Source: Sphaerodactylus townsendi (taxonomy: Eukaryota). From it: a stretch of 64,000 bases of DNA. Made by a program: the position numbers and the translations under genes. Shown here one piece after another: positions 1 through 64,000 of this stretch. Location: NCBI RefSeq assembly GCF_021028975.2, contig NC_059425.1, positions 26,350,001 through 26,414,000 on the forward strand, read 5' to 3'. The notes beneath the pieces were generated by a model. That model saw only the letters and a program-made list of their open reading frames with translations. It was not told the origin of the DNA and made no database searches. Within the stretch, counting starts at the first letter, position 1. Every line of letters begins with the position of its first letter.

Positions 1-384
1 TGTTCATTGTTAAGTGAGGCTTTCTTTTCTAGAACCGCTCAACCCCACCAACATTGCTGGTACCACCATGCACCATGACTGCCGATTCCTTCTGGTCACT
101 ACTCTAACAGCCTATCTAAATTGTACATTACGCCTGCAGCATTTGCACCTGACAGGTGAATTACCATGAGGTCAAAACATCCACCAGAAATCTGCCTCCC
201 TAATTATAGAGAAGCCCCTCCCTGCTCTGCCACCAACCTCACAAAGGAAGATTTCAGCGTGAGTTCACTACAGAGATCGCAGGTTGGGTTTGGGTCCCCA
301 TAATATGCCAGTTGTACCACAATGAAACATAAGTTTGAGTTCTCCTTAATTCCTGAGTATGCAATACTTAATACAATGACTTAT

Positions 385-820
385 AGAATCATAGAGTTGG
401 AACAGACCACAAGAGCCAGCAAGTCCAACCCGCTGCCATCCAGAAACACACAATTAAAGCACTTCCGACAGATGGCCTCTGTTTAAAAACCTCCAAAGAA
501 ATAGACTTCTTGGCATAGGAGGGCATCAAACGGAAGGGGAGGGAAACGTGGGGGGGGGGGGCTGTTCACATATGCAGATAGGGTTGAGGTGGAGGGTGTC
601 AGAGGCAGTGTATTCCACCGTTGAACAGCCCTTACTGTCAGGAAGTTCTTCCTAATGTTTAGGTGGAATCTCTTTTCCTGCATTTTGAATCTATTACTCC
701 ATGTCTGGAGCAGAAGAAAACAAGCTTGCTCCCTCTTCAACATGCAATCTCTTCAAATATGTAAACACGGTTATCATGTCACTCTTTGTCCTTCTCTTCT
801 CCTGACTGAACATACCCAGT
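385..820 (-). mobile_element. CR1 LINE 3' fragment (interrupted at 506-600)
   Basis: Minus-strand tail TTCCAACTCTATGATTCT; RT C-terminus FHLNIRKNFLTVRAVQRWNTLP. Confidence 0.85.
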
Positions 821-1718
821 CCTCTTCCTCCCCTGCGAAAGTAGGGCTTCTGACTTCCTCTTCTGTTACTTTTGCAGCTTGTAACAGTGTCAGGAAGTGC
901 CACTGAGTCTCTTGGGGAAACCCACGCAAATCCCAGAGAATATGCAGGTCCCTCTATATATAGATCCCCAGGAATTGTTTCAGATAAGAAAATGGTGCAA
1001 GAAAGAGGCCCTGTGAACCTAACCAGGTCCTGAACCTACTAATCAGGACACCAACACCTCCCTCAACCCAATCTGCATACTCTGTAATACGTGAACAGCC
1101 CGCCCCCACGCTTCCCTCCCCTTCCGTTTGATGCCCTCCTATGCCAAGAAGACCCTCACTTTACATGACAGCAGACGAGCAGTCAGTGGTCAGTCCTGGG
1201 TGCCGACTGCTCCCGGTAAGTGCCTGGCAGCCTCATCATCCACATACCTTTCCCGGGTTCTCCAAGTCAGCAAACTCAGCCTCAAGGGAACAAACTTGTT
1301 TTGAGAGCCAGGAATTCCTTGTTGTTTGCATATAACCACACATCTGCCCTGCAGGGAGATACTCATACACGTGACCCCGTGCCATGCCCAACGTTTTCCC
1401 CACCTCCTAAGGGAGGTTTACTCTTTGAAGCACATTTGCTTCAAAGCCAAAGGTGTTTGACTCCTGCCATAAAGATTCTTCCACAAATTTTGTAGTTAGA
1501 GCGACTGACCCTGCTCCTGAGTTGGCCCACGGGCCTCACTGACCTCTTATATCCAGATACTTTTTGTCCCAGTTGCTCTTTTGCATTTGCAAGGTTGTGC
1601 CTTAAAAAGAGAGGCACACGCTGGAATGAAGTGATCTGAAAGCTCTACGTCCCGTTCCCCCGATCATCTTACATTTGGCGAGAACCTGCTGGATGAGATG
1701 GGCCAGGAGAAGCACTCT

Positions 1719-1845
1719 GGACACAGTGTGTAACAGACTTCCCTCTGTGATACCCCTCTGAAGATGCCAGCCACAGATGCAGGCGAAACAAGGAACAAGA
1801 TCCACCCGACCACGGCCACACAGCCTGGAAAACCCACCACAACCA
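1719..1845 (+). mobile_element. Penelope-like (PLE) pLTR fragment with a degenerate hammerhead core
   Basis: CCTCTGAAGATGCCAGCCACAGATGCAGGCGAAAC; near-identical to the copies at 3.7 and 6.6 kb; cleavage triplet lost. Confidence 0.7.
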
Positions 1846-2299
1846 CTCTGCCAGTGTATAGAGACACAAATTCCAGGGCCATACCTGCCACTGAAGACAG
1901 CTTTCAGGGGTGGTCGACCTCTGGTTCCAACAGCAGCCTGAAAAGCAAGCCTGTGCATCCAATGACTTCCCCCACCCCAGTCTTCCAGACCCCACACCCT
2001 AGTTTTATTTATTTATTCATTCATTCATTCATTCATTCGATTTGGTAAACTGCCCTATCCCCAAAGGGCTCAGGGCAGTGTACAAACATGCCAACCAATA
2101 CAATGTAATTTAAAGGCACAAATCGAATAATCCAAATTAAAACAATAAATACAGTACAATAAAAACAGTAGCAGTAATAACCCATCCATAATTAACTAAA
2201 TAGATGACCTCTGGCATTAAACCCCGGGAGGGGACCGGCTCGGTGTTCAAGTGAGCAGATGGCACATAAGGCAACAGAGAGGGGCGGATTCAGCGGCCA

Positions 2300-3010
2300 G
2301 CCTCCCCAAAATTCCTGAGGGGTGACGCCGCTGTGTAAACCGCAGATGCCCCCTACTCCGGATTAGCTGTCTGGGGAACCCGAGGCGCAAAAGGCGTCGG
2401 AAAAGCCAGCCAGCCAGCCCCCGCTCGGCGCGGCGCGCCCCTTCCCATCATCCCAAAGGGCCGCTTTGGAGACGGGGCCTCCAGCAGGGAGAGGGAGACT
2501 CACCTTCTGGAAGGGCGACTCCTCCTCAGCGCCGCCCGCTCCATGAGGCCGCTGGGCGCCCCCAAAGCAGACACGGGGGGGGGGGGAGCGTCCTGGTCGC
2601 GCCGCTGCCACCGCCGGGGCGGGGCGGAGCGGCTCTTTGGAGTCTGCGCGCCCGCCCGGGAATGGCTGGGAAGGAGCAGGCCGAGTCCTCTCGCAGGCAG
2701 GCCTCCCTCTCTCTCTCTCTCTCTCGCTCTCTCGCCCACCTGGCTGCTGCAGGGAAGCGTGGCCGGTCTGGAGTGGGAGCCCCCCCCCCCCCGGCGCAGG
2801 TTTGGAGCTGGCTCTCGGGCCGAGAAAAGGGGGAGAAGGATATGGGTCCTCCTCAGTGCCGCGTCCACACGTGCACGCGTTCACTAGATCCGTTCGAAGG
2901 CTTCTTGCCTTGATCTGTCGGTTGTGGGTGCGCTGATTGTGTGTGACTTCACCTGGCAAGCGAGGAGTGTCTTCGCGTCCAGTTCTCAAAGCGGTGCTGG
3001 AGGGTAGGCG
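2300..3010 (-). promoter_or_regulatory. CpG island with a probable first exon of a minus-strand gene leaving the window (donor AAG|GTGAGT after 2504; ATG at 2544); identity unresolved, SLC29A2 possible by synteny
   Basis: Very high CpG/GC content; GC boxes; E-box CACGTG (2868); (CT)n tract; consensus donor at 2498-2503. Confidence 0.6.
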
Positions 3011-3047
3011 CAAGTTACCTGAGCATCTTAGGTATCTAAGTTGTAAC

Positions 3048-3347
3048 GAAGAAGAAGAAAAGGAGGAGGAGTCTGGATTTATGCCCCACCGTTCTCGCCT
3101 GTAAGGAGACTCAAGGTGGCTTACAAGCTCCTTTCCCTTCCTCTCCCCACAATAGACACCTGGTGAGGTAGATGGGACTGAGAGAGTTCAGAAAGAACTG
3201 TGACTAGCCCAAGGTCACCCAGCAGGAATGTAGGAGTGCGGAAACACCTCTGGTTCACCAGTTAAGCCTCTGCCACTCAGGTGGAGGAGTGGGGAATCAA
3301 ACCTGGTTCTCCAGATTAGAGTCCACCTTCTCTTAATTACCACACCC
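3048..3347 (-). mobile_element. tRNA-derived SINE (Squam3-like)
   Basis: Minus-strand A/B-box head (GTGGTAATTAAGAG..GGTTTGATTCCC), GGGTGACCTTGGGCTAGTCACAG core and (CTT)n tail. Confidence 0.8.
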
Positions 3348-3606
3348 CGCATGTGCAAGGAGATTCATGTCTCCTGGTCCTCACAGTTGTCCCTCTCCCC
3401 TCCTTTCTTCTCGCCTTTTGTCCCAGAAGCCTGGAAAGTGTGTCTGTGCGATTTACTAGCTTGTTCTCACCTTATGCTTCCAGGTGTCAATCAAGGCCAT
3501 TATGCTCGTAGGGTTCCCAAACTGCAACTGGTGTTCTCCTGGAGTTCCGACTGAACTGCAGATTACCCAGATCAGTTCAGCTTCAGAGGACAAACTCTAT
3601 GGTATA

Positions 3607-3833
3607 TTGTCGAAGGCTTTCACGGCTGGATTCAACTGGTTCTGGTGGGTTTTCCGGGCTGTGTGGCCATGGTCTGGTGGATTTTGTTCCTAACGTTTCG
3701 CCTGCATCTGTGGCTGGCATCACTTTTCTCTGTGATACCCCTCTGAAGATGCCAGCCACAGATGCAGGCGAAACGTTAGGAACAAAATCCACCAGACCAC
3801 GGCCACACAGCCCGGAAAACCCACCAGAACCAA
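3607..3833. mobile_element. Inverted PLE pLTR pair with an intact minimal hammerhead ribozyme motif at 3740-3780 (+)
   Basis: 85-bp arms 3637-3721 and 3748-3832 with one mismatch; flanked by TCTATGGTATA/TCTATAGTATA (probable TSD). Confidence 0.75.
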
Positions 3834-4529
3834 TCTATAGTATACCACTGAGTGTGGGGAAATATATCCCCTCCACAGGCACTACTTTCAAATCTCCAGG
3901 AATTTCCCTGGCCAAAGCTCTTCTCAGCCGCCTTCCACATGCCTGCGTACAGTTGCACAATGGCTGGGCTAGAGCATCCGACTGGGGAGACCCAAATCCA
4001 AACTCTCCCTCTCAGGCATGAAACTGTCAGGTGACCTTGGACCAGTTGCTCCCTTGGCTCTAACCTACCTTACGGAGTTGTTGTGAGCCAACCCTTAGAG
4101 AAAGGCTGGAGTTAAAATGCAGTAGACAACAATTTGCACAGCTAGCAAATATTCAACAAGAGCAGCTTCTCCCGATGCTCTGTCAGAATAAAAGAGGGTT
4201 ATTATTCTGGGGGGACAGGTGTGCAGGCCCAAGCAGCCCTCAGGGGAAAACACTCTGCACAGTCTCAGAGGTACTCTCCTAGTGTCCCAGGGTCAAACAG
4301 TGGCACTGGCTAAAATTTGAAGTATGGGCCAGGTTACATATAGCAGTTCCTCTGGCATGATTACGTATGGAAACCTCTCATGAGTCTGCTGCTAGTACCC
4401 CAGTGAGAAAAACACTTCTGCAGCCCATACTAACATCAGTTTCAGTATTGCTTAAGTTTCCGTATCTTCCAGCCAAAGACCTCTGGGAATTGTAGTTTTA
4501 AGGAAGTGGCTGAAGATCATTGCTACTGA

Positions 4530-4776
4530 ATACTAGAACTAGGGGGCATACGTCGAAAATGCTGGGGGGAAGAATTAGGACTAATAAAAAGAAACATTTC
4601 ACGCAACGTGTGATTGGTGTTTGGAATATGCTGCCACAGGAGGTGGTGATGGCCACTAACCTGGAGAGCTTTAAAAGGGGCTTGGACAGATTTATGGAGG
4701 AGAAGTCGATCTATGGCTACCAACCTTGATCCTCCTTGATCTGAGATTGCAAATGCCTTAGCAGACCAGGTGCTCA

Positions 4777-4814
<38 letters not shown>

Positions 4815-4937
4815 CCGTTGCTTTCACATCCTGTATGTGAGCTCCCAAAGGCACCTGGTGGGCCACTGCAAGTAGCAGAGTGCTGGACTAGATGGATTCT
4901 GGTCTGATCCAGCAGGCTCTTTCTTATGTTCTTATGA
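4530..4937 (+). mobile_element. CR1 LINE 3' end (second subfamily) containing a (CAG)n tract at ~4781-4813
   Basis: RTRGH..HFTQRVIGVWNMLPQEVV..FKRGLDRFM; tail TTCTTATGTTCTTATG. Confidence 0.85.
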
Positions 4938-5782
4938 ATTCTCAGCAGCCTCCTAAAGTACCATGCCCAGAATTAATTTTTTGGGAGGGGGTGGGTGGGA
5001 TGAAATCATCAGAAGCAAGTCCGATTCAAATTGCTTAAAATATCCCATGCACATTGCTGCCCTTGGGGTATTGTCCTTGGCTATTTTTTGTGTTCTGCCG
5101 TGTCTTTGGGAATGTTTCATTCTAGAATCCTTTAAAAAAATGATACATAAATTAATGCTCTGCCCTTTACATGTCAGCCATTTTAACAAGGCAAACCAGA
5201 AGGGCTACTTTTGAGAGGTTTTCCAGGCTCAGAAAATAGCAGAGGTCATGCAAGAACAGAAACAACTGGTCTTTACCAAGCAGGGAAAAAAGGGATGAGG
5301 TAACTATTGGTAGAGGTTGCGTTACACAGATAAGCATGTTCAAAATCTGATCTTTTTTAAAAAGCAAAGGAATTATTTGTTTTGGAGAGCAGTGCATTTC
5401 CTGCTGACCTTTCTCCAAACAGTTCAGGGTGACATGTGCTTTCCCCCATTCTAACAACAATGTTGTGGGGTAGGTTAGGTTAAAATATTGTGAGCCTCAT
5501 GGGAAAGAGGAGATTTGCACCTGGATCTTTGCAATCCAAACGCAATACTATCTATGCATCACTAGTGCTACAAAATAAAGCACTGCCGGATCAGACAAGG
5601 ATCTGTCCAGGTCAGCATTGTATTTCTACCAAGGATGCAATTGAAAGGTTACAACAAAATCATGAAGGCAATAGCCTTCCCCAGAGTGCAATATTCAGAG
5701 GTAGACTGCTTCTAAAAATGGAGTTTCAAGTTCGTCATCATAGACTATTGTTCAACCATTCTACCATGGATATGCTTTAACC

Positions 5783-5922
5783 CAGAGGTGTCCAACTCTG
5801 GCGCTTCAAATGTTCATGGACTATAATTCCCACCAGCCCCTGCTGGCAAGGCCAATTGGCCATGTCAGTAGGGGCTGATGGGAATTGTAGTCCATGAATA
5901 TCTGAAAAGTTGGACACTCCTG
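5783..5922. mobile_element. Palindromic hAT-type MITE
   Basis: CAG..CTG termini; internal inverted symmetry; 8-bp TSD CTTTAACC/CCTTAACC; family copies at ~10796-10859, 38881-39013 and 42768-42909. Confidence 0.8.
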
Positions 5923-6606
5923 CCTTAACCTTTCTGGAGCTTTATAAGCAAGCGGTCAAAAGAACATTTACATTGCCTGGCTGAACCAGTGTTCCAAGGC
6001 CCAGTGTTCCAGCATCAGCCAGCCAGATGGCTTTGGTGCATGCACAAGCAGGGAAAGACGACAACAGCCTTTTCCTGGCTATAACATCTGGTATTTAAAG
6101 GTATACTGCCTCTTTACATGGAGGTTCATGAAATGAGCACCTTCAAAGTCAAAGTTGGGGTGGGTGATGGGACAGAGGCTGTACAAACTGCCTGGGCCAA
6201 TTTCAGAGGAAAAGTACGAACCCTGTTGTTTTGCTGAACTTTGAGCTCCTTGCTGCTTTCCCAATCAAACAAGTTTGTACAGCCCTGAATGGAGATCAGA
6301 ACTTTTTTGAGTATTTTCAACCTTTACTTGGGCCTGGGGCTGAACTGGGAGCAGTGGGCGAACTGGGGTCAATTGAACCCCAATGGCCCATATAACATTT
6401 TCCTTCCCCACCCTGCTATTTTCTCTATGGGAAAGCAACAGAAATAAACTGTACCCAAGCAGCATCTCTCGTTCTCACCCTACTTAACTCTTTGATATTT
6501 CCCTGGAAACCCGCCCCCAACCCCCTCATTAAAATCTATACCTACATCACTGTTCCCCACCCTGGGACATGGACAATATACCCCACTAAACTTTCCCTTC
6601 TCACTA

Positions 6607-6734
6607 GACACAGTGTGAAACAGACTTCCCTCTGTGATACACCTCTGAAGATGCCAGCTACAGATGCAGGCGAAACGTTAGGAACAAAATCTACCAGGCC
6701 ATGGCCACACAGCCCGGAAAACCCACCACAACCA
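6607..6734 (+). mobile_element. PLE pLTR fragment with an intact minimal hammerhead motif at 6642-6682
   Basis: CCT-CTGAAGA-T-GCCAGC-loop-GCAGGC-GAAA-CGTT-AGG. Confidence 0.75.
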
Positions 6735-7938
6735 CTTTGCAGTGCAGTCCTTACTACAGATATAGTCTTCTAAATTCACTGAAGTGAATGGGCTTAAGGA
6801 CGTAACTTTGTTTAAGATAACGCTGTTTGAAGAACAGAGGCATGGAGTTTCAGTACCTTCTTCTGATTCTTTCCGTATTGATTGAATACCAGACTGAGGA
6901 CCAGAGAAAGATATCAGCTTTATCAGCGGCCAGAGTTGGGACATCTGCTCCTCTGCCTTAAATTGATGTGCTGAAAAAGAATTGGGGGAGGCGCCAGCTG
7001 CGTTTATCATTTAGGAATGGAGGAAGCCACATAACCCCTCCTCAAGGAATTTGAGTCCCACTGCCCGTCTTTGCAATTGGTTCCTGAGCCAGTAGGGTTG
7101 CCAGCTGACTCGGGGAAGCAATCTTGACTGCTTTTTCTGCCCTGAAATATAGCAGGTCACACTTGTCATGGCAAGGAGATCTGTAGGCTCAGTAAATTAA
7201 TGCCTTCGGATCTGAGCCCTGTTTAAGGCACGTAGGAGCAAAGCCAGGTTTGAAAAAATAGCACTTCATAAAGTCAGCTTCTCTCGCATTAGAAATCTAG
7301 GCGGTGAAATGTCTCATAACACACAAGCTGGAGAAACCTTTTAACCGAGAGCAGATATTGCAATGAAGCCCCACTCCCCCACCCCGCCGCCCCTATATCC
7401 AGGGCTAAACATTGAATGTGCACCAATTTCCTCTCCTGACCTTCACAATGACCCTCCGTACGCTTTGATCTTCTGCGTAGAAAAGGAAGTTTTTCAGGCG
7501 TTACATCAGGTTTCTTTTTGTTTTCCCGCCAAGAGGGACACGTCAGAACAGAATGTACTTATGCCTCAGCACCAGCAGAGGGCGGTAAGATTCCTTAAAT
7601 AACAAATGGCTCAACTGAGCTTTCTTTGCAAGAACAGGCTAGAGTCCAATTCCAGTTTTCTGGGTCTTCCAAACAGTGTTTCAGGTTCCCTTTGAATGTA
7701 TGACCTGCACAGGTTGGCTTGGATAGGGAATTTATTGACTCTGGATTTATTTTGGTTAAGAAAGATAAATATGTATCTTGGACTGAATTGCTAGTTAGGA
7801 GAAGAGGCAAAAATTATGAGAGGAAGTAATAAACAGGAATGAAGGCAGCGTAGAAGGCAGGCAAGATACTAATAAAATATTTTCTGGCCCAACTTCTTAC
7901 AAAATACATTAGCTCTGTTATATACACGTATACCCCAT

Positions 7939-8285
7939 TAGGTTGCCAACTTCCAGGTGGTGGCTGGAGAGCTCCCTGAATTCTGATTTATTTCCAGGCT
8001 ACAGCAGTGATGTAGCACCAAGGGGAAGAGGGGGTGCGTGATGCACCGGGTGCGGCCCAGTGCAGGGGCGTGGTGTAGCTGTGGTGGGGCAGGGGTGCAG
8101 GGCGCATTTGTGCCCTGGACGCAGCTCCCCCTCGCTCCGACCCTGGGCTGCAGAGATCAGTTCCCCAGGAGAAAATGGCTTGGAAAGTAGTCTTTATGGC
8201 ATTATGCTGAGGCCTTTGCCTCTTCAAACACTCCAGGCTCTGCCCCCAAAGTATCCAGAAATGTCCCAACCTGGAGCTGGTAAAG
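7939..8285 (+). repeat. Dispersed repeat (GGTTGCCAAC...AGAGATCAGTTCCCC.GGAGAAAATGG family) with a GC-rich insert; other copies at ~22125-22330(-), 26190-26382, 35715-35855(-) and 58545-58757(-)
   Basis: Multiple diverged copies in the window; GGTTGCCA/TGGCAACC ends suggest a MITE. Confidence 0.65.
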
Positions 8286-11109
8286 GCAACACTAAGCAGT
8301 TTATAGCATTGTTCCCCTCTCCTCCATTTTATCCTCACAACAACTGTCTTCAACAGCTGCCACCCCACAAGAATCTGCCAGAGGGACATGGGGGGGTCAA
8401 TTGCCCTCAGGTGTCCCCCATTAGGTCACGTGGGGGGTGCCTGGCAGGCCTGCAGCCTGGCCCCACTAGCCTTCTCCTTTAGCTGGCAGAGGTTCCCCTG
8501 GTGCCCTTCAGCCTGGCCCCGTCACTGGCTAAGGAAAGGGGGGCACGCGGGGCACGCGGGGGGGGGGGGCGCCTGGAGCAGGTGTTGCCCCAGGTGCCAT
8601 TTTCCCCTGGTATGCATCTGGGTGGCAGCATCTCCAGTCACAGGCAGCAGGTCTTGGAAAAGGCCTGTTTAGTTCCTGGTCTAATACTTTGGAGAGCTGC
8701 TTGTGTTGCAAGTGCGCGGTGCTGAACTAGACTGAGCAAAGGCCTGACCCCGTATTTAGGCCTTGCTTTTTCCCCCAGTGGAAACCCAAAGTGATGTACA
8801 GTCGTCCTTCTGTCTTCCATTTTATCTTCACTAAGCTTATGAGGCAGGATAGACTGATAGAGAGTGAATGGCCCAAGGTCATCCAGCGAACCTCCATGCC
8901 AGACTAAGGGGTCAAATTTGGGACACAGTCCCTAGTTTGATCCTATTACCACTACACCACACTGTCAACTTCATCTGTTCATCCAGCCCTGCTCGAGCAC
9001 AAGAAAATGGATAGTCATCTGGATCCTTATTTTTTCCCGTGGTTTGGCCCATTATCCCCGAGGAGACCAGCTGCTCCCCATCTCCCTAAGGGTTCTGAGC
9101 AAGACCACCCCACTTCCAAATCCTTTGGTCTTTCCTCATATGTCGTATTCTCTGGTCCTGTTGAATTGCTTTTCTCTGTTCTTCTTCACCTTCTTTCCAC
9201 TTGCTTGCTCGGCATGTGTATATGTTAAGTGATCAGCCAGAACTTAGGGCAAAGATCGCACCAGTACTGAGCAGAAGGGGAGAGAACGCCAACTCTGTCC
9301 AATCTCACCCCCCCATTCCAAAGTGGTTTTTCCCTTTCTATAGCATAGCATTGCAGAGTTTTTGAAGCTCCCTTGCTTTAGTAATGGCCTGTCTCATGGC
9401 ATGGTGAAATGTGGGGAGCGAGCTTCTTATTGACCTAAACATCAAATCTACAGTGAGAGACAGAATGCTGGACTTTTGATGTGTTCTTGAGTTGTTGAGA
9501 ACTGGGAAATCTCAGCTTTAAGTTTCACCCTGGTGAAAAAATTCTCTGTATAGCCGTAGGACAGCCATGGTTCTCTGAGGCTGCATGGGGGATAGTAGTA
9601 GTAGCCATCAAGGTTTTTATAAAGATCAGGTATATGAACTGGAACAAATCATCCAGCGTCTGTGTAACTTCCTTTGTAATACTCCTTCTCCTTCTTTTCC
9701 ATATGACCTCTCTCATCATTTACTTGTTTTCCCACTGTCTGATTCTGAGTTGAAATTCTGTGGAGCAGGAATTTATTTATTTTTTGCTTCCATGGGAGCA
9801 GCCCATAAATTGACGAGGGTTCTGCCCCAGAAAGAAAAAACCCAGCAAGGTGGTTTCTTCTGTCCTTGCTGCGCTTCACGGTCAATTTGACGGGATGGAC
9901 AATCCCCCTCCCCTGATCAAAGTTTGTACTTCTTGGCTGTGTGGAACACCGTAAAGGAGAAACAGATTATATATGTACGATCTATCCTTCGTTTATACAT
10001 ACTTCATTTTTTTATCATTCCCCTTTTTAAAGGAATTCTCTCTTTTGCTCATTCTATCTGACAATGATCCTGCAAAGCGCATCCCAAAATATTACAAATA
10101 CACCCCCAAGTAAGCACTTTGCTTTACGGAGAACAACTTGTCAGTGGTCCCTGGCTCAAAAAGTGTCCGGCTGTCCTCAACCAGGGCCAGAGCATTCTGA
10201 GCTCTGGCTCCAGCCTGGTGGAATGCTCTGTCGAATGAGACCAGGGCCCTGCGGGACTTGCTTCAATTCTGCCGGGCCTGTAAGATGGAGCTATTGTGCC
10301 AGGCCTACGGTTGAGGGCAGCAATGGCATTTCCGACAGAACTGGCCTCCCTGTCCCTATCCTCATCCCTTCCCTGCCCCCTTTCCCTTTCTCTTTTCCCC
10401 AATTAGATCTTCTCATTCCTTTGTTAGATCAGGTTTTAGTGCCATTGGCTGACGTGCTAGGAGTTGACACTGTGTATATTCGTTGCAAGCTGCACTGAGC
10501 CCATCGTGGGGAAGGGCAGCCTATAAATCAAAAATAAAATAAAAAATGAATAGTTTAGGTTAAGAGAAAATGACCAGGACCAACCAATGGGACTGTGTTA
10601 GGATTTTAACCCAAGGGGCCCCAGTCCCAGTCTGACACTCTAATAGCCACACCATCTTGTTCTCCTAATATAACAAGTGTGCCAACCTGTCTGTACAGCT
10701 TAATCCATGTATGTACCATATTCAGAGCAAAATATGCAGTTATGTATTTTGCATGCATGATGGTGACCCTGATCTTCAGGGTCACCATTCCCTCCTGGCA
10801 GGGGCTGATGGGAATTGTAGTCCATGAACATCTGGAGAGCCACAGGTTGCAGACCCCTGCCCTATACAGATTTTGTCTGCACATAGTAAAAAATATCACA
10901 AGAAGAAATTTCTGCTGGACCCACAAACACAATTGTTTTGGGTTGTTATTAACTATGATTCTCCTGTGCGGAACCTTACACTAAAAATCCATATGAACTA
11001 TTATCCCATTTTTCTTTTAATTCCATCGATATGTTGAGATATTGATAATACACCTTATGCTGTGTTTGCATCATTGCTTCAAAAAAAAACCACTCTTCCC
11101 CCTAGCTTT

Positions 11110-12954
11110 TTTTTTAAAAAATCACTTTTATTCCAAAATATTCACATCCAGACCCAACATAGGTCAAGAATTTGCTGCACAAAGACCCCATACATAGTAC
11201 ACAGAGCTCCAGTAATATACAGCTTCAGATGTGCTGACATTTCTGTCTTCTGTTTTTATAAAAGCAAACCCAGTCTTCTTTTGTGTTACAATTGTACATT
11301 ATTATTATTATTATTACACTATCCCACATTCTGACAATGTGAGGATTCATTTAAAGAGTTCAGAGGATTCAATCCTGATACTTGATCGTAGATAATTCTA
11401 CAGAGAGAGATGGCACCGCTCCGAAGACAGGGGGGTGCCACCACACAGGTTTCAGACATTTGCCTTTTGAACAAAGAAAGGAAAAGGGGAGAAGCACAGA
11501 TCTCCATTATCGGACCCATAAATTTGTGTTCAGAACAAAAGACTTGGACAGAATCCTGGAGAATTTCACATGCTCTCTTACAAAACTGTTTTGTTTTTTG
11601 TTAAATTATATTTAGATAGCTAGTAGTATTTATATATATATATATATAAACATTTCTGTTCCGTACCATCATCTGGACCAGTATGTCTCCCCCTACTCAT
11701 GGTTGCTGTACATTGCAGCATGACCGGGGAAGACATTTGGGGTTCTAAAAATCATTCCAACAAGCTCACGCTGGGATCCTGCAGAAACAGGAAATACTTG
11801 TTTTGAACAGAGCAGATGAAATCATGTTAGGAGCAAAATATATCGGTATATTCTGCTGAAAGCCAGTAAGAAATGTCTGGGGAGGTTGGAGCTGGCAGAG
11901 AGATATTGATGCCTGACTTTTCAGTTAAAGGGGCACCATTCACAATTCAAATCTATCACAACTGATAAGGATTCCTATAGATCACCTAGTCTGGCCTTCA
12001 CAGCAGCAAAATTCCATTGGTCCTGAGGCTGTGACTCAGAGTAGAATCTATTATGATGGTCCAAAAGGAGGACTTGAGGAACGCACCAATTGCCCTTGCT
12101 AATTTGCAACTGGAAGGCCGGTGGCAAGAGGTTCCGCTAGGTGTATTGCTTCCTTGATCCTTCGCAAAGGGTACTCGTCCCTTTGATAACAATTGTTGCA
12201 GGCAATCTCTCTGCCAGGTCTGACATTCATCCCAGAATGGAAAAAAAATGGATTCAATGGATGTGAACACTGATGGTCATGGAACTAGAAATGGATTAAT
12301 CTCCCAGAGTAGTTCTGAGAAATTAAAAGGAGGAAGGTTACTGAAGGAAAACTAACAATACCACCCCATCAGTACTGGGTGAGTTAAAGCTTGAATTGTT
12401 GAGATTTCTTTGGAACAGAAGTTTAGCAGAAGATAGCAGCAAGAAAAAAAAAGATAACAGTAACACATTGCCAGCCATTGGCCCTTACTGTTGTAGGTTC
12501 TATTACCACCTACACATTCTGTTGTCTGGGTGGGGGATGAACTGGGAGAAGATGAGTCATTCCCAAATAATGTGCAGAATTGCTGCACAGGTGTTTTGCT
12601 CCAACTGTGCGTTGAATGCCCTTGGAAGCAGCCAAGGCGCAGGGTCCCGCCTTAGACTTCTTAGTAAATTACATACAAGGTTACTCACTACGAGTGAATA
12701 CAATAACATGTGTAAGTCCCCTTACAATGGTCCTTTCCTTAGCTCTGATCAGCTTCGATGTCTCAGAATCAAGATAATTTTTTTGTTATTTAAAAAACAA
12801 ACAAAAAAAGTCCTTCTTGTGAAACCCCCATCGCAGGACACCAGGCAGACATCCTCTTGGTTCACCATTAGAGTGCATTCAGTGGGGTTTAGCAGAAGGA
12901 AATCCTTGGTTATGACAATATGCCATACTCGGAGAAGTAAGTCACGGACTTATT
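11110..12954 (-). other. NPAS4: Probable NPAS4 3' UTR (~1.8 kb) ending after AATAAA at 11127-11132
   Basis: AT-rich stretch with no recognisable TE after the stop; minus-strand AATAAA at 11127-11132; the 3' end is inferred. Confidence 0.6.
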
Positions 12955-12983
12955 TCAAAACGAAGGGTCACTTTTGCTTCCAT
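12955..12983 (-). CDS. NPAS4: NPAS4 exon 8 coding part (DGSKSDPSF*)
   Basis: Pyrimidine tract plus CAG acceptor; 29 nt to TGA; phase fits exon 7. Confidence 0.9.
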
Positions 12984-15900
12984 CTGTAGAAAGAGACACA
13001 AAGGAAGGAAGTGGTTGGTTAGTACTCTATGGTTTCAAATTCACTGTAACATTCCTAAAGGATAGATATTTGCCATCAATCATTGTGTGGTCGGTTGCAG
13101 AAGGACCAAAATATGTGCAACATTGACCGCTTCTCCCCACCCTCCCTTTGCTTTATCTGACAGGTCCAAAATTTTGACACTGCAACAGTCAACCCTTTCC
13201 CTCCTACCAGTCCTAGTTCTGATGCTTACCTTCATGGAAGCCTTCTTGCATATGGCTCTGGAGTTGATACAACTCATCTAACCCATCACAGGGAGAGTTT
13301 GAGGCACGTGTCTCAAAGGCTGTTTCATAGGAGGCCAGTTCTTCCAAAAAGCATCGCTCTTCTGGAGGCAGGTCCATGCTGGGCGAGGGAGCCAAGGCTC
13401 CTTGGCTACTATCTTCATTGTCCAAGCTCACTGGACTACTGACATTCCCACCGCAGAACTGGTGGTGAGGGCACCTCATACCTGTGCCACCTTTCTCGAA
13501 CAGAGAGGCAGACAGGTCTTGGAGAAGGGTCTCAAGAGCATCCTCTTCCAGGAGATCTTCCTCTGGACAGGTCAACAAGGAGAAGTCAACACTCCTCCAA
13601 TTCTTTGGAAGCTGGAAGTCCAGGCATGCTTCAGGGATGGCGGCCAGTGCAGAGAAGTCAACAGCAACCTGACTGTTCTTGGCCAGCTCTCTGGAAGGGA
13701 TGGAGCTGAAAGCTTCAGCCAAGCTGCTGATCTGCTGGGCCAGTAGTTTGATCTCATTCTTCTCTTTTTCAGAATATCTGAAGAAAGTCTGTTTGATGGG
13801 TGAGGCTTCCGGAGTCAGGATCCCCTCGGGCACCATGGGCACATCAATATAGAGAGGACCTCTGATCTCAGGCAAGGTCATGACGGTACAGTCCCCATTA
13901 CCAGGGCTGTCCGGGGTAGGCGGTAACTTCTCATAGAGAGCACTGCATTGTTCCTGGGTGTAGAACAGCTCAGAGGAGGTGGTGGTGATGGTGGTAGTGG
14001 TGGGGGCTGCAGACGGAGCAGGAGTAGTCACTGGAGGCAAAGCTGCTGGGGCAGAGCTTGAGGTGTAAGACTCCTGGGTGGCAAAGAGGAAGGCAGAGCC
14101 CTGGTGGGGCGTATAGGGAGGGGTGCATACAAAGTCTTTGGAGGAGCCACCAGGGTTGTCCCTTCTTAAAGTCTGCTCATAGCCGGTTGGTACAATCACA
14201 TAGCTGAATGCTGGGCCTTTGCCGAGGAGACTGAGTGTGGAGCCAGGGGCCTCCTCCATGGAGGAGATATTTCCAGGCTCTATCAGCTCCTGGGGCAGAC
14301 CGGCAGAGGTTGTCTCTGTGAATCCCGAAGGGCAGTCTGTGCCACCTACAGCACTAAAATCAAAGGATGGCACAGCAGCACTGCTGGTTGGGGTGCTAGC
14401 CATAGGTGTGAAGACTTGATCAGGGCTGGAGAGCTGCCCTGGAGACAGAAGACCTTCTAGGAAAGGTGGTGTGCTTCCAAGGACATAAGCCACTTGGGTT
14501 TCTTCGGTGGTCAGCTGCTGCTTGAGGCACCAGGCTTCAGAATCACTGCGAGAATAAAGAATGGGGAACTTAGTTCAGTATCCCAGGGGACCTCAGCCTC
14601 AGCAAAATATAGGGACTTGCTCCTGCTCAAGACCACCTGCTCCCTTTTCTCCAACCTTTCTCTAATCCCAGATTTTGGATTATAAACTCCTCGCAGGCAG
14701 GGAAGTGTCTTTTTTTTTTGCATAATAAATTCTGTGAAGCTCCAATGTCCTATAAAACTCCTACCATCAATTCCCCTTGCCTTGTTTTCTAGAACACTGT
14801 GCTGCCCATTCATTTTTAAATTATTCCGTTTTTATATGTTTGTCTTTGTTTATTCATTCAGGAGTGAAAAGCCCTAGATTAAAATGAAATCAGGTGGGAA
14901 TCGATTACACCCTGCAATATTTCTTTTCAGAATCCCCTGTAAATTGTTTGTTCCCACTGTTGTCTGTTGCTTTTCCAGACTTTACAGTCTTATTGGTGAG
15001 TCTGGAGGCTTCAAGCACCTGTTTCTCCATGTGGCCAGAGCAACTGCATAGCAGATTTGTAAGCGGCCATTTGTCTGAGTTGTTGGGCCTGTGATAAAGT
15101 TTGTCCCTCCCATGCAGCAGGGGTCCTATAGAAGGCAAGTGGAGGTGACCTTTCTGAAGGCAGAGCGAAAGAGGGACAATTTTGGCCAGGGGATACAATC
15201 CAGTTTTATAGAGGGCTAACTTCAGATGGTGTACCCCTCCCCGCAATTGACCAGTGACCAAACAAAATGATGGAAAAAAAGCCTTGACAATTCCATCCAT
15301 TGCTAAGCTTATTAAGAATTGTAATTTGCCCCCCATCAAACAATTTGCCCATCCCCCATCAAAGGTTCTCAATCATTACCTTATGATATAGCTGTGGCAA
15401 ATGATAGGGACATCAGTATTCTCCAAGCGGAGAAGCGAGTAGATCCATATCCAATTCAGGCCATCTTTCGTTTGGAGTCGGAGGACCATTTCAGCTTGGG
15501 TTTCGTTCGTGTCACCTACTGGAGAAAGAAGTGCACAAGGAAACATTTAGACCATCGGCCTCACCAAAAGATGCAGCTGAGTCACTGTTTCCTGGGACAC
15601 AGCAAATGGAGGGGGTGGGATAGAGCAGTGGGGATACTCACACAGTCGGTAGTGCTGTACAGAAGCATGAGTGAGATCTTCCGGGTGGATCAGGCTGTAC
15701 CACGACTTGCGTAAAAGCTCGCTTTTCTCATAGCCCAAGTGAAAAATCACACTAGAAAACAAGCAAAACCAAAACGAGAACAGTCAGTACTGGCCAATGA
15801 ACAGATAATCATCTGCCAACAGTAGCTCGTATCAGGCTGCACCCTCACATCTTCTGCCAGGCACCCATCCCCTCACATTCACAGAGCACCTTCTCACCTT

Positions 15901-17786
15901 TCAGATATGTCCACAATGGCAAGATCTTTTGTGTGCCGACTCTCAAATGAGGACAGGAAGAATGAATTTGGACTGATTCTGGGCTTGGGGTCCAGAGGAG
16001 TACAAAAGGCAGTGAAGACCGGGTTAGTGGACCAGTAGGAACCAGCTGGTGGCTGGTAGAAGCTCCCTCGGATAAGAACTAGCTTGTTTCCCGCACTTTG
16101 CCTCCGGATAGTCTTGGAAGTGTTAAAATGGCAACGGAAGAGTCGACCTGGAATACCAGAAGCATTGGAAAGGTCAGAAAAGAGAGCCATGAAAGTAACA
16201 GCTGCTTCGTACATTCACACTGCTAGCACATTTTCTAACACTGAAGGTTCTACTCTGCTGGGATTTCACTTTTTTCAAGCCGTTTGCCTTTTAACGTGGG
16301 AAGCATTTCTGGGCTCAAATATTTATTTTGTTTTTTAAAAAAGAGAAAATCTGGGGCTCAAAACTTCTGACCTAGAATCCCTTCTTCCCAAAACCTGGTA
16401 TTCAGAAGCTGACTTTGGCAGCATGATGGTGAGGGAAGGCTGTTTTTCTTCTACAGTTACTTCACATTTGCTATGGCTGAGCCTAGGCATTGGGGGGAAA
16501 GTGCTGGAATTGCCTTGGTGAATCTTTGCTTGAATTAAGCCCAGCTGGATATGTTTGCTTTCTCATCCCTGCTGGTCAACTTTTCTATTAACTGGCTGGC
16601 TGGTTTGGATTCCTTCCTTTGCCACAATTCCTCCATCCCTTACATTTCATAATACAACCCCAAAGTTACTGAAAGAACTTACTGGTATCTGTTGGAGAGG
16701 GCAGGGCCAGCTGGTTCCTCATCACAAAGTGATCCGCTGGATCAATAATATCATAGATGCTGTCCCCTTGGGCAACCAAGTCCACCTGAGGATAAAGAAG
16801 GACATCAGGTGAGATAGAGAAAAAGCACTATGGTATCGTTGCTAGTATCAAAAGGAAACAACATCCAACAGACATTGATAGGCAGATCAATAACTGGTAC
16901 TACTATATTAAATAAAAATGATCAAAAGGTCTAGATGAAGTGCTCATGCTATATGTCTACTTTAATGGCTAGCAGAACCTGAAGCACTTTCAGATTGTTG
17001 CATAACTAGGTACGAAACCAAAGGGTTATTCTGTCTCTCCACTTTATAGGAAACATTTTACAGTGTCTCCCCCTTTCTCAACCCACATGCAGGTCAAATA
17101 CTTACCACAGAGTGTCCCAGGTGCTCAGCAACATTTTCTGACACATAGATGAGTTTGCCCTGTCCGGTGAATGCCAGAAGAAAGCCCGGAAGCGTCTGCA
17201 TGAAATCATCCAAGTCTTGGGAAGAAAGCAATCCCTCCACGCCTTCTGAAGTTGTACCTGTTGATAAAGAAAAGCAGAGAAATCAGCAATGTTTTAAAAG
17301 TATCATGCCTCATGCTAGTATGACCAGCAGCAAGTTATATTTCAGCACTGGGGACAGCAGCTGTCACTGACCACCTCTTGTTGGCCATTTCAGCACCAGA
17401 GACAGCAGACACTTCCCCAGTCCTGATTAGAGCTATTGACATTTCAGCACCATGGACAGAGACCTGTTGGCTCCCTCCATCCCAAAGACACTTTGTTCCT
17501 TTAGACCCCACCTCCCAACTTTAGGCTTTAACTGTTGTCCTCCCACCTCCAGCAACTCTTTGCCCTCTCAAGCATTGAGCTGTTTTTTAAATCTAGCATC
17601 CAGTTAGTTACCTCTGGAGAAGAAGATGGATTTCCGAGTATAGATGCATGCCAAAGACATGATGTGCAGGTATGACAATCGGAGTTTATCCCCTTCAGCT
17701 ATGGGCAACAGGTCCTTAAGATTCCTGATTTCCGCATTGATTTGGTCTCGCCGTGCCTTGGAAGCTCCCTTCGTCGACCGATACAT
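12955..17786 (-). CDS. NPAS4: Neuronal PAS domain protein 4 (bHLH-PAS immediate-early transcription factor); join complement(17612-17786,17106-17257,16683-16785,15898-16147,15642-15751,15380-15518,13230-14545,12955-12983), 2274 nt, 757 aa
   Basis: N-terminus [28 protein letters not shown] matches the NPAS4 bHLH. PAS-A ([43 protein letters not shown]) and PAS-B ([35 protein letters not shown]) are present; C-terminus is [12 protein letters not shown]. All introns are GT-AG and phases are consistent (175/152/103/250/110/139/1316/29 nt). Confidence 0.97.
13230..14545 (-). CDS. NPAS4: NPAS4 exon 7 (large S/T/P-rich transactivation region)
   Basis: 1316 nt; starts [12 protein letters not shown]; contains [52 protein letters not shown] and [14 protein letters not shown]; overlaps ORF 13213-14493; GTAAG donor. 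Confidence 0.96.
15380..15518 (-). CDS. NPAS4: NPAS4 exon 6
   Basis: 139 nt; [46 protein letters not shown]; CAG acceptor, GTAAT donor. Confidence 0.93.
15642..15751 (-). CDS. NPAS4: NPAS4 exon 5 (PAS-B)
   Basis: 110 nt; [36 protein letters not shown]; TAG acceptor, GTGAGT donor. Confidence 0.95.
15898..16147 (-). CDS. NPAS4: NPAS4 exon 4
   Basis: 250 nt; [27 protein letters not shown]...[16 protein letters not shown]; CAG acceptor, GTGAG donor. Confidence 0.95.
16683..16785 (-). CDS. NPAS4: NPAS4 exon 3
   Basis: 103 nt; [34 protein letters not shown]; CAG acceptor, GTAAGT donor. Confidence 0.95.
17106..17257 (-). CDS. NPAS4: NPAS4 exon 2 (PAS-A start)
   Basis: CAG acceptor, GTAAG donor; 152 nt; [51 protein letters not shown]. 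Confidence 0.95.
17341..17463 (+). promoter_or_regulatory. Three RE1/NRSE (REST)-like sites in NPAS4 intron 1
   Basis: TTCAGCACTGGGGACAGCAGC (17341), TTCAGCACCAGAGACAGCAGA (17389) and TTCAGCACCATGGACAGAGAC (17443), compared with consensus TTCAGCACCnnGGACAG. Confidence 0.85.
17612..17786 (-). CDS. NPAS4: NPAS4 coding exon 1 (bHLH)
   Basis: ATG at 17786; 175 nt; donor GTAACT follows. Confidence 0.96.
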
Positions 17787-17899
17787 TTCGGCTTCCGAAG
17801 ATCCGCGTGGCTAGCGCTCCGGCTCCCTCAGTCTCTGTCTCTCTGTCTCCCAGATGTCTGCCTGTGGATCTGGTTGAGAACCACAGCCTGCCTCCCATC

Positions 17900-17906
17900 T
17901 TTTATA
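17900..17906 (-). promoter_or_regulatory. NPAS4 TATA box (TATAAAA); TSS predicted ~17870-17876
   Basis: Minus strand reads CCTATAAAAG about 115 nt upstream of the ATG. Confidence 0.75.
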
Positions 17907-18021
17907 GGCTGTTGGGAGTGTGGGCATGTTAAGGAAAGTGGGGTGGGAAGATTTGTTCAGATCAATGGAGGGACATGGCTGCAGAGCCGTTCCCCCTCCC
18001 TTTTTTGGGCTAGGGGGAACC

Positions 18022-18049
18022 CAACGTCACTGGCTCCTGAATGACGTAG
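18022..18049. promoter_or_regulatory. Paired CRE-like sites in the NPAS4 proximal promoter
   Basis: TGACGTTG (minus, 18022-18029) and TGACGTAG (plus, 18042-18049); fits CREB control of this immediate-early gene. Confidence 0.8.
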
Positions 18050-18839
18050 TGAGAATGGGGAGGGGGGGTGGAGAAGCGGAGGAGGCAGCCAAAGAAACAC
18101 TGCACCGAATTAGGAGATAAACCAGACAGAAGAGACTGTTGGAATCAAAGCTCCAAGCCTGCCTCTTTCTCTCTCTTCCCTTTGCTCCCAGACCCAGATA
18201 TCAGCTCTTGCTTACTGATGTCTCTCTCTTCTCTCTCTCCCCACACAAAATGCTTGCTTTCTGAACTCCTTCATGTGCAACCATCAGTTCTAGATTTTCA
18301 GTCTTCCTTTCCTTCTCCCCTTTCTCTTCCTTTTTTTCTTGCACAAAATTGTTTACCTGTTATACTGAATTCTTCCTCACACAATTGTTTTTCTTTGTTT
18401 TCTTCCTTCACTTTTTCCTGCCTCTTCCTTTTCACAAAAATATTTATTTCTCAAACCTCTTCACCACTTCTCCAAAACAGAAAAACAGGGCCGGTTGATG
18501 GTGGCAGGGGAGAGAGAGAAATGCCAAAATTGATGGGCTGTTGTACAAAAAGTAGCTCTGAACTGCAACCTCAAAAGGTGTGTTTCTCTTGTACTCTTGC
18601 CTGGCTCTCTCCTCTTTCTTTTTGGTATATAGTGCTTATTTCTCTAATCATCGTCTCTTTGTAATGCCGTAAGAAAATGTACCTATGTGGCTTCTTAACA
18701 ATATAAATGTTTGATCTGTTAAAATCATCCCAACCTGTTTTCTTATGCTTTGCACCCCTCAACTTGGATTTTTCTGTTTGCCTTACATATTCTTACTGTT
18801 TTCCCCCCTTCTTTTTAGTACAGAAACCTTGTGCCAAGC

Positions 18840-19195
18840 ACACCCTTATATAGGATTTCTCTCCAGGAATTCCGACTTCTGACACCCAGCAATCTGTAGA
18901 GGGTGAGTGAGTTCCTTTTCTTTCTTTTTTTTTGTCATTAACTCCCCCAGCCATTCTTCAATAAATAAATAAATAAGTATGGTCTTAAATAACATTTTCT
19001 ATATGGAGCCAAAAATAGATAAGAAAAGAAAAGGGAAAAAAGGTGCCTTTTTTTGGCTCCATTGTTGCCAAAGCAACTAAATTAAAAGTGACAGCTCTCT
19101 GTCTCCTGTTTTTGGGCTGTTCTTTTTTTTTTCCAGAGGGGTAACCTAAATTAGGTAACTTGCTTTTGCATAATCTCTCACTCCATATAAGGAGA
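18840..19195. promoter_or_regulatory. Candidate MEF2/SRF module ~1.0-1.3 kb upstream of NPAS4
   Basis: CCAAAAATAG (MEF2-type, 19009-19018); perfect CArG CCATATAAGG (19183-19192); CArG-like CCTTATATAGG (18844) and CCTAAATTAGG (19145); C/EBP-like TTGCATAA. Confidence 0.6.
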
Positions 19196-21269
19196 GGAAG
19201 TTGAGATGGTGGGAAGAGAATAACCCTTTGTGGTCTGGATGCTTTTGCACCTGTCTGAGGCTCTGCCGAGGGATGCATCCGACAAGATGTTCTTTATGGA
19301 AAGATTTTAAGCTACAGAAAAAGAAAACAAATTTGACCAGATCTAAGATCATACTAGATTTGCTTTTCTTGTCATCTTCTTCTATTTGCTGTGTTATATT
19401 TCTTTTTTTTAAAGAGGCAATACTAAACTAGTCCTGTGATGGGGGAGGCACTACTTCCAAGGTGTTATGCAATGATAGCTTTTCTGCATTGCAGAAGCTT
19501 TGTTGATGCAATTGGGTTGTCTTGTGATAATGAACCTCTGAAAAGTTCCTTCAAACTCTGCTTTTATTTATATGCTGAAGGGACGATGTATGTGCATATA
19601 TTAGAATGTCTATATAATCAGAGGATGAACTTCTCTGGGGGGCAGGGGAAGATGCAATTAGGCTCGGCACAGCTCTCTTCTGTTCTATCCTCAGATAAGT
19701 GAGCACACTGGTAATATATCCCCTCCAGCTTGCAGTACTCATTGGAGGGTAGAATTTCTTAGAAAGAAGGAGTGACCTGTGAATGACCCAGGAAAATCAA
19801 CAAGACTGAACCTATATGCCTTGACTGTAAAGAAAGGGGGTCATTGGCTCAAGAGAACAACCCTGAAGCTACTGAATTCTTGTAGGAATCTAGATGGCAT
19901 TAACTGTACTGGCCTGTACTGCCCCCAAGCTCTTAGGACTAGATGTCACAAGAAGAACCTGCATTCATGTGAGGGCACCAGTAAGGTCTGTCCTTCTCAT
20001 TAGGAGATGGCACTGTCTACAGAGGAAAGGCTCGTAAGTGCTACTTCCAGACAAACAGGTGGATACGTCACAGAAGTTCCCCCAGAACCTTTCATAATGG
20101 CAGCTGTGGAGCACATTCTTGAAGACACCAGCTTAGCTGAAAATGGCACAAGAATTGGGATTTACAAAAAAAAAATTGGCATACTTTCCTAGTCTGACCA
20201 AGATCTGGTGACGATTATGAAATGGCCTTTTAAAAAGATAGGGCTATGGCCTTAATCAAAACCTAGAATATCAAGTGCCAGGATAAACAGTTTGGTGCGG
20301 GGTGGTGGTGGTGGTGGTCTGTCTTCATGTTCTGCTTGTGAGCTTCTAGAGACATCTGTCTGACCACTGTCCAAAGCAGGACACTGGATTGGAAGGCAGT
20401 TCTTACATTTGAATGGGGAAAGGAGGGAAGGGGGAGAAAGGAAATGAATCCACAATGTTTCATTGTTTTTCTTCCAGTAACATAATGCTATAAATAAGTA
20501 GCAGGACACCCACCCACCCTGCACATTTGAGGTTTTTCTACCAGTGGGAAGTCCTCTTCTGTTGCCTCAAGGATCATATTCTGCTACCAGTCATCCTTGG
20601 CAAGTGCCCACCCTGTATGGCATTGAGCTCTACTGTTGAGCTGGCAGGACCAGGAATAGCAAAGAGGGTCTGTGGAGCAAGCGAGTAGAAACAGAGCATA
20701 GAGTTCTGTATACGGAACAACTGTGGCCATTTGTCAAGAGGGGCCATCTGCTCCTGCAAAGAGCAGTGAGTCTCCATCCACACATACCACAGGGAACATA
20801 AGTTTTAAAGGGCACAGTCATTTAATGAAGATTTGCAGGGAGGGAGTGGGCAGAAACATACATTTTAGTCACTGTTTTGTACATTCTGCATGCACATCCT
20901 GTCTGAGCCCCTGAGTCTGACTCTCTGCTCTGCTCTGCAGGAAGAACAGATAGGAGGGGGAGGGGGAGGCATGAGCTTTTGAACTAGCCTAAGTAGGCAT
21001 CCCGAATCATTCCTTGGCCATCTATTTCATCACAGATTTCCTCCACGGAACTTTGGCAGCTTACACAATTCACTTCTCCTCCATTGCAACCTCTCGAAAG
21101 CCTTGCTTAAGAGATAGTGGCTGGGCCAAGGAGACCAGTGAGCCAAGGTTGCCAACTGTTAAGCTAGCTGGCCCTTTATTATCAGTTTGATCTGCATACA
21201 ATAATCACACCTGTCATTTAACTTGATGCCATGGAAAGCTTCAGCTGCCCATTTCCTCCCCTTGAGGAA

Positions 21270-21465
21270 GAAGAATGTGTTGTTGAATGCAACTGACTCA
21301 TGGCTATCCCATCCACAGGGGGTTCTCGGCAAGAGATGAAGAGAGGTGGTTTGCGGTTGCCTTCCTCTGCATAGCAGCCCCAGTTTTCCTTCATGGTTTC
21401 CCAACCAAGTACCAACTGTGGCTGACCCTGCTTAGTTCCCAAGCCCTCATAAGCTTAGGCCACAC
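21270..21465 (-). mobile_element. 5S rRNA-derived/Sauria-type SINE
   Basis: Minus strand has 5S-like CTAAGCAGGGTCAG..GGTACTTGGTTGGGAAACC followed by Sauria-like GAGGAAGGCAACCGCAAACCACCTCT. Confidence 0.6.
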
Positions 21466-21949
21466 TTAGACTATTTAAGCCTCTATTAAAAGGGTAGGAT
21501 ATTTTTCCTCCTGGTTTGTCAGCAACTTTATAATGAGCCTCCTCAATAAAACCACTGGAGGGATCTTTGACTCTCACAAGTTTATGCCCCCGAAATCTTG
21601 TCCGTCTCTTGATGCTACTGGACTCGAATCTAACATCTGGAGGAGGGAATTTCATACTGCACCAAGAAGAGAGGAGCATAAAAGAATACTGACAAAAAGA
21701 AATTTGAGCTAGGTAGAATTTCCAGTTGCAAAATTGGGGCGGGAGGTTAAAAACCCAAATCCTGACCCATGCCTAACAGCAACTCAATCTGCATACCAGT
21801 CCAAGCTGTTGTTAAAGGCAGAGGAACAGAGGGCTGAAAAAGAAACTGGCAAGATTTCAACAAGGAATTGGGTGCTGGATATTGGATGCTGTAGATAGGC
21901 CTGAAATTATGTGTCCTTTGAGGAATAGAGGTGCATTGAGCAAAACTTC

Positions 21950-22115
21950 CAAGTGGAATACACTACCTCAGAGTGTGGTGGAGTCTCCTTCTTTCGAGGT
22001 TTTCAAAGAGAGGCTGGGTGGCCATCTGTCAGGAGTGCTTTGATTATGTGTTCCTGCATTGCAAGGGGTTGGACTGGATGGCTCTTGGGGTCTCTTCCAA
22101 CTCTTCTATGATTGT
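21950..22115 (+). mobile_element. CR1 3' end
   Basis: GTGGTGGAGTCTCCTTCT..GAGGTTTT..TTCCAACTCTTCTATGATT; similar minus-strand copies at ~27985-28125 and ~34147-34200. Confidence 0.8.
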
Positions 22116-24389
22116 ATGAGTTGCCAACGGTGGCTTAGGTAATTCCTGGAAACTGGGGGGCAGTGTCTGAGGAGAACAGAGTTTGGGGAGGAGAGAGAGC
22201 TTAGGGATGTGATGCCATAATACAGTCTGCCTTCCGAAGTTGCTTTTTCCTACAAGGGAACTGATCTCTGTAGTCTGAAGATCCATTGTAATTCCAGGAA
22301 ACTCCAGGCCCTACCTGGAGGTTAGCAGCCACCTGTTCAAGGTCTGGTGCATCAGCCAACAGGCCACACTTCAAATAGGTGATAGAGTCCAAACCGCATT
22401 CAGATCTGAGAAGGTGAAGAAAGCTGTTTGGACTCTGAGCTTCTAACTGAAATGCCACCCCTTGGAAGCTTTCCTCAATCTCCCCAGTTTCTAAAACAAT
22501 GCACCCTTTCAGGCCTGTTTTAGGCTTCAGGCCTAGTTTCTCAGATTATTTTGGGAGAAAAAACTTTACAATTGATATGATTCTGACAGCAGCTTGGGCC
22601 TAGCATTAAATTCTGCAGTGCAGTTATGCACGGCATTTTACTTGTAGTCTGCTGGGTAGCTTTGGACAAAGCTTTTAGTCACCTTTGCAGGCTTATGCAA
22701 TGGAGAGTGGAGCCAGCAGAGTGGAGTGCGGGACTAGCTGGGCTGGACAATATCACTGATTGGACAAAGCTTGTACCCAGGTTGCAACGACAATGACAAG
22801 AGATGTAGGCCTGCTGCAGCGCTGACAATGCTGCAAAGGGGAATCCTTGACTCAGCTTTGCCATCCTCCAAGGTAGCAGCCCCTTTGGAATCTTCCCAGT
22901 CAGTCAAAAGGCAAGTCTGTTGCTGCCTAGATCTGGCCTTACCAGCTAAGGCAAACTTCTGGGCTGCTGAAACGTGTGCTGGGAGCACTGAGTGGACACA
23001 TGAAAGCACAAATCAAGAGCTTTGTGATTCTAGTCCCAATAGCTCTCTCACAACTTTAATCTTTCCAGGGCCTCAGACAGTAGCAGCCAACTTTCTTGGC
23101 AAGTGGGGTCACCTCTTGGGTTTAAAGAATGAATGAGAGGGATAGTGGTGTGTTTTACAGGAGGCATATGGCCAGTCCAGCATGGGAGAGGAGAGAGAGG
23201 AAGCAGTGGGGCTTGGAACTCCATCCCTCCTTTAACCATGTTCCTTTGGCACATCATATCCAATCTGGGTGGTGCTCCTGGGTGGTGCTCCTGAGCCCTT
23301 CGGGGGAGGGCGGTATATAAATGTAATAAATAAATAAATAAATAAAAAGAAAGAAAGAAAGAAAGAAAGAAAGGAACAATGTACAGTACTAGAAAGTTCC
23401 TCTGAACATGTGCACGCTGCCTTTCCCCCAGCTCCGGGGCCTTTTTTCTTTTATTCATAGAAGAGATGCATTGCTGTCCTCTCCCTCAAGGCCCTTTTCC
23501 ACACTGACAGCCTGTTTTCACTGATGGTAGTTTCAGAGATAAGAGCAGGTTGTACTGTCAGTGTCTGGAGCCACTCTGGTCATGAGGGGCTGGGAGCAGG
23601 TTTAGCCCCACCCCTGCCCCCCAAGAACAAAACTTGAGTATTTATTCACCAGCTGTTTTTAATTAGTATTTCTATTTCCCATAGAAACCTGTGGTTCCTC
23701 AACATTGCCTTTAGAATGAGGCACATGTGAAATTTTGATCAGAGAAGTCAGTTCTATGTTATTGACTGAAATGTCAGAAAGGAGGGGAATGCTGGCAATC
23801 AAGTGGTGGCCGTCTGCTAACTCAAGAGAAGTCCAAGGGCTTGAGCGTGTCTGGAGCAGAAAGTCCCATTCTTTAAACTCCACGCTGCATTCATTCAGTG
23901 GGGAAGGAAAAATGTTATACTCTGAGCATGATCAGAAGCATGATTCTTTTGTTACTGGACATCTCACAGAGTTTGTTCTGGGTTGAACTCCGAACAGGTT
24001 ATGGAGCGAAGCCTTGGTTGCAATGAAGACCTGTTAAGTCTATCCTTTTTAGAAAAATTCTGCTCCAGGGGGGAGTCTGAACAAAGAGGAGGGTCTGTCT
24101 AAAAGAGTGGCAGACAGGAGGTCTTATGTGCTTCCAGATTAGCCTAAATTTCAGTGAATCTGAAAGCAAATGTGTTAGTGATTCATTGCCCTTGTAGCAC
24201 CCTGTGTGGATTTGGGGAGGGAAGGGAAGAGAAGGGCTTGTGGGGAGGGAGGATTGGGTTGGTGACTGCAGAACTACTCATAATGGCAAAGTTTCCAAAA
24301 TTCTCCCCCCTCTCCCCCCTCAGGTCTAGAAATCTGCTTGGGCATCTTTCCCTTCACCTCTTCCCTGCTAATTTGGGTTCTGAATCAAG

Positions 24390-24640
24390 AAGCTAAAAAC
24401 AGCAACCCAGTGGCTAAATATAGCCAGCCTGGAGTGTGCATGATGGAGCTCCTTTGCTTTGCAATTCAGCTTCTGTAATGCACAGTCCCTTTGCTGCAGA
24501 GTGTGGGGGCGGCCAACAGCGTCGCTCATAGCTGAACACTGCAGTGGGGAGAGGGAAGAGAGTGAAAGCAGAGGAGGGCGCGTTGAAGCTGTATTTTTAC
24601 CCCAATAAGGGAGTGATAGATATATAATGCATATTTGGCA
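24390..24640. promoter_or_regulatory. Candidate distal NPAS4 enhancer (MEF2 cluster)
   Basis: Perfect MEF2 CTAAATATAG (24414-24423); CTAAAAACAG variant (24393); GC/EGR-like TGGGGGCGG; two one-mismatch CArG boxes near 24601 and 24629. Confidence 0.5.
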
Positions 24641-25446
24641 TAAGGAATTGTTTGTATCACAAGTGACAGACATACCAATACCCTCCTGCTCTCGAAAGAG
24701 ATGAGGTATGCTCTGACCTGTGTGTGAAAGAAGAGCACATCATGCTCTACCATGCACGAGCATAGCAGCTACAGATGGTAGATTTGTGCTGGGTTTTCTA
24801 AGTCTAGCATTGCAGTGCCACCCGAAAGACCCCTGTCAGTCAGAGGGATCTTACACAAGGAGCATCAATGGATTTGGCCATCTCTCCAGGTTCTGATATT
24901 TTTTGCTGCTGTTTGTTTGCTTAGGCCCCGCCCATATGGGTGTGGCTTGGAGCAAATGTGTGAGAGGCAGAATACATTCTGCTGCTTCCCTGACTTTACC
25001 AGACAAGAAGGGCAGAGCTCTAGTTGTCCTCCGGGACCTTTCCCCAACAGTTCCCAAAATGGGCTCAGGAATGTTGATAACCTTGTCTGGTAGCTAAGCA
25101 CAGGAACACAGAAGTAGCCCCAAATCCATTCTTTCTGAGTCCCTGCAATGGTGCATGTCCATAAATTCACCAGCCTCTCCTACTGTTAGTTCAGACAACC
25201 TAGACCTCAATATGGGACTAGTGTGGTTTTAGGTACTTATAGACTAAACAGCTTTCAGGTGGCTCAAGCAAGCGAGCTGATCCATATGATTTCTGAGTCT
25301 GGAGGAGAGCAGCATGCCGAAAGCAAACTCAGGAGTTCATGGCAGCAACAAGATTTAAACCCCAGGTCACCAGGCACTCTGATTCTTTGACTGAAACACA
25401 ACCTATATTGGAGGCAGGAGGAGGAGAGGAAACATTAGCAGAACTG

Positions 25447-25682
25447 TACTGTCCGAGGCGCTTCCACGGCGGGAATCACTAGGTGTTGTGCTTTTGGTGT
25501 GGTTCCTGGGAGGAAAGTCAGTACGTTGCAGCATTCTTCTGATAGTTCGCCTGATATCAGACGGCTGGCATCTTCAGAGGATCTGATCCTCTGAAGATGC
25601 CAGCCACAGATGCAGGCTAAACGTCAGTAGAGAATGCTGCTCTAACATGGCCATACAGCCCAGAAAACCACACACAGCACCC
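25447..25682. mobile_element. Inverted PLE pLTR pair with a 14-bp TSD
   Basis: CATTAGCAGAACTG at 25433-25446 and 25683-25696; central perfect inverted repeat 25563-25605. Confidence 0.75.
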
Positions 25683-28600
25683 CATTAGCAGAACTGACCA
25701 TACTCTACGCCCTTTCCTGGTGCTTGTGGAACTGTGGTTTCAGGCTGATTTTGACATCTGCCAGTCTCCTGGAAACTCCTCGAACTGTTGAGCGGGGATT
25801 TCTAAGATGTAACCTGTCACTTACATTTGTTTCTGGTACTGCGCAGCTCATGGGGGTGCGGGCTTAGCTTTGAAGCAGAAATCGGGAGGTGCCCTTTAGC
25901 CACTTTTATTAATACTCCATAGGAATCTGTTATTACAGAGGCTTCTTTTCACCCCTGGGTAAAAAGCAAGATGAGTGATCCAGTGTGTCAAGACTTCCAT
26001 ATGTTCATTTTCTGCCACCCAAAGTTAATCAGAAGCTTTGTCCATGGGGGTGCTTCCCCTGCCACTTACCAAGGGCAGCTATTTAACTAGCCACACTTAA
26101 TTCGAGTTATTTGCAGGAATATGCTGATACCGGTCAGGACCACTGCCAGCCAAAAAATCAATCTTTTGTAATTAAGTGATTGCCAATGTCCAGTGGGGCC
26201 TGGCAGTCTCCCAGAATCACAACTGGTCCCCAGGACTAAGCAGAGATCAATTCGCCTGGAAAAAAAATGGCTGCTTTGGAGGGTGTTTTCTGCTTGCATT
26301 AAATCCTCTGGCTGAGGTCCCTCCCCCAGCCCTGGACTCCCCAAATCTTCAGGAATTTCCCTTACCTGTTTGCTGGCAACCCTATAAGCTTTACTTCATT
26401 CACACATATGCCTTTGCTGTATGAGGAGGAGTATGTATTACATGCACTCAGACACAAACACACGGGAGTGGTTCTTCGTGATCATTCAAACCACATGCTC
26501 TGTGGAGTTATTTTCTTGTTTCCCGTCGCACATTTTTGACCCCCTCCTTTCCCCTGAGCTCATGCAGCTGCTCTCTCTCCCAGGGTCAAGTATTTTGCAA
26601 GCTGAGCATCCCTTTGTCATTCCTCGAGAAGGGACCACACAGAGCTGGCATTGGTCCCAGGGCATACCAGGGTAGCTCTGAATGCAGGCCACCACTGATG
26701 TCCCACGCTTCCTGATACTGAGGTCCAGTGTTGCCCAGTACCTGGAATGGAAGGCCACGTGAGTAAATATTATTTCTAGTACACTATTCTTCACACCTGA
26801 ATCAGGGTTGGGTTCACCTGAATCTTCACCTGGGTTCAGATCATATTTCTGCCATGAATCCACAAAGGAGCCTTTGATAAGACTGCCTTCTCCAAGTTTC
26901 AGGGCCCGGCTCCCCAATATCAGTGATATTACTTCGACCCAGGGAGCCTTGAACATCAAAAAATATATAGCATTGAAAATCCTGTTGGTCTTTAAGGCAC
27001 TAGGCCCAAATCTAGTAGTGTTCTATTTCAGACCAACACCACTGCTCCACCTGAAACTATCCTGTAGGTTTGGCTAAAGCATTGGATCCTTTCCAATTTC
27101 CTTTTGGAAGAATTGAAGTGTTGTGCGGATAGGCTATGCTGGCCTGAGGACCTGATCTCAAATCCGCTAAGGCCACATGGAGTTGCCTGGCTAGTCTCCC
27201 AGCCCAACCTACATTTTACAGAGGGTTGCTGTGGGAGGATAAAGTGGTTGGGCAGAAGAAGCGGTAGCGACTTTTGGTAAACTCCCACATTAAACTCTTT
27301 TGGAGGAAGAGCAGGGGAAGAATTAAGCAATGTATGGAAGCAGCTTGACTATTCCAAAATGGTGCATAGCTTTACTATTGTTAAGTTGTTAAATTAACAG
27401 TAATGATATTACACACACACACAGCTTTGGGCTTCTGTAAAACAAAATCTCAATCCCTTTGCTGAGCACAACCCCCCCCCCCCGCCTCCAGCCTTCCTCC
27501 CAACCCTTTTTCTGAGTAGCAGTTCACTCTCTGGCCCAATCCAGCTTTACACTCCACCAGGTGGACTGCCCTACAAAGAGAGATGTGGTGGGAAACAACC
27601 CTGCCTCCCAGGCACTTGAGCTGATCTTGGCAGCTTAACAAAACTGGGTTTTGCCACAGAATATACACACTTCCTGAATGCATACAGCAGCTTGCCACCT
27701 ACCGGCTGTTAGCTCTGGACTAAAGTAGAAGTGTATATGATGTATGTATTCTCAAAACACTGGATTGTCATGTTCGCTCTCACCCCCCTTTTTTTCTCTT
27801 AGTTGTAAGGACAGTGTTAGTTATGGCAAGCTGCTGTTTTCCCCTGCTGGCCAAAAAACATCTGCTGCTATGGGCCTGTTATTGCAGATCATAAGCTTCA
27901 GTTCCCACTTTGGTAGGGTTCTGGCTCAGTAGCAGAGTACCTGCCTTGCATGCAGAAGGTCCCAGATTCAATCCCTGGCACCACAGAATCATAGAGTTGG
28001 AAGAGACCACCAAGGGCCAACAAGTCCAACCCCCTGCCATGCAGGAACCACACAATCAAAGCACTCCTGACAGATGGCCATCCAGCCTCTCTTTAAAACC
28101 TCCTCCAAAGAAGGGAGACTCTGCACCTCCTAGGTAAAAAAGCAATCCATAGGTGATATGAAAGAAACCCTTTGGGAGTTGTTAAGCCAGCCAGAGTACA
28201 GTGATATGAAGCTGAGTCAAAGGATATGACTCAAGAGAAGCAAGTAGCCTCCTGGTGTCCAATAATGTAGTAAAAAATCAGCCGTGCTGCTGAAAAGGAC
28301 CCCTTTTCATCCTTTTCCTTTGATACAGCATTTTGGGGCTGAAAGTGCTTTTCTCTGATTGACTGTCCTTTCCACCAAGGAAATGGAGCAGGGAGACTCT
28401 ATTGTAGCTTTCTACAGCAACTGGTGTTCTTCTGGGCCTCTGTAAATGGCCCAGTCCCAGGACTGTAGAAGCCATAAAAACGCAGCCCCAGTGATACTGG
28501 AACAAGATGCAACCATCTACTAAGTCTTCCTTCCTTCCCTTTAATCTCAGGATGATCACAAAAGAGGCAAAGGCCCTTCTGACAGACGCAGGCTTCACAT

Positions 28601-29720
28601 CCATGCTGCTGTATCTGAAACCAGGGACTGAATGCTGCAATCTGTATTAGTTTAGGGGGCGGGTATAATACATTCAGTGACGGACAATGGAGGAGGTACT
28701 TTGTGTGGTGAAAGGAAAATCATTCTAGGGGTTGCAATCTTGTTATATAAAAAGGGCCCCCTCACTTGTACTGCCTTTAATCTGTTGCTTTTAATAACCC
28801 AAGAGAACAGGCTATTTATATTTCCCACCTAGCCAAGAGGGACAAAGAAAAAATTTAAAAAACTAGAAAATGTGTGTTTTGTAATCATGTTTCCAACAGG
28901 GAGCCACAGAAAGGCTTTGAGATGCAATCTGGGTCCACTGGAGGGGGTCACTTTCATACCTTAAACCACTCCACTCCCTGCAAACATACTTGCAATCGAA
29001 GTCTTTTTCGTTTGAATTAATCTTGCTTTGCCTCTTATATGTTTCCTGGCCTGGTGACCTACACATGAGTTCAAAACAACAACTGTTCTAGTCCCAAGAA
29101 AACTCTCTCAAAGGACATTCATTCCAAACCCCATCTACAAACTAGGAAAGGTCAAAGGTAAAACCCCAGGCACCCAGCCATAGAGACATTTGGGCACTCT
29201 AAAGCATCATTTGATACAGAGGGTAGGACGGAGACAGGGTGATTGCAGGTAGGTCTGGGTGACTCAAGGAAGTAAGTCAAACTATATGCTACAAAAGAAT
29301 TGGGGGACAAACACATGATGCTGCCATAGTCCGGATTACTGGTCTGTTGAGGTCAGTATTACCTGCTCTGACTGGCAGCAGCTGTCCCAGGTAGAGAGTT
29401 GTATTATCACATATTGCTAGATACTTTTAGCTGAAGATGTTGAGGATTTAACCTGATCTTTTCAAGCTGGATATGCCAGGGTCTGAACCTGGGACCTGTT
29501 CCACCTGGGCCACAGCTGTTCCAGGATCCCTGCAAGGAAGTGCTGGCTTCCTAGAGTGAGACATGCCAGGGCTAGAATCTGCCTGGGAGGATCGCACCAA
29601 CTGCTCTGGAAACTCTTCTGTCATTCATTCCAAGACAGTAAATGCTGGCTGTCATTTTTTAGTGGTGAGGGAGAGGCACTCTGCACATGCTTAGGCCTAC
29701 CCTTAGGTCTGTGCTTAGGA

Positions 29721-30025
29721 GCAGCAGTGGCATAGTGGTTAAGAGCAGGTGCATTCTAATCTGGAGGAACTGGGTTTGATTCCCAGCTCTGTCAGCCTGG
29801 ATCTGTAGGAGGCTCATCTGGGAATTCAGATTAGTCTGTGCACTCCACACATGCCAGCCGGGTGACCTTGGGCTGGGGCCACAGCTTTTCTGAGCTCTCT
29901 CTCAGCCCCACTCCACCTCACAGGGTGGTTTGTTGTGAGCTTGAGGGAAGGGCAAAAGGAGATTGTAAGCCCCTTTGAGTCTCCTGCAGAGAGAAAGGGG
30001 GGATATAAATCCAAAAGCTCTTTCT
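29721..30025 (+). mobile_element. Squam3-like tRNA-derived SINE
   Basis: A box TGGCATAGTGG, B box GGTTTGATTCC; tail GGATATAAATCC; further copies at 35449-35713(-), 39214-39513, 39918-40151, 45835-45990(-) and 59773-59879. Confidence 0.85.
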
Positions 30026-30441
30026 CTACCACATGTTTCAACACTGAGCCTTTTGAATCCTAAAGATTGAAATTAATTTAGACCACCAACCAATCTGATA
30101 TAGACAAGGGGATTCCTTTCCTACCGCATAGCTGGCAGTTAGCCCTTGTGGCATCCTGAATGCTAATCTATGCACTACACAGAAGGCTCTTCCCCAAAGA
30201 AGAAATTGCACTGCCATTCAAAATCTTCTCCTCATCATCATGCCTGTGAAGCCAAAAAGAATAAAGGGGACAAAAATCTTATCTTACAATACATAACTCT
30301 TCATAATCTTAAAACCACTAGGAACAAATTCATTGAAACACTAGGAACAAATTCATCTTCATTAATCAGGCTTAAAGACTTGGAGATAACTTTCTGTTCA
30401 GGACCACTGAAGTTAAGAACCACAGTGCATTGGGTTCCAAC

Positions 30442-30854
30442 CAGTGGTGGGATCCAAAAATTTTAGTAACAGGTTCCCATGGTGGTGTGATTCAAACTGG
30501 TATGTGAAGCGCCAATGGGGTTAGGCTGGGCTAGGCTGAGGACTGCCGACGGGCGTGGCCGGGCATTCCGGGGGTGCGGCATTCCTGGGCGGGGCTGTGG
30601 CAAGGACGCAGCCACTGCGCCGGTCCTTGGGTGGGAAATCCACGAATGCGCAGGTTTAGGCTGCTGTAATGCCTGTGCACCTCCTGCTAGACTGCTTCAA
30701 GTTCTGCACGCTATCGCTGGAGAGGAGGGGCGAATCCAAGGGCAAAAAAATCATGTGGCTTAAAATCACCACCAGTAACCCCTCCCTCGCACACACAAAT
30801 AATTAATAACCCACTCCAGGGAACCTGTGAGAACCTGCTGGATCCCACCCTCTA
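30442..30854. mobile_element. Non-autonomous hAT transposon
   Basis: TIRs CAGTGGTGGGATCCA / TGGATCCCACCCTCTA; perfect 8-bp TSD GTTCCAAC (30434-30441, 30855-30862). Confidence 0.85.
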
Positions 30855-33199
30855 GTTCCAACACATCCACAGCATGGGTGTGAAAAGGAGTACTACTTGC
30901 GCAATACCAGAGGCAATATATTATTACTTCAAGGTCTACAACACCTCAGAGGGTGGAATTTGTAGCCTATATAGATGGGCAAGAATAGCCTGCCCCTATA
31001 GCAAAACAAACAGCCTTAGCTTCAGTGACAGCCTCTCTCTAAATATTCCTACTTTTTTGCTCCAGTCATAGCCCCTTTGCTGTGGCCCCATGAAGAAATT
31101 GCCATGTTTAGCCCCTTCCCATTGCTACTCCCATCTCCATTGGTACAGGAGGGGAAGGATGGCGTGGCGGGGGAACAAGATAAGAGTAAGGAACCTGTCC
31201 AAGAAAGGTCCCCTTCTTCATCGAAAATATCTCAGTTGTTGCCATGGTGACCCACCCACGGCTTCACCAAAAAGTACAAGAGAGAGAAAGAGAGAAGCTT
31301 TTTATACTTGAAAACATTGCAGGAGGGGAGAGAGCAAAGGTGCGGAATTTATCAACCCCATTCCCAAAAGCCCCCCCCCCCCCCCCCCAAGGACTTAGCA
31401 GGATCCACTGTATTCTCCTGGTAGGGGCAGAGTTCGTACCACAGACCTTGAACGAACCCTGTTGTCAACAGATATGGACCCTATCTCCTTTTTCTCAGCA
31501 CAGGACTCCTACGTTTTTAATAGCTGTGTGACAGGAACATGCCCACCTGTTGAACTGCTGCCTGTCACACTGCTGTTCAAAGCACAGCAACTCTTGTAGG
31601 AGAAAGAAAAATACAAATGTGACCTTTCTTCAACAAGGCTATTAACTGCTGCCAGATTTTTAAACTATCTCCTTTCTTGTTTTATGACTGATTCACAGGT
31701 GCACATAACCTTGCTAAACTACTCAGTACTCGATGACTTTGTAAACTGACCTCTGTTGAAAAGAAAGAAAAAAAAGAATCCTTCATTTGCACAATAGAAT
31801 GAGATGGCATAGCCTTTGAGAGTATTATGAGCACAGTGAATCACTTCAGACTATGGAGATGAAGAGGAAGTCCTCACATAAAACCCTGGGAAGTAGAAAT
31901 CTAGTATATCAAGGGAAAAAAGGTCTAGATGGTTGTACCCTGGAAGTCTAGTTTTCGTTTCTGCAGGGAATGGTTTCTAAAAATGTGATTCTCTGCCTGC
32001 AGTCTGAAGTGGAGTAGTATTTTTCATCCAAATGTCCACTTTTGTATCATGAGCATATTGCCTTTTGTATCATGAACATATTGTCTGAAATTGGAGGGAA
32101 AACAACAGGAGGGAATCACAAGAAAAGAGGGATGAGGTAAAAAGCAATAAATGGAGGGGAACGGCCCCCGGTTAAGTTGCCCTGAGCTCTCCTCGGAGGG
32201 AAGAGGCTGGAAACAAAAATCAGATTAAATTGAGGGAGTGGTGATGTTTAACCCTCGAACTCCCAAACAAAGTTGGGTGAAATTTCTAAATGGAGGTTGC
32301 TGTTTTTTTTTTAGAGTTGAAAGCTAAAAGGTGTTCTCCCCGAGGAACTTTGTTTTGCCAAATGTGGGGCTTTCTCCAAGTACTAGATATGGCCTTTCTG
32401 CGCTTTCTAGATCTTTTGTGACCCAATTTTGAGGGTTTTGCCCCTCAGTATTGGTTTTGTTGTATGCTGGAACTTTATCAGCCGCTTTGTGTTGTGAAGA
32501 AGCGAGATAAAATCCTCAAATAAGCAAAGCAGTATAGGAAATGGCACATCATTTAACTATTCTTCAGAAATACCCGGTAGGCTGACAAAATGTTAAGCAG
32601 CTTTGGGGCTGGGCAAAGAGGGCTCGTGGACATTTAGGACAACACTATGGAGGGGGAAAAAATTCTGCACCTATCAGTAGAGATGTTATACTGGGATGTA
32701 ATTTATCGATATCATTTAGCCCCTATTAAAGGGATAGGGTGTTTATTTCCTGCAAACTGTTGGCAAGCATATAACTTCCTCACAGGAACTGATAGAAAGC
32801 AATACAGGGCCATGCTTATTAAAACTAGGTCTGGCCACCAGTCATGAACAAGGTGTCTCCAGAGGGATTGAAAGGTTGCCTGCCTAATGCATTGCAGGCC
32901 TGGCTATTAACATGTGATCAGCAGCGGCCAGTTGCACAGGCCTGAAATAAAGGAAAGGAAAATGTACGCACCCAGGCTGATCACTCCGCAGTAGGCAACG
33001 ATGACTGGCCTGTCTGAATGAGCTCGTCAGCCTCTCCAGGCAACATTTCCACTTCCTGTGCCCTCCCTCCAAACACAAATGTGTTTTTTTGCGGTGTTCA
33101 TCCTTGCCCAGAGCTGCACACCAGGGATTCTTTCACTGCGTTTTTCCCTATTCCTCCATTAGTCAACCTTCAATGGCTTGGCAGCTGAGTGTACTGACT

Positions 33200-33690
33200 C
33201 CACTAAGACGTGATTCTTTTGACGTGGTAGAAGGATGTGGTATATATCAAAATTCTAACGGTGGTGTTGCCGTTTTTGGACCAGCTCACACACACGTGCA
33301 AAATAGACGTGTTAGAGACACGCATATGGCAGCCCTGCCAGGAATAGCCATTCTGAGAATAATTGGGGGGTGGGTGGGCTTTGAGTGGCTGGACGGGTTT
33401 GTAGGACACAACACAGGGAGCTTTTTCCAGGCCCTGTCCCTGTTATTCTGAGGCCCTCACCAGGAAGCTACCAGTTGAGCTCTGTTCCTTTAAAACTGGC
33501 AGAGGAGCTGCGTGGGGGTACTCTGACGTGGCTGGATTCTGCCTTTTGCTGCCAAAATAGGGAAAAGGCTGAAATGCTTTAAAAGGAAAATCAGCGGCAC
33601 CAAGCAACCAGGCTCTGACATCACTGACAGCCCCCTCCTCCTCCCTTCCTCGCTGCCTGCATCCACGTTGCCGTGGCAAGCTTGGAGTAT
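33200..33690. promoter_or_regulatory. Candidate activity-responsive enhancer (CRE, CArG, EGR, RFX)
   Basis: TGACGTGG at 33220 and 33524; GCGTGGGGG at 33510; perfect CArG CCAAAATAGG (33552-33561); TGACATCA (33616); X-box-like GTTGCCGTGGCAAG (33667). Confidence 0.55.
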
Positions 33691-34225
33691 AAACAACATC
33701 CAGGGCATGAATGCTTTTGAAGCGGCATCTCAGGGGTGGGAGGAAGAGCTCTTTGAGTTTGAAATGCATCCATTCAGTTCCCTTTCTGCAATTAGCCTAG
33801 CAAAGGGAGGATTCAGGCCAATGCCCAGCTTGTCTCAGGCCCCGCTATCTAATGCGCAGCCACCATTTGCAAACCACATCCCTCCCCCCCCCCCCGGAAA
33901 ACACCATGGGAACCTCTCAAAGGATACTTGTTCAGGGGTCAATTGCTTGCTATAGCTAGGCTGAATTGTACCATAAAACAAGGACCGCTACTCTGCATGA
34001 GGAGAATAAGGCATCTTGTAGCTAACTCTGCTTCATGCAGGGCTTCTGTGAACAATAGACAATTTCAACAGAGGAAAGATTTCCCACGCATCCCACTGAA
34101 CCTGTTGGAATTTCTGTTGTAGTGTTTTTAAGAAACACTGCCAGGGATCATAAGAGTTGGAAGGGTCCACAGAAGCCATCTAGTCCAACCCCTGCTCAAC
34201 CTGCCTGGATCAGGCCTAAAGAAAG

Positions 34226-34771
34226 CAGTGATAGTGAACCTTTTCGAGACCGAGGCCTTTGAAATTACAACCCAAAACCCACTTATTTATCCTACAAAAT
34301 GCCAACACGGCGAATTTAACCTGAATACTGAGGTTTCAGTTTAGAAAAAAAGCGGCTATTGGCTCCCAAGGCATGCTGTTACTTCCGGGGAGTAAGCTTG
34401 GTGGTAGTCCAGTGCTGGTTTTGCTTTGAAGCAACCATGCAAACTCTTCCAACAGGTGAATCATTGACCCTAGAAGGGTTTTACCTTCAGTAAGCAAGGT
34501 CCATTGCTGGGGCAACTGGAAGCTTTACTCCCAGGTGAAAGGATCACGCTCTAGTTCTTTGCATGAAAATCAGTGGGGTTTAACAGTGCTTAACAGGATT
34601 ACCTACACTGCTTCCCCAAAATTAGGTCTTAGGTTTAATGCTAATAATCGATCCCAGCAGCCCAGGCCAGCCTAGATGTGTGTGTGTGTGGGGGGGGGGA
34701 CTCTGCGCGTGCCCACAGAGAGGGCTCTGAGTGCCACCTCTGGCACCCGTGCCATAGGTTCACCACCACTG
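34226..34771. mobile_element. Non-autonomous hAT (hAT1-like TIR CAGTGAT.G.GAACC); a second copy in opposite orientation lies at ~34970-35441
   Basis: CAGTGATAGTGAACCT ... AGGTTCACCACCACTG; the subterminal GTGCCCACAGAGAGGGCTCTGAGTGCCAC occurs inverted in the second copy. Confidence 0.7.
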
Positions 34772-35914
34772 TTCTAAACCCTTAACCCCGCAGGCTGTAC
34801 CCCCAAATCTCCAGTAATTTCCCAACCTGGATCAAACCTGGGACTTTCTGCATGAAAAATGGATGCGCTATCCACGACCCACAGCCCTCTTCCTGCCTGT
34901 GCAACACAGACTGCCCTGGGTGTTGTACCTAGGCTAGGGAGCAATTACTGTATGCACTTAGTCCTAGAGAAGTGATGGCTAACTCCATGGCATCGGGTGC
35001 CCAAGAGGAGTGGCACTCTGAGCCCTCTCTGTGGGCACGCAGTAACACAGAAGTTCCCCTACAGCCATGGTGGTGGGGAAGTCGTCCCCCCAACAACATC
35101 TAGGGCTGGCCTGGGCCACTGGAGACTTGGATGTCGCGTGCACCCCAGCTGGCAGGAGGGACTCGGCTGAAGGGTCCCTGGATGCCTGTGCTCCAGCGGT
35201 GAAACTGCTGCCTGGGGTGAGTGGTGGTGGCCCGGCAGAGATGCTAGAGGGCGCAGAGGCCGCAGCGATGTGCTCTGAAGGACTTGCCTGGAGGCTACAG
35301 CTAGGCTGGCCCCCCGCTTGAGGGGATTGAGTTCAGGTTAAATTGCTGCTGTTGGCACTTCTGCAATAAATAGAGTGGGGTTTGGGTTTGCAGTTTTGGG
35401 CACTTTCGGTTGTCAAAAAAAGGTTAAAAGCCATCGCACTGGTTTGGAAAGAAGAAGAGAAGAATTTGGGATTTATAATTCCCCACCTTCCTCTCCTGTA
35501 AGGAGAGACTCAAAGGTGGCTTACAAGCTTCCCTTTCCCCTTCCTCTCCCCACAACAGACACCTTTGTGAAGTGGGTGGGACTGAGAGAGTGCTGAAAAA
35601 CTGTGACTCAGCCCAGGGTCACCCAGCTTAAGAGTATGCCAGGAGTGTGGGAAGCACATCTGATTTACCAGATAAGGCCAGAATCAATCTGCTCTTAACC
35701 ACTACACCACGCCGGTTTAGATAGGAGAGGGACCTTAGCAGGTATAATGCCATAAAGCCCACCCTCCAAAGACAGTCCATTTTTTCTCCAGAGGAACTAA
35801 TCTCTGTTGTCTGGAGATCGAATTGCCTGAATTCCAGGAGGTCCTCCAGGTCCTGAGGAGATCGATGATCCTTAGTTTTTTGTAAAAAGGTTCTTAGGAG
35901 AGGAGTAGATGCCC

Positions 35915-36402
35915 GGCAAAAGCGGTTGTTGTCAGTTTTCCTATGGCTGCATGGCCTGGTTGTCTGGCTGGCTTTGCCCGAATATTTCACCTACACCTGT
36001 GGCTGGCATCCTCTCAGAGGCATCTGGACATGGTCTACCCACATCCCATGCGGAGGGAGGGGAGGTGAAGGAGGAGGGAGTGCCATGCAAGGGAAGGGGA
36101 GGGAGGGGTGGCATGCAAGGACGGGAAGGGGAGGGGCTGCGTCTGGACACGGGTCTCACCCACTCTACCAGGGAGGAGGAGAGAGGAGTGGCATGCAAGT
36201 GAACGGGAGGGAATGAGGGGAGTGAGTGAGGGGTGGCATGCAAGGGAGGGGGGGGGGGAAGTGGGAGCGCAAAGCGCTAGGAGCAAAGCGTTAGGAGGCA
36301 AAAAACTCCTAACGCGTTAGGAGCAAAAAACTAGTTGAAAGCGTTAGGAGCAAAACTAAAGCAGACCACGGCCATGCAACCCAGAAGAAAAACCACAACG
36401 AC
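35915..36402. mobile_element. Degraded inverted PLE pLTR pair enclosing a purine-rich low-complexity insert
   Basis: Left arm ..TGTGGCTGGCATCCTCTCAGAGG; right arm CGTTAGGAGCAAAA..CAGACCACGGCCATGCAACCCAGAA. Confidence 0.55.
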
Positions 36403-38238
36403 CTCAGCTAATCTCCATCCTCATAGAAAACCATAGCCAGCCAAAGGAAACCTTTCGCGATTTTTTAGCTGCTGCTGAAGTCAGAGCAGAGAAGAGATAA
36501 AAGCTAGAAAGGAACCAGCATAGAATTTTCCTCAATGGATGCATTCATTAGAAGCCACTGGGCCTGAACCATTGTCTGGTGAGTTTCTGTGATCAGGATG
36601 TGGCGCTCAAAGGAGAGCAAGTAGAGAGAATTGGAATTGGGGAGCTAGCATTCAATTCCTCTGGCCATATTATGGCTCAGCTGACCCTAAGAACGCTGCA
36701 GTAATGGTGACCTTCCCGAGGGAGATGGAGGACGAGGCGGTAGGGATAGAAATTTAAAGTAAATAAATAAATAAAATAACAAATACGTACAGCTTGATGT
36801 TAGTATGGTCCAGAATCCTTGACTAGCTACTGATTTGGGAGACCCAGAGCACTAATCCCACCCCCTCTGCCAGGAAGAAGAATTTTGCTGGGTGACCCCC
36901 TCCCATCCCAGGGTTGTGTACGTTCGTAGGGATGGGAAATGCTAAGGAGGGAAGAACCCTGTTAGTAAGTCGTTTTGGGAAGGGAAGTTGTGTATAAATA
37001 GCTATATGAATAAAACATTCAGTAGTTGTTTGAGGTCCGAGGGGGGTATTTGGAGGCTTTTGCTTTTAAGGAAATCTTTTGACAGGTTTCTGTGGCTTAT
37101 ACTGGCTAATCAGACATCAGATCATCAGAGTCGGTATCATTTACAGACAGGTAGCAGCAGTTCAGAGGGGGTTTTTTTACATCACCTACTGCCTGGTCCT
37201 TTTAACTGGCATGGAGATATCAGGACTTGAACTTGGGTCCTTCCACATGTCAAACAGAGAGGTCTTCTACTGGAGCCACAGCGCCTTCCCTTCTCCGGTG
37301 AGCCACAGATTGTTCTCTACTTCCTAATCTTCCTCCCTGCACCCTCCCTCTTCAATCTACTGCCGCAAGTCCAAGCTCCATTCATATAGCCCTAGCAACA
37401 GGCATCTGGTATCCTGAGGAGCATCACTGGTTGCTATGGAAATGATGGGTACCAGAGAGTGAATTAGAGAGAGGCCATTGGGTGAAGCAAGGAAAAGGAG
37501 TTTGGATTGTCACAGAATTTCAGGAGAGCATCCCAACAGGTATCCCAAGATGCTTGATTTCTCATGTGAGAAGGTAAGGGAGCCTGCCAAACCTTCTAAG
37601 GAAAGGAAGTGATAAATGGGTTTCAGACCTTTAATAAAATACAGCTCAATCCTGACACCTGCTGGATATTCTGTGCTAATTTACTCAGTTACTCTGGTGA
37701 AGGATATCTGGATGCTATAATAATCACTGGAAGAAGTGGTACCGTAGCTAATAATAATGTGGACAGGTAGCTTGCCTAAAGCTTCCTGTTGAGTCTGTAG
37801 CAGCAAGAGTGGGATTTTACTCAGCCCCAAATCCAAGGTTTAGTAATTCACAGCTGTAGAGAAAACTGTGAGTCAATAGGGAGCCAAATACGGTTCTTTT
37901 AGAAAAAGAAGAAAATGAAATCTGTACATTATGATATATTTAAAAAGTGAGGTGGGAGAATAACCAGCATGTGAAAAGAATGGCAGCCAAAGACTGTTTT
38001 AAATAGAGCTAAGGAGCTTCTTATAGATGCTTTGCAGAAAAGGTAATGGTGGGGTGATCTGTTGCCAGGAATCCATGTGTGTGCAAATTCTGCCAGTGTA
38101 CGAAAACAATTGTCCAGGGTGCTCCTAAATATTTATCTCTTATACCTCTCCTGTGCCTTTTCCTAATACATGATTCACAGCCACCAGCATCTGGGCTGCA
38201 GAAACGTTGTCAGTAATGTTAAACTGTATAATTTAATG

Positions 38239-38430
38239 TATTGTCGAAGGCTTCACTGGCTGTTGTTAGTTTTTCTGGGCTGAGTGGGTTTTCCAGGTTA
38301 ATTTATTGTGGCGTGGCTATTGAGGGTTTTATGGTTAAAGTCATGTGTGGTCTGGTACTTTTAGCTCCCAATGTTTTGCCTGCAGATGCCAGACCACGGC
38401 CACACGGCTCAGAAAATCCACAATAGCCAG
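38239..38430. mobile_element. Degraded inverted PLE pLTR pair
   Basis: Starts TATTGTCGAAGGCTT like the 3.6-kb copy; ends CCAGACCACGGCCACACGGCTCAGAAAATCCAC. Confidence 0.6.
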
Positions 38431-38724
38431 TATACACTTTTAAATTATGCAAATGAACTTTCTTATACTGGCTGTTAACCTCTTGCTTTAAATTCTGATG
38501 TAGTTTGACTTTTTAATTAAACAGTGTTGTTGATTTCTGCCCCCACAGTGTAAGGTCTTAAGTGCAAGAGAGATTTTCCTAAGAACAGGCAAGATAGGTT
38601 GAGAAATCCTCACATCAAATCTGCCCCCACAATTATGAATTCATCCTACACAAGTCACTGTTTTCAGAGCACTGCACAGGGCAGAGAATGGACACAGAGA
38701 ACTTTTTTTCCCTCTCCCCAAATA

Positions 38725-39070
38725 CTTGAACTCAAGGACATCTAATGAAGTTGATGGTCACTAGGATTCAGGATGGATAAAAAGAAATATTGCTTTACAC
38801 GACGAGTAATTAAAATGTAGAATTTGCTGTCAGAGGATGTCATGGCCACAGGTATAGATAGCATGAAAATGGAACTAGACCAGAGGTGTTCAACTCTGGC
38901 GCTTCAGATGTTCATGCACTACAATTCCCATCAGCCAATTGGCCATGCCAGCAGGGGCTGATGGGAATTGCGGTGTGAATCCATGAACATCTGAAGCATG
39001 CATTACACCCCTGGACTAGATGGATTCATGGAGGAGAGGTTTATCAGTGGACGCTAGCTATGGTGACCAA
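38725..39070 (+). mobile_element. CR1 3' fragment with a hAT MITE (38881-39013) nested in it
   Basis: Similar to the CR1 at 4530-4730 on both sides of the MITE; imperfect 8-bp TSD AACTAGAC/GACTAGAT. Confidence 0.7.
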
Positions 39071-40665
39071 AGGAAACCTCTGTATGCAGAAGCAGTCACT
39101 GAAGCCCAATCTTCCCTTTCCACCTTGATTGACAGTAGCGTCATGAGGCTTGGTCAGAAACAGCACAGTAGGAGATGAAATATGGAATGGGCAATGGGAT
39201 AAAATGTTTGCCTGCAGCAGTGGCTTAATGGTTAAGAGCAGGTGCACTCTAATCTGGAGAACCAGGTTTAATTCCCTGCTCTGTCACTTGAGCTGTGGAG
39301 GCCTATCTGGGAACTAGATTAGCCTGTGCACTCCAACACACGCCAGCTGGGTGACCTTGGGCTAGTAGTCACAGTGGTTTGGAACTCTCCCAGCCTCACC
39401 TACCCCACAGGGTGTTTGTTGGGGAGGGTAGAAGGGAAAGGAGATTGTAAGCCCCTTTGAGTCTCCTTACAGGACAGAAAGGGGTGGAGTATAAATCCAA
39501 ACTCTTCTTCTTCTGTGCAAGATAGCTTGGAAATGAAGGGCCAATTAACCCAAACTGAGTGCAATATGGGAAGCTCCACTGAAGGTGCAGCGTAAGCAAA
39601 GTTCCATTCCTTCCCTAAGGAACTTGGGGACAAGATCAGAGTCCAAACTAGCCATTTCTCCTTTGCAGGTAGGAGTCCCTGTGGCAGGTATGTTCCGTTT
39701 ATACTTGACAGCATCCCTGATTAGGAGCCATGGTTGTTGGACCTAAAGATTTGAAGGCACTCCTCCTCCTGCTGGTCCCACGGCTGCCTAGAAATATCAC
39801 GACGAGTCCAATGCCTTCTTGCTTGTGGCAGCCTGTATGACTATTCCCACCTTGTGGGCCTCTGATGAAGTGTGCCAGGTTTCAACCAACTCTGGCCAAT
39901 TCCTACTGCGTGTAGTGCACAGCGTGGTGTGGTGGTTAAGAGTGGTGGACTCTAATCTGGAGAACCGGGGTTGATTCCCTGCTCTTCCACATTAAGCCTG
40001 CTGGGTGACCTTGGGCGATCTTACAATTCTCTCAGTCCCACCAACCTCACAAGGTGCCTGTTTTGGAGAGCGGAACAGAAGGAGTTTGTAAGCTGTTTTG
40101 AGACTCCCTGACAGGAGAGAAAAGTGGGGTATAAATCCAAACTTCTTCTTCTGCCCATCGGGCCAGCTTTTGTCCCATTCTGCTGATCCTTATTGCTCGT
40201 TATTCTTCTTGTGTAAGCTGGATCCAGAGCTGCTTTTGGTGAGAAACGGGAAAGCAGCTGCCTTCTATAACTATCTTTCTGGCTGTTTATAGTGAGATAT
40301 AAACTTGTTCCTATTGTCTCAGTCTCTGACTAATAACCACCAAGGATCAGAGAAAGGCACATCCTGATCCCTACCTCTGCACATAAAGACAACGGGACAC
40401 CCAAGAAATTCATGAGCTTTTAATGAAAGGGACAGCCAGTCAGTACATCGAGACTTACGATCTTGGGCAGGCCCTGCCAAGAGCTTGGCTTCCCAGGGCC
40501 AATGCCTTTCTTCTTCCCTCATCACGTCTGTGAGAAACCACTTATCTGGTCATCAAGAAGTCCTTCATTTTTGGTACCCATGAAATAGGAACAAACCGGT
40601 CTTGGCAACCCTGCCCCCATCAAGTTGTCCATGATTTTTGACTCTCAGAAAGCAAGCGTAGGGAC

Positions 40666-40771
40666 TCATTTCTTTTTCCCCGCAGCCAGCTCTGCCTCTC
40701 TTTCTGCGGCCTCTGCTGCCAACCTCTCTTCGCGCTCCTTCAGGAAGACGCCGTATTCTTCTGCACTGAGC
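40666..40771 (-). CDS. MRPL11: MRPL11 coding exon 5
   Basis: 106 nt to TGA; TAG acceptor; possible ATTAAA polyA signal at 40419-40424. Confidence 0.93.
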
Positions 40772-43700
40772 CTACGAGGGAAGGTGAGAACAGAACAGAT
40801 TATTAAGCGTGGTGCTTCCCTGTAATAACAGGCCCACCCACCCACCCTTTCGAACCGGCCTGACAAAGGGTCTGCTCCTGTCTCTCTGCCCAGAATACTC
40901 TCGGCACCTTTCTCTGCCAGTTGGCAGCAGCTGCAGGTGGCTTCTCTATTTTTATTTATTTATTTATTTATTTTTTAATCTTATATACCGCCCAACCCCC
41001 GAAGGGCTCTGGGCGGTGAACAACAGTAAATTACATATAGGTTTTAAAAAGCAGCAGTTAAAAGCAGCAGATAATAACAACAATGCCCGCAATAGTACCA
41101 ATTAAATGCTCCCAGAAGGGGAGGAAAAAAGTGGGGCCCATAGGTGGTAATGGCTCGAAAAGCAGGAGGGTGGAGGGGGCGCTCATCAGCGGCTGGACAC
41201 TCCAAAAGCCCGGTGAACCAACTCAGTTTTGCAGGCCCTGGCGGAACTCACCAAGATCCCGGCGAGGGGTCGGACAGCTGGAGGAAGAGTGTTCCACGAG
41301 GCAGGGGCCAGGGCTGCAAAAGTCCTGGCCCGCAGGGAGGCTGCCAGCCGCGTCATTGAGGGGCCAGGGACTAATAGTAGATTGGCTCTGCTGAACGTGC
41401 AGAGGCCTAGTAGGGGACATATAAGGGGTAATGCGGTCGAAGGTATGAGGGTCCCAGGTCAGCAGAAGGCCTTAAAGGTAAGTACCCATACCTTGAAGAT
41501 GATCCGAATTCAACCGGGAGCCAATGCAGGCTTACGCGAATATTGGTTGAATATGGTCACGAGGTTTCGCGTGAGCAAGCGGTCACGCGATTTTGGACCA
41601 GTTGTAATCTCGGATCAGCCGCAAGGGTAGGCCTGGCGAGCGAAGCGAGTTACAATAGTCCAACCTGGAGGTGACCGTTGCATGGATCACCGTGGCCAGG
41701 TCCGTGTGGGAGAGGAAGGGAACCAGCCACCGGGCCTGTCGAAGATGGAAAACGAACCCGGTTATATGGGCCACCTGGGTCTCCATTGAAAGAGATTTAA
41801 TTCAGGTGGACCCCCCAGGCTGGCGGACTCGAGGGGCCGGGCGCCAATAAGGCCCCTCCCACACCGGGCGGCTGGAAATTTCCACCCTCCCCACGCCAAG
41901 CTTTCAGAGGATCTCCGTCTTCGATGGATTAAGTTTTAACCTGCTCTGTTGCAACCAACCAGCAACCGCCTCCAAACAGTGCTGGAGAGCTGCAGGGGCG
42001 ATGACCGCCTCTCCATCAACAGAATGAGCTGAGTGTCATCAGCTTACTGGATGACAGATCAGCCCAAAACTCCGCACTCAGCTGAGCAAAGGGGTCGCAT
42101 GTAGATATTAAATAACAGCGGGGACAATAGCGCTCCCTGAGGTACCCCACAATGAAGTGGGCACCGTCGGGAGGCCTGGTCCCCACACCACACTTGCTGA
42201 CTCCGATCCCGGAGGAACGAGGCAATCCATTGAAGGACAGTACCCTGCACTCAGGGAAGCTTGCTGGCGGTGGGTCAATAGGTCATGGTCGACCATATCA
42301 AACGCTGCGGTCAGATCTAACAATACCAACAGATCTAACAATACCAATAACAATACCAATTTATTTTGGTTTTCATCTTCCCTTAAAACAGCACAGAAAC
42401 ACAAGGACCCCCAGCCCCTTTGAACACATTGATCATGACACCCCCCCCCCCAAGAAGTCAAAGAAAGAAAGGCTACCTGTCCTCTGACTTTCTGATCCCC
42501 CCCTCAAGACATCCTAGAGATACTCACTCTTTCACCACCTTGATGCCCAACGATCGGGCAGTTCCTAGAAGGGATTTGATGACTTCCTCGAGCGTCGAGT
42601 CATTCAATACAAAAGAGGGGTCCTGAGACTTCACCAAGGCGATTTCATACAGGTGCTTCAGAGTCACCATCCCAGCTACTTCGTGCCCTGCAAAGCACAA
42701 AGATAATGCTAAACCAAGCTGGCAACCTGGTGGTGGAATCTCTCCCATGATGCAAATCTGTCTAGCCCAGGGGTCTGCAACCTGTGGCTCTCCAGATGTT
42801 CATGGACTACAAATCCCATGGACTACAAATCCCAAGTGGCCATGCTGGCAGGGGCTGAAGAAAATTGTAGTCCATGAACATCTGGAGAGCCGCAGGTTGC
42901 AGACCCCTGGTCTAGCCCCTGATAGTCCCATCAAATTTAAATCAAAATTTAGAAAGTCCGGCCCATGGTGTCGCTTGTGAGAAGGCGTTCTCCCCCATTC
43001 ACCACAAAGTGAGTGGGGGTGTGTGTGTGTGTGAGTGAGTGAGAGAGAACAAGAGATTTCACACAGTAGAATTACACTCTTGAGTCCTGGGGTTTCCAAA
43101 CTTGTATCCAACAGTGAGTGCTCAATAACTTTGAATTCTTTACTGAAGCTTCAGTAGTGTCATTTGCAGAGCAGGCTGACTGCACACTGCAAAATGCATT
43201 TCCAGCCCCTGCCACATCATTTGGAAAACAGAAAATTAGCGATGCCCAACAGGTATCTCCTATAATGGCAGTAAAACCACACCAAGCCCTCATTCACGTA
43301 GTACCCCGCAGCTTAATCTACCCTTTGCCTTTGTCCCCAGTCAGTTGTCATTTTTGCCTATTCTGGGCAGTTAAATATTCAACCACTGCAGCTCTGCACA
43401 ACGTCATCCAGATCAGTTTCTGGAATGCCTCAAACTCAAGTGCTCACAGTTGAATTGCATGATATTCCAATCAAGCCCAAACCCACTGTGTATAGGCAAG
43501 AGAGATTTTAAAATCAGATGTTTATTATTTATTTTTATTTATCTTATTCATTTATGTCCTGCCTTTCCCCCCAGTTTATATCATTCTCGTCTCCTTCATT
43601 TTCTCCTCACGACAACCCTGTGATGTAGGTTAGGCTGAGAGAAAGTGACTGGCCCAAGGTGAGCTTCAACGGTTTGGGTAGCATTTGAACCCAGGCCTTC

Positions 43701-46700
43701 TAGATACTAATCTGATACTCTTAATTACTGCACCACGCTAAGAGATTCCAAAGGCCCTCCTAAAAAGGTTCTGGCTTGTGAGCCCTTCAAAATGGTAACA
43801 AAGATGGTCTTAATTCATCTGGGATGCTGGCCTCTAGGGCTACAGCTGCTACCAAAACCACCCCTGAGTGAGCAGCAGCAGAGTGAACGTTTGCCGGGGT
43901 CGGCACAACCAATAAATGCAGAGAATAGCTGCTGCACAGACTCTCATTACATCTACCTTTCTGAACAGCATAATATCCATCTTACTTGGATTCAGTTTCA
44001 GCCCAACAAATGGCCTTGCAGAAACAATCGTTTTAGACCAAAATTATACCTTTTATGCTGGCTGTCTGGCCTGGATGGCCCAGGCCGGCCTCATCTCGTC
44101 AGATCTCAGAAACCAAGCATTGCTGGCCCTGGCTGGTACTTGGGTGGGAGACCACCAAGGAAGTCTAAGGTGGCCATAGAGAGGTAGGCAATAGCAAGCC
44201 ACCTCTTCTCATCTCCCAAGGGCTGTTTCCGCATGGGCCCCAGGGATGGCAAAAACGCCCAAGCAGCGCGGAAATGCCACTTTTGAACCTCGCTCCATGA
44301 GTGAGGTTTTTCAAAAGTGGCACCTTCCAGCCGCTGCCGTGCGAACAGCAGAGGCTGGAAGGTGGCGTTTCCCTCCCGTCTTCCCCAGCCGGCTTACCTT
44401 CTCCTGCTGGCTTCCATCATATTGTGAAGGCCAGGGGACATGCCTCCGTCTCCAGAGCCGTCGCTCTGGCCAGGGGGGCGTGTCCCCTGGCCTCCACAAT
44501 GTGATGGAAGTCAGCAGGAGCAGGTAAGCCGGTTGGGGAAGGCGCAGCCTGTGCGAAGGCTGCACCTTCCCCTGCACCCCTACCGGGACTGTCTGTGCGA
44601 ACTGTCCCAATGGGAGAGGGTGCATCGGCATAATTTATGCCGATGCACCCCTGCTCAGCACCCATGTGGAAAGGGCCAAGGACTCCAAATGGAGTCAGCA
44701 AAACAGTATTTTGATCCCAAAACCTTACTCGTGCTGATTTCGCCTCCGCTCTTACAAGGCACCAAATAGCAAAAGATCTTCTTTGCTACAATGACTTGTG
44801 CCACAATGAAGGGTTGAGAAAACACTCTCAGTTCCCAATGATGAAATGTGTTGGTGCCCAGGCCACCTAGCAGCTGAGACTGTTCCAGATCTTCCACCCA
44901 CACTGTTTCCCCTCCTCATCCCCAGGCACTTTGCTGTCCCATCCTAGGATTCCCATCTCTTACCAGGGTTTGTTGCACCTTTTTCGACCCCAGCTGCTGA
45001 CAGCAGAAAATAGGTGGCCGTGGGCTTGTTAATCTGGATCTCGTATGTTCTGTTGGACTGCAGAAAAAAAAATCCCCCAGGAAACGGTGAGGGAAAGAAA
45101 AAGAAGAGTCAGTGGTGCCCCAAAGATCTCTGGCAAAGGTACAAGGACAGTGTGTTGGCGTCACAGCAAAGGTGTAGCTCCAAGGGAGAAGGGGGGGTGC
45201 ATGATGCACTGGGTGCACACCCCTGTGAGGGCGTGGCAAGGGCGTTCCGGGGGCGGGACAGGGGTGGGTGGAAGCATGGCAGGGGCGGAGGATGCACCAG
45301 TGCACCGGGTGCTTTCCCCCCTTGCTACGCCTCTGCGTCACAGTGCATGCTACTGTGTGTGCACATGTGCATGCTGGAGTGACAGAAGAGCATTTCCACC
45401 AAAGTAGTGTTATTTAGATGAGATGGCTGGGTGTTTTCCCTTGGAAAAGAGCATACTGTCTTTAATCCCAAATAGTGGCAAACACTGAACATAGATTAAG
45501 TCATGTAACAAAGTACTATTCCTCCTTGATTGTAGTGGGGATACCAGGAAATCAAGCATGTAAAGCCAAAGTCCTTCCAATATTAGGGTTAATCAACGCA
45601 ACACCATGAATTTTAAAAGCCATCCAAACGGAATCTTCCTTAGTGGTGATAATTCCAGATGGGGCAGCCATTTTAGTCTGCAGCATGAAAATGCAACAAA
45701 GGCAGATTAAAGACTAACAACAGCTTCTTCCAGCATAAGCTTTTGAGAGCCAAGGAGCTCCCCAGAGATTTGTCTTCAGACAAGTGTTTAACTTGTTCAC
45801 TTCATTGGATGTATTGTAGTGTTTATCCATCAGATGATGAAGAAGAATTGGGATTTAAACCCTGCTTTTCTTAACCATAAGGAGACTCAAAGGGGCTCAC
45901 AAACTCCATCCCTTCCTCTCCCCACAGCAAACACCTTGTGAGGTAGGTGGGGCTGAGAGAATTGTAAGGTCACCCGGCAGGCTTCATGTGTGGATGGATG
46001 GATATTCCGCCCTTTTTCTGTCATGGATATAAAAACACGATACAACTGATACACTTTCTCATATTCTGCTTCATTGTTCAAAGTACAACAACATCAGAAC
46101 CTATTTGAGAACTGTGTTACCAACAGGATTTATGCTCCTTTCTGATAAAATAAAAATGGCTAAGCTTCTAAATATCTCTAGTGTTGAAATCTCTGAAGCT
46201 GTTGCTATGTTTTTGCTCTGTGTACTGCAACTTGAGCAATAATGATCTTTTTATTGTATTTGAAATTCTTGGCACTGGTTTTATGCCTAATAAAGGTTTT
46301 GGATTTGGATTTGGATATAAAAACATAATTCAATGGATATACACTCCAATGCATTTGATGAACTGAGTTCTAACTAATGAAGTCTCAGGCTGGAGTACGA
46401 TTTTGTTATCTTTATGATCTTTGTTATCTTTTATTCTTCCCACTGTTGCCCCACTGGAAAGAACAAAAAGACCGTCTCTTGGGTGTTCTTGAAAGAAGCC
46501 CATAGAAAAGCTTGTCATGCTCTGTGCCGAGGAAAGATGTGTGAGACCAGTGTGCAGATTCAGGTATAAAGCAAAAGCAACTGTGCTCTACAGTCGGAGC
46601 TGAGCCAGGGTCCTCAATGTCAGCTTTATAGTTTAGTTTTAGCAGAGGCCTTTCTTGAAAATACATCTCAGGAGCCATTACAGGCCGAACCTGAAGCCTT

Positions 46701-49700
46701 GAAAAGTCACTGCTCCTCTTTAAAACATTTCAAGCACATGCACACCCTGAACTGAAACCCACACATAGACATTGCCACGGGGATAACCAGGGACAAGTGC
46801 CCCAGACGGCCCCTGTGGAGTCACGTGGGGGGGGGGGGGTGGAAAATCACCCTCCACACTTCCAGGAAGGAGAGGGGGCATGACTGAGCCTGGGCGCAAT
46901 GTGCAGCCCCGCCCCGAGGGGTTTTTGGGGCAGAGCCACAGCCCAGCTGGCCCCTAGACTGGGAGAAAGCCCCTGTCCCTAGGACAGGCTGGGGAGCTTT
47001 TGGGGGCGGGGCTGCAGCCCAGCCAGCCCCAGGGCCAGGGGCTGGTTGGACTGCAGCCCCGCCCCCAAAAGCTCCCCAGCCTGTCCCAGGGACAGGGGCT
47101 TTCTCCCAGCAGTGGCGTATCTACCTTGTCCCAGGGCGCCACTCTTCTGGTTATGTGGGAGGTGCAAAATCGGGCCTCCACGTGACCAGGAAGTCCTGCT
47201 GCCTCATCGTTTTCAGGCGTCCTCGACCCTGCCGATGTGTCATCAACATAGGCAGGGTCGAGGGCACCTGGCAGCAGTGGGAGGGGTGGAGTCTGGGGGT
47301 GTCCGGAGGCAATTTGTCTCTGGGCCATTTACCCCCGATATGCCTCTGTCTCCCAGTGTGGGGGCCAGCTGGCTGCAGCCCCACCCCCACCCCCAAAAGC
47401 TCCTCGACCAGTCCTTGGGTCGCAGAGGGATGGGCCCAGGAGGAGCACGCCACCCCGGAGGTAAATGGGGTGCACGTGGGATGGGGGCCTTTGTGGTGAT
47501 GGAAAATTAAGATCTTGCCCCAGGCTCCGTTTTCCCTAGCTACGCATCTGACTCCACAACAATGGGGGAGAGAACTTAAACACTCTGTGATCTAAATTCC
47601 TTCACTTGTAAATCAGGGAATGAGTGTGGGCTACCTGGCAGGATTACTGTGAGTCCCTCTTTGCTTGAAATCCACACCATGGGATGTGCAACGGAGACCT
47701 AGAGCAATATTGTGAATCCCTTGTGGTAGAGCCTATTTCAGCAGAAGAACATCTCTACGCATTAAGTCCTTGGTTCAGTCCTAGTTGAAAGGATCAGGGG
47801 AAGAAGGCTGGAAAAGACTGAACTAGCCACTTAACTGGTCCTGGGTAAGTTGATCCAATTCCTTGGGTGAGGATATGGAATGTCCTCAAAGCGAACAGGG
47901 TAGCCTAGAGCAAGCTGGCTCTCTCTCTCATGCCAGCCAGCCAGCCTCACCCAGTTGCGAGCCACTGAAGCTCTTTAGCACAGAAAGCTTCACGGAGACC
48001 TAGAGCAATATTGTGAATCCCTTGAAACTGCGAGAGTACAGAATTAAGAAAAGGTTTCTCCTAGGGCACACTGACTTTTGAAAAGCCCACATTGCTGGTT
48101 CCCAGGGTTTTCTCAGCCGGGCAAGTTATGTCTATTTCCCAACAAGTTGTGTCTGTTCTCACCTGCACAGTAATGCGCGTGGGCAGTGGAATCCCCTCTT
48201 TGATGTCTTTCGTTCGCTCATTGAAATCCTTGCAAAACTGAGAGATGGGGATGCCTCTCTGGGGGGAGACAAAAGGGTATGAAGATGTTAAGCCCGTTCT
48301 CACGTACCAAAGATCCCCGCCCTCCCCTCAGAACTCCTGTCATGCCCCTAGAGGCACCCTCACTATTTTCCTTATTTAGGCCTCAGTTATATCTTTAGTT
48401 AGAATGGGCTTAGTTGGTTTTTTGTACAATTTCCTGTCCGAGGGAACCTTAGTTAGACCCTGTCCCTTTAAGAAGCCCTCTAGAGGCAAAACACTATAGC
48501 ATTCTTATTGGTTAGCAGTTCCTGCTTTACAGTTTGTTTTAGTTCAGGTGTCTGGGAAAGGCTGGAGACAGCAATATCTCAGACGTTTAAGATGTAAAAG
48601 ATCCATGATATTTTAAGTAATCCAGTTCCAACAGAATTGCAAGGAAACAGAGTCCAGGTAGAGGAGATCTCAGAAGCAATACAAGCAGGCTTCCTCAGAA
48701 GCAGTTAAGGAAAGAGTTGATGTCTGCAAGTTCTTCAAACCATCTCCAACCGTTTCCAGCATCGCAAGTATTCTTTATTTACGTAGACTTCATGGGAAAA
48801 GTCAGAGCCCTAAGCTTTCAATATTATTAAACCGTTTTTGAACTGTTACTTATTTGTCTGTGGGTCTTACACTCTGTTCTGGCTAAGGGCACGGCACCTG
48901 ATTTTAGTTTGCTTGGGGAACAGAACAACTCTCCTCTACATGCTTGGATTGCCCAGCCCCTAAGCACAGTATCCTGATTTCTCCTTCCGCAACACTCCCA
49001 AAGAAATTTATTTTTCCTAAGCCATCAAGATTTCCCTTGCTGCCCAGAGCCACCTTTCTAGGAGTCAGCAAGCTCTTGGCTGGCCTTTACTACTGTCCCT
49101 CTGAAAATACATTTATTTATTCAGAGGTTTAACACTTTGTTATGGGGAGAAGTTGATCCTCTCATGCCAAGACTCACCCCAAAACAAGACTGACTTGAGC
49201 ATGTACAGAGTAGTTCTCCATGCAATAACTCTTACTCCCAAACACCTTTCCACCAATACCCCGTGTCCATCCTTTTGGTCTCCACTGCATGTATTGGTCG
49301 TGAAGAACAGAATCTACTGATCCTCTCCAAAATAAGGGTTATTATGCCTAAGAAATTATGAGAACATTTAACAAGGGGAGGGGGGTACCTCATTTAATTA
49401 TTCTAATGGAAAAATGTAAGGGGAAATGACAAAATACTATATTTGAGGATCGATGGCAAACATAGCTTTGTGCCTTGGACTGAGAAAAGGATATGAAATA
49501 GACTTTCCTTTATGCAGTCACACAGAGAAAGAAATAGGTACTGGCCTGTTTTCTAATTGGTTATGTTTTCATGGCATTGGCCTGTTTTTCAGTGTTGGTT
49601 TAATGGCTGTGTTTTATTAGTTGTAAGTGGCCTCAAGCAGGTCTCTGGAGAAGCAGCAAGTATGTTTTCTAAATGAATTGGAGGGCTTGAGTAAAGGAAG

Positions 49701-52700
49701 CAGCAGACAGGAATCAGTGGGAAAAGTCTGTATTGCAGAGGGAAGTAAGCTGTGGGGCTTCCCAGGGATCTGTATTGAGAATGGTGCTGTCAACCTTGTT
49801 TATTAATGACCTGGAGTCCTGAGATGGCCAATGAGGTGACCAAGTTTGCGGACAGTCCCTGGGGAAGATGCATGTGGAATGCAGAGAATTCCAGAATAAT
49901 CTCTCCAAACTGGGCAGATGGAGCAACAGAATAGCAAATGCGGTTCAGTGTGAAAAGAAGCAAAATGGCAAGAACTATTTCTGTTGGGGCAGAAGATCCT
50001 AAATTCACCCACACACTGATGAGGGACTGAACTGGCAATTACTAACCTGGAAAAAGATCAGGGTATATAGCTCAATGACACCATCAGCTCAGTATGCTGG
50101 AAAAGGCACAGTCCATGTTAGGACTTGCAATTAAAAATAAAATGATCCCAGTGCAGCTGCAGGTTTATCAGAGTTGCTGCACTTGGAATACTGTGTAATT
50201 CTAGTCACTCTCTTTCTCAAAAAAGATATGGTAGAGCTGGAAAATGTGCAGAAAAGGTCAAGTAACATGATCAACCAGTTAAAGTACTTTTTCCTTAAAG
50301 GAAGGCTAAAGCATTTGGGGCTTTCTTGGTTGCAAGAGACAATATCGTAGAGGCTTAAACAGCTTTGCATGGGTTCAAGAAAATCAAGAGTGATTGTGGG
50401 GTTAGAATGTAGAATTAAAAGCTGGGAGACCCGAGATTATTCTGCAGTGCTGGTATTCAGTGGTTGACTGCTCTGAATGTGGAGATTCCAATCAAACCTA
50501 CCTTGATTTCAATAAGGGCTTTGACAAAGTCCCCCATGATATCCTTGCAGAACAAAAGTTAGTAAAACATGGGCTGGACAATGCTACTGCTAGGTGAATT
50601 TGTAATTGGTTAACCAACCAAACCCAAAGGGCACTCACCAATGGCTCATCTTCATCCTGGAGAGAGGTGATGAGTGAGGTTCCACAGGGTTCTGTCCTGG
50701 GCCCAGTGCTATACAGTATTTTTTACCAGTGACTTGGATGATCAATAGGAGGGCATGCTAATCAAATTTGCAGATGACACCAAATTAGGAAGGGCAGCTA
50801 TTAACCCAGAGGACAGGATCAAAATTCCAAACGACTGTGACAGATTAATAATTCATTGAGTAAAGATGGATTATTTTTCATCCTGAACCTACTGCCCACC
50901 AACTGTATTGGATGTCCCTGAGGCCTCTGTCCACTCTCTCAGCCCTGTGCCTAATTTTATAAACCTGTGCCTAACAACTCTGTACTGTCTCCTGATACCT
51001 ATATTTTCTAGCCTGAGAAGTCCCAGATTCTCCAGGCTTTTATTGTGAGAAAGTTACTCCAACCCCCACCTTTGTTGTTCTCCTTTGTGTTTTTTTCATG
51101 CTCTGGATTCTAGAATATCTGTTTGGCAATAGTGACAAGAACTGTACACAGTGAACGAGGTTGCATCATAGCTCTATACAAGGGCATAACAATATTAGAA
51201 GTTTTATTCTCAGTCCTTTTCCAAACAGCAGTTGTTGCAGGTATGCCAAACAAACAAGAAAGTATTCACCCATGGGCAGAAGACAACAGAGAGGGACAGA
51301 TGAATCTCCCTGGGAAGGGAGTTCCAAAGTATTAATGCCACAACTAAAAAGGCCCTTTCTGTCTCAGACGGCATCTGAAGTAGGCCTCTAAAGATAACTT
51401 GACTGGGGAAGTTGATTCATATAGCAGAAGGCGGTTCTTCAGGTATGCTGACTCCCAGGTGTATAAGGCTTTAAAGGTCAATAGTAGCACCTTGAATAGC
51501 AGCACAAAGAAGGCAAATCCCTATCCAGTAGAGCTTGTCAGATAACGTGTGACAGCAAGACAGGTCGAGAAAAGTAAATAAGAGAAGAAGATGAGAAGAT
51601 CAAGTTACATAAGAGTTTGTTATAGTTGCTGGTGGCGGCTAGAGGCTTTAATTAAGGGTATCCTGGAAGAGGTAGGCTTTAAGGAGGCATCTAAGGGAAG
51701 ATGGAGACGGAACTTCTTTAATTATTGAATGTCTTTTTTGTCCCATGAAGGCTCCCAAACCCAGGATCCACAGCACTTTCAGTGACCAAACACAACAAGG
51801 AGTCCTCTCTACCACCACAAAGACCACTCCCCCTGCATTCTGATGAAGAGACCCTTCCATCTGGGAGCTGGCAGAAAAGCAAGAAGACCAAACCTAACTA
51901 GAAGCAAGAAAGGCAACTTCTGCAGACTGGGCAGAACCACCAAGCAGAAAGGGCACGGCAAGTGGTCACTTCTCTTTCTTTTCTCCTGTTCTGTGCGGGG
52001 GGAAAAAACAGTCCCTCAACTGTTGGAGGGTGGGTGGTCTGAAGCTGGGATCCTGTTGCTAATAAGATTAAGTCAGACTTGTATTCAAGCACAGCAGAGA
52101 ACACACACACACAAGGCCAAACTCTGTGACTGGCAGGCAGGGTAAGACCTTTGGGTTGCCCAGGCCAGTTATAAATACTAGCAGCAATCTGTCGTCTGAC
52201 TTGGCCTACCCAGCAGAGCAGAATATCCTAACTGTGGGTCTGAAGGCCTCAGATAGTGTCTATACTCACCCAGGCTAGAGAGCACTTAATCTAGTTCTCA
52301 GAGCATTAAACCAGTAAACCTCTGAATACCAGGGCAGGAGGCAAAAGTCAGGGAAGGCCTGGGCCTCTACTAGGTCATGATTGTTGGTACTGTAGGGCAA
52401 ATGGCTGGCCACTGGGTGAAGGGAAATGCTAGATTAGATGGACCACTGTGATCCCGTAGGGGTTTTCTTAATCGTTGCTATATTGCAGCCTGGCCATGAG
52501 GTCAGAAATAAAGAAACAGGCCGTGGCAGTGGGGAATGCACCCTCTATAACCAAAAAAGATCACAACAAACATTTTGCTGGGCATGGATAATTCCTAAAC
52601 TAGCTCTCCCAAACTTTATCTGAAGTACCCCCTGTAGCTTAGAATGGACCTTTCTCATGCACCACCCACAACCTTCTTATTTGTGCTCTTTCCCCTCAAA

Positions 52701-55617
52701 GGACCATGGAGCTGCTGTCCCCCAACATCCCACACACCTGCATGGCAGCTGTAGTCATAGTCTGCACCATGGGAGCCATGGACGTCTATTTGGTGGAACA
52801 GAGTGCTGGAGCCCGACGGCTGGGTGTCTGCACACTGGCCCTGGCTGGAGACCTATTCTTTCTCCTGGTGTTGCGCTTTGCAACAGTGTGGCTGGGTGGT
52901 GAGGCGCGCCTGGCCCAGCGGGGGTATGCCATGGTGCTGTGGTTTCTCTTTGCGTTTGCCCTGGAGATCAAACTCTACTTCATTTACCAGCATTATGCGA
53001 CGGAAGGGCAGGCTCCTGATCCACTAGCCCGGCATACCCTGACCCTACTGCTGTCCATCTGCATCCCTGCTCTCTATACAGTGCTGGGAGCCACCGAGCT
53101 GCTGGCCCAGGCCACCACCAGCTTCCGCAAGAAAGATGAACTACGCAGGCGCCTCTTTTGGGTGGTTTTGGACCTGCTGGATGTGTTGGAGATCCAAGCC
53201 AGCCTCTGGGAGCCGCAGCAGCGAGTGCTGCCCTTGTGGGCAGAGGGCCTGACGTTCTTCTACTGCTACGGCCTCCTGCTGGTACTCCCTTGTGTGTCGC
53301 TGAGTGAGCTGGGTGTACAGAACCCCCACTGCGGCACACTCTACCCCCTGCTGAGTCTGGCAAGCGTGAATGTGGCCACCATCTTCATCCGTGGGGGGCT
53401 GCTCCTTCTCTGCCATGACCAGCGCATCTCCTCCATCTTCATGGGGAAAAACTTCCTAGCCATTGCCTTGAAGAGCTGTGCGGTATTGCAGCACCACACA
53501 GGCACCCAAGCCGCAAGGGAAACATGCCACAGATGTCCCACATGCAACCAGTCCCTTGGACGCACCCGGACCACAGGTGAGCAGCAACACAGACACGTCC
53601 AAACCACAGCAGAAATACGCAACAGACAGTCCACAGCTGACTACAGTCATGAATATGCTCAAACCGCAGCTGGCCAGCCCAGCAAACATACTGCAAATGA
53701 CCAGCTACACGAACAGGCTAAAGCCAAAGCCAGTCACAGAAATCCCACAGTTGAAATGCCCCTGGAACAGGCCCAGGTGACAGATGAACAGTCCCACAGA
53801 AGTGCTCAAACCACAGACCACCAGCTGCATAGACACTGCTGCATCAAAGAATCCAGCCACTACAGACACACCATCCAGCACTCACCGAGAGATCCAACCA
53901 CCATTGGTCCCACCACTGACAGAGCACTCAGAACAGGTTATCGGGTGCAGCTCAAGTCTGTATGGAATGGTCCATGATACACTTTCATAGGGATGCTGCC
54001 TGACAAAAAAAAAACACACCTGCCTTTGCACACCTTGAGACCTACCGGGAGGGCAGAATCACAGTTTAGAGACACAGCTACCAGCAAGGCTGTCAGCCAC
54101 CTAGATTAGTGGGCACAAAATCCAAATACACCAATGTTTATTCCACTCACAGCACTAAACACAGGCATCTGGTTGGCCGCAAGTGTTCTGTCATCACTTG
54201 TGGCAGGAGGGGAGGTCAATGACCAATCAGGATGCTCCAACTAGTCTTAGTGCAGAGAATTCAAATCAACAGGTCATCTCCAAATCACTTACACAAGAGA
54301 TTTACAGTGTTGTTCTAGAAATATGTCTTGTATGGACTGCCCTTTTGCAATCTTAATCTCCAAAATATTCCACTACACACTGCACAGCCAATCTATAAAA
54401 TTTAATGGGAGTGGCCAGGGAACAGTCCTGCAAAGATACTGTCCTTCTAACTTTCAAATGTTTAATCTACCTAATCCCTAAAAGGAAGCCACACCCACTA
54501 CCATGCCCCTTCTGCTACAAGAGGAAGTCGATATTGCAACTAACCCAAGCACATGCTGCAATTACACCATTTTGCTTACAGCTGGATCAGGGTGGTTTTG
54601 GGGTCAGGGAGACCTGGCCCCCAGTGGGTGAAGCAATAAAGAAGAGTGCCTCTGAGCATATCGAGAGTGCCTTTTTCTTAACAATCAGTCACCACACTAA
54701 ATGCCTACCTACATCTGGGGTTAAATGACAAACCCGATCAGGACATATTCCACAAAGGCTCAAGGTCCTGTGCCAGATGCTTCAATCATTCATTACTGGT
54801 TGTGCACATATTAATTCTAGCAAAGGACTGCTCCATGAAATTAATACAATGAACATTTTTCTAAAAATACACACCCACAGAGCACACTGTTGATCTTTGT
54901 AGTTCACTACCACAGTAAGTGATAATGACAAAAAGGGATTCAGAAAACACATGCTTAATTTATAAACCAAGGATCACAGAACTCCCAGGAGAGAGAGTGC
55001 AGCTACCAGCAAATCCCATGGCACTGAACTGCCATCAGCCTACAACAAGTCCTTCCAAGTGTATCCTCTGTACATAGAGTTGCCAACAACCTGATCAGGC
55101 TTATTGAGACTTCACTTATCAGCTAATATTATTTACATTCATCTGCCAATTCCCACATATTAAGTGTCTGTTGAGAGAAGAGGACATTTTTTCACCAGGT
55201 TGTTGGCAACCTTATATATATGCGACCCATCAGCAATGCAGGAACAAACCAACAAAAGCCTATGTTTGCCAAGAAGCCAATCCATGTACCAATATTATTA
55301 CTAAAAACATTTCTATGCTGCACTTCCACCCAATTCAGGTTCCCCAGGATGTGGCCAGTTTGCAATTGAAAACACCATACTATGCTCAAGTTTAATAACC
55401 GTTAAGCTTGAGCTCAATGACCATTAAGCTTGAGCTCATACTACGCTCAAGCTTAATATCTTGTCATTCCATCATGATCCCATCCCATGCATACCTGCCC
55501 TAGGGTAGGCCCTAAGGGTGGTCCTGGAACAGCTTGCCCTGCTCGAATGATAGTCCGGATCACACCTGCAGGGTCCACTTTCTGTACTGCTTTGGCAGCA
55601 CGGGAGACCTTCGACAT
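40666..55617 (-). CDS. MRPL11: Mitochondrial ribosomal protein L11 (uL11m); join complement(55495-55617,48163-48258,44964-45057,42528-42687,40666-40771), 579 nt, 192 aa
   Basis: [161 protein letters not shown]; uL11 motifs; exon sizes 123/96/94/160/106; all introns GT-AG. Confidence 0.97.
40944..42335 (-). mobile_element. L2 LINE 3' portion (frameshifted RT) in the last MRPL11 intron
   Basis: [36 protein letters not shown] and [20 protein letters not shown]; (TTTA)n 3' tail at ~40947-40975. Confidence 0.88.
42528..42687 (-). CDS. MRPL11: MRPL11 coding exon 4
   Basis: 160 nt; [16 protein letters not shown]...[10 protein letters not shown]; GTGAGT donor. Confidence 0.95.
42768..42909. mobile_element. 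hAT MITE with perfect TIRs and TSD
   Basis: CAGGGGTCTGCAACCTG..CAGGTTGCAGACCCCTG; 8-bp TSD GTCTAGCC. Confidence 0.9.
44062..44217 (+). mobile_element. 5S rRNA-derived SINE (5S/Sauria-type); related copy at ~56462-56618
   Basis: ATCTCGTCAGATCTCAGAAACCAAGCA..CCTGGCTGGTACTTGGGTGGGAGACC resembles the 5S internal control region, followed by GGCAATAGCAAGCCACCTCT. Confidence 0.7.
44221..44677. mobile_element. PIF/Harbinger-like MITE with long internal hairpins; related partial copy at 60934-61090
   Basis: Imperfect TIRs GGCTGTTTCCGCATGGG / CCCATGTGGAAAGGGCC; 3-bp TSD AAG; hairpin 44381-44540. Confidence 0.65.
44964..45057 (-). CDS. MRPL11: MRPL11 coding exon 3
   Basis: 94 nt; poly-T plus CTGCAG acceptor; GTAAG donor. 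Confidence 0.94.
46770..47545. repeat. GC-rich palindromic element (probable MITE) with a near-perfect hairpin at 46959-47109
   Basis: ~70-bp inverted arms CTGGGAGAAAGCCCCTGTCCCT../..GGGACAGGGGCTTTCTCCCAG. Confidence 0.6.
48163..48258 (-). CDS. MRPL11: MRPL11 coding exon 2
   Basis: 96 nt; [32 protein letters not shown]. Confidence 0.95.
48338..48927 (+). mobile_element. Probable solo LTR (590 bp)
   Basis: TGT...ACA termini; flanks ACTCC/ACTCT (5-bp TSD, one mismatch); ATTAAA near the 3' end. Confidence 0.55.
49700..51220. mobile_element. Patchwork of CR1 LINE RT fragments in both orientations
   Basis: Plus 50497-50850 encodes [15 protein letters not shown]-, [11 protein letters not shown]- and [10 protein letters not shown]-like peptides; minus-strand CR1-like pieces at ~49710-50050 and ~50930-51220. 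Confidence 0.75.
52706..53977 (+). CDS. TMEM121-like multi-pass membrane protein (TMEM121/CECR6 family), 423 aa, nested antisense in an MRPL11 intron
   Basis: Residues ~8-262 are colinear with TMEM121 ([92 protein letters not shown]); Kozak ACCATGG; pyrimidine tract plus AG acceptor at 52700-52701; AATAAA at 54635-54640. Confidence 0.9.
   Translation: MELLSPNIPHTCMAAVVIVCTMGAMDVYLVEQSAGARRLGVCTLALAGDLFFLLVLRFATVWLGGEARLAQRGYAMVLWFLFAFALEIKLYFIYQHYATEGQAPDPLARHTLTLLLSICIPALYTVLGATELLAQATTSFRKKDELRRRLFWVVLDLLDVLEIQASLWEPQQRVLPLWAEGLTFFYCYGLLLVLPCVSLSELGVQNPHCGTLYPLLSLASVNVATIFIRGGLLLLCHDQRISSIFMGKNFLAIALKSCAVLQHHTGTQAARETCHRCPTCNQSLGRTRTTGEQQHRHVQTTAEIRNRQSTADYSHEYAQTAAGQPSKHTANDQLHEQAKAKASHRNPTVEMPLEQAQVTDEQSHRSAQTTDHQLHRHCCIKESSHYRHTIQHSPRDPTTIGPTTDRALRTGYRVQLKSVWNGP
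55495..55617 (-). CDS. MRPL11: MRPL11 first coding exon (exon starts at 55640 after a T-rich CAG acceptor)
   Basis: ACCATGT start; 123 nt; PGPPLGP motif; GTATGC donor. Confidence 0.95.
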
Positions 55618-56769
55618 GGTAATTCAGGTTCTGGGTTTATCTGGATTAGAAAAAAAGGCTAGTAAGAATGGCAGTGAAAGGGAAAGGAATGTATTGTAAA
55701 AATTACAATCTTATGGGGGGGCAGAGTAGGAAGAAGTTAGGATGTAAGATTATTCCTAGGTCTACAGCAATGCATATTATTGATGGGGCAGGAAGGATCT
55801 GTGCCAAAACTCAATCTGTCATATGCCACACAATTCTTTACTGATCTTCTCCAAGGATGTGCAGAAGCCCCCCATCCTCAAGTTCCTGAATATTTAGATT
55901 GGAGGGGGGGGAGGCCTTTCAGATCAGCAGAATGCATCTTCCAGACTTTTCCAGAATTAAATGGCCCGGCAAACGTAAGGTTCAAGAAGTAAATAAGCAA
56001 TGAGGACATGCTGAATAAAAGTCTCAGGATTACAGCTTGGAATGCACTTTTTGATAAAAACTTCCTTGCCAATAGAAAAGTAACATTTGGAGAAAAATTG
56101 TACCTCTTTACTATTTTCAGGAAGGTTTTTTAAAAACAAACACACAACATTCCAAAATGCAATTGTTCCCCTGCAGAATGAAACAGTATACAGTCACCCC
56201 TTGCAACAGTCGCAACTTTCCACATGGGGTTTTGGCTGATTGCTAGTTGGTGCCGGACCCCACCCCCCAACATGAGCATGATTTTTAAAAAGACCACCTT
56301 GCCAGCCTCTTTGATTCACGCTGCCCCACCACACAAAAGAATGCCTTTAAAATGTTATGCAGTTTTCCAGATCACAGAGAGGTGCCCTGCCCCGATCCCT
56401 TGTGATGTGGAAGGAACAACTGTAGTGTCTTCTGCCCCCCAGGAAAGAAAGTCTTGTGTTATAGCCTGATCAGTCAGATCTCAGAGGCTAAAGAGGGCCA
56501 ATACTCAGAAAGGAGTCTACCAAGACAGCAGAGGAAGGCAATGGCTAAGCACCTCCACTTCTCATTTGCCTTGAAAGCTGTAAGTCGGTTGCAACTTGCA
56601 AGCACTTTTACACACACGCAAACATTCTGCCACCTCAGTTATTGGCCATCCCATTACTGTTTCATTTTCTTTGATGTGTAAACCTGGCCATCAAAAAGGC
56701 TATGGAAAACGGAAAACTGAGGAGGATGTGGCCGGAATATATCAGATACATAATGTTAGGGAAAGAGAC

Positions 56770-57310
56770 GTTTAGCCGCTGGAGAAACTTTCAATGCACG
56801 AACGAACTCGGAGCGGGGAACGGGTGTGCGGATTTTTCCATTTCGTTATTATAGATAAGATTATCTCATTGCGCTTAGCCTCTGGTAACCCAGAACCATT
56901 ATTGCCACTCACTTCCGTAGACCCGCATTTACACCTGCCTTTCATCCATAGACACCCTGGTAGGATGCACAGCAGCCTAGACTCGCACTGAGTACAACGG
57001 TAACAGGTCAGATCAGTGCTGCTACAGAGATAACAGACTTGCACTGACAGCTTGGCCAAAATGGGGCGGGATACGGAAGTCATAATATACCCCGGGGAGG
57101 AGTACAACCCCCTCCCTTCAATCCTCTTATCCTCCCGTTTTACCTTTCCCTCTCTCCAACCTCAGCACGTCTCCTCCGTCTTCCTGGGCGACGCCATCTT
57201 AGGTCAGAGGTCAAAAACAGCCGGCATGCTGGGAAGCTGGAGCTTAGCCCGCAGGACCAGCGGCGTTCGTTTCCACGGCAACTAGTCAGTTCTAAACGCC
57301 CAGCAGCGTC
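56770..57310 (-). promoter_or_regulatory. MRPL11: MRPL11 CpG-rich housekeeping promoter and probable non-coding exon 1 (donor after 57144; alternative donor after 56913)
   Basis: CpG enrichment; GC box (57063); ETS CGGAAGT (57074); YY1 CGCCATCTT (57192-57200); DR1 AGGTCAGAGGTCA (57201-57213); X-box GTTTCCACGGCAAC (57269-57282); AAG|GTAAAA donor. Confidence 0.7.
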
Positions 57311-58125
57311 CCTTTCAAATGGAAAGAAAAAGCTGTCTTATTCCCTTGCAGTTCTTCTTTTGCGTAATGAGCATTGAGGATGCACTTAAAAAAATAAAAT
57401 AAAAGCCGATTATCATGCTAATGTAGAACATTAAAAAAATGGCAGCCGGCCAAAAAGGAGAGAAGGAAAGTTACGAAGCAGAAAACTAAGACAGATCAGT
57501 TAAACATAAACTAGACCCAATTCCTGTAATTATTGTGAAACAAGCAGTCACCCAACAAAAACGTTTCTGCATCTTAGTCTATCTGTTGAATATCATCCTG
57601 TCAGGCAGTTATTAAAGGGGGAAAGGGTAGAGAACAAAAACGTCATCTTTATTGACATTAAGGCATCAAAATGAGACTGCTGGGGACGGGGTAAATAAAA
57701 TAACACACACACACACAAGAAAGATTAGCAGAAAACTGGTCAGACAAGACTCCAAACCAACACACTTTCTTAAACTCCAATCTACATTATTCTATCATTC
57801 AAAATGAATTCTCACTAGGGAAAGAGCAAAGCTCCCATCTCCCACAGCAACATTATGTGATCCTACTCTTCATGTATTGTTATTGATTATGAGTGCCATT
57901 AATCTTTTAACGTTTCATTTAACTTTTCAAAGATTACCTACTTAATTCATTTCATAAACAGCAGTAACATACCCATAACAATGATAATTGATTTCTGTGT
58001 AACAGAGGTAGCAAATGCTCCAAACCGGCCCTGTTGCTGGATTTTTAATCAATGTATCCACTTTTTAACATGGTTGGTTCCATCTATACATACATAAATC
58101 TAGAGATTGGAGCCACTGACAAGAC

Positions 58126-58311
58126 CAGTGGTTCTCAACCTTCTTAATGCCGGGACCCTTTAATACAGTTCCTCATGTTGTGGTAACCCTCAACCCTAAC
58201 ATTTATCCATTTTACAGATGGAGAACACTGATGCAGAGAGTCTTGGGCAACCCCTGTGAAAGGGTCATTGGACCCCCAAAGGGGTCCCGACCCCAAGGTT
58301 GAGAACCACTG
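58126..58311. mobile_element. SPIN (Space Invader)/URR1-type hAT MITE
   Basis: CAGTGGTTCTCAACCTTCTTAATGCCGGGACCCTTTAATACAGTTCCTCATGTTGTGGT..AAAGGGGTCCCGACCCCAAGGTTGAGAACCACTG; perfect TSD GACAAGAC. Confidence 0.88.
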
Positions 58312-59307
58312 GACAAGACAGAGAGAATTCCCAGGTTTGATGAAAAACCTAAAAGCTAAAAGACAAATAACAACAGAAGCCTTGGAGGAAAGTCTCACAA
58401 GGGCCAGGGCCAGAAGTAACGATCAGTAACTTGCTACAGCGCATTTTGTACACTACACCCAAGTGCAGCAGTGGATGCAACCCAACATTAGGGCCAAGTG
58501 ACAGCCTCTACACAACTTGTGTGACTTGGTTGAACCTAGAGTTGTGACCTTTGGGTTGAGAAATACTTGGAGGTTTGGGGAGTAGATCCTGGGGAGGGTG
58601 GAATTTGGAGGGGAGAAGGGTTTCAATAGAGTATAATGCTATAGATTCTACCTTTCAGAGCAGCCATTTTCATCAGGTAAACTGATCTCTATTGCCTGGA
58701 GATAATTTGTAATAGCAGGAAATATCCAGTCACCACCTGGAGGCTGGCAACCCTAGCCAGGCAGAGACCACCACTAGAACAACTTGCTGCCACATGACTT
58801 TTGCAATTTCGTCAGACTTTTCCCAGGGTGGAGCTGTCAGATTTTGGGCCAGGGATATCACTTTCAGCCACTATGTTTACAGAAGCTCAAATTAAATTCC
58901 AGGCAGAGAAAGACGACATTCAGGGTACCTGCAGTTAATATGATGTCGACAGGGTGGAGAGTAGTAGTGTAATCTATTATAAATCTTAGACCATCACAAT
59001 CATATAAAATACTGTAAACCATGTAGTCCCCTACGTACACTGGCACAATATCTCTATCATCAATATGAAACTGTAAAATTCAAACATCTCAGGTTACATT
59101 TACAATTTAGTTTTCAAATTTTCATCTGCTTCTAGTTTCCTCCTTAAGGTGGAAACACACCTGCCTTTGCACCTGCCTTTGCAGATAGATGCTAAGAAAA
59201 TAAATGTAGCGGCCTTAGAGGTGACCCTAGGGAAAACATCAGCCAATAAAAATCACAGCCTGTCATCTTCAGAACTAGTGATTTCAGATAAAATTGAGTT
59301 GAGACAT

Positions 59308-59589
59308 TGTCATGATGATTCCAGTGGGGTGGAGGGAATTAGCTTTCGCTTTGGCAGGTGCAGTTTTATCATTTCTAGTTGTGGCCTTGGAAGTCTGTGG
59401 CTGGGAGTAGACTCCAGGCTAGACAATGTGAACTGTTTGCTTCTCATGTGGGGGCTGGGGATCTTGCACTCATATTATCAAGAGTTTGGTGCGGTTTTCG
59501 CCAGAACTCTCTTTCTACGTTCCTGCCATGTCTTCAATAAAAGCCTTGAACCCATCAAGTGAATTATTGTCTGACTGGGGGATCTGACA
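59308..59589 (+). mobile_element. Solo LTR (282 bp)
   Basis: TGTCA...TGACA termini; perfect 5-bp TSD GACAT; AATAAA at 59536-59541. Confidence 0.75.
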
Positions 59590-59641
59590 GACATTTACCT
59601 CGAATAACATTGTATAGGGGAAACCATAAGACATAGTGGCC

Positions 59642-59734
59642 TAACAGTGCAATCCAGAACAGTCTTACTCCAGTCTAAGCCCATTGAAATCAGTGGACTT
59701 AGATTGGAGTAACTGTGTTCTGGATTGCACTGTT
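59642..59734. repeat. Short palindromic MITE-like hairpin
   Basis: TAACAGTGCAATCCAGAACAG..CTGTGTTCTGGATTGCACTGTTA with inverted symmetry across its length. Confidence 0.75.
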
Positions 59735-59899
59735 AATCTTCTGGCTGGTCAGGGCCACAAGGGCAAAGATGCTGGGGGGGGGGGGGGAAGGGCAAGGAGA
59801 TTGTAAGCCCCTTTGAGTCTCCTACAGGAGTGAAAGGGGGGATATAAATCCAAACTCTCCTCCTCCTCCTCCTCCTCCTGGAAGCTTCCAGTATTTACC

Positions 59900-61760
59900 A
59901 TGGAGGTATTTGGTGGGAAAGGATTAAAAGCAAAGGCTAGTAAATGTTTTTCTTAATGTGGTATTGGAGAGATCAGTTATATATTGGGAATAACTTTTAT
60001 GTTTTTTGACTTTAGGATACCAGATTGAAAATTTTGAGCCAGCTGCTCTCTTGATATGTCAGAAGGCATCCATTTTTTAAAAAACCAGTCATTAATTTTA
60101 TTGGTTTCCCATAGTTTAACTGTCTCAATTGATGGCAGAGAATATAATCGTAGAATGGGAGCTAATAAATTGGATCATTTGTTATCCTTCACCTGGTGCC
60201 AATAACAGAACTTGACTAAGTGGTTCTCTGAGTGACTTTCTAGGGTTTTTTTTGGGGGGGGGGGGGGATTGCCATAAATTAGCAATCTGAGATAAACCCT
60301 TTTAGTAATGGCAGGCAGGCATACTTCCAGCCTTAACAGTGCAGTAGGGTGGCTTGGGGAAGACCCAGGATCTTAATCAAAAATGTGTTCTGAATAGTTT
60401 CTAACTGTTCTACTAGACTCAATTTCCATCCCCAGATTTCTGCCCATAGAGAGTTTGGCCAGTTATGTTGCTCTGGAATACCTTAAGGGCTTGTTCAACC
60501 AGCTGGCTACACTTTGAGTGATAAAAATTTAATATGACGCCCATTGTGCATCACGCTGTGATAAGATCTGCCTTGGATTGGGCCTGCCATAATGGGGTAG
60601 ATTTCAGGTTTATACCCAAATATCTGAAGAATGAAACATTGTTCTATTTCATGTCCTTGAATGGCCCATTTATTCTTGGCTATATTATTTCCAAAAATTA
60701 CTATTTTAATTTTACTGTAGTTAATTCTTAGCTCATTCATCTCACAATACTCAGCTAACCTCACCACATCTTTCCAAATACAACTTTAGTAAATGACAGA
60801 AAAGCCATATTGTCAGCGCACAATAACACTGATATTTTCCTGCCAGCCAGGGAGGGTGGGAAATGCTCACAAGAATCCGTAAACTGAACACAGTCATTTA
60901 TGTAGAAATTTAAAAGGGACCAATAAGAACCCTTGGCCCTTCCCGCACGGGCTTTAAACAGTGCCCTAGGGATGGCAAAAACACCGTCCCTAGGGAGCTG
61001 TTTGCATGGGGGGCGCAGCTGCTTCGCAGCCACGCCACCCTCGCTCCTCCCCAGCGGTGCGAAGCCGCCATTTTCCCACCTCATTCCCCCTTGTTTTACA
61101 CACTTCTCCAAGGGAATAAGGTCTGTAAGAGAACCACAGCACCCTATTCTTATTCTGGTTGTGAGGTCTGAATGGAGTTCTCTCAAGAGCCTAAACAGTC
61201 TTCTATCCATATCTGTGTTGTGCAGTTTTGCCCACAGTTTCAATCTAGCTATTGAATCAAAGGCAGTGGAAAGGTCAATAAATGCAACCTATAAGCGGCC
61301 TCTTGGAAAAGAAGTATACTTCTGGATCAGGGTCGTTAAAGTCATGCAATGGTCAATAGTATTGAGACCTTTATGAAAACTAGCCTGATGTTAAAGAGCT
61401 TAGATTCATCAGCCCGTTTATTCAATTTAGTGAGAAGGTAATATGTATAAAGTTTGGAAGATATGTCTAAAAGGCTGATAGGTCTGTAGTTTGCTGGGTT
61501 GAGCCTCTCCCCTTTCTTATAAATGGGGACTATAATACTCTACTTCAAGTTTACCAGGATAGGGCAAGATTAATTTATGGCTGTAAAAGGCCTTCCTAGA
61601 ATTGGGTACCACCATTGCTCATTCTGCTTGTAAACTTCAGAAGGGATGTGGTCCTTCCCAGGGGCCTTACCAATCCTGTGAGCATTCAGGGGATGTAATG
61701 GGATTCCACGATGGTAAAGGGTCCTTGTTCTTGACCACATGATCAAAGGTTTCATCTGAT
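59900..61760 (-). mobile_element. Degraded non-LTR retrotransposon RT (RTE/RTE-X-like; clade uncertain), interrupted by a MITE at 60934-61090
   Basis: GKAPGKDHIP, FIDLSTAFDSI..LWAKL, KCVKQG, LLNFYIND, ISVLLCADNM and INYSKIKIVIF-like RT motifs with frameshifts. Confidence 0.75.
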
Positions 61761-64000
61761 GGAGCATTGCATAATGAAGAAAAGTTATTATACTTTTCAA
61801 CAGGAATGTGTATAGTAAAATCCAAGGTGTTATCTTGGGTGTCCAAGAGTATCAATCTCCAAATGTAGTAATCATATCCAAAATGTGAGCTGATATCCCC
61901 ATCTTTACATCTGGTGGCCCCCAACTCTGCTGAGATATACAGAAAGGAAAAACCATAGAGGCCAGGTAAAGCTGTCAGATCTAAATCCCAAGAAACTTCT
62001 GCAGTTTAAAGCTAACTCTACCAGGTCCAACTTATCCTGGAAAATCAGCATTTTGACGGGGGAGGGAGGATAAACACACCTAGAATAAAATTCTCTCTTT
62101 TATTAAATTTCTAAACAGACAGGAGCAGCAACTTGGCTTATTTAAAGGTAGGTCACAAAAAAGAAATGTTGCCAGATTTTATTTTGATTCAGTTATACTT
62201 TTTAACATCATTTTATACGTCATTACGGCTGCTAACCACACACCATGGAATATCACTGTTGCATTCATATACTCTGCAAATACAGAGACACGTGGTTGGC
62301 AGCAGAACTTCCCTACAAGCAGTTTCCTGAACTATTTTATCTGTCAGCTCCTCACAACTTCCATTTTCTTTGTGTTTTTTCTTGCAGCTCCACCAGAATA
62401 CTTTGTGATAACTTTAAAAAAATAGTAATTGCTAGAGCAATTTCTTTTAAAAGCCCTCTAGCACCATGGCTGGGAAAATGGCAGTGGCAAGAGAAGGACA
62501 GCATACAAATGGTGACATATGGGCTTTTCCACATGCTCAGTTCACTCCTGGTTTTGTTGGCAGTTGATCCACAAGCGTTGGAGTTAATTGGAGCACAGTA
62601 CTTCCACAGGTCTGCCCTCTCTCTACATTTTCACAGTTCTGGAGGCAGTTTATTTTCTTCCACACATATCTCAAATAGTCAGAATTCTCACGGGAGGGTT
62701 CTGTCATCATCAGTGCTATCACAGCACCCCCATTTTATATTTTTTCACACACTTTTATTGATATAATGGCTGTATTTTTAAAAAAGAAATGTATTTGTCT
62801 TCTAGACTGCCCTTCCCTCAAATGGCCTCCATGCAGCTTTCAACGAAGAATTTACAACATCATAAAACAGCATCATACAATAAAATCCATCAAATTTCCA
62901 TAATGCATAATACTTTGGTGCTGCTGAATTCAAGGATAAAATCAATCAAGGCCAGTATATCAACCGGACCAATCACTAAAATGGGTTTTTTAAGGACCTG
63001 TTTAAACTATCATTACAACGCTATATCAATATACCTATAGTTTAGTGACTTTTTTTAAAAAAAATCAAAAACAAAACCACTCATCTTCAGGGCTGGGATG
63101 GGAGAAAATGGTTTGACGGATGATGACAGTCCAGTCACTATAAAAGGGAGTCAGGGGTGTGTGGGAATAGAGGAGATAAAGAAAACCGATGGAAACATTA
63201 TGCACAAGGAAAAGGGGCACTGAAAATTAGCTTCCAAAAAAGATCAGGATAAAGTGATCTCAGAAGGACTGGGAAAGGCAGGGGGCGATGAAGAGAAAAC
63301 TAAAGGCACAAAAATATTTGCAGAAATCAGGGGATAAGCTGAAGCAGTATGGGGCCAGAACCTATGCAAACCCCCCCCCCCTTCATGTGGAAAAGCCCAA
63401 TTTTGGGAGGACCTTTCCAGGGCAGGAGAGTCTGCACTGTTTGGTTCTGGTGGGTTTTCTGCGCTGTGCGCTATTCTGTTCTGCACTATTTCTTCTACTT
63501 GGCCTGCATGCTTGAGTTGCATCATTTCCTAAAAGATCAGAGTATTGAAGGTTTGGGAAATGGGAAAACCTGAAAAGAACATTAGAGCGCAATGTCATGT
63601 AGATGATACCAAAGCAGTGCTCCAGTTTGGAAGCAAAAGCAGAACAAAACCTCCTTGTGAAAGCACATAAAGCAGCGGGAGGGGGGACTTTGCCAGATGA
63701 ATTTCCTCTAGTTGTGCAGCTTTAACAACACAAAAATCCTACCATGGAAATAAAGTTGGTAATCCCCCTGGAAGAATACTAGAAGCCAGGGAGGTAGCCT
63801 GAGAGGGGAGGGGGCGAAGTCCATTCTTTTCTTAATTTTCTCACCACTGTGGTCAAAAAGATGGTAGAAGCATGCTAAAGTTACTGCAACTGCAGTGTTG
63901 CCAAATAAGTCCTCCATCCCTGCTGTGACCGGCTGAACTCTGTTTCCTGTCCTCGTTTCTTCCTTTCCTTTTTTCCTTTTTCTGCTCTTGGCTTCAGTCA

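Follow-up and report, generated by a model that had tools for sequence, protein, structure and literature searches.

The window, by which we mean the whole 64,000-nucleotide stretch of Sphaerodactylus townsendi DNA that was analysed, holds minus-strand exons of a bHLH-PAS gene (13213-14574 and 15550-15783, with a PAS Pfam match), which from its motifs we take to be NPAS4, and minus-strand exons with a Ribosomal L11 domain (42527-42799 and 48064-48327), which we assume to be probably those of mitochondrial MRPL11. The only gene piece identified on the plus strand is a 444-aa stop-to-stop open reading frame (ORF) of the CECR6/TMEM121 family at 52643-53977 (E 3e-47), with a low-complexity C-terminal extension. 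A CpG-rich island at 2001-3000 (observed/expected 0.72-0.75) contains a candidate minus-strand first exon, its ATG being at 2544 and its splice donor at 2503. Several kinds of repeat accompany these genes: palindromes at 46959-47109 (75-bp arms, 95%) and 44377-44544 (82-bp arms, 87%), with spacers of 1-4 nt; a short MITE-like family with terminal inverted repeats at 5782-5934, 10781-10873, 38880-38970 and 42762-42915; and, at 44065-44179, 21369-21487 and 27917-27983, weak sub-threshold 5S rRNA-like matches and a tRNA-like match (31.7 bits, threshold 29), which are possibly the heads of SINEs. The translations of 4514-4729 (+), 42108-42503 (-) and 60761-61288 (-) resemble what we take to be LINE ORF2 remnants; the two of these three stretches that were scanned gave no Pfam match.

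The feature under study is a minimal type I hammerhead motif, which an initial annotation had read from the letters alone and assigned to a young Penelope-like repeat. Re-reading of the window confirmed the motif and its sequence as they had been given. Two intact copies of the motif are present, both on the plus strand and antisense to the identified PAS-domain and L11 gene exons. The parts of the motif, the insertion that carries it and the related copies are listed in Table 1.

Table 1. Hammerhead motif, its parts, the insertion that contains it and related copies in the window.
Feature	Position	Strand	Description
Minimal type I hammerhead motif	3740-3780	+	Recognised from sequence and own descriptor
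Stem I	3740-3742/3778-3780	+	3 bp
Core	3743-3749	+	
Extra U	3750	+	
Stem II	3751-3769	+	5 bp plus A.A mismatch 3754/3766; 7-nt loop
GAAA	3770-3773	+	
Palindromic stem III half	3773-3776	+	ACGU
Predicted cleavage site	after 3777	+	
Left target-site duplication	3596-3606	+	11 bp, 10/11 identical to right
Inverted arm	3605-3721	-	ATG at 3720; extends through tail to +114/+116
Tail (~30 nt)	3605-3636	-	Inverted arm only; matches PAc +85 to +116 (hand comparison)
Direct arm	3722-3832	+	5'-truncated pLTR and element ORF start (ATG 3749-3751); ends +84 from ATG, without tail
Right target-site duplication	3834-3844	+	
Single-arm copy, cleavage triplet deleted	1720-1845	+	Candidate 10-bp duplication 1710-1719/1841-1850 (9/10)
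Single-arm copy, intact core 6642-6682	6553-6734	+	Ends at +84; left boundary uncertain, ~6553-6608
Older head-to-head pair, sister subfamily	25546-25681	.	Both cores broken: G12 to U on +, GAAA to GAAC on -
Old fragments, head-to-head order	35924-36024, 36339-36399	-, +	No intact core
Old head-to-head pair	38348-38431	.	Both motif CpGs decayed
28-nt fragment of element 3' part	63441-63468	-	

In order to gauge how readily such a motif arises, a minimal type I descriptor of our own design was run over both strands of the 64 kb, with 100 dinucleotide shuffles as background. Exactly two matches were returned, 3740-3780 and 6642-6682, and a stricter pattern returned the same two sites; the shuffles gave a mean of 0.13 matches (88 shuffles with none, 11 with one and one with two). 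Because the two matches are copies of one repeat, they amount to about one independent event, and a chance origin is ruled out mainly by the sequence homology to PAc described below and less by the descriptor count. At both sites the CUGANGA, GAAA and NUH boxes stand in type I order; in the 3740-3780 copy C3 is position 3743, G12 is 3770, U16.1 is 3776 and H17 is the U at 3777. Stem II has G10.1-C11.1 and an unpaired nucleotide after A9, with the A.A mismatch inside; it had been described as six base pairs with that mismatch, and the mismatch stands, but the pairs are five Watson-Crick pairs plus A.A. Folding of the isolated 49-mer predicted these five pairs with probabilities of 0.90-0.97. 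Stem I is short and the loop-less stem III palindromic; the predicted pair probability of stem I was about 0.4 in isolation and at most 0.015 in context. Overall the isolated 49-mer folded no better than its shuffles (z -0.37), as is expected for a motif so small, and an Rfam search returned no hammerhead family among 46 matches (E up to 5).

The other copies that had been named were likewise borne out: 6642-6682 is identical in its core and differs by one change in a loop, a 2-nt deletion has removed U16.1/H17 from the copy at 1755-1793, and in the copy at 25588-25628 G12 has changed to U and a stem I pair is broken. Comparison of the four copies, the flagged one included, showed no compensatory stem change, only breaks in two of them; against PAc, a single sequence compared by hand, one stem pair is broken and another has changed on one side in a compatible way. 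G12 and stem III are located in CpGs, and both CpGs of the motif have decayed in the 38.3-kb copy.

What had been missed was the anatomy of the site, in which the flagged motif forms the right arm of a head-to-head insertion. Of the 85 positions in 3637-3721, 84 are complementary to 3748-3832; the inverted arm begins at G8 and consequently has neither the CUGA box nor a hammerhead core. The 11-bp duplication is AT-rich, and 2 of 1500 random boundary pairs scored equally well. The arm junction shows two mismatches to sibling copies, and clear microhomology is absent. Contigs with loose ends at 3605, running past it, numbered 591-675 in three of four public sequencing runs.

Head-to-head loci number four in the window, with single arms at 1.7, 6.6 and 63.4 kb; the fragments at 25546-25586, 35924-36024, 36339-36399, 38348-38431 and 63441-63468 are additions to the initial annotation. 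The 5' ends of the copies vary, and their 3' ends cluster at +84 or at the tail end. A search for target duplications at the 6.6-kb and 25.6-kb loci gave none. The description of the repeat as young holds in a relative sense only, the nearest separate copies being identical at 79-80 of 84 positions and the 25.6-kb copy at 60-61 of 84. The pair at 25546-25681 belongs to a sister subfamily that, by hand comparison, resembles PAc more closely downstream of its cut site, a GUC triplet, so that at least two waves of this family are represented in the window. Summed contig depth over the copies was 0.35-3.0 million versus about 4-90 in unique flank bins in all four runs; this is not a copy number, and the difference of about four orders of magnitude is that of a dispersed, high-copy repeat. 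In organisms B and D, whose flanks are about 1% and 3-4% different, junction contigs reach 3-28 letters into the copies, below the 31-letter rule, and give no more than a hint that these insertions are shared with those organisms. Contigs at 6552, 3573 and 6511 (runs X1, X5 and X6) depart from the window with 302, 126 and 111 unplaced letters and are possibly insertion or deletion alleles beside repeat copies.

PAc is a PLE (Penelope-like element) of the Penelope/Poseidon clade from Anolis carolinensis (Frangieh et al. 2024, PMC11167929), and the repeat was compared with the 361-nt PAc RNA template printed in that paper, by hand and ungapped. The hammerhead at 3740-3780 is identical to PAc at 35 of 41 nt by hand count. 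From 3740 through the tail, where the direct arm supplied the 9 nt ahead of the ATG and the inverted arm the ATG and all that follows it, 95 of 125 nt (76%) are identical, again by hand count, and the N-terminal peptides share 19 of 38 residues; the homology thus takes in the pLTR hammerhead, the ORF start and the tail. In both elements the start codon lies inside the ribozyme, 26 nt ahead of the cut site, and the ORF runs from the base of stem II; a tail and an AT-rich target are likewise common to both. There are also differences: stem II pair 4 is A.A in the window and U-G in PAc, pair 5 is G-C and not G-U, H17 is U and not C, and N7 differs; the pLTR upstream of the hammerhead bears little likeness to PAc by eye, and the window holds stubs only, with no ORF body. 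Inverted, 5'-truncated copies with a 30-40-bp tail at one end are given as general PLE traits in PMC8557442, and 3605-3832 shows this arrangement. According to PMC11167929, PAc cleaves and extends both target strands and the tail lies between two reverse-transcription start sites; the tailed arm in the window ends at +114/+116, inside the PAc start region of +111 to +118, and from the 30-40-nt length of the tail +84 would be the second start site. Sequence and insertion anatomy together support placing the repeat in the Penelope/Poseidon group, in agreement with the initial annotation's view of a minimal type I hammerhead on a Penelope-like element. Among the papers listed by literature searches there was no gecko-specific report, and hammerhead, Poseidon and Anolis came together only in PMC11167929; the family may already be catalogued in Repbase or Dfam.

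Searches for the parent element covered the window and public proteins. None of the 206 window ORFs of at least 78 aa matched an RT or GIY-YIG Pfam family, and two protein searches gave no RT/endonuclease protein among longer relatives. One of these, with the 41-aa N-terminus, gave no match among five candidates; the other, a profile search for longer proteins, returned three matches, all predicted Pogona CCDC170 isoforms and none with an RT/endonuclease. One of them, P0014 from Pogona vitticeps, terminates in the N-terminal peptide of the repeat and stops at codon 28, which reflects either exonisation or a gene-model artefact; P0015 and P0016 are further predicted P. vitticeps CCDC170 isoforms matching the repeat profile. 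None of 20 candidate viral contigs was confirmed against the profile, and eight metagenome or viral contig loci from pattern scans were set aside as chance, all eight matching over only 20-23 nt in prokaryotic or phage sequence. With phmmer, 12 matches were obtained among 1.84 billion proteins; P0004 was rejected as an unrelated low-complexity repeat and the other 11, one from gecko, are ORFs over the same repeat. The stretch common to these 11 ends at or near the tail end in ten and at codon 28 (+84) in one, a result biased towards tailed copies because the query contained the tail; P0013 has the inverted-plus-direct arm order. Since no full-length element was found in the window or by these searches, the tie to an autonomous PLE rests on the PAc homology, counted by hand.

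Among published classes, the motif fits the minimal hammerheads (min-HHR) of metazoan PLEs (Cervera and de la Pena 2014, PMC4209133), whose consensus is CUGANGA plus an extra nucleotide, G10.1-C11.1, GAAA, palindromic 15.2/16.2, NUH, a short stem I and no loop III. The internal mismatch in stem II is unlike that consensus. The min-HHR, like the window copies, are described there mostly as dispersed truncated copies, with opposite-strand pairs also noted; the portion of supplement file 2 available lists no entry for Anolis, lizard or gecko.

We read 3605-3832 as head-to-head, short, 5'-truncated copies of a high-copy PAc-like repeat, likely one insertion, in which the hammerhead is a passenger predicted to be unfoldable in this setting, and we give this reading a probability of roughly 0.88. 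The best Rfam matches on the hairpin were miRNA models (mir-609, 51.5 bits), as might be expected of a microRNA precursor, or else a DNA-transposon MITE, with coincidental hammerhead boxes; these scores, however, reach about half of the 98-100 bits set as gathering thresholds and are found on either strand, some copies have a single arm, and the homology to PAc includes the ribozyme itself, which refutes this explanation and leaves it scarcely credible. The spacing of 2902 nt between 3740 and 6642, about one PLE unit and near the hammerhead-to-hammerhead distances of about 2.1-3.4 kb in Table S1 of PMC4209133, could be that of two pLTRs of one decayed full-length element. Yet the 3605-3832 unit carries its own flanking duplication, and the interval between the two sites is mostly single-copy in depth, is broken by unrelated repeats and has no RT or endonuclease match; this largely refutes the proposal, which we consider extremely improbable. 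The short copies might instead be a non-autonomous unit that spreads on its own RNA, a retrozyme or a PLE-derived SINE, and not products of truncation, given that all window copies are below about 200 nt per arm with no coding body. Non-LTR retrozymes (bioRxiv 10.64898/2026.07.22.740005) are similarly short, non-coding and pLTR-related with a type I hammerhead, and those of reptiles average 176 bp. They are defined there, however, as tandem head-to-tail repeats with an intact hammerhead in each unit, whereas no copy within the window is tandem, the copies being arranged in head-to-head pairs with variable 5' ends, and scattered 5' ends with 3' ends at +84 or the tail end are as 5' truncation predicts. 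We regard the non-autonomous unit as unlikely.

A last alternative concerns activity, namely that host or antisense RNAs are cleaved by functional ribozymes in the intact copies, chiefly 6642-6682, whether these act singly, as dimers or together with a PLE protein provided in trans. Folding of 3605-3832 predicted an 85-bp hairpin of -182.8 kcal/mol (z -25), in which all hammerhead pair probabilities of the flagged copy were 0 and the predicted penalty for adopting the hammerhead was 56.2 kcal/mol; for the 6642 copy, the predicted penalty was only 2.4 kcal/mol in a 400-nt context. The latter value is compatible with an active fold, and the core residues are all intact in two copies; a double-hammerhead dimer can be written without steric conflict, 3.5-4.1 kcal/mol above the predicted optimum for a dimer; the NUH triplet GUU can be cleaved according to PMC3138052; the same C-G-U-U end occurs in about 15 of 56 published minimal hammerheads by hand count; and the CpG-rich island at about 2.0-3.0 kb could drive plus-strand transcription. 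Against this, published minimal hammerheads are described as uncut when monomers and weakly cleaving as dimers, and PAc itself (PMC11167929) has a ribozyme that cleaved only with the PAc protein and a cut site at which no RNA-seq reads ended. By hand comparison, the motif carries the A.A mismatch in place of the U-G of PAc and U17 in place of its C, and stem I is hardly predicted to pair in context; the exons identified from 13 to 49 kb are on the minus strand, whereas the intact cores are on the plus strand; and the stem changes among the four window copies are, as noted above, breaks without compensation. That the intact copies act in this way we consider improbable. The PAc ribozyme was also dispensable for insertion in vitro (PMC11167929), and published support for hammerhead activity is modest. 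The initial annotation had proposed that transcripts across these copies could self-cleave, seeding the locus with latent ribozymes; given the predicted sequestration, the antisense cores and the need for the PAc protein, this is not supported as stated. The flagged copy is, from the predicted fold, probably not a latent ribozyme, and is likely without effect for the host.

For the preferred reading, a truncated head-to-head insertion, the following course can be proposed. At an AT-rich site the GIY-YIG/RT protein of the element would have cut each DNA strand once, with the two nicks about 11 nt apart. Reverse transcription would then have been primed from each nick at one of two internal start sites on the element RNA, giving the left arm from +114/116 and the right arm from +84. 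Both cDNAs would have stopped after about 110 nt and then been joined at their 5' ends, head to head. In a full-length element the hammerhead would likely act on the precursor RNA together with the protein of the element, and possibly a second copy, and cutting there would leave the body of the ORF without its start codon. At 3605-3832, plus-strand RNA, such as a divergent transcript from the CpG island at about 2.0-3.0 kb, would reach and yield the inverted arm first, and the motif would be trapped in the 85-bp hairpin. We tentatively suggest, while holding it to be somewhat short of an even bet, that head-to-head stubs in general may be fossils of double-primed insertion at an 11-nt staggered cut with one start site per strand; such priming would leave exactly one tailed arm in every pair.

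By itself, the finding extends a known ribozyme-bearing Poseidon family to another genome, and this changes little. For scans, it is a warning against taking an intact hammerhead core in a stub of this kind as evidence that the ribozyme works. The insertion at 3605-3832 is a clean one of 228 bp in which the tail, the target duplication and both ends are present; it agrees with the behaviour of PAc in vitro and offers a testable rule of one tailed arm per pair. If double priming is indeed the origin of such pairs, the head-to-head geometry would pair the hammerhead with an antisense copy of itself and in this way switch it off automatically, and tens of thousands of stubs would constitute a genome-scale readout of Poseidon integration steps that lack experimental validation.
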